In this document: in pieces, positions 1 through 40,948 of the stretch
How the letters are laid out: each line of letters opens with the position of its first letter
How positions within the stretch are numbered: the stretch's first letter is position 1
NCBI GenBank assembly: GCA_964487515.1
Contig: CAZARJ010000001.1
Coordinates: forward strand, 1,295-42,242
Length of the DNA: 40,948 nt
Source of the DNA: an uncultured Conexibacteraceae bacterium
Lineage (GTDB): Bacteria; Actinomycetota; Thermoleophilia; Solirubrobacterales; 70-9
Direction: 5' to 3'
The notes under the pieces: generated by a model
Database searches by the model: none
Seen by the model: only the letters and a program-made list of their open reading frames with translations
What the model was told of the DNA's origin: nothing
Made by a program: the position numbers and the translations under genes

Positions 1-1070
1 AGCACGCCTTCTTCACCAACGGCGGCTCGGAGTCGGTCGAGGCGGCCTGGAAGCTGGTCCGCCAGTACCACCTGGCCAACGGCGAGCCCCAGCGGACGAA
101 GGCGATCGCGCGCGACATCGCCTACCACGGGGTGACGCTCGGAGCGCTCTCGCTGACCGGCGTGCCGCGCTTCAAGGAGCCCTTCGGCCCTCCCGCGATC
201 CCCACGAGGCACGTCTCCAACACGAACCCCTTCCGGGCCGAGAGGCAGGGCGAGGAGCTGACCGCGGCCCTGCTCGCCGAGCTCGAGGAGGCGATCGCCG
301 AGGAGGGCCCGGAGACGATCGCGATGCTGATCGCCGAGCCGATCCAGAACGCCGGCGGCAGCCTCGTCCCGCCCCCCGGCTACTGGGCCGGGCTGCGCGA
401 GATCTGCGACCGCCACGGCATCCTGCTGGTCGCCGACGAGGTGATCTCGGGCTGCGGCCGGCTCGGGGAGTGGTTCGCGGTCGAGCGCTACGGCGGCCGT
501 CCCGACCTGATCACCCTCGCCAAGGGGTTGACCTCCGCCTACGCGCCGATGGGGGCCGTGATGGTCAGCGAGCGCGTCGCCGCGCCCCTGTATGAGCCGG
601 GGGCGACGCTCCTGCACGGGATCACCTTCGGCGGCCACCCGCTGTCGGCCGCGATCGCGCTGCGCAACATCGGGATCTTCGCCCGCGACGGCGTGCTCGA
701 GAACGTGCGCGCGCTCGAGCCCTACCTGCGGCGGCGCCTCGAGGAGGAGGTGCTGCCCCTGCCGCTGGTCGGCGACGTGCGGGGCGACGGGTTCTTCTTC
801 TCCGCCGAGCTCGTGCCCGACGGCGCTGAGGGCCGCTTCGAGGCCGAGGACGTCGGCCGGCTCGTGGGCGAGATCCTGCCCCGGCGGCTGCGCGAGAACG
901 GCCTCATCGCCCGCGGCGACAACCGCGGCGATCCGGTCCTTCAGGTCGCCCCGCCCCTCGTCGCCGACGAGGCGGTGCTCGACGAGCTGGTCGTGAAGAT
1001 GCGCGACACGCTGATCGGTGCCGCGACCGATATCGGGATCGGGTCCACGACGTCGGGGGTGCGCTCGTGA
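1..1070 (+). CDS. Class III (omega) aminotransferase, PLP-dependent; 5' end outside window
   Basis: The reading frame is open from base 3 (HAFFTNGGSESVEAAWKLVRQYH...) and continues into listed ORF 132..1070. Class III hallmarks are present: IAEPIQNAGG, LLVADEVISG, and the LAKGLTSAYAPMG Lys motif. The stop overlaps the next gene's start (GTGA at 1067-1070). Confidence 0.85.
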   Translation, partial: HAFFTNGGSESVEAAWKLVRQYHLANGEPQRTKAIARDIAYHGVTLGALSLTGVPRFKEPFGPPAIPTRHVSNTNPFRAERQGEELTAALLAELEEAIAEEGPETIAMLIAEPIQNAGGSLVPPPGYWAGLREICDRHGILLVADEVISGCGRLGEWFAVERYGGRPDLITLAKGLTSAYAPMGAVMVSERVAAPLYEPGATLLHGITFGGHPLSAAIALRNIGIFARDGVLENVRALEPYLRRRLEEEVLPLPLVGDVRGDGFFFSAELVPDGAEGRFEAEDVGRLVGEILPRRLRENGLIARGDNRGDPVLQVAPPLVADEAVLDELVVKMRDTLIGAATDIGIGSTTSGVRS

Positions 1071-2155
1071 TCGTCGGCGTGGCCCGTGAGCTGAAGCCGG
1101 CCGAGCGGCGCGTCGCGCTGACCCCCGCCGGAGCGCGGGAGCTGAGCGGCGACGGCCACCGGGTCTTGGTCGAGGCGGAGGCAGGCGCCGGCTCGGGCTT
1201 CCCCGACCGCGCCTACGAGGAAGCCGGGGCCGAGATCGTCGATCAGGAGCAGGTCTGGTCCACCAGCGAGCTGCTGCTCAAGGTCAAGGAGCCGATCGAG
1301 CCGGAGTATGGCCTGCTGCGCTCGGGCCTGACCCTGTTCACCTACCTCCACCTGGCTGCCGATCCGCCCCTCGCTGCGGCCCTGCGTGAGTCCGGGACCT
1401 GCGCGATCGCCTACGAGACCGTCCAGGACCCGGCCGGCAGGCTCCCCCTGCTCGCGCCGATGAGCGAGATCGCGGGCCGCCTCGCCACCCAGGCCGGCGC
1501 CTACTTCCTGCAGAGCCCACAGGGCGGCAGCGGCGTGCTGATCGGCGGCGCCGCCGGCGTTGCGGCCGCCCGCGTGCTCGTCCTCGGCGGGGGCGCGGCC
1601 GGAACCGCAGCCGCCCGCGTGGCCGCCGGCATGGGGGCCGACGTGACGATCCTCGAGCGCTCCACCGCCCGCATCGGCGAGCTGGAGGAGATCTTCGAGG
1701 GTCGCGCCCGCGTGCTGATGTCGGACGGCGTGACGATCGAGGAGGAGACGGGGCGCTCGGATCTCGTGATCGGCACGGTGCTCGTACCCGGCGCCCGCGC
1801 GCCGCGGCTGCTGACCCGTGAGCTGCTCGCCTCGATGCGCGACGGCAGCGTGATCGTCGACGTCGCGATCGACCAGGGCGGCTGCGCCGAGACCTCCCGG
1901 CCGACCACGCACGCCGAGCCGACCTTCGTCGTCGACGGCGTCGTCCACTACTGCGTGACCAACATGCCCGGCGCGGTGCCGTCCACCTCCACCCGCGCGC
2001 TCACCAACGCGAGCCTTCCTCACGTCCGCATGCTCGCCGGCGCGGGCGTCGACGCCGCCCTCGAGGCGGATCCCGGTCTCGCGTTCGGGGTCAACGTCCG
2101 CGACGGCGAGATCGTCTCCGCCCCGGTCGCCGAGGCCCTGGCCGCGGTCGCCTGA
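1067..2155 (+). CDS. ald: Alanine dehydrogenase
   Basis: 362 aa. The N-terminus MIVGVARELKPAERRVALTP is typical of Ald. It has a Rossmann motif (VLVLGGGAAGTAAARVAAGMGADVTILE) and the C-terminal stretch HYCVTNMPGAVP. GTG start overlaps the upstream stop. Confidence 0.9.
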   Translation: MIVGVARELKPAERRVALTPAGARELSGDGHRVLVEAEAGAGSGFPDRAYEEAGAEIVDQEQVWSTSELLLKVKEPIEPEYGLLRSGLTLFTYLHLAADPPLAAALRESGTCAIAYETVQDPAGRLPLLAPMSEIAGRLATQAGAYFLQSPQGGSGVLIGGAAGVAAARVLVLGGGAAGTAAARVAAGMGADVTILERSTARIGELEEIFEGRARVLMSDGVTIEEETGRSDLVIGTVLVPGARAPRLLTRELLASMRDGSVIVDVAIDQGGCAETSRPTTHAEPTFVVDGVVHYCVTNMPGAVPSTSTRALTNASLPHVRMLAGAGVDAALEADPGLAFGVNVRDGEIVSAPVAEALAAVA

Positions 2156-2175
2156 GCGCGAGGGCCGGCCCCTCG

Positions 2176-2200
2176 AAGGCGGCCCCCCACCGGCCGCCTT
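2176..2200. terminator. GC-rich hairpin between convergent ald and the ABC ATPase gene
   Basis: AAGGCGGCC (2176-2184) pairs perfectly with GGCCGCCTT (2192-2200) around a 7-nt loop, 20 nt after the ald stop. There is no clear U-tract. A second small hairpin, GGAGAG/CTCTCC, lies at 2225-2240. Confidence 0.4.
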
Positions 2201-2301
2201 CACCGGCCATTCCCGACCCGCAGAGGAGAGTCCCCTCTCCGGGGCGGCCCGCTCACTACTCCCAAGGGGCGGCCCGCCCGGGGCCGGTGGGCCGGGCGCG
2301 A

Positions 2302-3435
2302 TCAGTCCGCGACCAGCACCCCGTCACCGGCCTGCCAGCAGACCTGGACCTCGTCGCCGGCCTTGGCCGGAGTCAGGTCGCCGGCCTGCTCCCGCGCGAT
2401 CAGCACGCGGCCGCTCGGGAGCTCGACCTCCAGCTTGCGCGCCGCGCCGAGGTAGATCACCTGCTTGACGCGGCCGCCGAGCACGTTGTCGCAGTCTCGC
2501 GCTGCGTCGGCGGCCCGGATCGAGAGCCGCTCGGGCCGGACGACCACCGCGCCCCGCTCGCAGTCGCCGACGGCCGGATCGGGGACGACCATGATCTGGC
2601 CCTCGGGGGCGATCACCATGCAGCGGCCGTCGGCCTGCTTCTCGCTCGCCCCCGCGAAGACGTTGGACTCGCCCAGGAACTCGGCCACGAAGCGCGTGCG
2701 CGGGCACTCGTAGAGCTCCTCGGCGCTGCCGATCTGCTCGATTCGCCCCTCACAGAAGACCGCGATCCGATCGGAGAGGACGAGCGCCTCCTCCTGATCG
2801 TGGGTGACGTAGACGAAGGTGATCCCGACCTCGTCGTGGATGCGCTTGATCTCGAGCTGGAGCCACTCACGCAGCTTCTTGTCGAGGGCGCCCAGCGGCT
2901 CGTCCATGAGCAGCACCCGTGGCCGGAAGACGATCGCGCGGGCGAGGGCGACCCGCTGCTGCTGGCCGCCGGAGAGCTGACCCGGATAGCGACCGCCGAG
3001 GTCGCCCAGCTGCACCATCTCGAGCGCCTCACCGACGCGCCGGCGCAGATCCTCGCCGCGCACCTTGCGGCGCTTGAGCGGGAAGGCGACGTTCTCGAAC
3101 ACGGTCAGGTGCGGGAACAGCGCGTATGACTGGAAGACCATGCCGATGTCACGGCGATGCGGAGGCAGGGCGTCGATCGGTTGCCCATCCATGTGGATCT
3201 CACCCGCGCTGAGGTCGGCGAAGCCGGCGATCATGTTCAGGGTCGTCGTCTTGCCGGACCCGCTCGGGCCGAGCATGGTCAGAAACTCGCCCGCACGGAT
3301 GTCGAGCGAGACGCCGTCGACGGCGGTCGTCTCCTCGTAGTGCTTGTACAGATCGCGCAGCTCCAACGCCGCTCCGGGGCTCGCGTTCGCCTGCGCCCCG
3401 GGAGCGGCCGTGGGCTCTCCAACCCCGGTCACCAT
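2302..3435 (-). CDS. ABC transporter ATP-binding protein, PotA/spermidine-putrescine type
   Basis: 377 aa with Walker A (GPSGSGKTT), ABC signature (LSGGQQQRVALARA), Walker B (LLMDEPLGALD) and a C-terminal TOBE-like domain. GAGGAGG lies 8 nt upstream of the ATG. Confidence 0.9.
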   Translation of the reverse strand: MVTGVGEPTAAPGAQANASPGAALELRDLYKHYEETTAVDGVSLDIRAGEFLTMLGPSGSGKTTTLNMIAGFADLSAGEIHMDGQPIDALPPHRRDIGMVFQSYALFPHLTVFENVAFPLKRRKVRGEDLRRRVGEALEMVQLGDLGGRYPGQLSGGQQQRVALARAIVFRPRVLLMDEPLGALDKKLREWLQLEIKRIHDEVGITFVYVTHDQEEALVLSDRIAVFCEGRIEQIGSAEELYECPRTRFVAEFLGESNVFAGASEKQADGRCMVIAPEGQIMVVPDPAVGDCERGAVVVRPERLSIRAADAARDCDNVLGGRVKQVIYLGAARKLEVELPSGRVLIAREQAGDLTPAKAGDEVQVCWQAGDGVLVAD

Positions 3436-3478
3436 CTCCCGGTCCTCCTCGATGTCGCTGTCAACTTCTCCTCCATCG

Positions 3479-4285
3479 TCAGGTCTCGATCCCGGCCGAG
3501 CGGCGTCGCGAGCGGTTCGCGGCCAAGGCCAAGATCATGATTGCCGTCGTCATCGCCAGCACCAGCGTCGAGGCGGACGCGATCGTCGGGTCGACGTCTT
3601 CGATCGTCTGGAACATCTTCACGGGGACCGTTTGCTTGAACGGGTCCGCGAGGAACTGTGAGACCACCACCTCGTCGAAAGAGGTGATGAACGCGAACAC
3701 GGCGCCCGCGGCGAGCCCCGGGGATATCGAAGGCAGCGTGACCCGCACGAAGCTCACCCACGGTGAGGCGCCGAGGCTCGCCGCGGCGAGCTCGAGCTGG
3801 CGGTCGAAGCCGGAGAGGCTTACAAGGACGGCGACGATCACGAACGGGAGCGCCAACGCCGTGTGAGCGAGCACGAAGCCGGCCGTCTTGCCCACCAGGC
3901 TCACATCGAGCCCGATCGCGTACATGCCGACGGCGGAGACGACTAGGGGCACGATCATCGGCGCCAGCAGCAGGGCCTGAAGGACCGGCTTGCCGCGCAG
4001 GCGGCTGCGGTCCAGCCCGAGCGCGCAGGCGGTCCCGAGCACGAGGGTGACCACGACGACGATGAGCGCGATCTCGACCGAGTTGACCAGCGCGTTGCGC
4101 CAAGCGCTGTCGGTGAACAGGTTCGAGAACCACTGCAGCGACCAGGACTCGGGCGGGAACTCGAACGTCTGCTTGCCGGTGAAGGCGAGCGGGATCACGA
4201 TCAGCACCGGCGCGATCAGCCAGACCGCGACCAGGCCGCCGGCGGCCCGCAACATGACGCTGCCGAAGCGGCGCGACGCCATCAC
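3479..4285 (-). CDS. ABC transporter permease (PotC-like)
   Basis: 268 aa, multi-pass hydrophobic protein. It has an EAA-like loop (AASLGASPWVSFVRVTLP). The start overlaps the stop of the upstream permease. Confidence 0.9.
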   Translation of the reverse strand: MMASRRFGSVMLRAAGGLVAVWLIAPVLIVIPLAFTGKQTFEFPPESWSLQWFSNLFTDSAWRNALVNSVEIALIVVVVTLVLGTACALGLDRSRLRGKPVLQALLLAPMIVPLVVSAVGMYAIGLDVSLVGKTAGFVLAHTALALPFVIVAVLVSLSGFDRQLELAAASLGASPWVSFVRVTLPSISPGLAAGAVFAFITSFDEVVVSQFLADPFKQTVPVKMFQTIEDVDPTIASASTLVLAMTTAIMILALAANRSRRRSAGIET

Positions 4286-5214
4286 GTGCCCCCTCGGCCG
4301 GAGACGATCTGCAGCCGGCGGCGCAGGAGGGCGAAGGCGACGCCGAGGACCAGCAGCGTGGCCACGAAGAGGGTCAGCGCCATCGCGCCCGCATGGCCCC
4401 AGTCAAGAAGGCGCTGGATCTGCAGGACGATCGCCTGCGAGAGGAGCGCGTTCTGCGGCGAGCCGACGATCGCCGGCGTGATGTAGAAGCCGAGCGAGAT
4501 CACGAAGACGAGCAGCGTGCCCGCGGCCAAGCCCGGCAGCGAAAGCGGCAGATAGACGCGCATGAAGCTGCTCGCGGGCGAGGCCCCGAGGCTGCGCGCG
4601 GCATCGACGAGCCGCATGTCGATATTTCTCATACCCGCGTAGAGAGGCAGGATCATGAACGGCGCCATCACCTGACACATCGCGATCAGCACCCCCGTCG
4701 TCGTGCCCAGCAGGGAGATGGAGCCGATCCCGAAGACCCCCAGGACGTCGTTCAGCGGCCCCTCCTCGCGCAGGATGATCTTCCAGGCGAAGGTCCGGAC
4801 GAGGATGCTCTGCCAGGAGGAGATGATCACGATCGCCAGCAGCAGGATCTGCCAGCGCCTCCCGACCACCGTCAACAGATAGGCGAACGGGTATGAGACC
4901 ACCGCGCAGATGAGCGCGATCAGGGCGGCGGTGGTGAACGTCCGCCGCAGGATCGTCATCTGGGTCGGATCGCCCAGGTACCACTCGAAGTTCGTGAGCA
5001 GGCCCTGGTCCGTGCCGGACGTGAAGGCGCGGACGAGGGCGGTGCCGACGGGATAGGCGAAGACGACCGCGACGAAGAGGAGCGCCGGCAGGATCAGCAG
5101 CGCCCAGCGATCCGCACCGAGGCGGGGGAGCCGGGCAGATGCCCGCCGGCGAAGGCGCGCTGCGCCTTCGCCGGCGGGCGGCACGCTGACCTCCGTGCTC
5201 ATGCCCGCTCCCAC
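4282..5214 (-). CDS. ABC transporter permease (PotB-like)
   Basis: 310 aa membrane protein with an EAA loop (DAARSLGASPASSFMRVYLP). An alternative ATG start at 5202 (MSTEVS...) is preceded by GGGAG. Confidence 0.85.
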   Translation of the reverse strand: MGAGMSTEVSVPPAGEGAARLRRRASARLPRLGADRWALLILPALLFVAVVFAYPVGTALVRAFTSGTDQGLLTNFEWYLGDPTQMTILRRTFTTAALIALICAVVSYPFAYLLTVVGRRWQILLLAIVIISSWQSILVRTFAWKIILREEGPLNDVLGVFGIGSISLLGTTTGVLIAMCQVMAPFMILPLYAGMRNIDMRLVDAARSLGASPASSFMRVYLPLSLPGLAAGTLLVFVISLGFYITPAIVGSPQNALLSQAIVLQIQRLLDWGHAGAMALTLFVATLLVLGVAFALLRRRLQIVSGRGGT

Positions 5215-5246
5215 TCGCCTCGGTCGAATCGCGTTCGCTCAGCCGC

Positions 5247-6347
5247 TCAGCCGGAGAGCAGCGCCGTGTAGCGCTGCGATACCTCGTCGTAGTGCTTGGC
5301 CCACCAGTCCTGATCGGCGGTGAACGCGTCGTCGGCGTGCGGGCCGGAGACCACGTCCACCTGCTTCGCTGCGTCCGACCAGTTGTCGGGCGTCTCGCCG
5401 CCGGTCGCACCCGGGTACGGAGGCGCCGCCGGACCGATCTTCTGGTTCACCTCGGGCTGCAGGACGTAAGCGATCCATGCCTTCGCCGCCTCGGCGTTGG
5501 GCGCGTCCTTGATCAGCGCCAGCGTGCCCGAGCCACGACCAAGGAAGCCCTCGGCGAGCCCGTAGTCGGCACCCTTGTCCAGTGCGTCGATGTAGTTGCG
5601 CGTCGTCGCCATGTAGATCGGCGCGTCGCTGTTGACCATCCCGTCGACGACCTGACCGGAGCTGTCGAAGCCGCCGAGATCATCCTTGATCGTCTCCAGC
5701 TTCGCGAATGCCTCGTCGATGTCGATCGGGTACGGATCGGTCGGATCGGCCCCGTTCGCGATCGCCGCGCACTCCACCGCGCCGGCGGCGGCCACGTAGG
5801 TCCAGATCACGCGCTGGCCGGGGAACTTGTCGACGTCGAAGAAGTCCTCGCAGTTCTGTGGCCCACCGTCGGGAAAGGCGCTCTTGTCGTAATACATGCC
5901 GATCCCGTAGGCGTAAGTCGCAACGCCACACTCGCTATTGATGCGGAGCGGCTCCAGCACGTTCTCCTGGGAGACCCCGGTCTCCTCGAATAGCGTGCCG
6001 CACTGCGGCCCGACCATGAAGCCATCCGCGTCGGCGACGTCGTAGCTGACGTTGCCACTCTTCACTTGCGCTTCGAGCTTCGCGTAGTCGGTCGGGCTGT
6101 CGAGGGTAAACTCGGCGCCGGTCTCCTCGGTGAAGGGATCCATCCAGACCTTCTTCACCTGCTCATCCAGATAGCCGCCGAAGCCCATATAGCTGATCGT
6201 CGTCCCGCTGAAGTCACTGGACGACGCTGCGTCCGCGTCGGCCGAGCCGTTAGTGGAGTCGCCGTCGTCGCCGCCGCACGCCGCCAGCACTAGGGAAAGC
6301 GCCAACGCCGCCACGACCGCGAGCACGCGGCTGAACTTTGAACTCAT
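5247..6347 (-). CDS. ABC substrate-binding lipoprotein, PotD/PotF family
   Basis: 366 aa. It has a signal peptide with a lipobox (LVLAACGG) and family-1 extracellular solute-binding features. AGGAGGAGAGGAA lies directly upstream of the ATG. Confidence 0.9.
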   Translation of the reverse strand: MSSKFSRVLAVVAALALSLVLAACGGDDGDSTNGSADADAASSSDFSGTTISYMGFGGYLDEQVKKVWMDPFTEETGAEFTLDSPTDYAKLEAQVKSGNVSYDVADADGFMVGPQCGTLFEETGVSQENVLEPLRINSECGVATYAYGIGMYYDKSAFPDGGPQNCEDFFDVDKFPGQRVIWTYVAAAGAVECAAIANGADPTDPYPIDIDEAFAKLETIKDDLGGFDSSGQVVDGMVNSDAPIYMATTRNYIDALDKGADYGLAEGFLGRGSGTLALIKDAPNAEAAKAWIAYVLQPEVNQKIGPAAPPYPGATGGETPDNWSDAAKQVDVVSGPHADDAFTADQDWWAKHYDEVSQRYTALLSG

Positions 6348-6615
6348 TTCCTCTCCTCCTGATCATGTCTGAACCCATGAGGCTTCCGGCATCTCGCGCA
6401 CTGGCGCGGCCGGTCTCGATCAAGCTCCCGAGTCCCCCAGCGTTCGTGCGATCAGGGCTGTTGCGGACCCTCTCGCGTGACTGCCGGGGTGAGGGATGAT
6501 AAATCGATAAACCACGACCGTAGCCTACTAGGTCCTAACCGAATTCGCCAGATCAAACCGGCGCGCGACATCGATTTGGTCCCCAGTCTCAAGCAGATCG
6601 GGAAAGCGCTCCCTC

Positions 6616-7506
6616 TCATGTCCCCCCGTCTTCAAATCCCGCTGGCGGTCGAAGCTCGACCCGGGGTGCCCGCTCATCGGCGAGCGTCGCCTCCGCAAGT
6701 TGGGCGCACGTCGTAAAGCGGACGTCGCCCCGCTCCAACCCCGCTTCGATCACCGTCCGCAGCGCCTCGACCCGGCCTGCGCGACCGGAGAGGAATGGAT
6801 GGCACGTGAGGATGAACGTGGCCCCGTGACGTCGCATCGCGTCGAGCTCCGCCACCCACATCCTGGCGACCGTGGAAGGCGCCGCGATCGTCTGCCCGAT
6901 CTCGGGCCGGGGCAGGAACGCGTACAGCTCCCAGTCGTCCAGCGACCAGTGAGGCGGTAGCTCGGCGATCTCGCCCGCCCCGGTCCGGAGCACATACGGG
7001 GAGTCGCTGTCCATGAGACTCGAGTCATAGATCAGGCCGTACTCGGCAATCAGCGACGGCGTTAACCAGCTCGCCTCCCACATTGCCGCTCGGTGCCCGC
7101 GCGGCTCGGCCCCGTGCCGCGCCAAGGCCTCGAGGGCCAGCTCGAAGTCACGGCGCTCCTCGTCCGATCCGAGATCGACCGGGCTCCGATGGCTGTGGGA
7201 ATGATGCCCCACCTCGTGGCCCGCCGCCAGGATCTGCTCGACCGCATCGGGGTGGCGTAGCGCCGTGACCCCGGGGACAAAGAAGGTCGCCCGCAGCCCG
7301 TACTCGGCCAGCAGGCCGATCAGCCTCGGCACCCCAACCCGCGGCCCGAACGCCTGATGCGTCATCGCCATCGCGTTCTCGCGATGCTCCGGTCCGGCGA
7401 CCAGGATCGGCGCCTCGGCGTCGACGTCAAAGGTGAGCAAGGCGGAGGTCTTCCCGCCTCCAGCGCTCGCCGGCCCTCCCCGCTCGTTCTCTTTCGCCTC
7501 GGTCAT
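6616..7506 (-). CDS. Polysaccharide deacetylase / NodB-homology family hydrolase
   Basis: NodB motifs are present: TFDVDAE, FFVPG, and HEVGHHSHSH. I prefer ATG 7506 (MTEAKENE...) because AAGGAGG lies 6 nt upstream. The listed ORF extends to 7584, which would overlap the ACAD stop. Confidence 0.8.
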   Translation of the reverse strand: MTEAKENERGGPASAGGGKTSALLTFDVDAEAPILVAGPEHRENAMAMTHQAFGPRVGVPRLIGLLAEYGLRATFFVPGVTALRHPDAVEQILAAGHEVGHHSHSHRSPVDLGSDEERRDFELALEALARHGAEPRGHRAAMWEASWLTPSLIAEYGLIYDSSLMDSDSPYVLRTGAGEIAELPPHWSLDDWELYAFLPRPEIGQTIAAPSTVARMWVAELDAMRRHGATFILTCHPFLSGRAGRVEALRTVIEAGLERGDVRFTTCAQLAEATLADERAPRVELRPPAGFEDGGT

Positions 7507-7580
7507 CTCAGCCTCCTTCGCCCGCGTGACAGCCGTCCTCGCCGCCCCGGCGCCCGGGGCACGGCCCGTCGCGACCACGG

Positions 7581-8738
7581 TCACCCGCGGCCGATCTCAC
7601 GCGAGATAATCAACCTCAGAATCTCGCTTGTGCCCTCGCCGATCTCGTCCAGCTTCGCGTCTCGCATCCAGCGCTCGACCGGGTAGTCGCGGGAGTATCC
7701 CCAGCCTCCCAGGGTCTGAACCGCACCCCAGGTGCAGAACATCGACGTCTCGGAGGCGAAGACCTTGGCCATCGCGGGCTCGGACGGGTTCTCGGCACCT
7801 TGGTCCAGCCGCCGGGCCGCTCGCCAGACGAGCAGCCTGGCGGCGTCGATCCGGGTCAGCATGTCGGCGAGCCGGAAGCCGATCGCCTGATGGTCGATGA
7901 GCCGCTTGCCGAACGTCTGCCGCTCGCGCGTGTACTCGCGCGTGTACTCGTAAGCGGCGCGCGCGAGGCCCACCGATCCTGCCGCGATCAGCGTCCGCGA
8001 GCGCTCGAAGGCGCGCATCAGGCCTTTGAAGGCCTCCCCCTCGGCACCGAGCCTGCGGTCGTCGGGGACGAACAGATCGTCGAGGAAGAGCTCATTGCAG
8101 ATCATCCCGCGCTGACCCATCTTCTTCATCGCGGGCCCGACCGTGAGCCCTTCGTCGTCGCGCTCGACAACGAACGCGGTCACCCCGCCGGAGCGCAAGG
8201 CTGGGTCGGTGGTCGCAAAGATGACGATGTAGTCAGCCACCTCACCGTTCGAGATCCAGCTCTTCTGGCCCCGCAACCGGTAGCCACCCTCGACCCGATC
8301 GGCGCGGGTCTGCATCGCGGCCGCGTCAGAACCCGCCCCCGGCTCGGTGATCGCGATCGCCGTCGGCTTCGCATCGGGACCGGTCACCCGCGGCATCCAG
8401 CGCTCCTGCTGCTCCTCGGTGCCGAGCATCAGGATCGGCAGGCAGTGAAAGCCGTTCGAGGTGATTAGCTGCCCCAGGCCGACATCACCATGGCATAGCT
8501 CCTCGTAGACGAGGGCGCTCGTGAAGACATCGGTCAGGCCGCCACCGCCCCAGCGCTCCGGGATCATGAACGTCGTCAGCCCGATCTCGCTCGCCTGTTT
8601 CCAGAGATCCCAGGCCATCATGTGATCGGCCTCGTCGATCTGCGCCGCCAGTGGCCGAATCTGCTCCTCCGCAAAGCGCCGGCAGAGTTGGCGGATCTCT
8701 TCCTGCTCGTCGGTCAGCTGAACCAGTCCAGCATCCAT
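7581..8738 (-). CDS. Acyl-CoA dehydrogenase
   Basis: ACAD fold across the whole length: [36 protein letters not shown], and the C-terminal [11 protein letters not shown] 8738 has GGAGGAG 9 nt upstream. The listed ORF starts at a TTG at 8756. Confidence 0.85.
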
Positions 8739-8774
8739 CTCGTGCTTCTCCTCCAATAGCTACCATTTATTCGG

Positions 8775-8786
8775 CAAACCGATTTG
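8775..8786. promoter_or_regulatory. Candidate LacI-family operator (CAAACCGATTTG) in the divergent ACAD/lacI region
   Basis: 12-bp near-palindrome with a CG centre; 5 of 6 positions pair. It shares the 10-mer CGATTTGGCG with the site at 16900. It lies just upstream of a TAGGGT -10-like hexamer (8791-8796). Confidence 0.4.
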
Positions 8787-8814
8787 GCGTTAGGGTAGCG
8801 AGGAAGGCGCGACG

Positions 8815-9843
8815 ATGGCACAGAGGGGTAACAGGATCACGATCCAGGACGTCTCGCGCCGCGCGGGGGTGTCCGCCACGACGGTTTCGCATGCCCTTAA
8901 CGGCCGGGGCCGGGTCGGGACCGAGACGCGGGAGCGTGTGCTGCGCGCGGCGCGCGAGCTCGGCTACGTGGCGAACCCGATCGCGCGGGCACTGAAGAGC
9001 GGCAACTCGCGCACCCTCGTCGCCGAGCTCCCGGCGACTACCGAGGCAATCGGACTCGACAGCGCTTTCCTGCGCGACGTGATCGTCGGCGCTGCCGAAC
9101 GTGCGATCGAGGCCGGCTACCTGCTCGCGATCACCAGCCGGTCCTCTTCCTCCACCCAGGTTCTGCCGCAGCATGAGGGAGTGCTGGTCGTCGATCCGGT
9201 CGGCTCCGACTCCCTTGCCAAGGAGGCGCGCGAAGCCGGGCGTCCCGTCGTCACCGTCGCCCGCTTCGCCGAGCACCCCACGGGCGTCACCGCGGTCGAC
9301 GTCGACTATTCGCGCGGCGTCCGACTGATTCTCGATCAGCTCGCCGAGGCTGGCTACTCGCGCCCGGCGCTGCTTACGACGTCGCAGCCATTCTCGTTCG
9401 CGGTCGCCTGCGAGGCCGGATATCAGGAGTGGTGCCGCGAGAAACGAGCCCGTCGCATCGTTCGTCGCGCCCCCAGGCAGCCCTCAATCGAGAGCGGGCG
9501 CGCCGCTGTCCGGGATCTGCTGCGCCTCAAGCGGCTGCCCGACGCGATCGTCACCGCCACCGAGCCGCTCGCGATCGGTGCACTGCGGGGACTCGCGGAG
9601 GCTTCGCGGAGGATCCCGGACGAGATCGGCCTCGCTTGCGCGACCGACTCCGAGCGTTTGCGCTCGGCGCTCGTTCCGGTCACCGCGCTCGACGTCCACC
9701 CCGCGGCGACGGGACGGCGCGCGATCGAAGCCCTGATCGAACTCGTCGCCTCCGAGGGCAGGGTGAAGCTCCCCGATCTGATCGAGATGCCGACCAAGCT
9801 CAACGTCCGGGCCTCGACGATGCCCGCGCGGCGCCCGGACTGA
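8815..9843 (+). CDS. LacI family transcriptional regulator
   Basis: 342 aa. N-terminal HTH ITIQDVSRRAGVSATTVSHALNG, followed by a periplasmic-binding-protein-like effector domain. Confidence 0.9.
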   Translation: MAQRGNRITIQDVSRRAGVSATTVSHALNGRGRVGTETRERVLRAARELGYVANPIARALKSGNSRTLVAELPATTEAIGLDSAFLRDVIVGAAERAIEAGYLLAITSRSSSSTQVLPQHEGVLVVDPVGSDSLAKEAREAGRPVVTVARFAEHPTGVTAVDVDYSRGVRLILDQLAEAGYSRPALLTTSQPFSFAVACEAGYQEWCREKRARRIVRRAPRQPSIESGRAAVRDLLRLKRLPDAIVTATEPLAIGALRGLAEASRRIPDEIGLACATDSERLRSALVPVTALDVHPAATGRRAIEALIELVASEGRVKLPDLIEMPTKLNVRASTMPARRPD

Positions 9844-9940
9844 CCGCGCCTCGGGCCCCCCGCAGCCTCGCGCCGCGACCGGTACGGCAAGGCCGACCCC
9901 GGGGTTCGCGACCCCTTGAGCCGCATGAGGTATTTGGTGA

Positions 9941-9959
9941 CAAATCGTTTTGGTAGAAT
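9941..9959 (+). promoter_or_regulatory. Candidate LacI operator (CAAATCGTTTTG) overlapping an extended -10 (TGGTAGAAT)
   Basis: Near-palindrome at 9941-9952. TGGTAGAAT at 9951-9959 lies 23 nt upstream of the ATG at 9982. This argues that the upstream part of listed ORF 9916.. is non-coding. Confidence 0.4.
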
Positions 9960-9981
9960 TGCGTCCCGACGCCGCCCTGCC

Positions 9982-11553
9982 ATGCAGATCGAGCCTCAGC
10001 CAACCATCGCGGACCTGTTCGAGCACCTCGCGGCGCAAGCGCCCGAGCGGCTGCTCGTCACGCACGACGAGTTCGAGCTGACATACGGCGAGGCGGTAGA
10101 GCGGGTCGAGGAGCTGGCGGGCGCCTTGCTCGCGTCCGGAGTCGGCCACGGCGACCGGGTCGCCGTCTACAGCCCGCCCCACGCACAGACCCTGCTCATC
10201 TACCTGGCCACGGCGTCGATCGGCGCGATCTTCACCGGCCTGAGCCCGAAGCAGAGCGTCGACGAGATCGAGCGGGTGATCCGCGATGCGGAGCCCCGTC
10301 TGCTCTTCTTCGTCGGCCCGCTGGAGGACGAGCACGCCGGCAAGCTCGCCGAGCTCGAGCGGCGCCTGGAGGGCGGGCCCAAGCCGGAGCTGATCGCGCA
10401 GGAGGCGAGCGCCGGGCGGCCCTGGCCGGCGATCCACTCGTTGTTGCGCGATCGCCGTGCCTCCACCGCCGAGCATGCCGCGGCCCGGCGCGCGATCGGT
10501 CCCCGTGACCCCGTCGCGATGGTCTACACCTCGGGCTCCACCGGCCCCGCCCGCGGGGCGCTGCTCGTCAACGGGCCGATGGTCCGCTCCTACACGATCC
10601 AAGCGGACCACTGGTACGACGAGCCGCCCGTCGGAGTCGCCGACCTCCCGATCCATCACCTTGGCTTCGTCGGGGACAACTGCACCTCGCTGCTCGCCGG
10701 CGGTGGAACGATCCACATCATCGAGCGCTGGACGCCGGAGCGGATCCTGGAGCTGATCGAGCGCCGGCGGCTGACCTTCTGGTGGACGCAGACGACGATG
10801 CTGCTGCTCGCGAGCCGCTCCGAGCGCTGGGATGCCACGGACTTCAGCAGCCTGCGCCGGATCGCCTTCGGCGGGGCTCCGATCACCGAGGCGCTGCGCG
10901 CCAAGCTGGTTGCCACCGGCATCCCGCTCGGGCACGGCTACGGGATGACGGAGGTGCACGGCAATGCCACCTATGTGGACAACGACGCGCCGATCGACGT
11001 GATCACCGGAACCGTGGGCCGCGGCGACCACCGACTCGAGGTGATCGTCGCCGACGACGAGGGCCGCCGCTGCCCCATCGGCACGCCGGGCGAGATCCTG
11101 ATCCGCGGGGAGACCCTGTTCGGCGGCTACCGGCTCGCCGACGGCACGATCGACCCCGCCCGCGACGCCGACGGCTGGTATCACACCGCCGATCTGGGAG
11201 TGGAGCGGCCGGACGGCAATCTCGAGCTCGCCGGGCGCAAGGACGACATGTTCAAGTCGGGCGGCTTCAACGTCTACCCGCGCCAGATCGAGCAAGTTCT
11301 GGAAGGCCACGAGGGGGTCTCGGTGGCGGCGGTGATCGACATTCCCGACTCGACTTGGAGCCGCGTCGGCCAAGCCTACGTCCTGCTCGCGCCGGGATCG
11401 CGGGTCGACGAGGAGACGTTGCGCTCCTACAGCCGCGCCCGGCTCGCCAACTACAAGGTTCCAAAGCGCTTCGAGCTTCGCGCCGAGCTGCCGATGCTGC
11501 CCAGCGGCAAGGTCGACAAGGCGGCTTTGCGGCGCGAGGTCGGCGTCGGCTGA
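9982..11553 (+). CDS. AMP-dependent synthetase/ligase (acyl-CoA synthetase family)
   Basis: Adenylation motifs are present: MVYTSGSTGPARG, GYGMTE, WYHTADLG, GRKDDMFKSGGFNVYP, and a C-terminal PSGKVDK. Start taken at MQIEPQ (9982); the listed ORF begins at 9916. Confidence 0.85.
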   Translation: MQIEPQPTIADLFEHLAAQAPERLLVTHDEFELTYGEAVERVEELAGALLASGVGHGDRVAVYSPPHAQTLLIYLATASIGAIFTGLSPKQSVDEIERVIRDAEPRLLFFVGPLEDEHAGKLAELERRLEGGPKPELIAQEASAGRPWPAIHSLLRDRRASTAEHAAARRAIGPRDPVAMVYTSGSTGPARGALLVNGPMVRSYTIQADHWYDEPPVGVADLPIHHLGFVGDNCTSLLAGGGTIHIIERWTPERILELIERRRLTFWWTQTTMLLLASRSERWDATDFSSLRRIAFGGAPITEALRAKLVATGIPLGHGYGMTEVHGNATYVDNDAPIDVITGTVGRGDHRLEVIVADDEGRRCPIGTPGEILIRGETLFGGYRLADGTIDPARDADGWYHTADLGVERPDGNLELAGRKDDMFKSGGFNVYPRQIEQVLEGHEGVSVAAVIDIPDSTWSRVGQAYVLLAPGSRVDEETLRSYSRARLANYKVPKRFELRAELPMLPSGKVDKAALRREVGVG

Positions 11554-11623
11554 CCCGTCTCTTACCACCACCCCCCGCCACCTCTCTGCTCGCTCCGGGG
11601 TGGCTCAGGCTCGTGATACGCGA

Positions 11624-12583
11624 TCAGCGACCGGCGCGAGACCGCGCCAGGGTGCTGATCAGGTGATAGGCGGCGTTCGCGGCCGCCATCGCGGTCAGGT
11701 TCGCCACGTCGTAAGCAGGTGCGACCTCGACCACGTCGGCGGAGACGATCCGCTCGCCATGCGCGTCCGCGACCCCGGCCAGCAGGCGCTGCAGCTCCCG
11801 CGGCGTGAGGCCACCGATCTCCGGGGTCCCGGTGCCGGGCGCGAAAGCGGGATCGAGGACATCAACGTCGACGGTCACGTAAACGGGCCCGCCGGCGGCC
11901 ACCTCCCGCACCGCCTCGAGGGCGCCGTCGACGCCGTCGCGGTCGACCATCTGCGCCGTGACGGCGGTGAAGCCGAGCTCCCGGTTCTCATCCAGGTCGT
12001 TCTCGGCGTAGAGGGAGCCCCGGAGGCCGACCTGGACCGAGCGCGCGGGGTCCAGGGTGCCCTCCTCGACCGCACGCCGGAACATAGTTCCATGCGTCAG
12101 GTCGGCGCCAAAGTATGAGTCCCATGTATCAGTGTGGGCGTCGAGCTGGATCAGTCCCAGTGGCCCATGGGCGGCCGCCGCCGCACGCAACAGCGGCAGG
12201 GCAACCGAGTGATCTCCCCCGAGCCCGACCACCGCGGCGCCGCCCTCGTGAAGGGCCCGGGCCGCGTCCTCGATCGCTGCATGTGCCTCGATCATGTCCA
12301 CTGGGTTGAGGGCCGCGTCGCCGGCATCGGCCACCTGGACGGTGTCGAACGGGGAGACGCCGAGAACGGGGTCGTAGGGACGCAGCAGCAACGATGCCTC
12401 GCGTACCGCCGAAGGCCCAAAGCGCGAACCCGCGCGGAAGGTGGTCGCGCCGTCGTAAGGCGCCCCAAGGATCCCGATGTCGACCGTCTCCACGTCCTCG
12501 ACCCGGGGTAGGCGGGCGAACGTCCTCAAACCGGCGAAGCGGGGCACGATCGCCGCATCCACCTGTCCACGCGGCACGCTCAT
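11624..12583 (-). CDS. Ureohydrolase (agmatinase / guanidino-acid hydrolase family)
   Basis: Arginase-fold Mn-binding motifs: GGDHSV, LDAHTD, and VTVDVDVLDPAFAPGTGTPE. Start is at MSVPRGQ (cat at 12581-12583) and overlaps the upstream stop (ATGA). The Arg-rich 108-aa extension of the listed ORF looks non-coding. Confidence 0.85.
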   Translation of the reverse strand: MSVPRGQVDAAIVPRFAGLRTFARLPRVEDVETVDIGILGAPYDGATTFRAGSRFGPSAVREASLLLRPYDPVLGVSPFDTVQVADAGDAALNPVDMIEAHAAIEDAARALHEGGAAVVGLGGDHSVALPLLRAAAAAHGPLGLIQLDAHTDTWDSYFGADLTHGTMFRRAVEEGTLDPARSVQVGLRGSLYAENDLDENRELGFTAVTAQMVDRDGVDGALEAVREVAAGGPVYVTVDVDVLDPAFAPGTGTPEIGGLTPRELQRLLAGVADAHGERIVSADVVEVAPAYDVANLTAMAAANAAYHLISTLARSRAGR

Positions 12584-12996
12584 CGCTCGCCTCCAGAGGT
12601 GGTGAAGACCGGAAGGCGCCCGCCGCCATCGCACTCGTCGAAACGCACGCGCAGTGGCATTCCGGCCTCGATCGCATCCAGCTCCGGCGCCTCGATCGTG
12701 CTCACGATCCGCACGCCCTCCGCGAGTTCCACGAGACCGACCGCATAGGGGATCTGATCGGCGAGCGCCGGATCCAGGGGAACGTGGACAACGACCCAGC
12801 TGTGCACGACGCCGTCGCCGCTCGCCGTCCGCCACCGGGTTTTCGCCGATCCGCACGCCGGGCAACACGGGCCCGGCGGCCAGCGCGGCGTCTCGCAATC
12901 CGCACAACTGGGCAGGCGCAGCTCTCCGGAGTCGCAGCCTTCCCAGAAGGGCGCGGTGTCAACATCGCGCTCGGCAGTCGGCAAGCCGCTCAGCAT
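12580..12996 (-). CDS. Zn-ribbon/OB-fold protein (DUF35 family)
   Basis: Four-Cys ribbon (CADCETPRWPPGPCCPACGS) followed by an OB-fold region (VVHSWVVVH...GLVEL). Start MLSGLP at 12996 lies 2 nt after the thiolase-like stop. Confidence 0.8.
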   Translation of the reverse strand: MLSGLPTAERDVDTAPFWEGCDSGELRLPSCADCETPRWPPGPCCPACGSAKTRWRTASGDGVVHSWVVVHVPLDPALADQIPYAVGLVELAEGVRIVSTIEAPELDAIEAGMPLRVRFDECDGGGRLPVFTTSGGER

Positions 12997-12998
12997 GC

Positions 12999-14144
12999 TC
13001 AGGCCTCCCTTCCCAGCAGCACCGCCGACGCGGTACCCGCGGAGGCGCAGCACGACAGCACCGTGCCGGCGTCGTCGACTTGGACCGCGGCGGTGCCGCG
13101 CAGCTGTCTCACCGCTTCGAGGACGTGCGAGAGCCCCTGTACGTAGGCCTCGGAGAGGTTGCCGCCGTGGGTGTTCACTGGCAGCTCCCCGCCGTGCTCG
13201 ATCCGGCCGCCCTCGACGAACGCGCCTCCCTCGCCGGGCGCGCAGAAGCCATAGGCCTCGAGCGCCATGATCACGAACGGGGTGAAGTGGTCATAGACCA
13301 TCACGGCGTCGATGTGCTCGGGTCCGAGTCCCGTACGCTGGTAGAGATCGGCAGCACAGTGCTCGGCCTCCGAGCGGTCGAGATCGGGGCGGAACACGAC
13401 GCCCGCGCCCCCCGGGCCGGAGGCCTGGGCGCCGCCGAGCACGTAGGCGGGCCGATGTGGTCCTCCGAGCGCGCGCTCGGCGCTCGTCACGACCAGGGCG
13501 CAGGCCCCGTCGCTCTCGATGCAGCAGTCGAGCAGGCGCAGCGGGTCGGCGATCATCCGCGACGCTTGGTGGTCGGCGAGCGTGATCGGCTCGCGCATGA
13601 TTGCGTTCGGGTTCTGGGCGGCGTGCTTGCGCATCGCCACCGCGACGGCGCCGAATTGCTCGCTCGTGGTGCCGTAGCGGACCATGTGCCGGCGCGCGAG
13701 CTGGCCGAACTGGATCACGGGCGCGACCATCCCCCAGGGGACCTGGAACGCCTCTATCCCGCCCACCGTGCGCGCGGTCTCCCGGTCCCCCGCCTGACCG
13801 ATACGCCGGCCGGAGCGCCCATTCAGCGATCGGTAGCAGACGACGGTCTCAGCGGCCCCGGCGGCGATCGCGGCGGCGGCGTGCATGACGACGGCATTGC
13901 CGGCCGGCCCCCCGTCCCCCGCCTGGCTCATCCAGCCGAGGTTGCTCAGCCCGAGGTGAGTCGCGAGCTGTAGCTCGTCGATCTCGTCCCAGTCGTAGCG
14001 GACGACGCCGTCGACGTCTGCCAGCGAGAGGCCGGCATCGTCGACTGCGGCGCCGACGGCCTCGCAGGCGAGCGCGAGCTCGGTCCGGCCGGAGTTCTTC
14101 GAGTACTCCGTCTGGCCGATGCCGACGATCGCGGCGCTCGCCAT
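12999..14144 (-). CDS. Thiolase-fold protein of the SCP-x / lipid-transfer (Ltp) type, lacking the canonical Cys-His-Cys residues
   Basis: Ltp-like N-terminus (MASAAIVGIGQTEYSK), LDCCIESDGACALVV, and NTHGGNLSEAYVQG in place of the thiolase GHP motif. Start at 14144 overlaps the MaoC stop by 1 nt (TGATG). Confidence 0.85.
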   Translation of the reverse strand: MASAAIVGIGQTEYSKNSGRTELALACEAVGAAVDDAGLSLADVDGVVRYDWDEIDELQLATHLGLSNLGWMSQAGDGGPAGNAVVMHAAAAIAAGAAETVVCYRSLNGRSGRRIGQAGDRETARTVGGIEAFQVPWGMVAPVIQFGQLARRHMVRYGTTSEQFGAVAVAMRKHAAQNPNAIMREPITLADHQASRMIADPLRLLDCCIESDGACALVVTSAERALGGPHRPAYVLGGAQASGPGGAGVVFRPDLDRSEAEHCAADLYQRTGLGPEHIDAVMVYDHFTPFVIMALEAYGFCAPGEGGAFVEGGRIEHGGELPVNTHGGNLSEAYVQGLSHVLEAVRQLRGTAAVQVDDAGTVLSCCASAGTASAVLLGREA

Positions 14145-14605
14145 CAGCCTGCCTCCGTGCCGGCGAGCATGAACTTCTCGAACCCGTCGGCGAGCACCGT
14201 CCCGTCGTCGGCGACAATCTCGCAACTCAGCGTGACCACGCCACGATCGGGCTTCGAGGCGCTGCGGCGCAGATCCTCGACCCGATAGCGGACATGGATC
14301 GTCGTCCCCGGATAAGCGGGGGCCCGGAAGGCCCGCTCCATCTCAAGGTAGGCGAGGATCTTCCAGCGGTCGATCTGCGAGCGCAACCCGCTCTGAATCG
14401 TGACCAGCAGCCAGCCCTGAGCGATCCTGCCGCTGAGATCGGTCGACTCGCGGACGAAGACCTCGTCGGCGTGCAGGGGTGAGTAGTCGCCGGTGATCGC
14501 CGAGAAGCTGACGATGTCGGCCTCGGTCAGCGTGCGGCGGACCGACTCGAACGAGTCACCGACGGCGAGGTCGTCGAAGCCCACGTCCTGTCCTGTGTCA
14601 GCCAC
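14144..14605 (-). CDS. MaoC-like (R)-specific enoyl-CoA hydratase, single hot-dog
   Basis: 153 aa. Hydratase motif FSAITGDYSPLHADEVF. GTG start has GGAGG 6 nt upstream and overlaps the upstream gene by 8 nt. Confidence 0.85.
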   Translation of the reverse strand: MADTGQDVGFDDLAVGDSFESVRRTLTEADIVSFSAITGDYSPLHADEVFVRESTDLSGRIAQGWLLVTIQSGLRSQIDRWKILAYLEMERAFRAPAYPGTTIHVRYRVEDLRRSASKPDRGVVTLSCEIVADDGTVLADGFEKFMLAGTEAG

Positions 14606-15059
14606 CTTGGCCCTCCACCTCCGAGTCGAGCAGCATCACGTCGGCGCCGGTCATGACCTCTTCGCCGTCCTGGTTCTGGACCGTGACAGTCAGCGTCACC
14701 ACCACGGCGGTCGGCCGGCTGCGACTGGACCGTACTCCGGCTACCGTGTAGCGGCAGTGGATGGTGTCGCCAGCGCCGACCGGGGCGACGAAGCGCCGTG
14801 CCGTGTTCAGGTAGGAGATGACCGGCCAGTCGTCGAGCTGCGAACGCAGCCCGGTGACGATCGAAGCGATCATCTGCCCATGGGCGATCCGGCGGCCGAA
14901 GTGCTCGCGCGCGAACTCCTCGTCTACGTGTAGCGGGTTGAAGTCGTTCGAGAGCCCCGCGTAGTTGACGATGTCGGCCTCGGCGATCGTCCGCCGGGCC
15001 GTCACGAGCTCCTGGCCCGTCCGGATCTCGGCCACCGGGATGATCCGCGGCCCGCTCAC
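14598..15059 (-). CDS. MaoC-like enoyl-CoA hydratase, single hot-dog (second subunit)
   Basis: Hydratase motif YAGLSNDFNPLHVDEEFA. I prefer GTG 15059 (VSGPRI...) because GGAGG lies 8 nt upstream. The listed ORF start at 15098 would overlap the DUF1989 gene. Confidence 0.8.
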   Translation of the reverse strand: MSGPRIIPVAEIRTGQELVTARRTIAEADIVNYAGLSNDFNPLHVDEEFAREHFGRRIAHGQMIASIVTGLRSQLDDWPVISYLNTARRFVAPVGAGDTIHCRYTVAGVRSSRSRPTAVVVTLTVTVQNQDGEEVMTGADVMLLDSEVEGQGG

Positions 15060-15078
15060 CAAGTCGCCTCCGCGCGTT

Positions 15079-15699
15079 TCATGCCGGCACCACTTCAAGC
15101 TCGGTCACGCCGCCCTCGGCGTTGATCGGCCAGTCGTCTAGGCACAGGTCGTACGGGCAGGAGGAGACCACGCAGACCAGATCGATCAGCGCCTCGAGCA
15201 CAACCGAGCCGCCGGGAGGGACGGGGTTCGGATAGTTGACCAGCCGCTGCGAGGCGTCGATCTCGGTGTGGGTGAAGAAGTTGACGGGCTGGGGGACGAC
15301 GTCGATCTCGTACCCGCGAGCCGCCATAGCCTCGCGCAGGTTGTCAGAGCAGTTGCGATGCGGGCCCTCATGGCCGAGCTGCTCGTAGCGCGCCTGATCG
15401 CAGGCGGCGATGAACATGTCGTGCGCTCCTCCCGCGCGGTCGGCGATCAACCGCAGCATCGGGCGGCGGCGGCGGCTGAGCAGTTCCTGGCCCTCGCGCG
15501 GCGTCATCGTCCGCGTCCACGTCCACGTATGGCTCGGTGAGAGCCAGTCGCCCAGGTCATGCGCGTCGAAGGCGAAGAAATCCGCAGCCTGGGCCCCGGC
15601 CGGAGTGCGCAGCTCGAAGCGTTCACCCGCGACGACGTCGAAGGCACGACCCTCCGCGGCCGGGATGACCAGCGTCTCGCGCGTGCCGGAGAGGCCCAT
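15079..15699 (-). CDS. DUF1989 (urea-carboxylase-associated / carboxyguanidine-deiminase-like) protein
   Basis: 206 aa, recognised as DUF1989-type from the overall sequence pattern (e.g. FFAFDAHD, MFIAACD, NFFTHTEID, VSSCPYD). Start overlaps the ACAD stop by 1 nt (TGATG). Confidence 0.8.
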   Translation of the reverse strand: MGLSGTRETLVIPAAEGRAFDVVAGERFELRTPAGAQAADFFAFDAHDLGDWLSPSHTWTWTRTMTPREGQELLSRRRRPMLRLIADRAGGAHDMFIAACDQARYEQLGHEGPHRNCSDNLREAMAARGYEIDVVPQPVNFFTHTEIDASQRLVNYPNPVPPGGSVVLEALIDLVCVVSSCPYDLCLDDWPINAEGGVTELEVVPA

Positions 15700-16922
15700 C
15701 AGTAGCTCCTCGGCAGGCCGCAGCGCTCGGCGATGAAGTTGCGCGCCATCTCGTTCGAGATCGGCCCCGAGACCATGTCGCGGGCGTCGCGCAGATAGCG
15801 CATCATGTCCGCCTCTTCGGTGAGCGCGAAGCCGGCCATCGTGCGCATGCCGCAGTCGGTCGCCCGCACCGCGGCCTCGCCGGCCGCGTGCTTGGCGACC
15901 GCTGCCTCGACCGCGCAGTCCTCTCCCCCCGCCTCGAGCGCCGCCGCCCGCTCGCTCAGCAGCCGCGCGCCCTCGAGGTCGATGTAGGTCTCCGCCAGTG
16001 GATGCTGGACGGCTTGATAGGCGCCGATCGGCCGCCCGAAAGCCTCACGCTCGAGCGCATATCCCTTAGCGTCCTCGAAAGCCGCGCCGCCGATCCCCAG
16101 CGCCATGTAGGCCTGCAGGTTGCGCTCATGATTGAGCGTGCCGACGAGGGAGCGGAACCCGGCGCCGCGCTCACCGATCAGCGCCCCCTCAGGAGCCTCG
16201 GCACCATCGAGGTAAATCTCGGTCGTACCCGCGGCGCGCAGGCCCGCCATCTTCAGGCGCCGCACCTCGATCCCAGGCTGATCGCGCTCCAGCATGATCA
16301 GCGACAGTCCGTCGCTCTTGCGGCCGCCCTCGGGCACGTCATCGGTCCGCGCCAGGAAGACGATCACGTCCGCGTCCGCCGCAAGCGTGATGTAGAGCTT
16401 CTGGCCGCTCAGGCGCCAGGTGCCGTCACGCAGCTCGGCCCGGGTCCGGAGGTTGTTCATGTCCGTGCCCGTGTCGGGCTCGGTGAGCCCGAAGGAAAGG
16501 AGTGCCTCCCCCCGGGCCAGCCCCGGCAGGATGCGCTCGCACTGCTCCGGCGTTCCCTCCGAGCGCATGAAGCGCGCCGCCATCGAAACGACCATGTAGG
16601 CGGCGGCTAGCGAGGCGTAACGAGCCCCGAGCTCCTCGATCACCGCATAGTCGAGCCGCACGTCCGCATCCTGGCCTCCGTGCTCCTCGGGAACGAGTAG
16701 CCCAGTGACACCGAGCTCGCCGAGCTTCGGCCACAGCTCGCGTGGGATCTCACGCGCCGCATCCAGCTCGCGCACGCGCTCCCGAGGAAGCTCCTCGTCG
16801 AGGAAGCGGCGTACGCTCTCACGCAGCAGCCGCTCCTCGTCAGCGACGCTCGCCCCCTCAACTTCCGGCCTCGGTCCCAAGCTCTCCGTCCTTGAGTGAC
16901 TAAACGATTTGGCGCTGGTCAT
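15699..16922 (-). CDS. Acyl-CoA dehydrogenase
   Basis: ACAD fold: EERLLRESVRRFLDEE, GLTEPDTGTD, QKLYITLA, and a C-terminal GPISNEM. Start is ATG 16922, or TTG 16880 (GGAG 4 nt upstream). With the TTG start, the operator-like site at 16900 would lie in the leader. Confidence 0.85.
   Translation of the reverse strand: MTSAKSFSHSRTESLGPRPEVEGASVADEERLLRESVRRFLDEELPRERVRELDAAREIPRELWPKLGELGVTGLLVPEEHGGQDADVRLDYAVIEELGARYASLAAAYMVVSMAARFMRSEGTPEQCERILPGLARGEALLSFGLTEPDTGTDMNNLRTRAELRDGTWRLSGQKLYITLAADADVIVFLARTDDVPEGGRKSDGLSLIMLERDQPGIEVRRLKMAGLRAAGTTEIYLDGAEAPEGALIGERGAGFRSLVGTLNHERNLQAYMALGIGGAAFEDAKGYALEREAFGRPIGAYQAVQHPLAETYIDLEGARLLSERAAALEAGGEDCAVEAAVAKHAAGEAAVRATDCGMRTMAGFALTEEADMMRYLRDARDMVSGPISNEMARNFIAERCGLPRSY
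16900..16911. promoter_or_regulatory. Candidate LacI operator (CTAAACGATTTG) at the head of the 7-gene operon
   Basis: Shares CGATTTGGCG with the 8775 site. A weaker relative, TTATCGTTTTTG, lies at about 16990-17001 in the same divergent region. Confidence 0.35.
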
Positions 16923-17153
16923 GGTAACAGGAACATCGGGGTCCTGCGCCTCCCACCAAACACCATACGACCGCGAAAGGCCGGGCAGTTTATCGTTTTT
17001 GCAATCAGCTCTCGGGATGCCACTCAGATATCCGCACGGAGCCCTTCGACCAGCTCCGGCGACCATCTAGGAGACGGAGGCGAGCTGGCGCTCGGCGACG
17101 CCGCCCTGACCGGAGGCGCCGGGCCGCCCGGCCGGGCTCCGGCACCGGTCCGC

Positions 17154-18041
17154 GTGGATCTACCGGCGGGCATCTCCTTGGCGCTCGGCGCGGTGCTCGT
17201 CGTGCAGCTCGGTCATGCACTCGCCGTCGTGCTCCTGGAACGAATCGGGGTGATGATGACCGCGGGCTTCCGGGCCGGCTTCTCGGCCCTCGTCCTGCTA
17301 CTCGCCTCGCGCCCAGCGGTCCGCTCCCTCAGCCGCTCGCAGCGCCGCCTGGTCGCGATCTTCGGCTCCAACTTCGTCGTCCAGTCACTCGCGCTCTACG
17401 TCGCGATCTCGCGCATCCCACTCGGGATCGCGCTCTCGATCGCCTTCCTGGGCCCGCTCGGCACCGCCGTCTGGCGCGGACGCCGAGCCCGCGATCTGGC
17501 CTGCGCCGCGATGGCGCTCACCGGCGTCATCCTGCTCGTCGAAACGCCCGGGGCCGCCGGCGACGTCGATTCGGTCGGCCTGCTCGCCGCCGCGGTCGCA
17601 GCGGGCTCGTGGGCGGTCTACATCTATTGCTCGGAGCGCGCGCGCGCGACGATGCCACGGCTCGACGGGCTCGCGCTCTCGATGAGCCTGGCGGCGTGCG
17701 TGCTCGTCCCCGCGGCGTTCATCTCCGGCCCGACGCAGCCCCTGGTGCCCGGCGACATCGGCCTCGGATTCGCTACCGCCCTGCTGGCCACCGCGATCCC
17801 ATTCAGCATGGAGTCGCTCGCCCTGAGCCGGACTCCGGTGCACTTGTTCGGGATCCTGATGAGCACCGAGCCCGCAGTCGCCGCGCTGGTCGGATTCATC
17901 GCCCTCGGCCAGGCCTTACCGGCCGCCGCAGTCGCCGGTATCGCGCTCGTCGTCGCCGCCTCCGTCACCGCCACCCTCGGCGGCCGCAGGGTGACCCGGA
18001 AACAGGCGGCAACGAGGCGTTACGGTCGCCGGAGCTCGTGA
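17154..18041 (+). CDS. EamA/DMT-family transporter
   Basis: About 10 hydrophobic segments in two EamA-like halves. The start is uncertain (GTG 17154 chosen); the hydrophilic first ~85 codons of listed ORF 16896.. look non-coding. The stop overlaps the next start (TGATG). Confidence 0.65.
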   Translation: MDLPAGISLALGAVLVVQLGHALAVVLLERIGVMMTAGFRAGFSALVLLLASRPAVRSLSRSQRRLVAIFGSNFVVQSLALYVAISRIPLGIALSIAFLGPLGTAVWRGRRARDLACAAMALTGVILLVETPGAAGDVDSVGLLAAAVAAGSWAVYIYCSERARATMPRLDGLALSMSLAACVLVPAAFISGPTQPLVPGDIGLGFATALLATAIPFSMESLALSRTPVHLFGILMSTEPAVAALVGFIALGQALPAAAVAGIALVVAASVTATLGGRRVTRKQAATRRYGRRSS

Positions 18042-19312
18042 TGGAGGTACCACGGATCGACCCCGAGGCCGTGCTTGCGGACTTGGGGGAGCTGGCGGAC
18101 CGGACCGGTGGGTCCGCCGGCGCGAGACGCCTCTGCTGGACAGAGACGTGGCGCGAGGCACGGACGCTGCTCGCCGAGCGGCTGGCGGAACTCGCGGCTC
18201 CGATTGACTCCGAGGAGGACGAGGCGGGCAACCTCTGGGCGCGTCTGAAGGGCGCGGATCGCTCAGCGCCGGCCCTCGCATTCGGCTCGCATCTCGACTC
18301 GGTTCCGGCCGGCGGTCCCCTGGACGGTGCGCTCGGGACGCTGGCGGCGCTCGGCGTCCTGCGTGCCTGGAGCGACGCCGGAGCCGTCCCGCCCCGGGAT
18401 CTCGTCCTGATTGACTTCGCCGATGAGGAGGGTGCGCGCTTCGGGCGCAGCCTCTTCGGCAGCTCGGCGCTGGCGGGGACGCTCGATCCCGCTGCGCTGA
18501 GCGGATTGCGTGATGCGGGGGACATCGCGATCGGCACCGCGCTCGCCGCCCAGGGCGTGCAGCTCGAGCGGGCGCCCGAGGCGCATCGCCGCCTCGACTC
18601 GATCGCAGCCTGGCTGGAGTTGCACATCGAGCAGGGGCCAGTGCTCGACAGCGAGAGCACGAGCTGCGCGCCCGTGTCCGGATGCGCGGGGGTCGAGCGC
18701 TTGCTGCTGCGCTTCAGCGGCCAGGCCTCGCACGCCGGGACTACGCCGATGGAGGTGCGCCGCGACGCGGGGCTCGCGGCCGCAGCCACCGCGCTCGCCG
18801 TCGAGCGGATCGCGACCCGCCAGGGCGGAGTCGGCACCAGCGGCTCGCTCGCGCTCCAGCCCGGCGTCGTGACCGCCGTCGCCGGCGGCGCAGAGCTCAC
18901 AGTCGACCTGCGCCACGCGGCGGCCGGGCCGCTCGAGGCGATGCGGGCGGAGGCGCTCGCGGCGGCCGAGCGAGCGGCGGGTCGGCGGGGCTGCGAGCTG
19001 GACGTGGAGCTGCTGCAGCAGATCGCGCCGAGCCCCTTCGATCCCGACCTGGTCGCCGCAGCCGGGCGGGCTTGTGCGGCCGTCGGCGGACGGTCTGAGC
19101 CGCTGCTCAGCGGCGCCCTCCACGACGCCGCTGAGATGGCTCATGTCGTACCCACAGCTATGGTCTTCTGCGCCTCGATTGACGGGATCAGCCACGCCAA
19201 GGAGGAGCGCAGCTCCGGCGACGACCTACGAGCGGCGATCGTCGCCTTCGGAGCTCTGACAGGCGACGTCCTCGCGCAGCTCGACCGCGGGTTTATCGCC
19301 GATAACCATTGA
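18041..19312 (+). CDS. M20-family Zn amidohydrolase (allantoate amidohydrolase / N-carbamoyl-amino-acid hydrolase type)
   Basis: Start at MEVPRID (ATG 18041). Family motifs: GNLWARLKG, FGSHLDSVPAGGPLDGALG, DFADEEGARFG, and HDAAEMA near the C-terminus. Confidence 0.85.
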   Translation: MEVPRIDPEAVLADLGELADRTGGSAGARRLCWTETWREARTLLAERLAELAAPIDSEEDEAGNLWARLKGADRSAPALAFGSHLDSVPAGGPLDGALGTLAALGVLRAWSDAGAVPPRDLVLIDFADEEGARFGRSLFGSSALAGTLDPAALSGLRDAGDIAIGTALAAQGVQLERAPEAHRRLDSIAAWLELHIEQGPVLDSESTSCAPVSGCAGVERLLLRFSGQASHAGTTPMEVRRDAGLAAAATALAVERIATRQGGVGTSGSLALQPGVVTAVAGGAELTVDLRHAAAGPLEAMRAEALAAAERAAGRRGCELDVELLQQIAPSPFDPDLVAAAGRACAAVGGRSEPLLSGALHDAAEMAHVVPTAMVFCASIDGISHAKEERSSGDDLRAAIVAFGALTGDVLAQLDRGFIADNH

Positions 19313-19346
19313 TCTGCGTCGCTCCCCGGAGGGTACGGTTGGGCGG

Positions 19347-19736
19347 ATGCTGCATCACGTCTCCTACGAGGTCCCGCCGGCGCTGGTCGGCCGGATGGGG
19401 GAGCTGCTCGGGTGCATCGGGTTCGAGCGGGTGCCGGCGCCGGAGGCGCTCGGGGACGGATACACGTGGTTCGAGCGCGGCGGCAGGCCCGGGCCGGGCG
19501 TCCCGGCCAGCCAGGTCCACCTGATCTCCACCGAGGAGGCGACCGCGCCGCCGGTCGGGCATGCCGCGTTCGTCGTCGACGACCTGGACGCGACTCTCGC
19601 GCGGCTCGAGGGGAGCGGCTTCGAGGTCCGGGAGGCGCGGCGCCTGTGGGGCGAGCGGCGCGTGTTCGTGTCCGCCCCGGGTGGGCACCGGATCGAGCTC
19701 TTCGCGGTCCCGCCGTCGCGCCGGTCGAGCCCCTAG
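19347..19736 (+). CDS. VOC (glyoxalase/bleomycin-resistance/dioxygenase) family protein
   Basis: 129 aa. MLHHVSYEV... and HAAFVVDDLDATLARLEGSGFEV are typical of the beta-alpha-beta-beta-beta VOC modules. Confidence 0.75.
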   Translation: MLHHVSYEVPPALVGRMGELLGCIGFERVPAPEALGDGYTWFERGGRPGPGVPASQVHLISTEEATAPPVGHAAFVVDDLDATLARLEGSGFEVREARRLWGERRVFVSAPGGHRIELFAVPPSRRSSP

Positions 19737-19748
19737 CATCGAGCGACC

Positions 19749-21350
19749 TTGCGGTATCCGGTCGAAAGCTTCACCGAGCAGGAGCGGCGTGCGCTCGAGC
19801 CGCACTTCAGCAACCTCGACCGGCCGGTGTTCGCGCTCCGCAACCTGCCCGAGACCGTCAAGGGAGCGCTGTTCGCCCGCTACTCCCGCTACGGGGGAAC
19901 GCTGCGCCGGCTCTACCTGGACGAGTTCGCGGACGACGTCCCGGAGGGCTCGCGGCCCTTCGACGGCCTCGAGGGGGAGCGGGCCGCGCGCCTCTACGAG
20001 CGCATCTTCATCGGCTACGGCGACGATTCGGTGGCCCAGCTCGGCGGCGCCCACCTGGCCTGCGAGTGGGTCAGCAACGTGCTCACCAAGGTGCTGCAGC
20101 GCGGCCGGCTCGCCGCCTACCTGGAGCAGTCGACGCGCTACATCCCCTACGACGCGCCGATCCCCGGCCGCGAACGCGGGGAGCCAGGGAGCTGGCGCTA
20201 CTGGCGGGACGGGGAGCTCGGCGACGCCTTCGCCGAGGCGATGGACGAGATCTTCTCGATCTACTCCCGCTCGCTGACCGAGGTCCGCGCCTGGGCGGAG
20301 GACCGCTGGCCGCGCGGCGAGGAGCCGCAGGCGGCCTGGGAGCGCTCGATCAAGGCCAAGGCGCTCGATCTGCTGCGCGGCCTGCTGCCCGCCTCGACCC
20401 TCTCCCACGTCGGCATCTACGCCTCCGGACAGGCCTACGAGCAGCTCCTGCTGCGCCTCGCCTCCTCGCCGCTGCCGGAGGCGCGCGAGGTCGGCGAGAT
20501 GGCGGAGCAGGAGCTGGCGAGCGTGATCCCGAGCTTCATCTCCCGCGTCGGCCGGCCCGATCGCGGCGGCGAGTGGATCGACTACCTGCGCGAGCGCCGC
20601 GAGACGACCGAGCGCTGGGTCGCGCGGCTCGGGCTCGACCGGCGCGCCGGCGCCGACGCGCCCTCGGTCGAGCTGCTCTCCGTGGAGGGCGACGAGGACG
20701 CGCTGCTGGCCGCCTCGCTGTACGAGTCGACCGGCCTGCCGGAGGCCGAGATCGCGACCCGGCTGAAGGCGCTGGACCCGATCGAGCGTGAGTCGCTGCT
20801 CGCGGAGCTGGTCGGCGAGCGCCGCAACCGCCGTCATCGCCCCGGCCGAGGCTGGGAGGCGGTCCGCTACCGGTTCGAGATCGTCTCCGACTACGGCGGC
20901 TTCCGCGACATGCAGAGGCACCGGATGCTGACCTGCCAGTGGCAGTCGCTCTCCCCCGACCTGGGGGCGGGCGTCCCCGAGGAGGTCGCGGAGGCCGGCG
21001 CCGGCGACGACTACGCCCGCGCGCTCGAGCTCTCCGCCCGCGAGTTCTCCCGCCTCGAGGAGGCCGGGCTGGCCGAGGCCGCCCCCTACGCGCTCTGCCT
21101 CGGCTACCGGATCCGCTACGTCCTCGATCTCAACGCCCGCGAGGCGATGCACGTCTGCGAGCTGCGCTCCGGGCGCGAGGGCCATCCCACCTACCGCGCC
21201 GTCGCCCAGGCCATGCACGAGCGGATCAGCGCCGTGCATCCCGCGATCGGCGCCGCGATGAGCCACGTCGACCCGACGTCGGAGCCGCGCCTGGAGCGGA
21301 TCATGAGCGAGATCCGCACCCACCGCAAGCGCGCCGCGCTGGCCGGCTGA
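19749..21350 (+). CDS. Large ThyX-like (Thy1 / FAD-dependent thymidylate synthase family) protein
   Basis: 533 aa. The C-terminal half has a ThyX-type RHR motif (DMQRHRMLTCQWQS) and ELRSGREGHPTYRAVAQAM. The N-terminal half (VKGALFARYSRY) looks like a degenerate second lobe. TTG start with no clear SD. Confidence 0.7.
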   Translation: MRYPVESFTEQERRALEPHFSNLDRPVFALRNLPETVKGALFARYSRYGGTLRRLYLDEFADDVPEGSRPFDGLEGERAARLYERIFIGYGDDSVAQLGGAHLACEWVSNVLTKVLQRGRLAAYLEQSTRYIPYDAPIPGRERGEPGSWRYWRDGELGDAFAEAMDEIFSIYSRSLTEVRAWAEDRWPRGEEPQAAWERSIKAKALDLLRGLLPASTLSHVGIYASGQAYEQLLLRLASSPLPEAREVGEMAEQELASVIPSFISRVGRPDRGGEWIDYLRERRETTERWVARLGLDRRAGADAPSVELLSVEGDEDALLAASLYESTGLPEAEIATRLKALDPIERESLLAELVGERRNRRHRPGRGWEAVRYRFEIVSDYGGFRDMQRHRMLTCQWQSLSPDLGAGVPEEVAEAGAGDDYARALELSAREFSRLEEAGLAEAAPYALCLGYRIRYVLDLNAREAMHVCELRSGREGHPTYRAVAQAMHERISAVHPAIGAAMSHVDPTSEPRLERIMSEIRTHRKRAALAG

Positions 21351-21428
21351 GCGGCGGCTCCGCGCGAGGGCACGGCCGGGGGATGCGGGAGATCGCCGCC
21401 GACCGCTCGCGGCGACCCGGGCCGGCGG

Positions 21429-22604
21429 TCAGCGTCGCGGGCGCGGCGGCAGGACGCCGCCCGAGATCCGCTTGCGATTGCCCTTCCCGCCGCGGTGCCG
21501 CTTCTTGCGCGGGTGGCGCTTGCCGCGCACGCTCTGGTAGAGGCGCTTGGCGGCGTTCGCCATGTATGGGCCGTAGAGGAAGCCGGGATCGTGGTTGCGC
21601 AGGTAGCTGGTCACCGAGAGCACCGTTCGCTTCGCGACCCAGCCGCCGCCGCTGGAGCCCGCGGTCATGTCGCAGCGCAGGCGCATCGCGGCCGGGGCGC
21701 GGCCGGGCGTGGCATCGCGGCCGCGCAGCTTGCTCGCGCAGCGGAACTCGCGCTCGCCGGTGAAGACCCCGGGCTCGGTGGGCAGCTCCACCTGCGGGTA
21801 GCCGAAGGCGGCGTACTGCTGCCTGGCGCGCTGGTTGAAGGCGATCCCGCGCGCGCCCACGACGCCCTGGAGGCGGCGCCGGTCCGCGTTGCGGCGCACG
21901 ACGGCGGCGCCGAGATCGAAGCCGAGGTTGGCCTTGCGGCGCCACTGCCGCGTCGTCGCCAGCCGGCGCGCGGGCCAGCGGCCGAACGGCGCCTCGCCCT
22001 CGTGGTAGCCGGGGACGAAGGTCCAGTTGGAGACGAACCCGGTCCCGGAGCGGCGATCGAACACGCAGTGCCCGGCGGTCCAGACGACGCTGCGGTTGCG
22101 GCTGTTGACGGCCGTCCCCGAGCAGACCCAGTCCCGGGCGGTGCCGCCGCGCCTGGTCGTGAAGAAAACCTTGCCGTGGGCGCGCACGTTCGGGGCGCTC
22201 GGATCAGCGACCTCGCGCCGCTTGAGCTTCGCCGCGGCCGGCTCGGCCCGGACCGGTTCGATGCCGGCGGTCGCGATCCCGCGCCGCAGCTCGGGGGCCC
22301 CCTCGCCGGCCGGCGGGACGAAGCTCGGCGGCTCGCCGTCATCCGGCGTGCCGTTGGCGTCGGCACCCGCCGGGGCCGGGGCCAGGGCCGGGAGCGCGGC
22401 CGCCATCCGCTCCGGGGTCCAGTAGGCGCGGATCGACGCGCCGCTGCGGTGCACCGCGCGCTCGTCCGGGCCGGCGGCGGCGGGTTGGGAGGCGCCGAGC
22501 GCGATCGCCGCGGTGAGCAGCAGCGCCACGGCCGTCCGGCGCAGCAGCGGCATCGGGCGCCGCGGTGGGCGCCGGTGACTGGTGGTCGTCAGCGGAGCGA
22601 TCAT
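21429..22604 (-). CDS. Secreted trypsin-like serine peptidase (S1 family)
   Basis: Signal peptide (LLRRTAVALLLTAAIALGASQPAAAG), catalytic His (WTAGHCV) and catalytic Ser (DMTAGSSGGGW). Alternative starts at 22670 and 22553. Confidence 0.8.
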   Translation of the reverse strand: MIAPLTTTSHRRPPRRPMPLLRRTAVALLLTAAIALGASQPAAAGPDERAVHRSGASIRAYWTPERMAAALPALAPAPAGADANGTPDDGEPPSFVPPAGEGAPELRRGIATAGIEPVRAEPAAAKLKRREVADPSAPNVRAHGKVFFTTRRGGTARDWVCSGTAVNSRNRSVVWTAGHCVFDRRSGTGFVSNWTFVPGYHEGEAPFGRWPARRLATTRQWRRKANLGFDLGAAVVRRNADRRRLQGVVGARGIAFNQRARQQYAAFGYPQVELPTEPGVFTGEREFRCASKLRGRDATPGRAPAAMRLRCDMTAGSSGGGWVAKRTVLSVTSYLRNHDPGFLYGPYMANAAKRLYQSVRGKRHPRKKRHRGGKGNRKRISGGVLPPRPRR

Positions 22605-22765
22605 CGGTCTTTCGTGTGGACGGGACGGCCCGGGGCCCTCCTCCCTGATCTGGAACACACCCGATCGCATTTAGCTGCGACCGCCGGGAGCGACGCGGGC
22701 CTCGCCCCGGCGCGGTGGGATAGCTTATGAGCCGGAGAGCAGCGCGAGCCGGGAGAGGAGCGGCG

Positions 22766-24733
<1,968 letters not shown>

Positions 24734-24789
24734 GTAGTCGATTCCTCGGATTCCAGTGCCGCGGCGGATGGCGCCGGGCGGGAGATGCT

Positions 24790-24980
24790 GCCACCGAGCC
24801 TGCAGAAAAACGCGTGCGATAGCCGGAGAAGCGCAAGGTCAGCTCGCAAGCTGCAGCGCTCGCCACTGACCTTGCAGCAACGCGTGCGATGGCCGGATAA
24901 GTGCAAGCTCGACATCTGGCCTCGGACCCCTGTCGCCGAATTTGCAGAAACGCGTGGGATAGCCGGAGAAGTGCAAGGTC
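24790..24980. repeat. Three diverged direct repeats (cores 24790-24840, 24862-24910, 24935-24980), period 70-72 bp
   Basis: Shared core is TGCAG(A/C)AA..CGCGTG(C/G)GAT(A/G)GCCGGA(G/T)AAG(C/T)GCAAG(G/C)TC. Copies 1 and 3 differ by 2 substitutions and a 2-nt indel. A 10-bp perfect inverted repeat, GCAAGGTCAG (24833-42) / CTGACCTTGC (24866-75), links copies 1 and 2. Confidence 0.7.
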
Positions 24981-25030
24981 ACGCCTCCGACCAGTCCCCA
25001 TCGATCACGACTCGCCGGGGGCGGTGCACA

Positions 25031-25062
25031 GGCCCGAGAGCGCTTACTCATGCGCTCGGGCC
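25031..25062 (-). terminator. GC-rich hairpin immediately downstream of the fic stop
   Basis: GGCCCGAgAGCGC-ttactcat-GCGCTCGGGCC forms 12 bp with one bulge. It ends 5 nt from the fic stop codon. No U-tract. Confidence 0.4.
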
Positions 25063-25066
25063 CCGA

Positions 25067-26143
25067 TCAAACGGTCGTGTCGTCGAGGAAGTCGGCCCTC
25101 AAGCGCCGCCACCGGGAACCGCGGCCGGCACCTATCCGCTCGATGATCCCTTGATGCTTCAGCTCGCTGAGCACCTTCTCGATCGTTGAGTCACTGACAC
25201 CGGGAGCAGCGCGGCGGACATCCGCAACCCTGAACTCGCTCGACAGCGAGGTGGCGACGAAACGCTTGACAAGCATCCGCTTGCTGCTCGATCCCTCGAT
25301 GACAGAGGTTCTTGACTCGAGCTCGGCGTATGCGGCATTGATGGTGCCCAGGAAGTACTCCGTCCACGGCCGAAGGTCGTGGGCGCCCCCGTGCCATCCG
25401 GCGGTCGACCGTTGAAGGGCGTCGTAGTACGTCTCCTTGCTCTCCTGAATCAGCCGCTCGAGGCTGATGTAGCGGCCGACCTCGTATCCGCCGCGATAGA
25501 GCAGCCAAAGCGAGATCAACCGGGACATGCGCCCGTTCCCATCTCGAAACGGGTGGATCACGAGGAAGTCGAGGACGTAGGCGGCGGTCAGCAACAAGTG
25601 GTGATATCTGCCCGCGTGCCAAGCCTCGTTGAACTCCCGATGCAGCTGCTCCATGGCGGCGGGAGTCTGGGCGGCCGACACCGGCACGAAGCGCACTCTC
25701 TTGGTGCCGTCCGGCGCCTGCTCCTCGACGGTGTTGTCGAGGCCCTTCCAGTAGCCGGCGCTGGAGTCGCCCGTGTACCGGGCCAAATATCCATGAAGCT
25801 GCTCGACGAATCGCGGCTCGAAATCGATGCGCTCCGCGTCCGCGTGAAGCAGATCGAGCACGTACCGATAACCGGCGATCTCCTGCTCTGAACGGTCTCG
25901 TGGCTCGGCTGTCCGGTCGATCAGCTTCTCGATCCGAGCGTGGGAAGCGTGAATGTTCTCGATCGCGTTCGAGGCTTCGGTACTTTCGACGATTGCAACC
26001 CGGCGCAAGGCTTCCAGCTGTTCTGGGCGCCGCTGCGCATAGGCCTGCTGCCGGCCGGCAGCCCGATCGGCCGCTGTCAGCATCCCGACGGTCGTAGCCG
26101 GAATCGATCCGAAGTGGTCTTCGAGGGAAACGAAGCTCGCCAT
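25067..26143 (-). CDS. fic: Fic family protein (class II, N-terminal inhibitory helix, C-terminal wHTH)
   Basis: 358 aa. Canonical Fic motif HPFRDGNGRMSRL. The N-terminal SNAIEN matches the inhibitory motif (S/T)xxxE(G/N). A winged-helix-like tail is present (VSDSTIEKVLSELKHQGIIERIGAGRGSRW). Confidence 0.9.
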   Translation of the reverse strand: MASFVSLEDHFGSIPATTVGMLTAADRAAGRQQAYAQRRPEQLEALRRVAIVESTEASNAIENIHASHARIEKLIDRTAEPRDRSEQEIAGYRYVLDLLHADAERIDFEPRFVEQLHGYLARYTGDSSAGYWKGLDNTVEEQAPDGTKRVRFVPVSAAQTPAAMEQLHREFNEAWHAGRYHHLLLTAAYVLDFLVIHPFRDGNGRMSRLISLWLLYRGGYEVGRYISLERLIQESKETYYDALQRSTAGWHGGAHDLRPWTEYFLGTINAAYAELESRTSVIEGSSSKRMLVKRFVATSLSSEFRVADVRRAAPGVSDSTIEKVLSELKHQGIIERIGAGRGSRWRRLRADFLDDTTV

Positions 26144-26176
26144 GGCTCATAGGAATACCACGTGGCGCGGAGCAAT

Positions 26177-26209
26177 CCCACATTTTCAATCTCAAAATGT
26201 GGGGTTTTT
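26177..26209 (+). terminator. AT-rich perfect hairpin plus T-run (intrinsic-terminator shape on the + strand) in the fic-vapC spacer
   Basis: CCCACATTTT (26177-86) pairs with AAAATGTGGG (26194-26203) around the loop caatctc, followed by GTTTTT (26204-09). No + strand gene is evident upstream, so the function is uncertain. Confidence 0.4.
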
Positions 26210-26254
26210 CTGGCCGATGAGGGATTCCTGCGAGGAGGATCGCCGCTTGCTCGC

Positions 26255-26662
26255 CTATGCCGCGTCGGCGGGGAGGCTCGCGAGGCTTTTGGAGACGAGG
26301 TCGGCGACGTCGCAGCTGACGAGCTCGATGTCGTCATGCTCGGCGGCGGCGACGTAAGCAGCGTCGTAGACGGAGATCCGGTGATGCTCGGCGATCGTGG
26401 CCGCCTCGCTCAGCAGGGCCGCTGAGCTGGGAAGCACACCGGCATCCGCGGCGATGCGATCGAGGACCGCCTGCAGCGGCGCAACGAGCCCTGGCTCACG
26501 CCAGCCGCGGATCGCGACGTTCGCCACCTCGTAGCGGGCGAGATCCAGCGAGGCGAGGGACAGATCCCGGCGCGTGAGCAGCTCACGTGCCGGCCCGTGC
26601 TGGGGATCCTCGGCGTCGAAGGCGGCGAGCACGACGCTCGCGTCGAGAAGCAGTGCGCTCAC
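26255..26662 (-). CDS. vapC: PIN-domain toxin (VapC)
   Basis: 135 aa. Has the N-terminal LLLDASVVL acidic motif and conserved D/E positions (YDAAYVAAAE, SCD). GTG start overlaps the vapB stop (GTGA). Confidence 0.85.
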   Translation of the reverse strand: MSALLLDASVVLAAFDAEDPQHGPARELLTRRDLSLASLDLARYEVANVAIRGWREPGLVAPLQAVLDRIAADAGVLPSSAALLSEAATIAEHHRISVYDAAYVAAAEHDDIELVSCDVADLVSKSLASLPADAA

Positions 26663-26889
26663 GGCCGCGGGCGCAGGGACTCGAGCAGCTCAGCCGAGCG
26701 GCCGCCGCGAGGTGCGACGTGCTCCTCGAGCAGTCCGCCTATCGCCACGGCGCGCTCGCCGCGGTGCCGCTGCAGCTCGGCCTCGGCAAACCCGCGAAGA
26801 ACCGCGCTGCGGCTGCTCCCGAGCCGCCGCGCCTCCGCGTCCACCCGCGCCAGCAGCTCATCCGGCATCGAGACCATCACCTTCGCCAA
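26659..26889 (-). CDS. vapB: Ribbon-helix-helix (CopG-type) antitoxin (VapB)
   Basis: 76 aa. VSMPDELLARVDAEARRLGSSRSAVLRGF is a typical RHH N-terminus. The listed start is a TTG; an alternative ATG lies at 26877. Confidence 0.75.
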   Translation of the reverse strand: MAKVMVSMPDELLARVDAEARRLGSSRSAVLRGFAEAELQRHRGERAVAIGGLLEEHVAPRGGRSAELLESLRPRP

Positions 26890-26912
26890 TCAAGTCACCT
26901 ACCTCCTCGTAG

Positions 26913-26927
26913 TATACCCCGGGTATA
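26913..26927. promoter_or_regulatory. 15-bp palindrome TATACCC-C-GGGTATA, candidate VapB operator
   Basis: Perfect 7+1+7 palindrome, 24-38 bp upstream of vapB. It overlaps a TATACT -10-like hexamer on the minus strand (26911-26916). Confidence 0.5.
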
Positions 26928-27019
26928 TCCTCGTCCGCCTTCTTCCACCCAAGAAGCCCTCTCACCGCTGCGCCGCCCCGGGGTGCGCATGAAATGGGGC
27001 GCGCCGGGGTACGCAGTCG

Positions 27020-27868
27020 GTGATGGACGTCAGCATCGGGCTGCCGAACGCCGTGCCGGGGACCACCGGCGGGCAGCTGACCGCGTTCGCGCGCCGCGCC
27101 GACGAGCGCGGCTTCAGGAGCCTCGGGACGATCGACCGCATCGTCTACCCGAACCTCGACCCGCTCACCGCGCTCGCGGCCGCCGCGGCGGTGACGGAGA
27201 GGATCGGCCTGATGACCTCGATCCTGATCGCGCCCCTGCACACCAACGCGACCCTGCTGGCCAAGCAGGCGCTGGCGCTGAACGCGATCTCCGGCGGCCG
27301 CCTCACGTTGGCGCTCGGGCTCGGCGGGCGCGAGGACGACTACGAGGCCTGCGGGCTGCCCACGGCGGGACGCGGCGAGCGTCTCGAGGAGATGCTCGAG
27401 CGGGTGCGCGAGGTCTGGGAGGGCGACGCGATCGGCCCGGGGCTCGCCGGGGCCCCGCGCGTGCTCCTCGGCGGTCACGCCGACGCCTCGTTCGAGCGCG
27501 CTGCGCGCTTCGGCGAGGGCTGGATCGCCGGCGGCTCGGCGCCCGATCAGTACGCCGGGATGGTCAAGCAGGCGCGCGCTGCCTGGGAGGCCGCGGGACG
27601 AGACGGAGCCCCACACACCGCGGCACTCGCCTACTTTGCCCTCGGCGAAGATGCTGAGGAGGACGCCCGCGCCTACCTCACCGACTACTACGGCTTCCTC
27701 GGCCCCGACGGCGCCGAGGCTGTCGCGGGCAGCGCCGCCAAGGATCCCGACACCGTGAGCGCCTACATCTCTGCCTTCGCCGACGCGGGCTGCGAGGAGC
27801 TGGTCTTCTTCCCCAGCTCCCCCGACCCCGTCCAGGCCGACCTCCTCGCCGACGCCGCTGGCCTGTAA
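27020..27868 (+). CDS. LLM-class (luciferase-like) F420-dependent oxidoreductase
   Basis: 282 aa. The pattern is typical of the LLM family: MDVSIGLP..., RGFRSLGTIDRIVYPN, and ISGGRLTLALGLGGREDDY. Start is GTG 27020 or ATG 27023. Confidence 0.85.
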   Translation: MMDVSIGLPNAVPGTTGGQLTAFARRADERGFRSLGTIDRIVYPNLDPLTALAAAAAVTERIGLMTSILIAPLHTNATLLAKQALALNAISGGRLTLALGLGGREDDYEACGLPTAGRGERLEEMLERVREVWEGDAIGPGLAGAPRVLLGGHADASFERAARFGEGWIAGGSAPDQYAGMVKQARAAWEAAGRDGAPHTAALAYFALGEDAEEDARAYLTDYYGFLGPDGAEAVAGSAAKDPDTVSAYISAFADAGCEELVFFPSSPDPVQADLLADAAGL

Positions 27869-27877
27869 GCGACCTTT

Positions 27878-27989
27878 TCCCGATCGTGAAAATCACCCCG
27901 GGGCGATCAGACAAGCCTTTGAATTTTTCCCGATCGGCTAAATTACGCTTGAATTTCGCTGCGGCAACGCCGTACACTCCCGATCGGGA
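27878..27989 (+). promoter_or_regulatory. hipBA control region: three TCCCGATCG boxes spaced exactly 50 bp apart, plus -35/-10
   Basis: The boxes are tcccgatcgtga (27878-89), tcccgatcggct (27928-39) and the perfect palindrome tcccgatcggga (27978-89). Promoter elements: TTGAAT (27949-54), an 18-nt spacer, then TACACT (27973-78). The hipB ATG is at 27992. Confidence 0.5.
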
Positions 27990-27991
27990 AA

Positions 27992-28213
27992 ATGGAAACG
28001 TCGAAGCGAGCATCGACTCCCGAGGAGATCGGAGCGCGGATACGCGCTCGCCGCCGCGAACTTAACCTCACTCAGACCGATCTGGCCGCGGCCGCGAACA
28101 CTTCGCTGCGCTTCGTCAGCGAGGTCGAGCGGGGCAAGCCGACCGCGCGCCTGAGCGGCGTCCTCAGGCTCCTCGATGCGCTCGGCATCACCTTGGAGCT
28201 CGGTACGCGGTGA
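27992..28213 (+). CDS. hipB: XRE-family HTH antitoxin (HipB-like)
   Basis: 73 aa. HTH segment IGARIRARRRELNLTQTDLAAAANTSLRFVSEVERGK. The stop overlaps the hipA GTG (GTGA). Confidence 0.8.
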   Translation: METSKRASTPEEIGARIRARRRELNLTQTDLAAAANTSLRFVSEVERGKPTARLSGVLRLLDALGITLELGTR

Positions 28214-29481
28214 ACGCGCTCGACGTATTCCTCCACGACGATCGGGTGGGAAGGCTGGAGCGCCACGCTCAGGCCACCCTCCAGTTCCAGTACGAAGCCG
28301 CCTGGGTCGAGGGCGGCGGCGCCCCCGTCTCGCTGAGCCTTCCGGTGCGGCGGGAGGCGTTCGCCGATTCGGAATGCCGCCCATTCTTCGCCGGGCTGCT
28401 GCCCGAGGGCAAGTTCCTGCGCACGATCGCCAGGGCGTTCGGCGTCTCGGCATCGAACCCTTTCGCGGTCCTGGGGGCGATCGGCGGTGAGTGCGCGGGC
28501 GCAATCTCGCTCGCGCCGGCCGACCATCCACCGCCACGAGATGGATCGCCGCGCTGGCTGGACGCGATCCAGCTCGCGAAGCTCGTCGACCAGCTCCCCG
28601 CAGACCCGATGATCGCCGACGACAGCGGCGAGGGGCTGCGCCTCTCGCTGGCCGGAGCCCAGGAGAAGCTCCCGGTCCTGTTCGCCGGCGAACGAATTGG
28701 GATCACCCGAGGGGACCCGCCCAGCACCCACATCATCAAGCTCCCCGACGGCTCTTACGCCGACCTGGTGGCCAACGAGGCGTTCTGCCTCGCCCTCGCA
28801 CGCGAATGCGGGTTGGAAGCGGTCGAGGCAACCGCGCAAGACGCCGGACTCGGGCTCTCGGACGATCCCGGCGATCGCTCGTTCCTGCTGGTGACGCGCT
28901 ATGACCGCGTCGACGGCCGGCGACTTCACCAGGAGGACCTCTGCCAGGCGCTCGGGATCTCCCCGGAGCTCAAGTACCAAGGGGACGGTGGCCCCTCGAT
29001 CGGAGACTGCGCGGCGCTCCTGCGGCGCGTCTCGTCGGCACCCGCCCCGGATGTGCTCGCGTTGCTCGATGCATTCCTCTTCAACTTCCTGATCGGCAAC
29101 CACGACGCGCACGCCAAGAACTACTCCCTGCTTCTCGAGGGGCCCCGCTCGCCGCGATTGGTCCCGCTCTACGACCTCGTCTCGACGGCCGTCTATCCGG
29201 GGCTTCATCGCAAGCTGGCGATGAAGCTGGGCGGCGAGAACCGTCCCGAGTACGTGCGCGGACGCCATCTCGCGCTCCTCGCCGCCGCCTTCGAGGTCAG
29301 CCCGGTCACGACCCGCGATCGCGCCGAGCAGCTCAGCGAGCGATTGGCCGACGCTCTGCCACGAGCCCGCGAAGACGGTGCGACTGCCTTCCGGGATCAA
29401 GCGAACCTCGAACGGATCCTGGCCGTCATCGAAAAGCGACGGAAGATCCTGTCCGCCGCCGCCGACGAGCTGCGGAACTAA
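28210..29481 (+). CDS. hipA: HipA-family serine/threonine kinase toxin
   Basis: 423 aa. It has the HipA N-terminal coupling domain (FFAGLLPEG, GECAGAISL), SLAGAQEKLPV, and the catalytic loop IGNHDAHAKNYSLL. Confidence 0.9.
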   Translation: MNALDVFLHDDRVGRLERHAQATLQFQYEAAWVEGGGAPVSLSLPVRREAFADSECRPFFAGLLPEGKFLRTIARAFGVSASNPFAVLGAIGGECAGAISLAPADHPPPRDGSPRWLDAIQLAKLVDQLPADPMIADDSGEGLRLSLAGAQEKLPVLFAGERIGITRGDPPSTHIIKLPDGSYADLVANEAFCLALARECGLEAVEATAQDAGLGLSDDPGDRSFLLVTRYDRVDGRRLHQEDLCQALGISPELKYQGDGGPSIGDCAALLRRVSSAPAPDVLALLDAFLFNFLIGNHDAHAKNYSLLLEGPRSPRLVPLYDLVSTAVYPGLHRKLAMKLGGENRPEYVRGRHLALLAAAFEVSPVTTRDRAEQLSERLADALPRAREDGATAFRDQANLERILAVIEKRRKILSAAADELRN

Positions 29482-29534
29482 CTACAACGCCTACACCGGA
29501 TTGTTGTTGCACTCGTTCGCAGGCCCGCCCGGAC

Positions 29535-29587
29535 GGCGAGGTGGCAGCGAAAGTTGCCCTGTGGGGATGCAGATCGCTGCCAGCTCG
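29535..29587. repeat. 53-bp hairpin element, copy A
   Basis: 46/53 positions match copy B at 30332-30384 in direct orientation. Outer stem is GGCAGCGA (29543-50) / TCGCTGCC (29574-81). Confidence 0.6.
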
Positions 29588-29724
29588 CCGGTTTATCCCG
29601 CGGTGGGCGGCCAATCAGGCAGGGGAATACACCGACCCGCGTAGGGTCGGCGCTCCCAGTCCGGTCTTGCAGTTCGCCGTTCTGAGGCCCGGCGCGTTCC
29701 GCGGACTCGACGGATCGGACGGCG

Positions 29725-30312
29725 TCAGCTCCGGACGCGGTAGCGCAGCTCGGTCATTCCGTTGCTGAACGGCGTGGCGCCGATCAGCTCAAGGGCGCCT
29801 GGAAGCGGGCGGTCGAAGAGGGGCTTGCCGGCTCCGAGGATCACCGGGACGACGGTCAGATGGAGCTCGTCGAGCAGGCCCGCGTCGGCGAACTGGGAGG
29901 CCACGCCGCCGCCGCCGACGACCCAGACAGCGCGATCACCGGCGGCGGCCGCCAGCTCGTCGTGCAGCTCGGCCACCGAGCCGTCCGCGACCCGCACGTC
30001 GACCCCCTCGCCGGATGGCCGGCGCTGCTCGCGCGAGCTCAGGACCCAGAAGGGCTTGCCCGCGTAAGGCCATTCCCCGCCGCCCGCGGCGTCGAGATGG
30101 TCGAGGACCCACTCGTAGGTCACAGAGCCGGAGACGAGCGCCCCGACCCCCTCGTAGAAGCGCTCGTAGGAGCCGCCCTCGCTCAGCGGATCCGCCGCGG
30201 CCTCCTCCGGGCCCGACCGCCCCTCGTAGCCGGTCAGCCAGTCGAGGCCGTCATCGGGGTCGGCGATATAGCCGTCCAGCGAGGCCGCGACGTAGTAGAT
30301 CGTCCGTGCCAC
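29725..30312 (-). CDS. Dihydrofolate-reductase-like / RibD C-terminal domain family protein
   Basis: 195 aa. MARTIYYVAASLDGYIADPDDGLDWL and VWVVGGGGVASQF are typical of RibD_C. GTG start. Confidence 0.85.
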   Translation of the reverse strand: MARTIYYVAASLDGYIADPDDGLDWLTGYEGRSGPEEAAADPLSEGGSYERFYEGVGALVSGSVTYEWVLDHLDAAGGGEWPYAGKPFWVLSSREQRRPSGEGVDVRVADGSVAELHDELAAAAGDRAVWVVGGGGVASQFADAGLLDELHLTVVPVILGAGKPLFDRPLPGALELIGATPFSNGMTELRYRVRS

Positions 30313-30331
30313 GCGGCGAGCGTACTCGTAG

Positions 30332-30384
30332 GGCGAGGTGGCAGCGAAAGTGGCCCTACGAGGGCGCAGATCGCTGTCAGCTCG
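30332..30384. repeat. 53-bp hairpin element, copy B
   Basis: Fills most of the 77-bp spacer between the aminotransferase stop and the RibD_C start. Outer stem is GGCAGCGA/TCGCTGTC and inner stem is GCCCT-acg-AGGGC. A competing 10-bp stem is CTCGTAGGGC (30325-34) / GCCCTACGAG (30352-61). Confidence 0.6.
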
Positions 30385-30389
30385 GTCGC

Positions 30390-31760
30390 TCAGGCGGCCA
30401 GCTCGGCCGCCAGCTCGTTGAAGGCCTCGGTGTGGCGGTCGACCTGGGCCTCGGTGGTGGCGGGGCAGATCAGGGCCATCATGTGGAACGGGGTGAAGAG
30501 GATGCCGCGGTTGAGCATCGCCAGGTGCATGAGCTCGTCGAGCGGGCCCCCGATCACCTCGGCCGCCTCGGCGCCGTTGCGCGGTGGCTCGGCCGAGAAC
30601 ATGTACTCGACCCGGCAGCCGAGCCGGACGACGCTCCAGTTCAGGCCATGGCGCTCAATCCCCTCGCGGACCCCGGCCTCGTAGCGCTCGGCGAGGGCGA
30701 TCATGCGCTCATACGCCTCCTCGGTCAGGACCTCGCCCAGGGTCGCGCGGACGGCGGCGAGCTGCAGGGCGTTGCCGGCCAGGGTGCCGCCGACGCCGCC
30801 GACGTCGGCCGCGTCCCAGACGGTGCGCTCGATCACGCGCGCGGCGAGCTCGTCGCTGAGGCCGTAGGCGCCCGTGGGGATGCCGCCGGCGATCGGCTTG
30901 CCCATCGTCATCGCATCGGGCTCGAGGCCGTGCGCGGCCGTGTAGCCGCCGGGCCCGCAGCTCAGCGTGTGCGTCTCGTCGATGACCAGCAGAGCGCCCT
31001 GCTCGGTGCAGAGCCGCCGCAGCTCCTCGTGGTAGCCGGGGTCGGGCAGCACGATGCCGATGTTGGTCAGCGCCGGCTCGACCAGGACGCAGGCGACGTC
31101 GCCCGCCGCCAGCTCGCGCTCCAGCCCCTCGAGGTCGTTGATCTCGACCACGCGGGTCGTCTGTGCCGGGTCGACGGGCGGGCCGATGTTGCCGTAGCGG
31201 GGCACGGCCGTCAGCCCGTCGTCGCCGAGCTCGACCACCGTCTCGTCGGCGGAGCCGTGGTAGCAGTGGTTGTGGACGAGGATCTTCGGCCGCCCCGTCA
31301 CCTGCCGGCAGAGGCGGATCACGAAGCGGTTCGCGTCGGTCGCGGAGACGGTGAACTGCCAGTGGCGCAGGCCGAACCGGGTGGCCATCAGCTCCCCCAC
31401 CTCCGCTGCGTGCTCGGCGGGCAGCATCGTCGTGATCCCGCGCCCGAGCTGGCGGCCGATCGCGGCGGTGGTCGCCTCGGGCGAGTGCCCGCACATCGCG
31501 CCCGTGTCGCCCAAGCATAGATCAGCGTAGGAGATCCCATCGATGTCGACGACCTCGGCCCCGCGCGCCTCGCGCACGTAGACCGGGAAGCTGCCCGGCC
31601 AGCGCGTCATCCAGTTCATCGGCACGCCCGAGAGGAGGTCTTCCTCACTGCGCTGATGGAGCTCTCCGGAGCGCGGGTGGAGCCGCTCGAACTCCGCCTG
31701 CTCTCGCTCCAGAAGCTCCGCAATCCGCTCTGGACTGGGCGATTCAGCCGATTCTGACAT
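30390..31760 (-). CDS. Class III aminotransferase of the glutamate-1-semialdehyde-aminomutase-like subgroup
   Basis: Subgroup pattern: VDIDGISYADLCLGDTGAMCGH, VHNHCYHGS, LLVIDETHT, and the PLP-Lys motif MGKPIAGGIPTGAYG. I prefer ATG 31760 (MSESAE) over 31772 on SD spacing. Confidence 0.85.
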   Translation of the reverse strand: MSESAESPSPERIAELLEREQAEFERLHPRSGELHQRSEEDLLSGVPMNWMTRWPGSFPVYVREARGAEVVDIDGISYADLCLGDTGAMCGHSPEATTAAIGRQLGRGITTMLPAEHAAEVGELMATRFGLRHWQFTVSATDANRFVIRLCRQVTGRPKILVHNHCYHGSADETVVELGDDGLTAVPRYGNIGPPVDPAQTTRVVEINDLEGLERELAAGDVACVLVEPALTNIGIVLPDPGYHEELRRLCTEQGALLVIDETHTLSCGPGGYTAAHGLEPDAMTMGKPIAGGIPTGAYGLSDELAARVIERTVWDAADVGGVGGTLAGNALQLAAVRATLGEVLTEEAYERMIALAERYEAGVREGIERHGLNWSVVRLGCRVEYMFSAEPPRNGAEAAEVIGGPLDELMHLAMLNRGILFTPFHMMALICPATTEAQVDRHTEAFNELAAELAA

Positions 31761-31797
31761 TTGTGCCCTCATCCTCCTCTGGCTGTGCTATCGTCGA

Positions 31798-31810
31798 ATT
31801 GTGGAACAAT
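31798..31810. promoter_or_regulatory. GntR/FadR-type operator candidate ATTGT-GGA-ACAAT
   Basis: Matches the family consensus TnGTnnnACnA (TTGTGGAACAA). It lies in the ~40-bp divergent spacer and overlaps the annotated GTG start of the GntR gene. Confidence 0.45.
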
Positions 31811-32502
31811 CTAGCACTCCCAAGCAGGCCGACCCCCCCGAGATCCCGCTGCGCACCGTCTCCGTCGTGGACGCCGCCGCCGACGCCCTGCGGCAGATGA
31901 TCCTCGACGGCACCCTGGAGCCCGGCGAGCCGCTGCGCGAGGCCACCTACTCGAAGCGCCTCGGCATCGCCCGCCACACCTTCCGCGCCGCGACCCAGAT
32001 CCTGATCAACGAGGGCCTGCTGCGCCGCTCCCCCAACCGGGGCGTGCAGCTGACCACCTTCGACCGCGACGGGATCGTCGACATCTTCCGCTTCCGCACG
32101 GCGCTCGAGATCGAGGCAACCCGTCAGGTCACCGCCGAGGGCCTCCCGCTGCCCGAGTGCGAGCGCGCCGTCGACCTCTTCAACGGGCTCTCCCCCGGCG
32201 CCTCCTGGCGCGAGGTGGTCGACCTCGACATGGCATTTCACCGGGCGATCATCGACGCCACCGGAAGCGAGCGGATCTCCCGCGCCTACGCGGCCGTGCA
32301 GACCGAGATCCTGATCTGCATGGCGCGCCTGCGCCCCCACTACGACCACTCCGAGCAGGTCGCAGCCGAGCACCGTGAGCTGCTCGACGCGCTGCGCTCG
32401 GGCGACCCCGACCGGGTCGAGGAGCTCTTCCGGCTGCACCTCGACGAAGCGATGGAGAAGTTGACCAAGGCGCTGCAAGCGCGAGAGGAGGTGACCGCGT
32501 GA
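31801..32502 (+). CDS. GntR-family transcriptional regulator (FadR/FCD subfamily)
   Basis: wHTH segment (ALRQMILDGTLEPGEPLREATYSKRLGIARHTFRAATQILINEGLL) plus an all-helical FCD-like C-terminal domain. The start is uncertain (GTG 31801). The stop overlaps the enolase start (GTGA). Confidence 0.85.
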   Translation: MEQSSTPKQADPPEIPLRTVSVVDAAADALRQMILDGTLEPGEPLREATYSKRLGIARHTFRAATQILINEGLLRRSPNRGVQLTTFDRDGIVDIFRFRTALEIEATRQVTAEGLPLPECERAVDLFNGLSPGASWREVVDLDMAFHRAIIDATGSERISRAYAAVQTEILICMARLRPHYDHSEQVAAEHRELLDALRSGDPDRVEELFRLHLDEAMEKLTKALQAREEVTA

Positions 32503-33773
32503 GTGGTCTCGAGATCCATGCCCTGAGCGCCCGTGAGGTGCTCGACTGCCGTGGCCTGCCGACCGTCCAGGTGGACGTCGTGCTGGAGGGAGGGGCGCGC
32601 GGCCGCGCCGACGTGCCCTCGGGCCGCTCCACGGGCTCCAACGAGGCCTTCGAGCGCCGCGACGGCGGGGATCGCTTCGGCGGCTTCGGCGTGCGCGGCG
32701 CGGTCGATGCCGTCAACGGCGAGATCGCCGACGCCATGCGTGGCTTCGAGCTCACCTCGCAGCGCAACCTGGACGCGCGCCTGATCGAGCTCGACGGCAC
32801 CCCGAACAAGTCCCGGCTCGGCGCCAACGCGGTGCTCGGCGTCTCCCTCGCCGGCGCCCGCGCGGCCGCCGCCGCCCAGGGCCGCCCCCTCTACAGCCAC
32901 CTGAACGGCAACGGCCACGTCCTCCCGGTGCCGCTCGTGAACCTGATCAACGGCGGCAAGCACGCCTCCAACGATCTCGACTTCCAGGAGTTCATCGTCA
33001 TCCCGGTCGGCGCCAGCTCGATCCTCGAGGCGCTGCAGATCTCGACCGAGGTCAACCTGGCCCTGGCCCAGATCCTGCTCGAGCGCTACGGCAAGAGCGC
33101 CCTCAATACCGGCGACGAGGGCGGCTACGCGCCCGCTCTCTCCGACCCGCGCGAGGCGCTCGGGCTCCTGCACGAGGCGGTCGACGCCGCCGGCCACGCG
33201 GGGCGCTTCCGCTACGGGCTCGACTGCGCCGCCACCCACTACCACTCGAATGGCACCTACGAGCTGGCCGGTGAGACGCGCGACACGGCGGCGATGATCG
33301 AGCTCTACCAGGAGCTGATCCGCGACTTCGACGTGGTCACGATCGAGGACCCCCTCGACGAGGACGACTTCGAGGGCTTCGCGGAGCTCACCCGCAGCAG
33401 CGGGATCCAGATCGTCGGCGACGACCTGTTCACGACCAACCCGGTCCGGATCGCCCACGGCGTCGAGCTCGGGGCGGCCAACTCGCTGCTCTGGAAGGTG
33501 AACCAGATCGGCACCCTGACCGAGTCCCTGGACGCCGCCGAGCTCGCCCACCGCAGCTCCTACACGGTGGTCGTCTCCGAGCGCTCGGGCGAGACCGAGG
33601 ACCCGATCATCGCCGACCTCGCGGTGGCCCTGAACGCGGGCCAGATCAAGACCGGGGCGCCGGTGCGGGGCGAGCGCACGGCCAAGTACAACCGGCTGAT
33701 CGAGATCTCCGAGGAGCTCGGGCACGAGGCCAAGTATCCCGGCGACGTGTTCGCGGCACCGGTGGCCGCCTGA
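32499..33773 (+). CDS. Enolase-family protein (divergent enolase paralog)
   Basis: 424 aa. Enolase motifs are present: PSGRSTG, NGGKHA, FQEFIVIP, GDEGGYAP, LDCAA, TIEDPL, VGDDLFTTN, KVNQIGTLTES, and IKTG...AKYNRL. The usual SHRSGETED reads SERSGETED. Confidence 0.9.
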   Translation: MSGLEIHALSAREVLDCRGLPTVQVDVVLEGGARGRADVPSGRSTGSNEAFERRDGGDRFGGFGVRGAVDAVNGEIADAMRGFELTSQRNLDARLIELDGTPNKSRLGANAVLGVSLAGARAAAAAQGRPLYSHLNGNGHVLPVPLVNLINGGKHASNDLDFQEFIVIPVGASSILEALQISTEVNLALAQILLERYGKSALNTGDEGGYAPALSDPREALGLLHEAVDAAGHAGRFRYGLDCAATHYHSNGTYELAGETRDTAAMIELYQELIRDFDVVTIEDPLDEDDFEGFAELTRSSGIQIVGDDLFTTNPVRIAHGVELGAANSLLWKVNQIGTLTESLDAAELAHRSSYTVVVSERSGETEDPIIADLAVALNAGQIKTGAPVRGERTAKYNRLIEISEELGHEAKYPGDVFAAPVAA

Positions 33774-33774
33774 C

Positions 33775-35202
33775 ATGGACCCGGTCCTGGCGCAGCGCGA
33801 ACGCCGGGACGAGCCCGGCGCCGAGGAGGCCCTGAGGCCCGCGGCGATCCTGAATCGGGAGGCCCTGCTGGACCACGGCCTCCCGATCCCCCGGGCGATC
33901 GCCCTGCGCGTCGCGGCGGCCGGGCTCGCCGCCTGCGACCCCGGCCTCGCGGTCGAGCGCCTCGTGCGGCTCGAGGGCGACGAGCTGATCGTCGACGGTC
34001 GCCGCCACACGCTCCACCCGGACGGGCGCGTCGTCGTGCTCGGCTCGGGCAAGGCGACGCTGAAGATCGCGATCGCGCTGGAGCGGATCCTCGGCCCCCG
34101 CCTGCACGGCGGCACGGTGGTCGTGCGCCACAACGACGCGGCGACGGTGCTCGAGCGCATCGAGCTGCTCGAGGCCGCCCACCCGGTCCCCGACGAGCGC
34201 AGCGTCGCCGCCGCCCGCCGCCTGCTCGAGCAGGCCGAGGGGCTCGGCGAGCGCGATCTGGTGATCGCCTGCTTCACCGGCGGCAGCTCGGCGCTGACCA
34301 GCCTGCCCCCCGACGGCGTCACCCCCGCCGAGAAGGCCGACCTGCACCGGCTCCTGCTCGGCGCGGGCCTGCCGATCGCCGAGATGAACGCCGTCCGCAA
34401 GCACGTCTCGGCCTTCAAGGGCGGGCGCCTGGCGCTCGCGATCGCCCCCGCGCGGGTGATCAACCTCACCGTCTCCGACGCGGCGGGGGACATGCTCGAC
34501 GTGATCACCGATCCCACCGTCCCCGACCAGTCGACGGTCGAGCAGGCGATCGCGGTGCTGCGCGGCAACGACCTCTGGGACGAGGTCTCCGAGAGCATCC
34601 GCGCGCATCTCTCCGGGGCGGGACCGGCGGGCGCCGGCCTGGACGGCACCGACATCCAGACGATCCTGCTGGTCACCGGGGAGGCGGCCTGCTCGGCGAT
34701 GGCGGCCGAGGCCCGGGCGGCGGGCGCCGAGCCGGTCGTGATCTCGACCACCCTGGAGGAGGAGGCGCGCGCGGTGGGCACGATGCTCGCCAACCTGGCC
34801 GGGGAGAGCGCCTCCCGGGGGCGTCCCTTCGCGGGCCCGGCCGTGATGATCGGCTGCGGGGGCGAGAGCGCCGTGCGGCTCGGCCCGGAGGACGAGTTCG
34901 GGGTCGGGGGGCCGAACCAGGAGGCGGCCCTCGCGGCGGCGCACGAGCTGGCCGGCCGGGATGTCGCGGCGGTGTTCCTCGATACCGACGGCTCCGACGG
35001 AAGCACCGAGCTGGCCGGCGCGATCGGTGACGGGCTGACGCTCGAGCGCGCACGCGAGGCCGGCCTGGACCTGGCGACGGCGCTCGCCCGGCACCGCTCC
35101 GGGGAGACCGTACGCACGCTCGGCGACGGGATCCGCACCGGGCCCACGCACACGAACGTCAACGACCTGTTCGCGCTCGCGATCGGAGCGCCGCAGGGAT
35201 GA
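33775..35202 (+). CDS. Glycerate 2-kinase (DUF4147/MOFRL, TtuD-type)
   Basis: 475 aa. Family pattern: VVVLGSGKATLKIAIALE, MNAVRKHVSAFKGGRLA, and the C-terminal MOFRL region FLDTDGSDGSTELAGAI. Confidence 0.85.
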   Translation: MDPVLAQRERRDEPGAEEALRPAAILNREALLDHGLPIPRAIALRVAAAGLAACDPGLAVERLVRLEGDELIVDGRRHTLHPDGRVVVLGSGKATLKIAIALERILGPRLHGGTVVVRHNDAATVLERIELLEAAHPVPDERSVAAARRLLEQAEGLGERDLVIACFTGGSSALTSLPPDGVTPAEKADLHRLLLGAGLPIAEMNAVRKHVSAFKGGRLALAIAPARVINLTVSDAAGDMLDVITDPTVPDQSTVEQAIAVLRGNDLWDEVSESIRAHLSGAGPAGAGLDGTDIQTILLVTGEAACSAMAAEARAAGAEPVVISTTLEEEARAVGTMLANLAGESASRGRPFAGPAVMIGCGGESAVRLGPEDEFGVGGPNQEAALAAAHELAGRDVAAVFLDTDGSDGSTELAGAIGDGLTLERAREAGLDLATALARHRSGETVRTLGDGIRTGPTHTNVNDLFALAIGAPQG

Positions 35203-36389
35203 GCGAGGTGATGGCGATGCCGGCGAGGAGCGAGGAGATGCCGATGGGTGAGGCGCAGCCGATGATCGAGCTCGAGCGGGTGACGAAGCGCTTCGGCCCC
35301 GCGACCGCCGTCGACGACCTGTCGATGACGATCCGGCGCGGCGAGTTCTTCTCGATGCTCGGCCCGAGCGGCTGCGGGAAGACGACGACGCTGCGCATGA
35401 TCGCGGGCTTCGAGGAGCCGACGATGGGCCGGGTGATGCTCGACGGCGACGACGTGACCTTGACCTCGCCGCGGCACCGCAACGTCAACATGGTCTTTCA
35501 GGACTACGCCCTGTTCCCGCACATGACCGTGGCCGAGAACGTCGGCTTCGGGCTGAAGCTGAAGCGGGTGGCCCGCGCCGAGATGAGCGCGCGCATCGAG
35601 GAGATGCTGCGGATCGTGCGCCTGGAGGGGCTCGGCGAGCGCCGGCCCGCGGAGCTCTCGGGCGGGCAGCGGCAGCGCGTCGCCCTCGCCCGGGCGCTCG
35701 TCAACCGGCCCGCGGCGCTGCTGCTCGACGAGCCGCTCGGCGCCCTCGACCTGAAGCTGCGCCGCGAGATGCAGCTGGAGCTGAAGCGGATCCAGAAGAG
35801 CACCGAGACCACGTTCGTCTACGTCACCCACGACCAGGAGGAGGCCCTGACGATGTCGGACCGGATCGCCGTGATGGCGGATGGCCGCGTCGAGCAGCTG
35901 GCCGACCCCAAGACCCTCTACGAGCAGCCGCGGACGAGCTTCGTCGCCGACTTCATCGGCACCTCGAACGCGCTGCGGCTGTGCGTCGACCGACGCGAGG
36001 GCGAGCTGGCGATCATGGAGCCGGGCCCCGGCGTGCGGATCGTCGCCCTGTCCGCGGACTGCCGCATCGGCGAGCCGCTGCAGATCAGCGTCCGGCCGGA
36101 GAAGATCCGGATCGAGACGGGGGCGGGGACCGCGCCCGGCGACGCATCCCACTCGTCGGCCAGCGGCGTCGCCATCGAGCGGGTCTATCTGGGCTCCGTC
36201 TCGCAGACCGTGGTCGAGCTGGCGGGGGGCGAGCGGCTCGCCGTGCACGAGCTCAACGACGACCGCGCCACCGCGATCGCCCCCGGCGATCGGGTGACGC
36301 TGAGCTGGCCCGCCCGCCACAGCCTGCTGATCGCCGCCGAAGAGGGAGCGCCGCCGGACCCGGCGGCTGACAACGAGGAGGAGTCCTGA
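35199..36389 (+). CDS. ABC transporter ATP-binding protein, PotA type
   Basis: Walker A (GPSGCGKTT), ABC signature (LSGGQRQRVALARA), Walker B (LLLDEPLGALD) and a TOBE-like tail. ATGA overlap with the upstream stop. Confidence 0.9.
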   Translation: MSEVMAMPARSEEMPMGEAQPMIELERVTKRFGPATAVDDLSMTIRRGEFFSMLGPSGCGKTTTLRMIAGFEEPTMGRVMLDGDDVTLTSPRHRNVNMVFQDYALFPHMTVAENVGFGLKLKRVARAEMSARIEEMLRIVRLEGLGERRPAELSGGQRQRVALARALVNRPAALLLDEPLGALDLKLRREMQLELKRIQKSTETTFVYVTHDQEEALTMSDRIAVMADGRVEQLADPKTLYEQPRTSFVADFIGTSNALRLCVDRREGELAIMEPGPGVRIVALSADCRIGEPLQISVRPEKIRIETGAGTAPGDASHSSASGVAIERVYLGSVSQTVVELAGGERLAVHELNDDRATAIAPGDRVTLSWPARHSLLIAAEEGAPPDPAADNEEES

Positions 36390-37486
36390 TGCGCCCACGT
36401 TCGATAATCACGGTGCTGGCGGGCCTCGGCTGCGCGCTGCTGCTGGCCGCCTGCGGCTCGTCCGGCGAGGCGACCGCCGGGGCCGAGAACGCCGCTCCGC
36501 CACCCGCGGATCCGAAGGCGCCGGTCAGCGGCACGCTGAGCCTCTTCGCCTACCAGGACACGATCACGGACGCCCTGCTCGATCCGTTCCGGAAGGCGAA
36601 TCCGGACCTGGAGCTGGAGACGGCCGCCTTCGGATCCAACGAGGAGGCGGCGGCGAAGCTGGCGGGCGGCTTTCACGCCGACGTCGTCGAGGTCTGCCTC
36701 GACGAGATGAGCGCGCTGACCGATCGCAACCTCCTGCAGCCGCTCGACCCGGCCGGGATCACGGACTGGGACGAGCTCGTCTTCCGCGACTCCCCCGGCG
36801 TCCGCGACGGCCACGACGTGCTCGTCACCCCGCTCTCCGCCGGGCCGCAGGGGCTGATCTACGACGCCGGCGAGGTCGAGCCGGGCGCGATCGGCTCCTG
36901 GGACGACCTCTTCGACCCCGCCTACGCGGACCGCGTGGCGCTGGAGGGCGACTACGCCCTGCCGGCGATCGCCGAGACCGCCCTGGCGCTCGGCTTCGAC
37001 GACCCGATGAACCTCACGGCTGACCAGCTCGACCAGGTCAAGGAGAAGCTGATCTCCAGCCGCGATCAGTTCCGCTCGCTCTGGCGCTCCGACGCCGACG
37101 TGGTCAACCTGTTCAAGTCGGGCGAGGTCGTCCTGGCCGACGGCGGCCCGGGCCTCACCGAGCGGATCAGGCGCACCGGCGTCGACGCGCAGTGGGTAGC
37201 GCCCGCCGAGCGCCCGCTGTCGTGGGTCTGCGGGCTGGCGGTGACGCGCGACGCGGAGAACCTGGACGCCGCCTACAAGCTGATCAACTGGCAGGCCTCT
37301 CCCGAGGCGCAGGCGATCCGCGCCGAGGCCGGCTACGTCGTGACCAACCCCAAGGCGATCCCGCTGGTCCCGGAAGCGGACCGCAAGACCGCCGACCCGA
37401 AGTCGATCGAGAACGCGATCGCGGAGACCGAGCCCCCGGACTACAGGGACTGGGAGCGGGCCTTCCGCGAGTTTCAAGCCCAGTGA
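36389..37486 (+). CDS. ABC substrate-binding lipoprotein, PotD/PotF family (copy 1)
   Basis: 365 aa with lipobox LLAACGSS. Clearly paralogous to the next gene along its whole length. TGATG overlap with the ATPase stop. Confidence 0.9.
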   Translation: MRPRSIITVLAGLGCALLLAACGSSGEATAGAENAAPPPADPKAPVSGTLSLFAYQDTITDALLDPFRKANPDLELETAAFGSNEEAAAKLAGGFHADVVEVCLDEMSALTDRNLLQPLDPAGITDWDELVFRDSPGVRDGHDVLVTPLSAGPQGLIYDAGEVEPGAIGSWDDLFDPAYADRVALEGDYALPAIAETALALGFDDPMNLTADQLDQVKEKLISSRDQFRSLWRSDADVVNLFKSGEVVLADGGPGLTERIRRTGVDAQWVAPAERPLSWVCGLAVTRDAENLDAAYKLINWQASPEAQAIRAEAGYVVTNPKAIPLVPEADRKTADPKSIENAIAETEPPDYRDWERAFREFQAQ

Positions 37487-37674
37487 AGCGCCGGGAGCCG
37501 GAGGTGACCGTCGCGATGGGCATGACCACACAGAGGACCAAGAGGACAAAGAGGACACCCCAATGAGGAGGAGAGTGGACCATGAGACTAGGGAACGAGG
37601 CGCGCGAAAGCGGGCCGACGGGGAGGCTCGCCGGCTCCGCTGAGCTCCGGCCCGGGCCGAGGAGCACCGGGAAG

Positions 37675-38793
37675 ATGAAAGGTGCGCACACGGCGCGCCG
37701 GGCGGCGCTCATCGCCCTGAGCGTGCTGGCGGCCGCGGCGTTGCTCGTCGCCGGCTGCGGCGGCGACGGCGGCGAGGCCACGGCCGAGGCGGGCAATCTG
37801 GCGCCGCCGCCCCAGGATCCGGACGCGCCGGCTACCGGGACGCTGAGCTTCTTCGCCTACGGGGACACCGTGGTCGACGAGATGCTCGATCCGTTCCGGG
37901 AGGCGAACCCCGACCTGGACCTCGAGGTCGCGACCTTCAACTCCAACAAGGCCGCGGCGGCGAAGCTCGCGGGCGGGTTCGACGCCGACGTGGTGGAGGT
38001 CTGCACCGACGAGATGCAGCCGCTGCTGGCCCGCAACCTGCTCCAGCCGCTGGATCCGAAGGGGGTCACCGACTTCGACAAGCTCGCCTTCTCGGACTCC
38101 GACCAGGTGCGCGACGCGGACGGCAACATCCTGTTCGTGCCCGCCTCGGCCGGCCCCCAGGGGCTGATCGTCAACACCGACGAGGTCGATCCGAGCGAGG
38201 TCGGCTCCTGGGCGGACCTCTACGACGAGGCCTTCGCGGGCCGCGTCGCGCTGGAGGCGACGCCGCTGACCGCGCTCGCCCAGGCGGCCCTGGCGAACGG
38301 GATCGACGACCCGTTCAACATGACCGACGAGGAGATCACGCAGGCCAAGGACTACATCCTCGACCACCGCGACCAGATCCGGGCGTTCGCCGACTCCGAC
38401 GCCTCGATGGTCAACCTGTTCAAGTCGGGCGAGGTCGTGATCGCCGACGGCGGCCGCGGCACGGCGCAGGCGATGATCGACGACGGCGTCCCCGTGGAGT
38501 GGATCGCGCCCGAGGAAGGGGCCCTCTCCTGGGTCTGCGGGCTCGCGATCACCTCGAAGGCGGACAACATCGACGCGGCCTACAGGCTGCTCAACTACTA
38601 CGCCTCGCCCGAGGCGCAGGCGATCTCCGGCGACATGGGCTTCGTGGCCATGAACCCGGACGCCCTGCCGAAGGTGAGCAAGAAGTTCCAGAAGACGGCC
38701 GACCCGCGGAACCTCGAGAACGCGATTCCGCAGACCGAGCCTGACAACGCCTCCGCCTACGACCGGGCATGGCAGGAAATCCAGGCACAGTAG
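37675..38793 (+). CDS. ABC substrate-binding lipoprotein, PotD/PotF family (copy 2)
   Basis: Signal peptide and lipobox MKGAHTARRAALIALSVLAAAALLVAGCGG. The alternative upstream ATG 37582 has a strong GGAGGAG 8 nt upstream, so the start is uncertain. Confidence 0.85.
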   Translation: MKGAHTARRAALIALSVLAAAALLVAGCGGDGGEATAEAGNLAPPPQDPDAPATGTLSFFAYGDTVVDEMLDPFREANPDLDLEVATFNSNKAAAAKLAGGFDADVVEVCTDEMQPLLARNLLQPLDPKGVTDFDKLAFSDSDQVRDADGNILFVPASAGPQGLIVNTDEVDPSEVGSWADLYDEAFAGRVALEATPLTALAQAALANGIDDPFNMTDEEITQAKDYILDHRDQIRAFADSDASMVNLFKSGEVVIADGGRGTAQAMIDDGVPVEWIAPEEGALSWVCGLAITSKADNIDAAYRLLNYYASPEAQAISGDMGFVAMNPDALPKVSKKFQKTADPRNLENAIPQTEPDNASAYDRAWQEIQAQ

Positions 38794-39677
38794 TCGCGCC
38801 CGCGCGGCCGGCGGCACCGGTCGAGCGTCCCCTCGGACACCGCGTCCGCCAGCGGCTCCCCGGCCTCGCCGGGGGGCTGCTGGTGGCCTTCGTGATGGTC
38901 GTCCTGTTCGGCCCCGTGCTGATGCTGGCGCTGTTCTCGTTCAACGACTCGTCGATCATCTCGCTGCCCTGGGAGGGGTTCACGACCAAGTGGTATGACG
39001 AGGCGTGGGCGAACGGCCAGGCCCGCGACGCGGTCGTCAACTCGCTCGTCGTGGCGGCGATCGTGATGGTGCTCTCGGTCGTGCTCGGCACGCTCTGCGC
39101 CTGGGGGCTGACCCGGCTGCGCTTCCGGGGACGGGCCTTCGTCGCCGGCCTGAACGGCGCGGTGCTCGTCGTCCCCTGGCTGATCATCGGCGTCGCCGGG
39201 CTGATCTTCTTCAGCCAGCTCGAGGTCGCCCTGTCGCTGGAGACGATCGGCTTGATGCACCTGGTCGTCACCTTCCCGCTCGTCGTCGCGATCGTCTCCG
39301 CCGGGCTGGTCCGCTTCCAGCGCTCGCTCGAGGAGGCCGCGATCGACCTCGGCGCAACGCAGCGGCAGATGCTGCGCTACGTGGTCCTCCCCCAGATCGG
39401 GCCCTCGATCGCCGCCTCGGCGATCTTCTCCTTCGCCTGGTCGTTCAACAACTTCGAGATCTCGTTCTTCACCGGCGGCTTCGAGCAGACGTTCCCGGTC
39501 TGGGTCTTCTCGATCCTGCGCCAGTCCGAGAACCTGCCGATCGTCAACGCGGTCTCGACCGTGATCGCCGCGGCCCAGATCGTCGCCGTCTTCGGGGCCT
39601 GGCTGCTGATCAAGCGGCTGACCCGCAACGAGGGCGAGGACCGGGTCGCCGGGCTGCTCACCGGAGGCGCGCGCTGA
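38769..39677 (+). CDS. ABC transporter permease (PotC-like)
   Basis: 302 aa membrane protein with an EAA loop (EAAIDLGATQRQMLRYVVLP). The start overlaps the end of the binding-protein gene by 25 nt, so the start is moderately uncertain. Confidence 0.85.
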   Translation: MAGNPGTVVAPARPAAPVERPLGHRVRQRLPGLAGGLLVAFVMVVLFGPVLMLALFSFNDSSIISLPWEGFTTKWYDEAWANGQARDAVVNSLVVAAIVMVLSVVLGTLCAWGLTRLRFRGRAFVAGLNGAVLVVPWLIIGVAGLIFFSQLEVALSLETIGLMHLVVTFPLVVAIVSAGLVRFQRSLEEAAIDLGATQRQMLRYVVLPQIGPSIAASAIFSFAWSFNNFEISFFTGGFEQTFPVWVFSILRQSENLPIVNAVSTVIAAAQIVAVFGAWLLIKRLTRNEGEDRVAGLLTGGAR

Positions 39678-40615
39678 TGGAGGCGGCCACGAGCACCACG
39701 GCGATGCCCCCGGCCGGCGCGGGGGCGGGCGCCCCCGCCCCGGCTCACCACCGGCGCTCGCGCGGCCGGCGGCTGCTTCAGCCGCTCGCCTTCATGGGAA
39801 CGCCGACGGCGCTGCTCGTCGTCTTCTTCCTCGCCCCGATGCTGGTCATGCTCGGGGTCGCCCTGGACCGCGGCCTGCTCGACGGCGGCGTCGGCTTCAA
39901 CTTCACGCTGATCAACTTCATCGACGTCGTCACCGACCCGCTGTATCTGGACGTCGCCGTGACCACCTTCGAGATCGCGACGATGGCGATGCTCGCCCAG
40001 CTCATCGTCGCGGTGCCGCTCGCCTACGTGATCGCCTTCAAGGCGGGCCGCTGGCAGCTGCCGATCCTGCTCTTCCTGGTCCTCGCCGACGAGCTCAACC
40101 CGATGGTCCGGATCTACGCCTGGCGGATGCTGCTCGGCCGCGAGGGGCTGATCAACGACGCGCTCATGAGCATCGGGATCATCGACCAGCCGATCGACGC
40201 CCTGCTGTTCAGCCAGTTCGCGGTCACGGTCGTCCTGGCGACCGGCTACATCACCTACACCGTGATCCCGATCTACGGCGCGATGAAGGCGATCGACGCC
40301 AACGTCTTCGAGGCCGCGCGCGACCTCGGCGCGGGCTGGTGGACGACGACCCGGCGCGTGCTGCTGCCGCTGATCGCGCCCGGCATCTTCGTCGCCCTGC
40401 TGCTCGTCTACATCCCCCTGTTCACCGACTTCGCCAGCCCGGCGCTGGTCGGCGGCACGAGCGGCTACATGCTCGGCAACGTGGTCCAGGACCTGGTCCT
40501 GGAGTCGGGCGATCTGAACCGGGGCGCGGCGATGAGCATCGTGATGCTCGGGCTCTCGGCGCTGTTCGCGGTCGTCGCCTACAAGATGGCTCGATTCAAC
40601 CGGCTGGAGAGCTGA
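39677..40615 (+). CDS. ABC transporter permease (PotB-like)
   Basis: Start at MEAATST (ATG 39677, TGATG overlap). EAA loop EAARDLGAGWWTTTRRVLLP. The upstream part of listed ORF 39005.. is an open alternative frame of the previous gene. Confidence 0.85.
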   Translation: MEAATSTTAMPPAGAGAGAPAPAHHRRSRGRRLLQPLAFMGTPTALLVVFFLAPMLVMLGVALDRGLLDGGVGFNFTLINFIDVVTDPLYLDVAVTTFEIATMAMLAQLIVAVPLAYVIAFKAGRWQLPILLFLVLADELNPMVRIYAWRMLLGREGLINDALMSIGIIDQPIDALLFSQFAVTVVLATGYITYTVIPIYGAMKAIDANVFEAARDLGAGWWTTTRRVLLPLIAPGIFVALLLVYIPLFTDFASPALVGGTSGYMLGNVVQDLVLESGDLNRGAAMSIVMLGLSALFAVVAYKMARFNRLES

Positions 40616-40617
40616 GC

Positions 40618-40948
40618 GTGGGAACGGTGGGCTCCGCCGGCCGCGCGCCGGGCGCCGGCGAGGAAACCCGCACCGGCCGGACTCCCGGAACCGGCGGCAT
40701 GCCCGGGGTCTCCCGGACGCGAGGGACGCGAGGCTGGGACGCGGTGATCGTCGGCGGCGGGCACAACGGCCTCGTCGCCGGCTTCTACCTGGCGCGCGCC
40801 GGGCTGCGCACCCTGATCCTGGAGCGGCGCGAGCTCGTCGGCGGCTGCTGCGTGACCGAGGAGCTCGCCCCCGGCTTCCGGGCCTCGACCGGCGCCTACG
40901 TGATCAGCATGCTGCGCGAGCCGGTCTGGCGCGACATGCGCCTCGCCG
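40618..40948 (+). CDS. FAD/NAD(P)-dependent oxidoreductase, phytoene-desaturase (CrtI)-like; 3' end outside window
   Basis: My own translation of the open frame runs from GTG 40618 (or ATG 40699) to the window edge. It contains a dinucleotide-binding motif (WDAVIVGGGHNGLVAGFYLARAGLRTLILERRELVGGC). Not in the supplied ORF track because it has no stop. Confidence 0.75.
   Translation, partial: MGTVGSAGRAPGAGEETRTGRTPGTGGMPGVSRTRGTRGWDAVIVGGGHNGLVAGFYLARAGLRTLILERRELVGGCCVTEELAPGFRASTGAYVISMLREPVWRDMRLA

Follow-up and report, generated by a model that had tools for sequence, protein, structure and literature searches.

Among the closest described counterparts of the locus considered here is the actinobacterial igr steroid side-chain system, represented in M. 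tuberculosis (Rv3540c-Rv3545c) by ChsE1-ChsE2, ChsH1-ChsH2 and Ltp2 and structurally by T. curvata Ltp2-ChsH2DUF35 (PDB 6OK1). The roles of the catalytic Tyr, His and Tyr residues of Ltp2 have been described (PMC12329534). Hydrolysis of guanidino acids is represented by the P. aeruginosa ureohydrolases GpuA (3-guanidinopropionase) and GbuA (guanidinobutyrase). The window analyzed here, a stretch of 40,948 nucleotides from an uncultured Conexibacteraceae bacterium, carries an Ltp2-type cassette together with a ureohydrolase gene, a combination that the first-pass annotation did not recognize as a described pathway and for which no published description was found in the literature.

The interval 11624-16922 contains seven minus-strand genes that overlap or almost touch, and Pfam matches above the gathering thresholds upheld each of their domain assignments (Acyl-CoA_dh_N/M/1, DUF1989 at 139 bits, MaoC_dehydratas twice, Thiolase_C_1, zf-ChsH2 with OB_ChsH2_C, and Arginase at 303 bits). 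Every junction previously quoted was confirmed on re-reading. The stop codon of the acyl-CoA dehydrogenase (ACAD) gene ACAD1 and the start codon of the DUF1989 gene form CTACTGATGGGC, a TGATG overlap at 15699 on the minus strand; the DUF1989 stop (15079-15081) is followed by a 19-nt gap containing GGAGG before the MaoC-A GTG at 15059; MaoC-A and MaoC-B share an 8-nt overlap (GTGGCTGA, 14598-14605); MaoC-B and the Ltp2-like gene meet in TGATG at 14144; the Ltp2-like TGA is separated by GC (12997-12998) from the DUF35 ATG; and the DUF35 and ureohydrolase genes share ATGA (12580-12583). GGAG or GGAGG lies a few bases 5′ of six of the seven starts, the exception being the ACAD1 ATG at 16922, for which a TTG at 16880 is an alternative. 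The overlaps, and the lack of any convincing terminator within the run, suggest that the seven genes are co-transcribed. Where the ureohydrolase and ligase genes converge, a G+C-rich hairpin (11554..11623; -33.7 kcal/mol, z -2.06) lies between them and may perhaps serve as a bidirectional terminator. Divergent from the run, genes for an EamA transporter and an M20 carbamoylase-family amidase (17193..19312, plus strand; TGATG overlap at 18041) are uncertain members of the system.

The thiolase-fold protein (12999..14144, minus strand) is a close Ltp2 homologue (E 5.5e-99 to 6OK1_A) and a predicted retro-aldolase. The peptides MSQAGDGGPAGNAV and NTHGGNLSEAYVQGLSHVLEA, from which the Cys/His/Cys of SCP-x thiolases had been reported missing, were confirmed, and alignment bears out this reading: the nucleophile loop is Cys-less and the HDCF of SCP2 thiolases is replaced by YDHF, the acid/base Cys thus becoming His, with the aldolase residues Tyr294, His296 and Tyr344 retained. 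YDHF, Tyr344 and the Cys-less state are invariant across seven orthologs. An acidic loop that might have signaled a cationic substrate is also kept in a different Ltp2-like clade. The adjoining gene (12580..12996, minus strand) encodes a free-standing DUF35 protein with a rubredoxin-like Zn ribbon and an OB fold (6ok1_B, E 2e-24), the expected partner of the Ltp2-like protein, and the alignments support an Ltp2/ChsH2-DUF35-type aldolase pair. No 3-hydroxyacyl-CoA dehydrogenase gene was found in any related cluster, which also counts in favor of an aldolase.

Both ACADs and both MaoC proteins look catalytically competent from their aligned residues. In ACAD1 (15699..16922, minus strand; assigned by Pfam and by PDB and ortholog alignments), VSGP stands where the canonical C-terminal catalytic Glu would be, and an invariant Glu (LNHER) occupies the isovaleryl/long-chain-ACAD position; the medium-chain-type ACAD2 (7581..8738, minus strand) has the canonical Glu (GEGT) and is kept in all eight related lineages. 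MaoC-A (14598..15059) and MaoC-B (14144..14605), both on the minus strand, carry the Asp/His dyad (SNDFNPLH and TGDYSPLH, respectively) of predicted (R)-specific enoyl-CoA hydratases.

The last gene of the run encodes an arginase-family ureohydrolase (11624..12583, minus strand) that is 48% identical to P. aeruginosa GpuA and has intact Mn-ligand motifs. Its bit scores (GpuA, 294; GbuA, 260; 4dz4, a structural-genomics entry labeled agmatinase, 223; E. coli agmatinase 7lol/7lba, 192) suggest specificity for a guanidino acid rather than agmatine. The cluster of cassette and ureohydrolase is conserved in a small group of actinobacteria. Eight related lineages share a core consisting of the AMP-ligase, ACAD1, two MaoC proteins, the Ltp2-like protein, DUF35 and a second ACAD. 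Seven of them also have an arginase-family gene with the cassette, as against none of the other 157 Ltp2-like loci (Fisher p 1.4e-11); in the remaining lineage (L007/L089) no ureohydrolase was found within 10 kb. The coupling occurs in two architectures, and the ureohydrolases are of two sequence types. The synteny proposed for the ureohydrolase therefore holds, but that proposed for the DUF1989 gene (15079..15699, minus strand) does not. The latter lies beside the cassette only in the window and in one close relative, L176, while seven lineages that carry this cassette lack it; homologues of its product at ∼60% occur in unrelated gene contexts. A lineage-specific insertion, it is accessory to this sublineage alone and stands outside the conserved set. 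Its product falls far below the cut-offs of the carboxyguanidine-deiminase subunit models UAAP1 and UAAP2.

The functional unit is larger than the seven genes, since an operator-like 12-bp palindrome, CAAATCGATTTG, is common to the cassette operon and to the genes that it adds. Four copies are present in the window, compared to 0.22 expected, and each precedes one of four transcription units: upstream of the ABC operon (6567..6578), in the divergent ACAD2/LacI region (8775..8786), 30 nt upstream of the ligase start (9941..9952) and at the 5′ end of the ACAD1 operon (16900..16911). The palindrome recurs at equivalent promoters in the LacI-type relatives L010, L169 and L170, including LIG/MMSDH-AT3 and LIG/AT3-ABC, and was not found in PucR-type loci. 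These positions define one putative regulon, which probably comprises the cassette, a GABA-type ABC importer and the pair of ACAD2 and a NodB-fold hydrolase, joined in relatives by an omega-transaminase and methylmalonate-semialdehyde dehydrogenase (MMSDH). The added genes encode the predicted LacI-family regulator (8815..9843, plus strand; kept in the same three relatives), the AMP-forming acyl-CoA ligase (9982..11553, plus strand; the reading frame is open from 9844, with ATG 9982 the likely start), the NodB-fold "polysaccharide deacetylase" hydrolase paired with ACAD2 (6616..7584, minus strand; 3rxz, E 5e-78; start at ATG 7506 or GTG 7584) and the importer (2302..6362, minus strand; a binding protein, two permeases and an ATPase), the binding protein of which has the GABA-binding proteins 4eq7 and 6dgv as its nearest solved relatives. 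A class-III omega-aminotransferase, cut by the window edge, and alanine dehydrogenase (3..2155, plus strand) are likely to form a downstream amino-acid module. In L169 the ortholog of this aminotransferase (AT3) adjoins MMSDH under the same operator. The aldehyde dehydrogenases of both L169 and L006 are encoded beside a class-III transaminase and reach 657-688 bits against the MMSDH model TIGR01722 (cut-off 448.5), which speaks for an end module handling a C3 amino acid.

The conserved cluster points to an undescribed CoA-dependent route for the breakdown of guanidino carboxylic acids. The reading that we favor, tentatively and at slightly less than an even chance, is that the genes form a regulon under LacI control for the catabolism of a small omega-guanidino carboxylic acid and that an Ltp2/DUF35 aldolase has been reused outside steroid metabolism, the most likely function being C2 shortening of the CoA-activated acid followed by release of urea. 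The acid would be taken up by the GABA-type importer and converted to its CoA thioester by the ligase, after which an ACAD would introduce a 2,3-double bond and the MaoC hydratases would add water at C3. Retro-aldol cleavage of the 3-hydroxyacyl-CoA by the Ltp2-like/DUF35 pair would yield acetyl-CoA and a guanidino-aldehyde two carbons shorter; this aldehyde would be oxidized, and the GpuA-like ureohydrolase would then release urea and an omega-amino acid. The amino acid would pass to the class-III transaminase, for which alanine dehydrogenase would recycle pyruvate, and in relatives a CoA-acylating methylmalonate/malonate-semialdehyde dehydrogenase would convert the semialdehyde. For the substrate and its chain length we would guess at 5-guanidinovalerate, giving 3-guanidinopropionate and then beta-alanine, with 4-guanidinobutyrate as the alternative. 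The CoA ester would not be expected to lactamise because the protonated guanidinium masks the amine, and the aldolase route would avoid a beta-keto-guanidine prone to cyclise. Counting against the scheme are the lineage with the cassette but no nearby ureohydrolase and the acidic loop shared with another Ltp2-like clade. In addition, no guanidino-aldehyde dehydrogenase is evident in the clusters, where the sole Aldedh is of the MMSDH type, and the conserved ACAD2 and NodB-fold hydrolase have no place in it; two competent ACADs and two competent MaoC proteins hint at two dehydrogenation/hydration steps that it leaves unexplained. The first-pass annotation had proposed a CoA-dependent retro-aldol route for a guanidino- or ureido-acid; the aldolase pair and the ureohydrolase synteny sustain that proposal in part, although DUF1989 drops out and the unit is bigger than was stated.

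Urea release could instead come first, with the CoA cassette degrading the resulting carbon skeleton, for example from 5-guanidinovalerate through 5-aminovalerate, glutarate, glutaryl-CoA and glutaconyl-CoA to 3-hydroxyglutaryl-CoA, retro-aldol cleavage of which would give acetyl-CoA and malonate semialdehyde, the latter converted by MMSDH to acetyl-CoA. This order, which we consider unlikely while allowing it real weight, would make malonate semialdehyde the direct aldolase product in a regulon that contains MMSDH and a class-III transaminase, and it would fit the operons of L006 and L171, which begin with the ureohydrolase gene. Both ACADs have sub-threshold matches to the non-decarboxylating glutaryl-CoA dehydrogenase model, although these are no better than their matches to many other ACAD models; moreover, the clusters lack a glutarate-semialdehyde dehydrogenase, and L171 has the whole cassette with no transaminase or MMSDH nearby. 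A role for the NodB-fold hydrolase would be supplied if the substrate were an acyl-agmatine or acyl-arginine conjugate, the amide of which it would split, leaving the ureohydrolase to act as an agmatinase on the amine part and the ligase, ACADs, MaoCs and aldolase to degrade the acyl part, such as a (dihydro)hydroxycinnamate, to an aldehyde and acetyl-CoA. The ureohydrolase does exceed the TIGR01230 agmatinase cut-off (222 vs 174), and the importer is polyamine-type in architecture with a TOBE ATPase. We nevertheless regard a conjugate as improbable: E. coli agmatinase is a more distant match of the ureohydrolase than the guanidino-acid hydrolases are, the importer binding protein is nearest to GABA binders, aromatic-aldehyde and ring-cleavage genes are absent from all clusters, and MMSDH and the transaminase are left with no role.

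That the locus is an ordinary igr operon is very improbable, despite the close homology of the Ltp2-like and DUF35 proteins to steroid enzymes and the automatic naming of some database members as 17-hydroxy-3-oxo-4-pregnene-20-carboxyl-CoA lyase. As the first-pass annotation had noted, the window contains no sterol genes; cyp125, kstD, ksh and hsa-type genes are absent from all 41 kb of it and from the eight related loci. The Ltp2-like protein falls below the PRK07855 cut-off (444 vs 469), the ACADs, MaoCs and DUF35 depart from the igr pattern as set out below, and the cluster regularly comes with a ureohydrolase and an importer of the amino-acid type. A true DUF35-associated beta-ketothiolase, comparable to BbsAB or the archaeal thiolase/HMGCS complex, would share the same kind of fold and DUF35 partnership, and weaker matches than that to 6ok1_A were obtained to 7pxp_C and 6esq_A. 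Such an activity is scarcely credible given the missing nucleophilic Cys, the Cys-to-His exchange at the acid/base position, the presence and invariance of both Ltp2 catalytic tyrosines and the lack of a 3-hydroxyacyl-CoA dehydrogenase in the clusters.

Compared with described systems, the Ltp2-like protein shares an SCP2-type thiolase fold and a DUF35 Zn-ribbon/OB partner with BbsAB benzoylsuccinyl-CoA thiolase (7PXP) and the archaeal thiolase/HMG-CoA synthase/DUF35 complex (6ESQ), but these retain the catalytic cysteines that it lacks and require a 3-oxoacyl-CoA. The DUF1989 protein has the PF09347 fold of TMAO demethylase (Tdm) and carboxyguanidine deiminase CgdAB (urea-carboxylase-associated proteins 1 and 2) and keeps every metal ligand of the Tdm DUF1989 domain, three Cys for Zn and a His and an Asp for Fe (PMC12560246); unlike Tdm and CgdAB it consists of one 206-aa protein, with 3ORU as its nearest match, and has no GcvT domain and no urea carboxylase nearby. 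The ureohydrolase has the arginase fold of GpuA (3NIP) and GbuA (3NIO) and would be predicted to split urea off an omega-guanidino acid, with transaminase logic downstream in both cases; the Pseudomonas hydrolases take the free acid with no CoA-dependent steps, whereas that of the window sits in an acyl-CoA processing operon. The proteobacterial Shy-Sal bile-acid hydratase-aldolase (9MYR) likewise pairs a thiolase-fold aldolase with a bound DUF35 domain, and its conversion of a secondary 3-hydroxyacyl-CoA to an aldehyde and acetyl-CoA is counted as a likeness. Sal, however, has Tyr302/Cys304 (YDCY) and Gln at the Tyr344 position, where the window protein has YDHF and Tyr, and the match to 9myr_A is much weaker (E 3e-36). 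The igr logic of dehydrogenation, hydration and retro-aldol cleavage is reproduced in an operon that joins ACAD and MaoC genes to the aldolase pair, yet the resemblance is close only for Ltp2 and DUF35, the ACADs and MaoCs not being ChsE/ChsH-like. Each ACAD of the window has a catalytic Glu, at different positions, both MaoCs have the Asp/His dyad whereas igr ChsH2 is inert, and DUF35 is a separate protein rather than being fused to a MaoC domain (PMC11321319). In place of a steroid gene context, the module of the window is accompanied by a ligase and a GABA-type importer as well as by two hydrolases, the ureohydrolase and the NodB-fold protein.

The seven minus-strand ORFs lying within 11624-16922 are connected by TGATG junctions at 15699 and 14144, an 8-nt overlap (GTGGCTGA) at 14598-14605, all read from the sequence, a 2-nt gap at 12997-12998 and an ATGA junction at 12580-12583; between the DUF1989 stop and the GTG start of MaoC-A (15059) is a 19-nt gap containing GGAGG. 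These junctions are the same as those given by the first-pass annotation, the peptides that it quoted were found, and all seven of its domain calls are backed by Pfam matches above gathering thresholds (acyl-CoA dehydrogenase, DUF1989, two MaoC, Thiolase_C_1, zf-ChsH2 plus OB_ChsH2_C for the DUF35 protein, and Arginase). The overlaps between the genes suggest that they are co-transcribed. Scans of the window (G+C ∼70%) for sigma-70 promoter and intrinsic-terminator consensus sequences gave no more than shuffled sequence would, as might be expected from this base composition, and a G+C-rich hairpin located 3′ of the ureohydrolase, the last gene, exceeds shuffles by a small margin only.

The thiolase-fold protein can be assigned, on alignment, to the Ltp2-type aldolases. 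Its best solved relative in a PDB search is the Ltp2 of T. curvata, TcLtp2 (6ok1_A; E 5.5e-99 over residues 3-379), and true thiolases score far lower. In Ltp2, Tyr294 of the YDHF motif is the catalytic base, Tyr344 the general acid, and His296 forms part of the oxyanion hole; SCP2 thiolases have HDCF instead of YDHF, and Sal has YDCY (PMC12329534). VYDHFTPF of the window protein aligns to Tyr294/His296 and SEAY to Tyr344, the two tyrosines being Y284 and Y334 in window numbering, the Cys of the HDCF position is replaced by His, and the nucleophile loop reads AGDGGPAGNA, without Cys. The YDHF and SEAY residues and the Cys-less loop are invariant in seven orthologs and 20 database relatives. 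The original call of a Cys-less Ltp2-type protein is thus upheld, since the alignment to 6ok1_A shows that Tyr/His/Tyr are kept and the thiolase cysteines are gone; on the NCBIfam lipid-transfer protein model PRK07855 the protein scores 444.2 bits, just below the trusted cut-off of 469. The best match of the DUF35 protein is the Ltp2-binding DUF35 domain of ChsH2 (6ok1_B; E 2e-24), in keeping with the suggested pairing with Ltp2; it is free-standing, without a MaoC fusion, and is predicted to be the aldolase partner. An acidic loop unlike TcLtp2, YDWDxIDE (D51, D53, D56, E57), was considered as a sign of a cationic substrate and rejected, because it is equally conserved in a clade of 62-67% identity with other gene context and is therefore uninformative on substrate.

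The igr-like logic proposed for the cassette stands for Ltp2 and DUF35, which are close homologues of the steroid proteins, whereas the ACADs and MaoCs appear only analogous to ChsE and ChsH. ACAD1 has VSGP at the position of GEGT in the T. thermophilus ACAD and is without the canonical C-terminal Glu; the ortholog alignment reveals an invariant Glu in LNHER, at an alternative helix-G position that we take to be an alternative site for the catalytic base, comparable to LDLER in isovaleryl-CoA dehydrogenase. ACAD2 (7581-8738) is MCAD-like, with the canonical Glu in GEGT, and the best PDB matches of both enzymes are generic homotetrameric ACADs. Set against the features of ChsE, a ChsE1/E2-like heterotetramer of ACAD1 and ACAD2 was rejected, because a catalytic Glu of its own is conserved in each of the two, and no ChsE1-ChsE2-type pair was found in the window. 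MaoC-A and MaoC-B both retain the Asp/His dyad in all orthologs; their closest solved relatives are 4ffu and the PaaZ hydratase domain, and ChsH1/H2 structures are absent from their PDB matches at E ≤ 1e-4. ChsH1 alone is catalytic in the ChsH1-ChsH2 hydratase, the inert ChsH2 bearing the DUF35 domain (PMC11321319). A hydratase of this type, with an inert DUF35-bearing MaoC subunit, was not found in the window and, judged by their catalytic residues, the two ACADs and the two MaoCs all look active. Steroid genes (cyp125, kstD, ksh, hsa, etc.) are absent from the Pfam matches of called window ORFs, as had been noted before, and from the gene lists of eight related loci; none of the clusters contains a 3-hydroxyacyl-CoA dehydrogenase.

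Ltp2-like relatives of 69-77% identity were traced to their contigs, a genome scan was added, and all loci were mapped by tblastn. Eight lineages offer enough context, namely the window, L169, L170, L010, L006, L171, L008/L009 (Rhodococcus sp. NPDC057529, the one cultured isolate with the cluster, located on JBHVEY010000045.1) and L007/L089; L089, a near-duplicate of L007, was the only further ortholog from a metagenome contig scan. The AMP-ligase, ACAD1, MaoC-A, MaoC-B, the Ltp2-like protein, DUF35 and ACAD2 are common to all eight. A LacI-regulated architecture is found in the window, L010, L169 and L170, with the order ACAD1-MaoC-MaoC-Ltp2-DUF35-ureohydrolase, a convergent ligase, and LacI divergent from ACAD2-NodB; the PucR-regulated architecture of L006, L171, L007 and L008 has the order (ureohydrolase)-ligase-ACAD1-MaoC-MaoC-Ltp2-DUF35-ACAD2-(NodB). 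Within 10 kb of the cassette, an arginase-family gene is found in seven of the eight lineages, compared with none of 157 other Ltp2-like loci (Fisher p 1.4e-11), so that the ureohydrolase, earlier placed with the cassette, is indeed syntenic with it in related genomes. The gene for the NodB-fold hydrolase, whose best solved relative for the window protein is 3rxz, follows ACAD2 in five lineages, and L008 has a sixth copy in another part of its cluster. Six lineages encode a PotABCD-like ABC importer, and NCS1 transporters take its place in L008.

Some relatives display further peculiarities. The NodB-fold gene of L170 consists of two short fragments only (6925-7223) and the L006 ligase is split into ORFs of 251 and 300 aa (6338-7961); read as signs of decay in relatives, these breaks may be frameshifts or assembly errors. 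Directly after the L171 cassette (GCA_038907025.1, 14400-20456) are a phage-type integrase, a Gp49/HTH pair, and AIPR and XhoI restriction-type genes, a hint that this cluster borders a mobile region. The L008 cassette is adjoined (13808-19594) by RidA, a flavin amine oxidase, a TPP-dependent decarboxylase-like enzyme and a second NCS1 transporter; this set could convert an amino acid, for instance arginine or homoarginine, to the guanidino-aldehyde or acid one carbon shorter.

A palindrome, CAAATCGATTTG (≤2 mismatches allowed), occurs at four sites in the window against 0.22 expected, a number reached in none of 100 shuffles. The sites are located upstream of the ABC operon (6567-6578), in the ACAD2/LacI divergent region (8775-8786), 30 nt upstream of the ligase start codon, ATG 9982 (9941-9952) and at the ACAD1 5′ end (16900-16911). 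L169, L170 and L010 have the motif at the corresponding promoters, and it occurs additionally at the divergent ligase/MMSDH-transaminase-EamA promoter of L169 and the ligase/transaminase-ABC promoter of L010; it was not found in PucR-type loci or clade-B loci. The palindrome would represent a putative operator, and the units bearing it a single regulon. Because it is shared by the four window sites and the relatives, the cluster can be taken to span ∼2302-16922, and it probably reaches on to the left-edge transaminase. Were ACAD1 to start at ATG 16922, the palindrome would fall within codons 4-8 (region 16880-16922), and the alignment of the ACAD1 orthologs begins only at residue 17-28; for both reasons the real start may be TTG 16880, which would place the operator in the leader.

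The ureohydrolase (Arginase Pfam, 303 bits) contains the metal motifs LGGDHS, DAHTD and DVDVLDP in alignment to 3nip (cf. GGDH, DAHxD, DxDxxDP). By score it is closer to guanidino-acid hydrolases (the 3-guanidinopropionase GpuA, 294 bits; GbuA, 260) than to agmatinases (E. coli agmatinase 7lol/7lba, 192; the structural-genomics 'agmatinase' 4dz4, 223) or arginases (≤95). In enzymes of the former group an Arg from the neighboring subunit touches the substrate carboxylate (GbuA R72, human GDAH R105; PMC9772407); Arg 68 (LLR) of the window protein lies in the R72 region, as judged without a direct alignment to GbuA, and is conserved in all seven orthologs. Two sequence types of ureohydrolase can be told apart, one for each cluster architecture, with 64-81% identity within and ∼51% between types.

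The DUF1989 gene, initially placed in one operon with the cassette, is not a conserved member of it: it is missing from the seven other lineages and is found at the same position only in the window and in L176, a closer relative on a short contig (identities ACAD1 93%, DUF1989 75%, MaoC-A 80%, MaoC-B 77%, Ltp2 83%). Its GC3 is like that of its neighbors and it is therefore an established sublineage-specific addition. The many homologues of ∼60% identity are mostly alphaproteobacterial and in unrelated contexts; guilt by association was tried and abandoned, since five such contexts (L004/L005, L172-174, L175, L177) have no genes in common and allow no function to be inferred. The protein scores 139 bits on PF09347 (cut-off 27) and is closest to 3ORU, followed by the DUF1989 domain of TMAO demethylase (Tdm), in which C263, C279 and C343 bind Zn, H276 and D346 bind Fe, and D198 is a further ligand (PMC12560246); all six align to identical residues in the window protein. 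Assignment as a carboxyguanidine deiminase subunit is not supported, with scores far below the CgdAB (UAAP1/UAAP2) cut-offs (TIGR03424, 59.9 versus 284.7 bits; TIGR03425, 45 versus 206), and the window contains no urea carboxylase.

Divergent from the ACAD1 operon, on the plus strand (17193-19312), are genes for an EamA-family transporter and an M20 hydantoinase/carbamoylase-family amidase that overlap at TGATG; the amidase (TIGR01879, 316 bits versus a cut-off of 204) could act on ureido acids such as N-carbamoyl-beta-alanine, and an EamA gene is also found within the L169 MMSDH-transaminase operon. Also on the plus strand, at 19260-21350, a glyoxalase-fold ORF is directly followed by a 537-aa protein with two tandem Thy1 (ThyX-type thymidylate synthase) domains, a duplication that represents an unusual architecture. 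The region 25067-29481 is rich in toxin-antitoxin genes (Fic/DOC, 25067-26146; PIN plus RHH antitoxin, 26255-26889; HTH plus HipA kinase, 27953-29481), and its left part (24-26 kb) has the lowest G+C of the window, 0.666. A second catabolic cluster (30390-40948) comprises a class-III transaminase (minus strand), a GntR/FCD regulator, an enolase paralog, a glycerate-kinase-like protein (DUF4147/MOFRL), an ABC ATPase, two solute-binding proteins and a permease, ending with the start of an FAD amine oxidase.

More distant Ltp2-like genes occur in other settings. The next-closest and larger clade of 62-67% identity (L011-L026, L033, L090-L102; e.g., L013:3086-16056) is hosted by Solirubrobacterales, Thermoleophilia, Gaiellaceae, Microvirga and Comamonadaceae, has the order Ltp2-DUF35-(isochorismatase)-single MaoC-Amidohydro_2-AMP-ligase and adjoins a fused double family-III CoA-transferase and a LIV-type ABC system, a non-steroid context; it appears to represent a further uncharacterised aldolase module unrelated to steroids. 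In Dehalococcoidia/Chloroflexota, over 80 loci from genome and metagenome scans (L027-L088, L103-L127) encode an Ltp2-like protein (∼52% identity) followed by DUF35, with two ACAD genes just upstream in L027, L028, L031 and L032, and many have a tandem NodB-fold gene pair ∼4-5 kb upstream.

Several neighboring genes bear on the substrate. The closest solved relatives of the importer binding protein are GABA-binding proteins (4eq7/4euo, the iGABASnFR scaffold). In L006 and L169 a class-III transaminase adjoins a CoA-acylating methylmalonate-semialdehyde dehydrogenase (MMSDH; 657-688 bits versus a cut-off of 448.5), and the window encodes an alanine dehydrogenase; a pyruvate-dependent transaminase, MMSDH and alanine dehydrogenase form the classical beta-alanine/3-aminoisobutyrate module. 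The TPP enzymes of L006 and L008 do not establish a keto-arginine link, as their 183-213 bits on the 5-guanidino-2-oxopentanoate decarboxylase model (cut-off 500) do not exceed their scores on several other TPP families. From the enzyme families, catalytic residues, synteny and shared operator observed, we infer a substrate, an order of steps and a chemical rationale. As the most likely mechanism, an omega-guanidino acid would be imported and activated with CoA, and its acyl-CoA dehydrogenated and then hydrated; predicted retro-aldol cleavage would yield acetyl-CoA and a guanidino-aldehyde two carbons shorter, which would be oxidised before the GpuA-like enzyme releases urea, the resulting amino acid passing to the transaminase and MMSDH. 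An aldehyde dehydrogenase for the oxidation step is missing from the clusters. The C3 end module favors an odd-chain substrate, such as 5-guanidinovalerate (expected from homoarginine), and 4-guanidinobutyrate (from arginine) is a possible one. As a second route beside the ureohydrolase, the metal-binding DUF1989 protein might, by analogy with CgdAB, serve as a guanidino-to-ureido deiminase, followed by the adjacent M20 carbamoylase, a bypass that would relate to the ureohydrolase as agmatine deiminase with N-carbamoylputrescine amidase does to agmatinase. That Ltp2/DUF35 performs C-C cleavage in a non-steroid, 'masked-amine' beta-oxidation of omega-guanidino acids, together with a sublineage-specific, urea-free DUF1989/M20 bypass, is a speculative proposal that we consider unlikely to be correct.

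In the literature searched, all work on Ltp2/Sal/DUF35 aldolases concerns steroid side-chain degradation, no link was found between guanidino acids and acyl-CoA processing, and this system is undescribed (searches covering DUF1989, guanidinovalerate/guanidinobutyrate with acyl-CoA, homoarginine catabolism and non-steroid DUF35 aldolases). A conserved and co-regulated cluster of such an aldolase with a guanidino-acid hydrolase would extend Ltp2-type chemistry to small nitrogen-rich acids and give the bacterial catabolism of arginine, homoarginine and guanidino acids a CoA-dependent branch. The bypass, if true, would give the widespread single-domain 3ORU-like DUF1989 subfamily its first function. 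Many metagenomic Ltp2-like genes, some automatically annotated as steroid lyases, are probably unrelated to steroids. With its ligase, two ACADs, two hydratases, aldolase/DUF35, NodB-fold hydrolase and ureohydrolase, the cluster is predicted to apply igr logic to a new substrate class; in the steroid igr system DUF35 is carried on ChsH2, whereas here it is separate and both MaoCs have the dyad.

Follow-up and report, generated by a model that had tools for sequence, protein, structure and literature searches.

Gene organisation of the locus

The window (the whole stretch of 40,948 nucleotides that was analysed) derives from an uncultured soil bacterium of the Solirubrobacterales, an actinobacterium, and carries a variant enolase gene within an operon. 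The following features were recognised between position 30390 and the end of the window:

30390-31772, minus strand: class III (PLP) aminotransferase of the PRK07046 subfamily, divergent from gntR (Pfam Aminotran_3, NCBIfam PRK07046)
31797-31810, no strand: operator-like palindrome AATTGTGGAACAAT of the FadR/GntR-type pattern T.GT.N3.AC.A
31801-32502, plus strand: GntR-family regulator with FCD effector domain (Pfam GntR and FCD)
32499-33773, plus strand: variant enolase ('Glu-variant'; Pfam Enolase_N/Enolase_C)
33775-35202, plus strand: MOFRL-family kinase of the class II glycerate 2-kinase type (Pfam DUF4147 and MOFRL)
35199-36389, plus strand: ABC importer ATPase, PotA/PhnT-like (Pfam ABC_tran and TOBE_2)
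36389-37486, plus strand: substrate-binding lipoprotein 1 (SBP1; Pfam SBP_bac_8/1/6, clustering with PotD/PotF/PhnS)
37582-38793, plus strand: substrate-binding lipoprotein 2 (SBP2; Pfam SBP_bac_8/6/1/11)
38769-39677, plus strand: ABC permease, PotC-like (Pfam BPD_transp_1)
39677-40615, plus strand: ABC permease, PotB-like (Pfam BPD_transp_1)
40618-40948, plus strand: N-terminus of a CrtI/CrtO-like FAD flavoprotein (Pfam NAD_binding_8, Amino_oxidase), the gene being cut by the window end

Pfam and NCBIfam domains placed every gene named in a preliminary description where it had been reported, and the gene order, a single-strand run from gntR to the flavoprotein gene with a divergent aminotransferase gene, is real. 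The reported overlaps were all read in the sequence: GTGA at 32499 (gntR stop/enolase start), ATGA at 35199 (kinase stop/ATPase start), and TGATG at 36389 and 39677, the latter joining the PotB-like permease to the preceding permease. The enolase and kinase genes do not overlap but are separated by 1 nt (TGAcATG), and 95 nt separate the SBP1 gene from the longest SBP2 ORF, or approximately 188 nt from an SBP2 start at Met 37675. The divergent spacer, previously given as about 40 bp, has that length when counted from the second methionine of the aminotransferase (alternative start at 31760), but measures 28 bp with the longest ORFs. Only about 83 to 110 codons of the flavoprotein (start at GTG 40618 or ATG 40699) lie inside the window.

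Regulator and putative operator

The start of gntR is ambiguous (GTG 31801, within the palindrome, or GTG 31867). The palindrome AATTGTGGAACAAT occurs once in the window, with 0.01 chance matches expected; it extends over the annotated gntR start and is located 25-37 bp 5' of the aminotransferase start. About 33 related loci with diverged flanks share its core, ATTGTGGAA, at the 5' end of gntR, and additional copies of the palindrome in relatives precede an operon encoding an aminotransferase and a Kbl-like enzyme as well as PhoX/SBP operons. The element is operator-like in these respects, and AATTGTGGAACAAT probably represents a conserved operator of the GntR regulator.

Conservation in Solirubrobacterales relatives

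The preliminary description had proposed examining the neighbourhood for conservation, and the gene set does recur in Solirubrobacterales relatives. The enolases of the relatives sharing the arrangement are 70-88% identical, and this recurrence argues against a chance arrangement. Counting only relatives whose flanks reach far enough, gntR was located directly 5' of the enolase gene in 33 of 39, the ABC ATPase gene (potA) 3' of the kinase gene in 26 of 29, and, on the divergent side of gntR, an aminotransferase orthologue in 18 of 29. The flavoprotein gene follows the permease genes in loci L002, L003, L006, L063, L072 and L108, and lies directly 3' of the kinase gene in Nocardioides and Verrucomicrobiia loci. 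The transporter type varies, with Dpp/Opp-type permeases in Nocardioides, Verrucomicrobiia and other loci, in which aminotransferase, enolase, kinase and flavoprotein genes remain together. One conserved, regulator-headed and apparently translationally coupled catabolic gene set is supported by these comparisons.

Importer, aminotransferase and flavoprotein

The ATPase scored 382.9 bits against the potA subfamily model TIGR01187 (cut-off 355.6) but did not reach the PotA equivalog, while the permeases at 38769-39677 and 39677-40615 remained below the NCBIfam cut-offs for PotC (152.5 bits; cut-off 326) and PotB (151.9 bits; cut-off 348), respectively. SBP1 and SBP2 share 58% identity, and each has a lipobox (LAAC behind a signal peptide in SBP1, VAGC in SBP2); the likely true SBP2 start is ATG 37675, immediately before its signal peptide. 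The best solved relative of SBP2 is PotD, at an E-value of only 1e-20. Of the PotD contacts, the binding protein retains one acidic residue out of four and one aromatic/Tyr residue out of five unchanged, with W34 replaced by another aromatic residue (Tyr), and SBP2 carries D168T, E171A, D257C, W229G, Y85D and S83C at PotD ligand residues. With most contact residues replaced, membership in the PotD/PotF-like group does not in itself point to polyamine-type ligands, and even the term 'amine' derives from the aminotransferases and the flavoprotein.

An operon for uptake and catabolism of a polyamine (spermidine, putrescine or 1,3-diaminopropane) of the PotABCD, amine oxidase and aminotransferase kind, with enolase and kinase as unrelated passengers, is highly improbable on this evidence. 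The PotA subfamily score, PotB, PotC and PotD as the best-named relatives of permeases and binding proteins, the Amino_oxidase signature of the flavoprotein and the several class III aminotransferases nearby are in line with it, but the PotD contacts are mostly lost (including D168T, E171A, D257C and W229G) and all Pot equivalog scores are far under cut-off. Moreover, a Dpp/Opp-type transporter does not break up the grouping of enolase, kinase, flavoprotein and aminotransferase, and overlapping stop/start codons bind enolase and kinase to regulator and ATPase.

The aminotransferase exceeded the cut-off of the NCBIfam PRK07046 'transaminase' model (644.5 bits; cut-off 425) and fell short of that for HemL (202 bits; cut-off 527). 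Its best solved relative is 5YKR, a 'probable aminotransferase', with beta-transaminases and GSA aminomutases more distant. A full-length flavoprotein orthologue in locus L003 (540 aa), whose best solved relative is the phytoene dehydrogenase 4DGK, scored under all carotenoid-enzyme cut-offs.

Several weak matches would fit a phosphorus-containing amine (an aminophosphonate or phospho-amine) handled by a regulator, importer and aminotransferases resembling the PhnR/PhnSTUV/PbfA system. The best NCBIfam match of the regulator is phnR_burk (82.7 bits; cut-off 271), the ATPase, permeases and SBP2 also match 2-aminoethylphosphonate transporter models, a second class III aminotransferase type in relatives matches the PbfA model at 197-235 bits, and in relatives the regulon includes a PhoX phosphatase preceded by the palindrome. 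All Phn/PbfA-type matches are, however, far under the curated cut-offs, PhoX is absent from the window, and no PhnW, PhnX, PhnA, C-P lyase or PalA was found in the window or the relatives examined. The kinase-enolase pair would also be left without a role, and we consider such an operon very unlikely.

Variant enolase

The variant enolase scored 514 bits against TIGR01060 (cut-off 300). It has Glu361 in place of yeast His373, the invariant His of SHRSGETED, and Arg43 in place of yeast Ala38, the Ala of SGASTG; Cys17, His247 and Trp332 also stand at otherwise conserved positions. Among the 120 closest homologues the Glu was present in all and the Arg in 119. In a neighbour-joining tree, 106 Glu-variant sequences formed a single clade outside the canonical enolases. 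The Ala38-equivalent residue of the variants is R (95), K (3) or L (6), and never A. Clade-specific substitutions also adjoin the catalytic Lys and one metal ligand, and Leu takes the place of the His159 equivalent in 43 of the 106 members, though not in the window enolase. The metal ligands, Lys345, Glu211, Glu168, Lys396, Arg374 and Ser375 (yeast numbering) are kept in 104-106 of 106. The sister clades likewise consist of enolase-like proteins without the His, and fusions to MOFRL or APH kinases occur among them; one MOFRL-enolase-like fusion (P0185), present in several assemblies, has lost the Glu211 equivalent too.

Solirubrobacterales metagenome bins very often contain the variant enolase, which public annotation names phosphopyruvate hydratase. 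Abundance, annotation and a score above the curated enolase cut-off are what would be expected of the only, housekeeping enolase of the organism, located in the operon by chance in Solirubrobacterales. Very little credence is given to this reading: the clade also has members from Nocardioides, Burkholderiaceae, Arenicellales, Acidobacteriota, Desulfuromonadales, Dehalococcoidia and other taxa, which group with the Solirubrobacterales sequences and apart from canonical enolases, residues invariant in canonical enolases are replaced, and the link to a MOFRL kinase is near-obligate, often with a GntR regulator. A 4-nt overlap behind a pathway-specific regulator is also atypical of a glycolytic gene. 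The earlier suggestion of a dedicated glycolytic paralogue thus held in that the enolase is not the ordinary glycolytic gene but belongs to a separate clade travelling with a MOFRL kinase across phyla. From phylogeny and distribution only, it is proposed to be a paralogue of the housekeeping enolase.

The kinase-enolase pair across phyla

The closest PDB relatives of the kinase are 1X3L (E-value 3e-80) and 2B8N, 'glycerate kinase, putative' (4e-63), while its score against archaeal glycerate 2-kinase equivalog models (187 bits) is far under the cut-off of 550. A scan of species-representative genomes placed a MOFRL gene directly downstream of the variant enolase gene in 93 of 102 loci, spanning at least seven phyla (Actinomycetota, Chloroflexota, Bacillota, Desulfobacterota-type, Acidobacteriota, Verrucomicrobiota and Proteobacteria), with widely varying upstream genes. 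Because the adjacency persists across phyla with differing upstream genes, the pair is, as judged from gene order, a portable, near-obligate two-gene module. Its contexts elsewhere include aldehyde:ferredoxin oxidoreductase (AFOR), a D-2-hydroxyacid dehydrogenase alongside a TRAP transporter and LarA-like racemase, a sugar-acid dehydratase/lactonase set (a UxaA-type dehydratase, a PTE-family protein and an SDR), and MtmB-like methyltransferases. In Syntrophomonadaceae and Anaerolineae the neighbouring genes are YgeW/YqeA/YgeY/PydA-like and belong to the reductive urate pathway, whose end product is 2,3-diaminopropionate. The reaction of the pair would most simply be glycerate to 2-phosphoglycerate (2-PG) to PEP, and the AFOR, D-2-hydroxyacid dehydrogenase and dehydratase/lactonase contexts, which are glycerate-forming, fit an end-module of this kind.

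The pair might instead act on another 3-substituted 2-hydroxypropanoate (isoserine (3-amino), L-glycerate or 3-sulfolactate), PEP then arising as the enolase eliminates the 3-substituent (ammonia, water or sulfite); this would constitute a new kinase-lyase route and not a glycolytic paralogue. In yeast enolase the His replaced by Glu adjoins the substrate C3-OH, and a long side chain always occupies the Ala38 position. The changes beside the catalytic Lys and metal ligand, the partial loss of His159, the non-His sister clades with kinase fusions, and the near-constant pairing in cells that normally have an enolase already point the same way, as do the nitrogen-rich contexts (class III aminotransferases here, urate-pathway-like genes and MtmB-like methyltransferases). 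Against this, none of the residues that serve base catalysis, protonate the leaving group or bind carboxylate, phosphate and metal has been lost, the score is well above the enolase equivalog cut-off, several nitrogen-free contexts (AFOR, D-2-hydroxyacid dehydrogenase, sugar-acid dehydratase) point to glycerate, and a full-text literature search found no description of such an activity. A substrate other than D-glycerate appears unlikely, if well short of negligible.

Proposed pathway

It is about as likely as not that the locus acts as an inducible catabolic operon within a small GntR/FCD regulon, converting a small nitrogen-containing compound via glycerate to PEP. The regulator would bind AATTGTGGAACAAT between the divergent genes, and presence of the effector would free both transcription units. 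The compound would enter through the importer, of the Pot/Phn-type ABC family, with its two paralogous lipoprotein binding proteins. The PRK07046-type aminotransferase and the CrtI-like flavoprotein may then remove or oxidise the nitrogen to leave a 2-hydroxy acid of three carbons, for which D-glycerate is the simplest candidate; relatives could bring to this step a Kbl-like enzyme, PhoX, a cupin and a second class III aminotransferase as well. The MOFRL kinase would phosphorylate the 2-hydroxyl, and the dedicated variant enolase would eliminate water to yield PEP. Because its active site deviates from that of every characterised enolase, we infer this last step from family chemistry and comparative context. 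In many unrelated bacteria, very different upstream pathways would have been joined to this pair.

The conserved core contains no tartronate-semialdehyde or hydroxypyruvate reductase, aldehyde dehydrogenase or other reductase/dehydrogenase that would form glycerate. Metatranscriptome contigs matched short conserved segments only. The replacement of two residues invariant in canonical enolases also weighs against the proposal, and a kinase that simply made D-2-PG would need no enolase of its own. Of the self-contained route from import to PEP envisaged in the preliminary description, the conserved coupled set is supported and contexts in other phyla fit the kinase-enolase end-module, while an amino-C3 compound as the import is a conjecture.

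Comparison with known systems

The regulator shares its HTH and FCD architecture with FadR-subfamily GntR regulators (PdhR, LldR, GlcC, NanR), together with a T.GT.N3.AC.A operator over a divergent promoter region and a position at the head of its own catabolic operon. Unlike these, it matches no equivalog model, and the regulon in relatives holds aminotransferases, a Kbl-like enzyme and PhoX. The importer has the architecture of PotABCD/PotFGHI and PhnSTUV (TOBE-type ATPase, two permeases, cluster-D binding protein), but differs in its two tandem binding proteins, in equivalog scores that are all under cut-off, and in the mostly replaced polyamine contacts, two of which are conserved Cys.

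With canonical enolase (EC 4.2.1.11; PDB 2PA6, 7CKP and yeast 1ONE) the variant shares the two-domain fold at approximately 50-55% identity, the metal ligands, the catalytic Lys/Glu pair and the carboxylate- and phosphate-binding residues. It departs from it in His373 to Glu, Ala38 to Arg (in some Lys or Leu), Ser to Cys in DSRG, a Trp before the catalytic Lys, Leu for the His159 equivalent in part of the clade, its separate clade and its near-obligate kinase partner. In phosphinothricin biosynthesis an enolase homologue forms carboxyphosphonoenolpyruvate, a precedent for an enolase-family protein acting on a 2-phospho(no)-glycerate analogue in a dedicated cluster; that case is biosynthetic and without a MOFRL kinase.

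The non-phosphorylative Entner-Doudoroff pathway, the serine cycle and tartrate utilisation share a lower branch running from class II (MOFRL) glycerate 2-kinase to enolase, with the same enzyme families in the same reaction order as proposed here, and other phyla likewise place the pair beside glyceraldehyde- or hydroxypyruvate-type enzymes. In those described pathways the enolase is the ordinary glycolytic enzyme of the cell and the kinase gene is unlinked, whereas here an altered enolase clade is genetically locked to the kinase within a transporter/aminotransferase operon.

Organization and conservation of the operon

Genes between positions 30390 and 40948 of the window (G+C about 70%) were defined by translation and by Pfam and NCBIfam scans.

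Genes of the operon and the divergent aminotransferase, with domain scores where relevant
30390-31772, minus strand: class III aminotransferase
31801-32502, plus strand: GntR/FCD regulator (Pfam GntR 43.4 bits, FCD 79.2 bits)
32499-33773, plus strand: enolase (Pfam Enolase_N 158.7 bits, Enolase_C 351.7 bits)
33775-35202, plus strand: DUF4147 and MOFRL kinase (Pfam 224.6 and 92 bits)
35199-36389, plus strand: TOBE-type ABC ATPase
36389-37486 and 37582-38793, plus strand: two binding proteins (SBP1 and SBP2)
38769-39677 and 39677-40615, plus strand: two permeases
Last gene, plus strand, cut by the window end: first 83-110 codons of an NAD_binding_8/Amino_oxidase flavoprotein

The overlapping junctions noted in the preliminary description (GTGA at 32499, ATGA at 35199, TGATG at 36389 and 39677) were all read in the sequence; the enolase and kinase genes are separated by a 1-nt gap, which corrects the first reading. 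The divergent spacer, earlier put at about 40 bp, spans 28 to 40 bp depending on the choice of start codon. The probable start of sbp2 lies at 37675, directly 5' of the signal peptide, giving a purine-rich sbp1-sbp2 spacer of about 188 nt, the predicted fold of which was not significant (z = -1.06). A 9-nt purine-rich unit, ACAAAGAGG, is repeated in tandem at 37528-37557 of this spacer (three and a third copies); in one related contig (L002) only 14 nt separate the two binding-protein genes. No Rfam match was obtained in the window, exact-sequence look-ups of its own proteins returned no record, and matches to metatranscriptome contigs (85% identity) were limited to short conserved segments of the ABC and enolase genes.

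That the neighbourhood is conserved was borne out in relatives. The order gntR, eno, MOFRL kinase, ATPase, binding protein(s), two permeases and flavoprotein recurred on three long contigs (enolase 80-88% identical), which carry further class III aminotransferases, a Kbl/BioF-like enzyme, PhoX and a small cupin near the operon. The wider comparison took in 47 loci (enolase identity 70% or higher), judged where flanks sufficed: gntR lay directly 5' of eno in 33 of 39 (most others being ordered eno-gntR-kinase), the ATPase followed the kinase in 26 of 29, and an aminotransferase of the PRK07046 type was divergent upstream in 18 of 29. The best 120 listed enolase relatives were 77-100% identical, and their named sources were Solirubrobacterales, Actinomycetes or Actinomycetota metagenome bins. 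The gntR-eno-kinase region is present on two contigs (L020 and L088) of one Solirubrobacterales bin (MFD03602.bin.1.72), which match over 5.7 kb with 91% nucleotide identity; this double copy was rejected as evidence of paralogy, being one region subject to strain or assembly redundancy, and reflects either strain heterogeneity in the bin or recent duplication.

A variant clade within the enolase family proper

The window enolase scored 514 bits against the TIGR01060 enolase equivalog (cut-off 300), with the Enolase_N and Enolase_C architecture present, and shares about 50-55% identity with enolases of solved structure, the best score being to 2PA6 (which we take to be the Methanocaldococcus enolase), above the 7CKP group (presumably the Mycobacterium tuberculosis enolase). 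Two residues invariant in the family, His373 and Ala38 (yeast numbering), are both absent from the window protein: canonical SHRSGETED reads SERSGETED (Glu361), and the canonical lid loop PSGASTG reads PSGRSTG (Arg43, adjoining the Mg-binding Ser39). Among the best 120 listed homologues, Glu was found in all 120 and Arg in 119, and among 150 representatives of 50%-identity clusters His and Ala occupied the two positions in 115 and 110, respectively.

In a neighbour-joining tree, 106 enolases with Glu at the His373 position (Glu-variants) formed one clade, the nearest neighbours of which were other non-His enolase-like sequences, with canonical Ala/His enolases outside. Position 38 was Arg in 95 of the 106, Lys in 3, Leu in 6 and Ala in none. 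Compared with 77 canonical enolases (Ala and His throughout, as the set was chosen by those residues), the Glu-variants also have Cys for the Ser of the DSRG motif (99% conserved in the canonical set), and His247, Tyr239 and Trp332, the last adjoining the catalytic Lys. The equivalents of the yeast metal ligands D246, E295 and D320 (D242, E283 and D308 in the window protein), of the base K345 and acid E211 (K333 and E207), and of E168, K396, R374 and S375 (E164, K384, R362 and S363) were kept in 104-106 of the 106 members. The His159 equivalent was Leu in 43 of 106; the window protein retains it as His155. An AlphaFold model of the window enolase had a mean pLDDT of 75, with the three active-site loops below 50. 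The PDB list and literature searched held no characterised member of the clade, and a search for a plasmid-borne Glu-variant returned canonical enolases only, at no more than 54% identity.

Besides the Glu-variants, about 30 of the 150 cluster representatives (P0121-P0270) lack His373, carrying Ala in 17 and also Gly, Val, Leu or Pro, and form their own groups in the tree; the enolase family proper thus seems to hold several paralogue clades without characterised members. Enolase-like domains fused to kinases are more strongly altered: a MOFRL-enolase-like fusion of 908-912 aa found in several assemblies (P0185/P0278) has Glu211 replaced by Ile and His373 by Leu, and APH-kinase-enolase-like fusions of 745-770 aa (P0182, P0190) have Gly or Ala at His373.

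A portable enolase-kinase pair

Solved relatives of the kinase were PDB 1X3L (E = 3e-80) and 2B8N, annotated 'glycerate kinase, putative' (E = 4e-63); the curated glycerate 2-kinase equivalogs were not reached (NF041176, 187.5 against 550 bits; NF040791, 108.9 against 670 bits). All characterised MOFRL kinases convert D-glycerate to 2-phosphoglycerate, from which enolase gives PEP in the non-phosphorylative Entner-Doudoroff branch, the serine cycle and tartrate utilisation (PMC2063504).

A scan for S-E-R-S-G-E-T-E-D-x-x-I-A-D, with one genome per species, recovered at least 119 loci, all in metagenome bins. The listed loci came from Actinomycetota (Solirubrobacterales, other Thermoleophilia, Gaiellales, Nocardioides, Frankiaceae, Nanopelagicales), Chloroflexota (Anaerolineae, Dehalococcoidia, Chloroflexia), Bacillota (Syntrophomonadaceae, Clostridia), Thermodesulfobacteriota, Desulfuromonadales, 'Deltaproteobacteria', Bacteriovoracaceae, Acidobacteriota, Verrucomicrobiia, Arenicellales and Burkholderiaceae. 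Of the 102 listed loci with enough sequence, 93 had a MOFRL homologue as the next gene downstream on the same strand, 7 others had one within 2 kb, and 2 had none. That the window gene is the sole, housekeeping enolase of its genome is very improbable in view of the clade structure, the linkage to the kinase and this scattered occurrence among phyla.

Beyond the kinase, the neighbours of the pair varied by lineage. It was accompanied by a TRAP transporter, a LarA-like racemase and a D-2-hydroxyacid dehydrogenase in delta-type bins; by a UxaA/GarD-type dehydratase, a PTE-family protein, an SDR and an epimerase in Dehalococcoidia; by an aldehyde:ferredoxin oxidoreductase in some Bacillota and Chloroflexota; by a PydA-like reductase and GntR in Anaerolineae, two bins of which showed an MtmB-like methyltransferase with a corrinoid protein; and by a carbamoyltransferase, a carbamate kinase, an M20 peptidase and an amidohydrolase in Syntrophomonadaceae. 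Genes of the YgeW-like carbamoyltransferase, carbamate-kinase-like, M20, amidohydrolase and PydA-like types were seen in three Syntrophomonadaceae loci (L028, L040, L093) and six Anaerolineae/Chloroflexia loci (L011, L026, L039, L073, L105, L118).

Several of these foreign contexts are glycerate-forming settings, namely those with the aldehyde oxidoreductase, the 2-hydroxyacid dehydrogenase, and the sugar-acid dehydratase/lactonase set. Given these three and the activity of characterised MOFRL kinases, the simplest reading is a cassette leading from glycerate through 2-phosphoglycerate to PEP, in which the kinase is predicted to convert D-glycerate and ATP to 2-phosphoglycerate (a prediction for the window's subfamily) and the Glu-variant enolase to convert 2-phospho-D-glycerate to PEP and water. 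We hold with about even confidence that the pair is such a portable cassette, joined in Solirubrobacterales to an ABC importer, aminotransferase(s), a flavoprotein and a GntR/FCD regulator. Alternatively, the pair may handle another substrate, a 3-substituted 2-hydroxypropanoate turned into PEP via a 2-phospho intermediate, and represent a neofunctionalised lyase family; candidates beyond the ordinary enolase reaction would be isoserine, L-glycerate or 3-sulfolactate. We consider this unlikely; in its favour, if the kinase simply made D-2-phosphoglycerate, a near-obligate enolase dedicated to the pair and altered at two or three active-site positions would be hard to explain. In a milder form, which is possible, the enolase would be an isozyme that withstands an inhibitory by-product of the pathway, for example phosphorylated tartronate semialdehyde, a strong enolase inhibitor.

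Importer, aminotransferase and flavoprotein

The ATPase exceeded the PotA subfamily model (382.9 against 355.6 bits) and fell below the PotA equivalog cut-off (409 against 482 bits), as did the permeases for PotB (151.9 against 348) and PotC (152.5 against 326), and SBP2 and SBP1 for PotD (75.2 and 41 against 582 bits). SBP1 and SBP2 are tandem paralogues, 58% identical, both with a lipobox. The ligand contacts of PotD in 1POT were taken to be W34, T35, E36, Y37, S83, Y85, D168, E171, W229, W255 and D257. Aligned to this structure, SBP2 showed W34Y, T35G, E36D, Y37T, S83C, Y85D, D168T, E171A, W229G and D257C; W255 alone was unchanged, the E36 position remained acidic (Asp) and W34 was replaced by the aromatic Tyr. 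A classical PotD identity was therefore rejected on the lost contact residues, and a polyamine-type ligand, as the PotD/PotF kinship noted earlier might imply, was not supported. Cys residues occupy the SBP2 positions aligned with PotD Ser83 and Asp257 (VEVC(T/L)DE and SWVCGLA), and SBP1 has both motifs; judged from this alignment, an unusual thiol pair would face the binding cleft in both proteins.

In Nocardioides, another Actinomycetota bin and a Verrucomicrobiia bin, an aminotransferase, the enolase, the kinase, the flavoprotein and a second class III aminotransferase occurred together with a transporter of the Dpp/Opp type. That the enzyme core stays together when the transporter type changes, and that PotD residues are lost, makes a plain polyamine operon very improbable.

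The divergent aminotransferase, previously labelled GSA-aminomutase-like, scored 644.5 bits against PRK07046 'transaminase' (cut-off 425) and 202 against 527.3 bits for HemL (glutamate-1-semialdehyde 2,1-aminomutase; TIGR00713), and a HemL identity was rejected. The PRK07046 enzyme has beta-transaminase kinship, and in relatives an aminotransferase and a Kbl-like enzyme form a pair that resembles BioA/BioF. Of the CrtI-like oxidoreductase described earlier, kinship at fold level (to 4DGK only) was retained and family membership was not: the full-length orthologue in a related contig (L003:16660-18282) fell below the cut-offs for TIGR02734 (140.8 against 238.1) and CrtO (254.5 against 1000). 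A carotenoid enzyme was rejected on these scores and the wrong context.

Regulator and putative operator

The regulator has an N-terminal GntR HTH and a C-terminal FCD domain, placing it in the FadR/FCD subfamily. A palindrome, AATTGTGGAACAAT, at 31797-31810 contains TTGTGGAACAA and fits the FadR/GntR-type T.GT.N3.AC.A pattern; it occurs once in the window (0.01 matches expected by chance), and its core was kept at the gntR 5' end in about 33 loci despite diverged surrounding DNA. The annotated start of gntR falls within the palindrome, and the start of the divergent aminotransferase is 25-37 bp away in the other direction, so that a single operator, presumably bound by the GntR protein, could control both directions.

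Near-identical palindromes precede the aminotransferase-Kbl-like operon in relatives (L001 at 4830, L002 at 3350) and also PhoX or binding-protein operons (L002 at 7834, with ATTGTTcAACAAT; L003 at 4316), so that these units and the gntR operon look like one regulon. A phosphorus-amine route appears improbable: sub-threshold similarities to PhnR, PhnS, PhnT and PbfA and the presence of PhoX in relatives speak for it, and these make up the whole of its case.

Other genes in the window

Genes upstream of the operon
132-1070: class III aminotransferase, 3' part (second amine-type system)
1067-2155: alanine dehydrogenase (second system)
2302-3435, minus strand: TOBE-type ABC ATPase (second system)
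3479-5214, minus strand: two permeases (second system)
5247-6347, minus strand: binding protein (second system)
25067-26143, minus strand: Fic/DOC protein
26255-26662, minus strand: PIN-domain protein
27020-27868: luciferase-like monooxygenase, amid toxin-antitoxin-type genes
28210-29481, plus strand: HipA-like kinase
29725-30312, minus strand: RibD_C protein, after the toxin-antitoxin-type cluster

A second, separate amine-type system occupies 1-6347; its ATPase is 47% identical to that of the operon, and its binding protein had no detectable similarity to SBP2. Directly upstream of the operon lies a toxin-antitoxin-type cluster (25067-29481), the position of which is taken by PhoX, cupin and aminotransferase genes in relatives. 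An ORF of 533 aa at 19749-21350, about twice the usual ThyX length, has its best ThyX (Thy1) stretch at residues 362-499 only, and a second matched stretch. The operon is preceded, at a distance of about 8 kb, by an acetyl-CoA synthetase gene (22727-24733); in two related contigs (L001 and L002) a gene of this type comes directly after the flavoprotein, on the other strand.

Proposed function and comparison with known systems

In the favoured glycerate-to-PEP reading, the importer, one or two class III aminotransferases and the CrtI-like flavoprotein would feed the cassette. Of the route first suggested, from an amino-C3 compound through glycerate to PEP, the end module agrees with the contexts seen in other phyla; its middle part found no counterpart, there being no glycerate-forming reductase in the conserved core. 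All components can be placed in known families by fold or subfamily, several defining features fail, and there is a real chance, judged from these comparisons, that the operon carries a new activity. As the preliminary description had supposed, no described pathway matched: searches of the literature for an enolase paralogue with a MOFRL kinase, an L-glycerate or isoserine kinase, or His373 variants returned nothing relevant, and neither the Glu-variant clade nor the enolase-MOFRL cassette was described there.

To our knowledge, a single function is assumed for the enolase family proper, as distinct from the wider enolase superfamily, and all Glu-variant genes are automatically annotated as 'phosphopyruvate hydratase'. 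The clade keeps a tight link to a MOFRL kinase in seven or more phyla, in aminotransferase, purine-type, sugar-acid and TRAP-transporter contexts, and would be either a widespread, dedicated glycerate-to-PEP cassette now counted as glycolysis in reconstructions or a new enzyme activity. Were another substrate handled, the pair would be a widespread and hitherto undescribed 'kinase-lyase' route into central metabolism, and the first functional split within the enolase family proper. For the abundant, mostly uncultured Solirubrobacterales of soil, the operon would mark a regulated uptake route for a nitrogen compound.

What is imported is probably an amino acid or a small amine from which a C3 hydroxy acid is formed. 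Isoserine and 2,3-diaminopropionate exemplify the beta-amino or vicinal amino/hydroxy acids, a class that would fit the beta-transaminase kinship of the PRK07046 enzyme, the pairing of aminotransferase and Kbl-like enzyme in relatives, and the urate-type contexts. The neighbour sets in Syntrophomonadaceae and in Anaerolineae/Chloroflexia resemble the recently described reductive urate pathway, the C3 product of which is 2,3-diaminopropionate.
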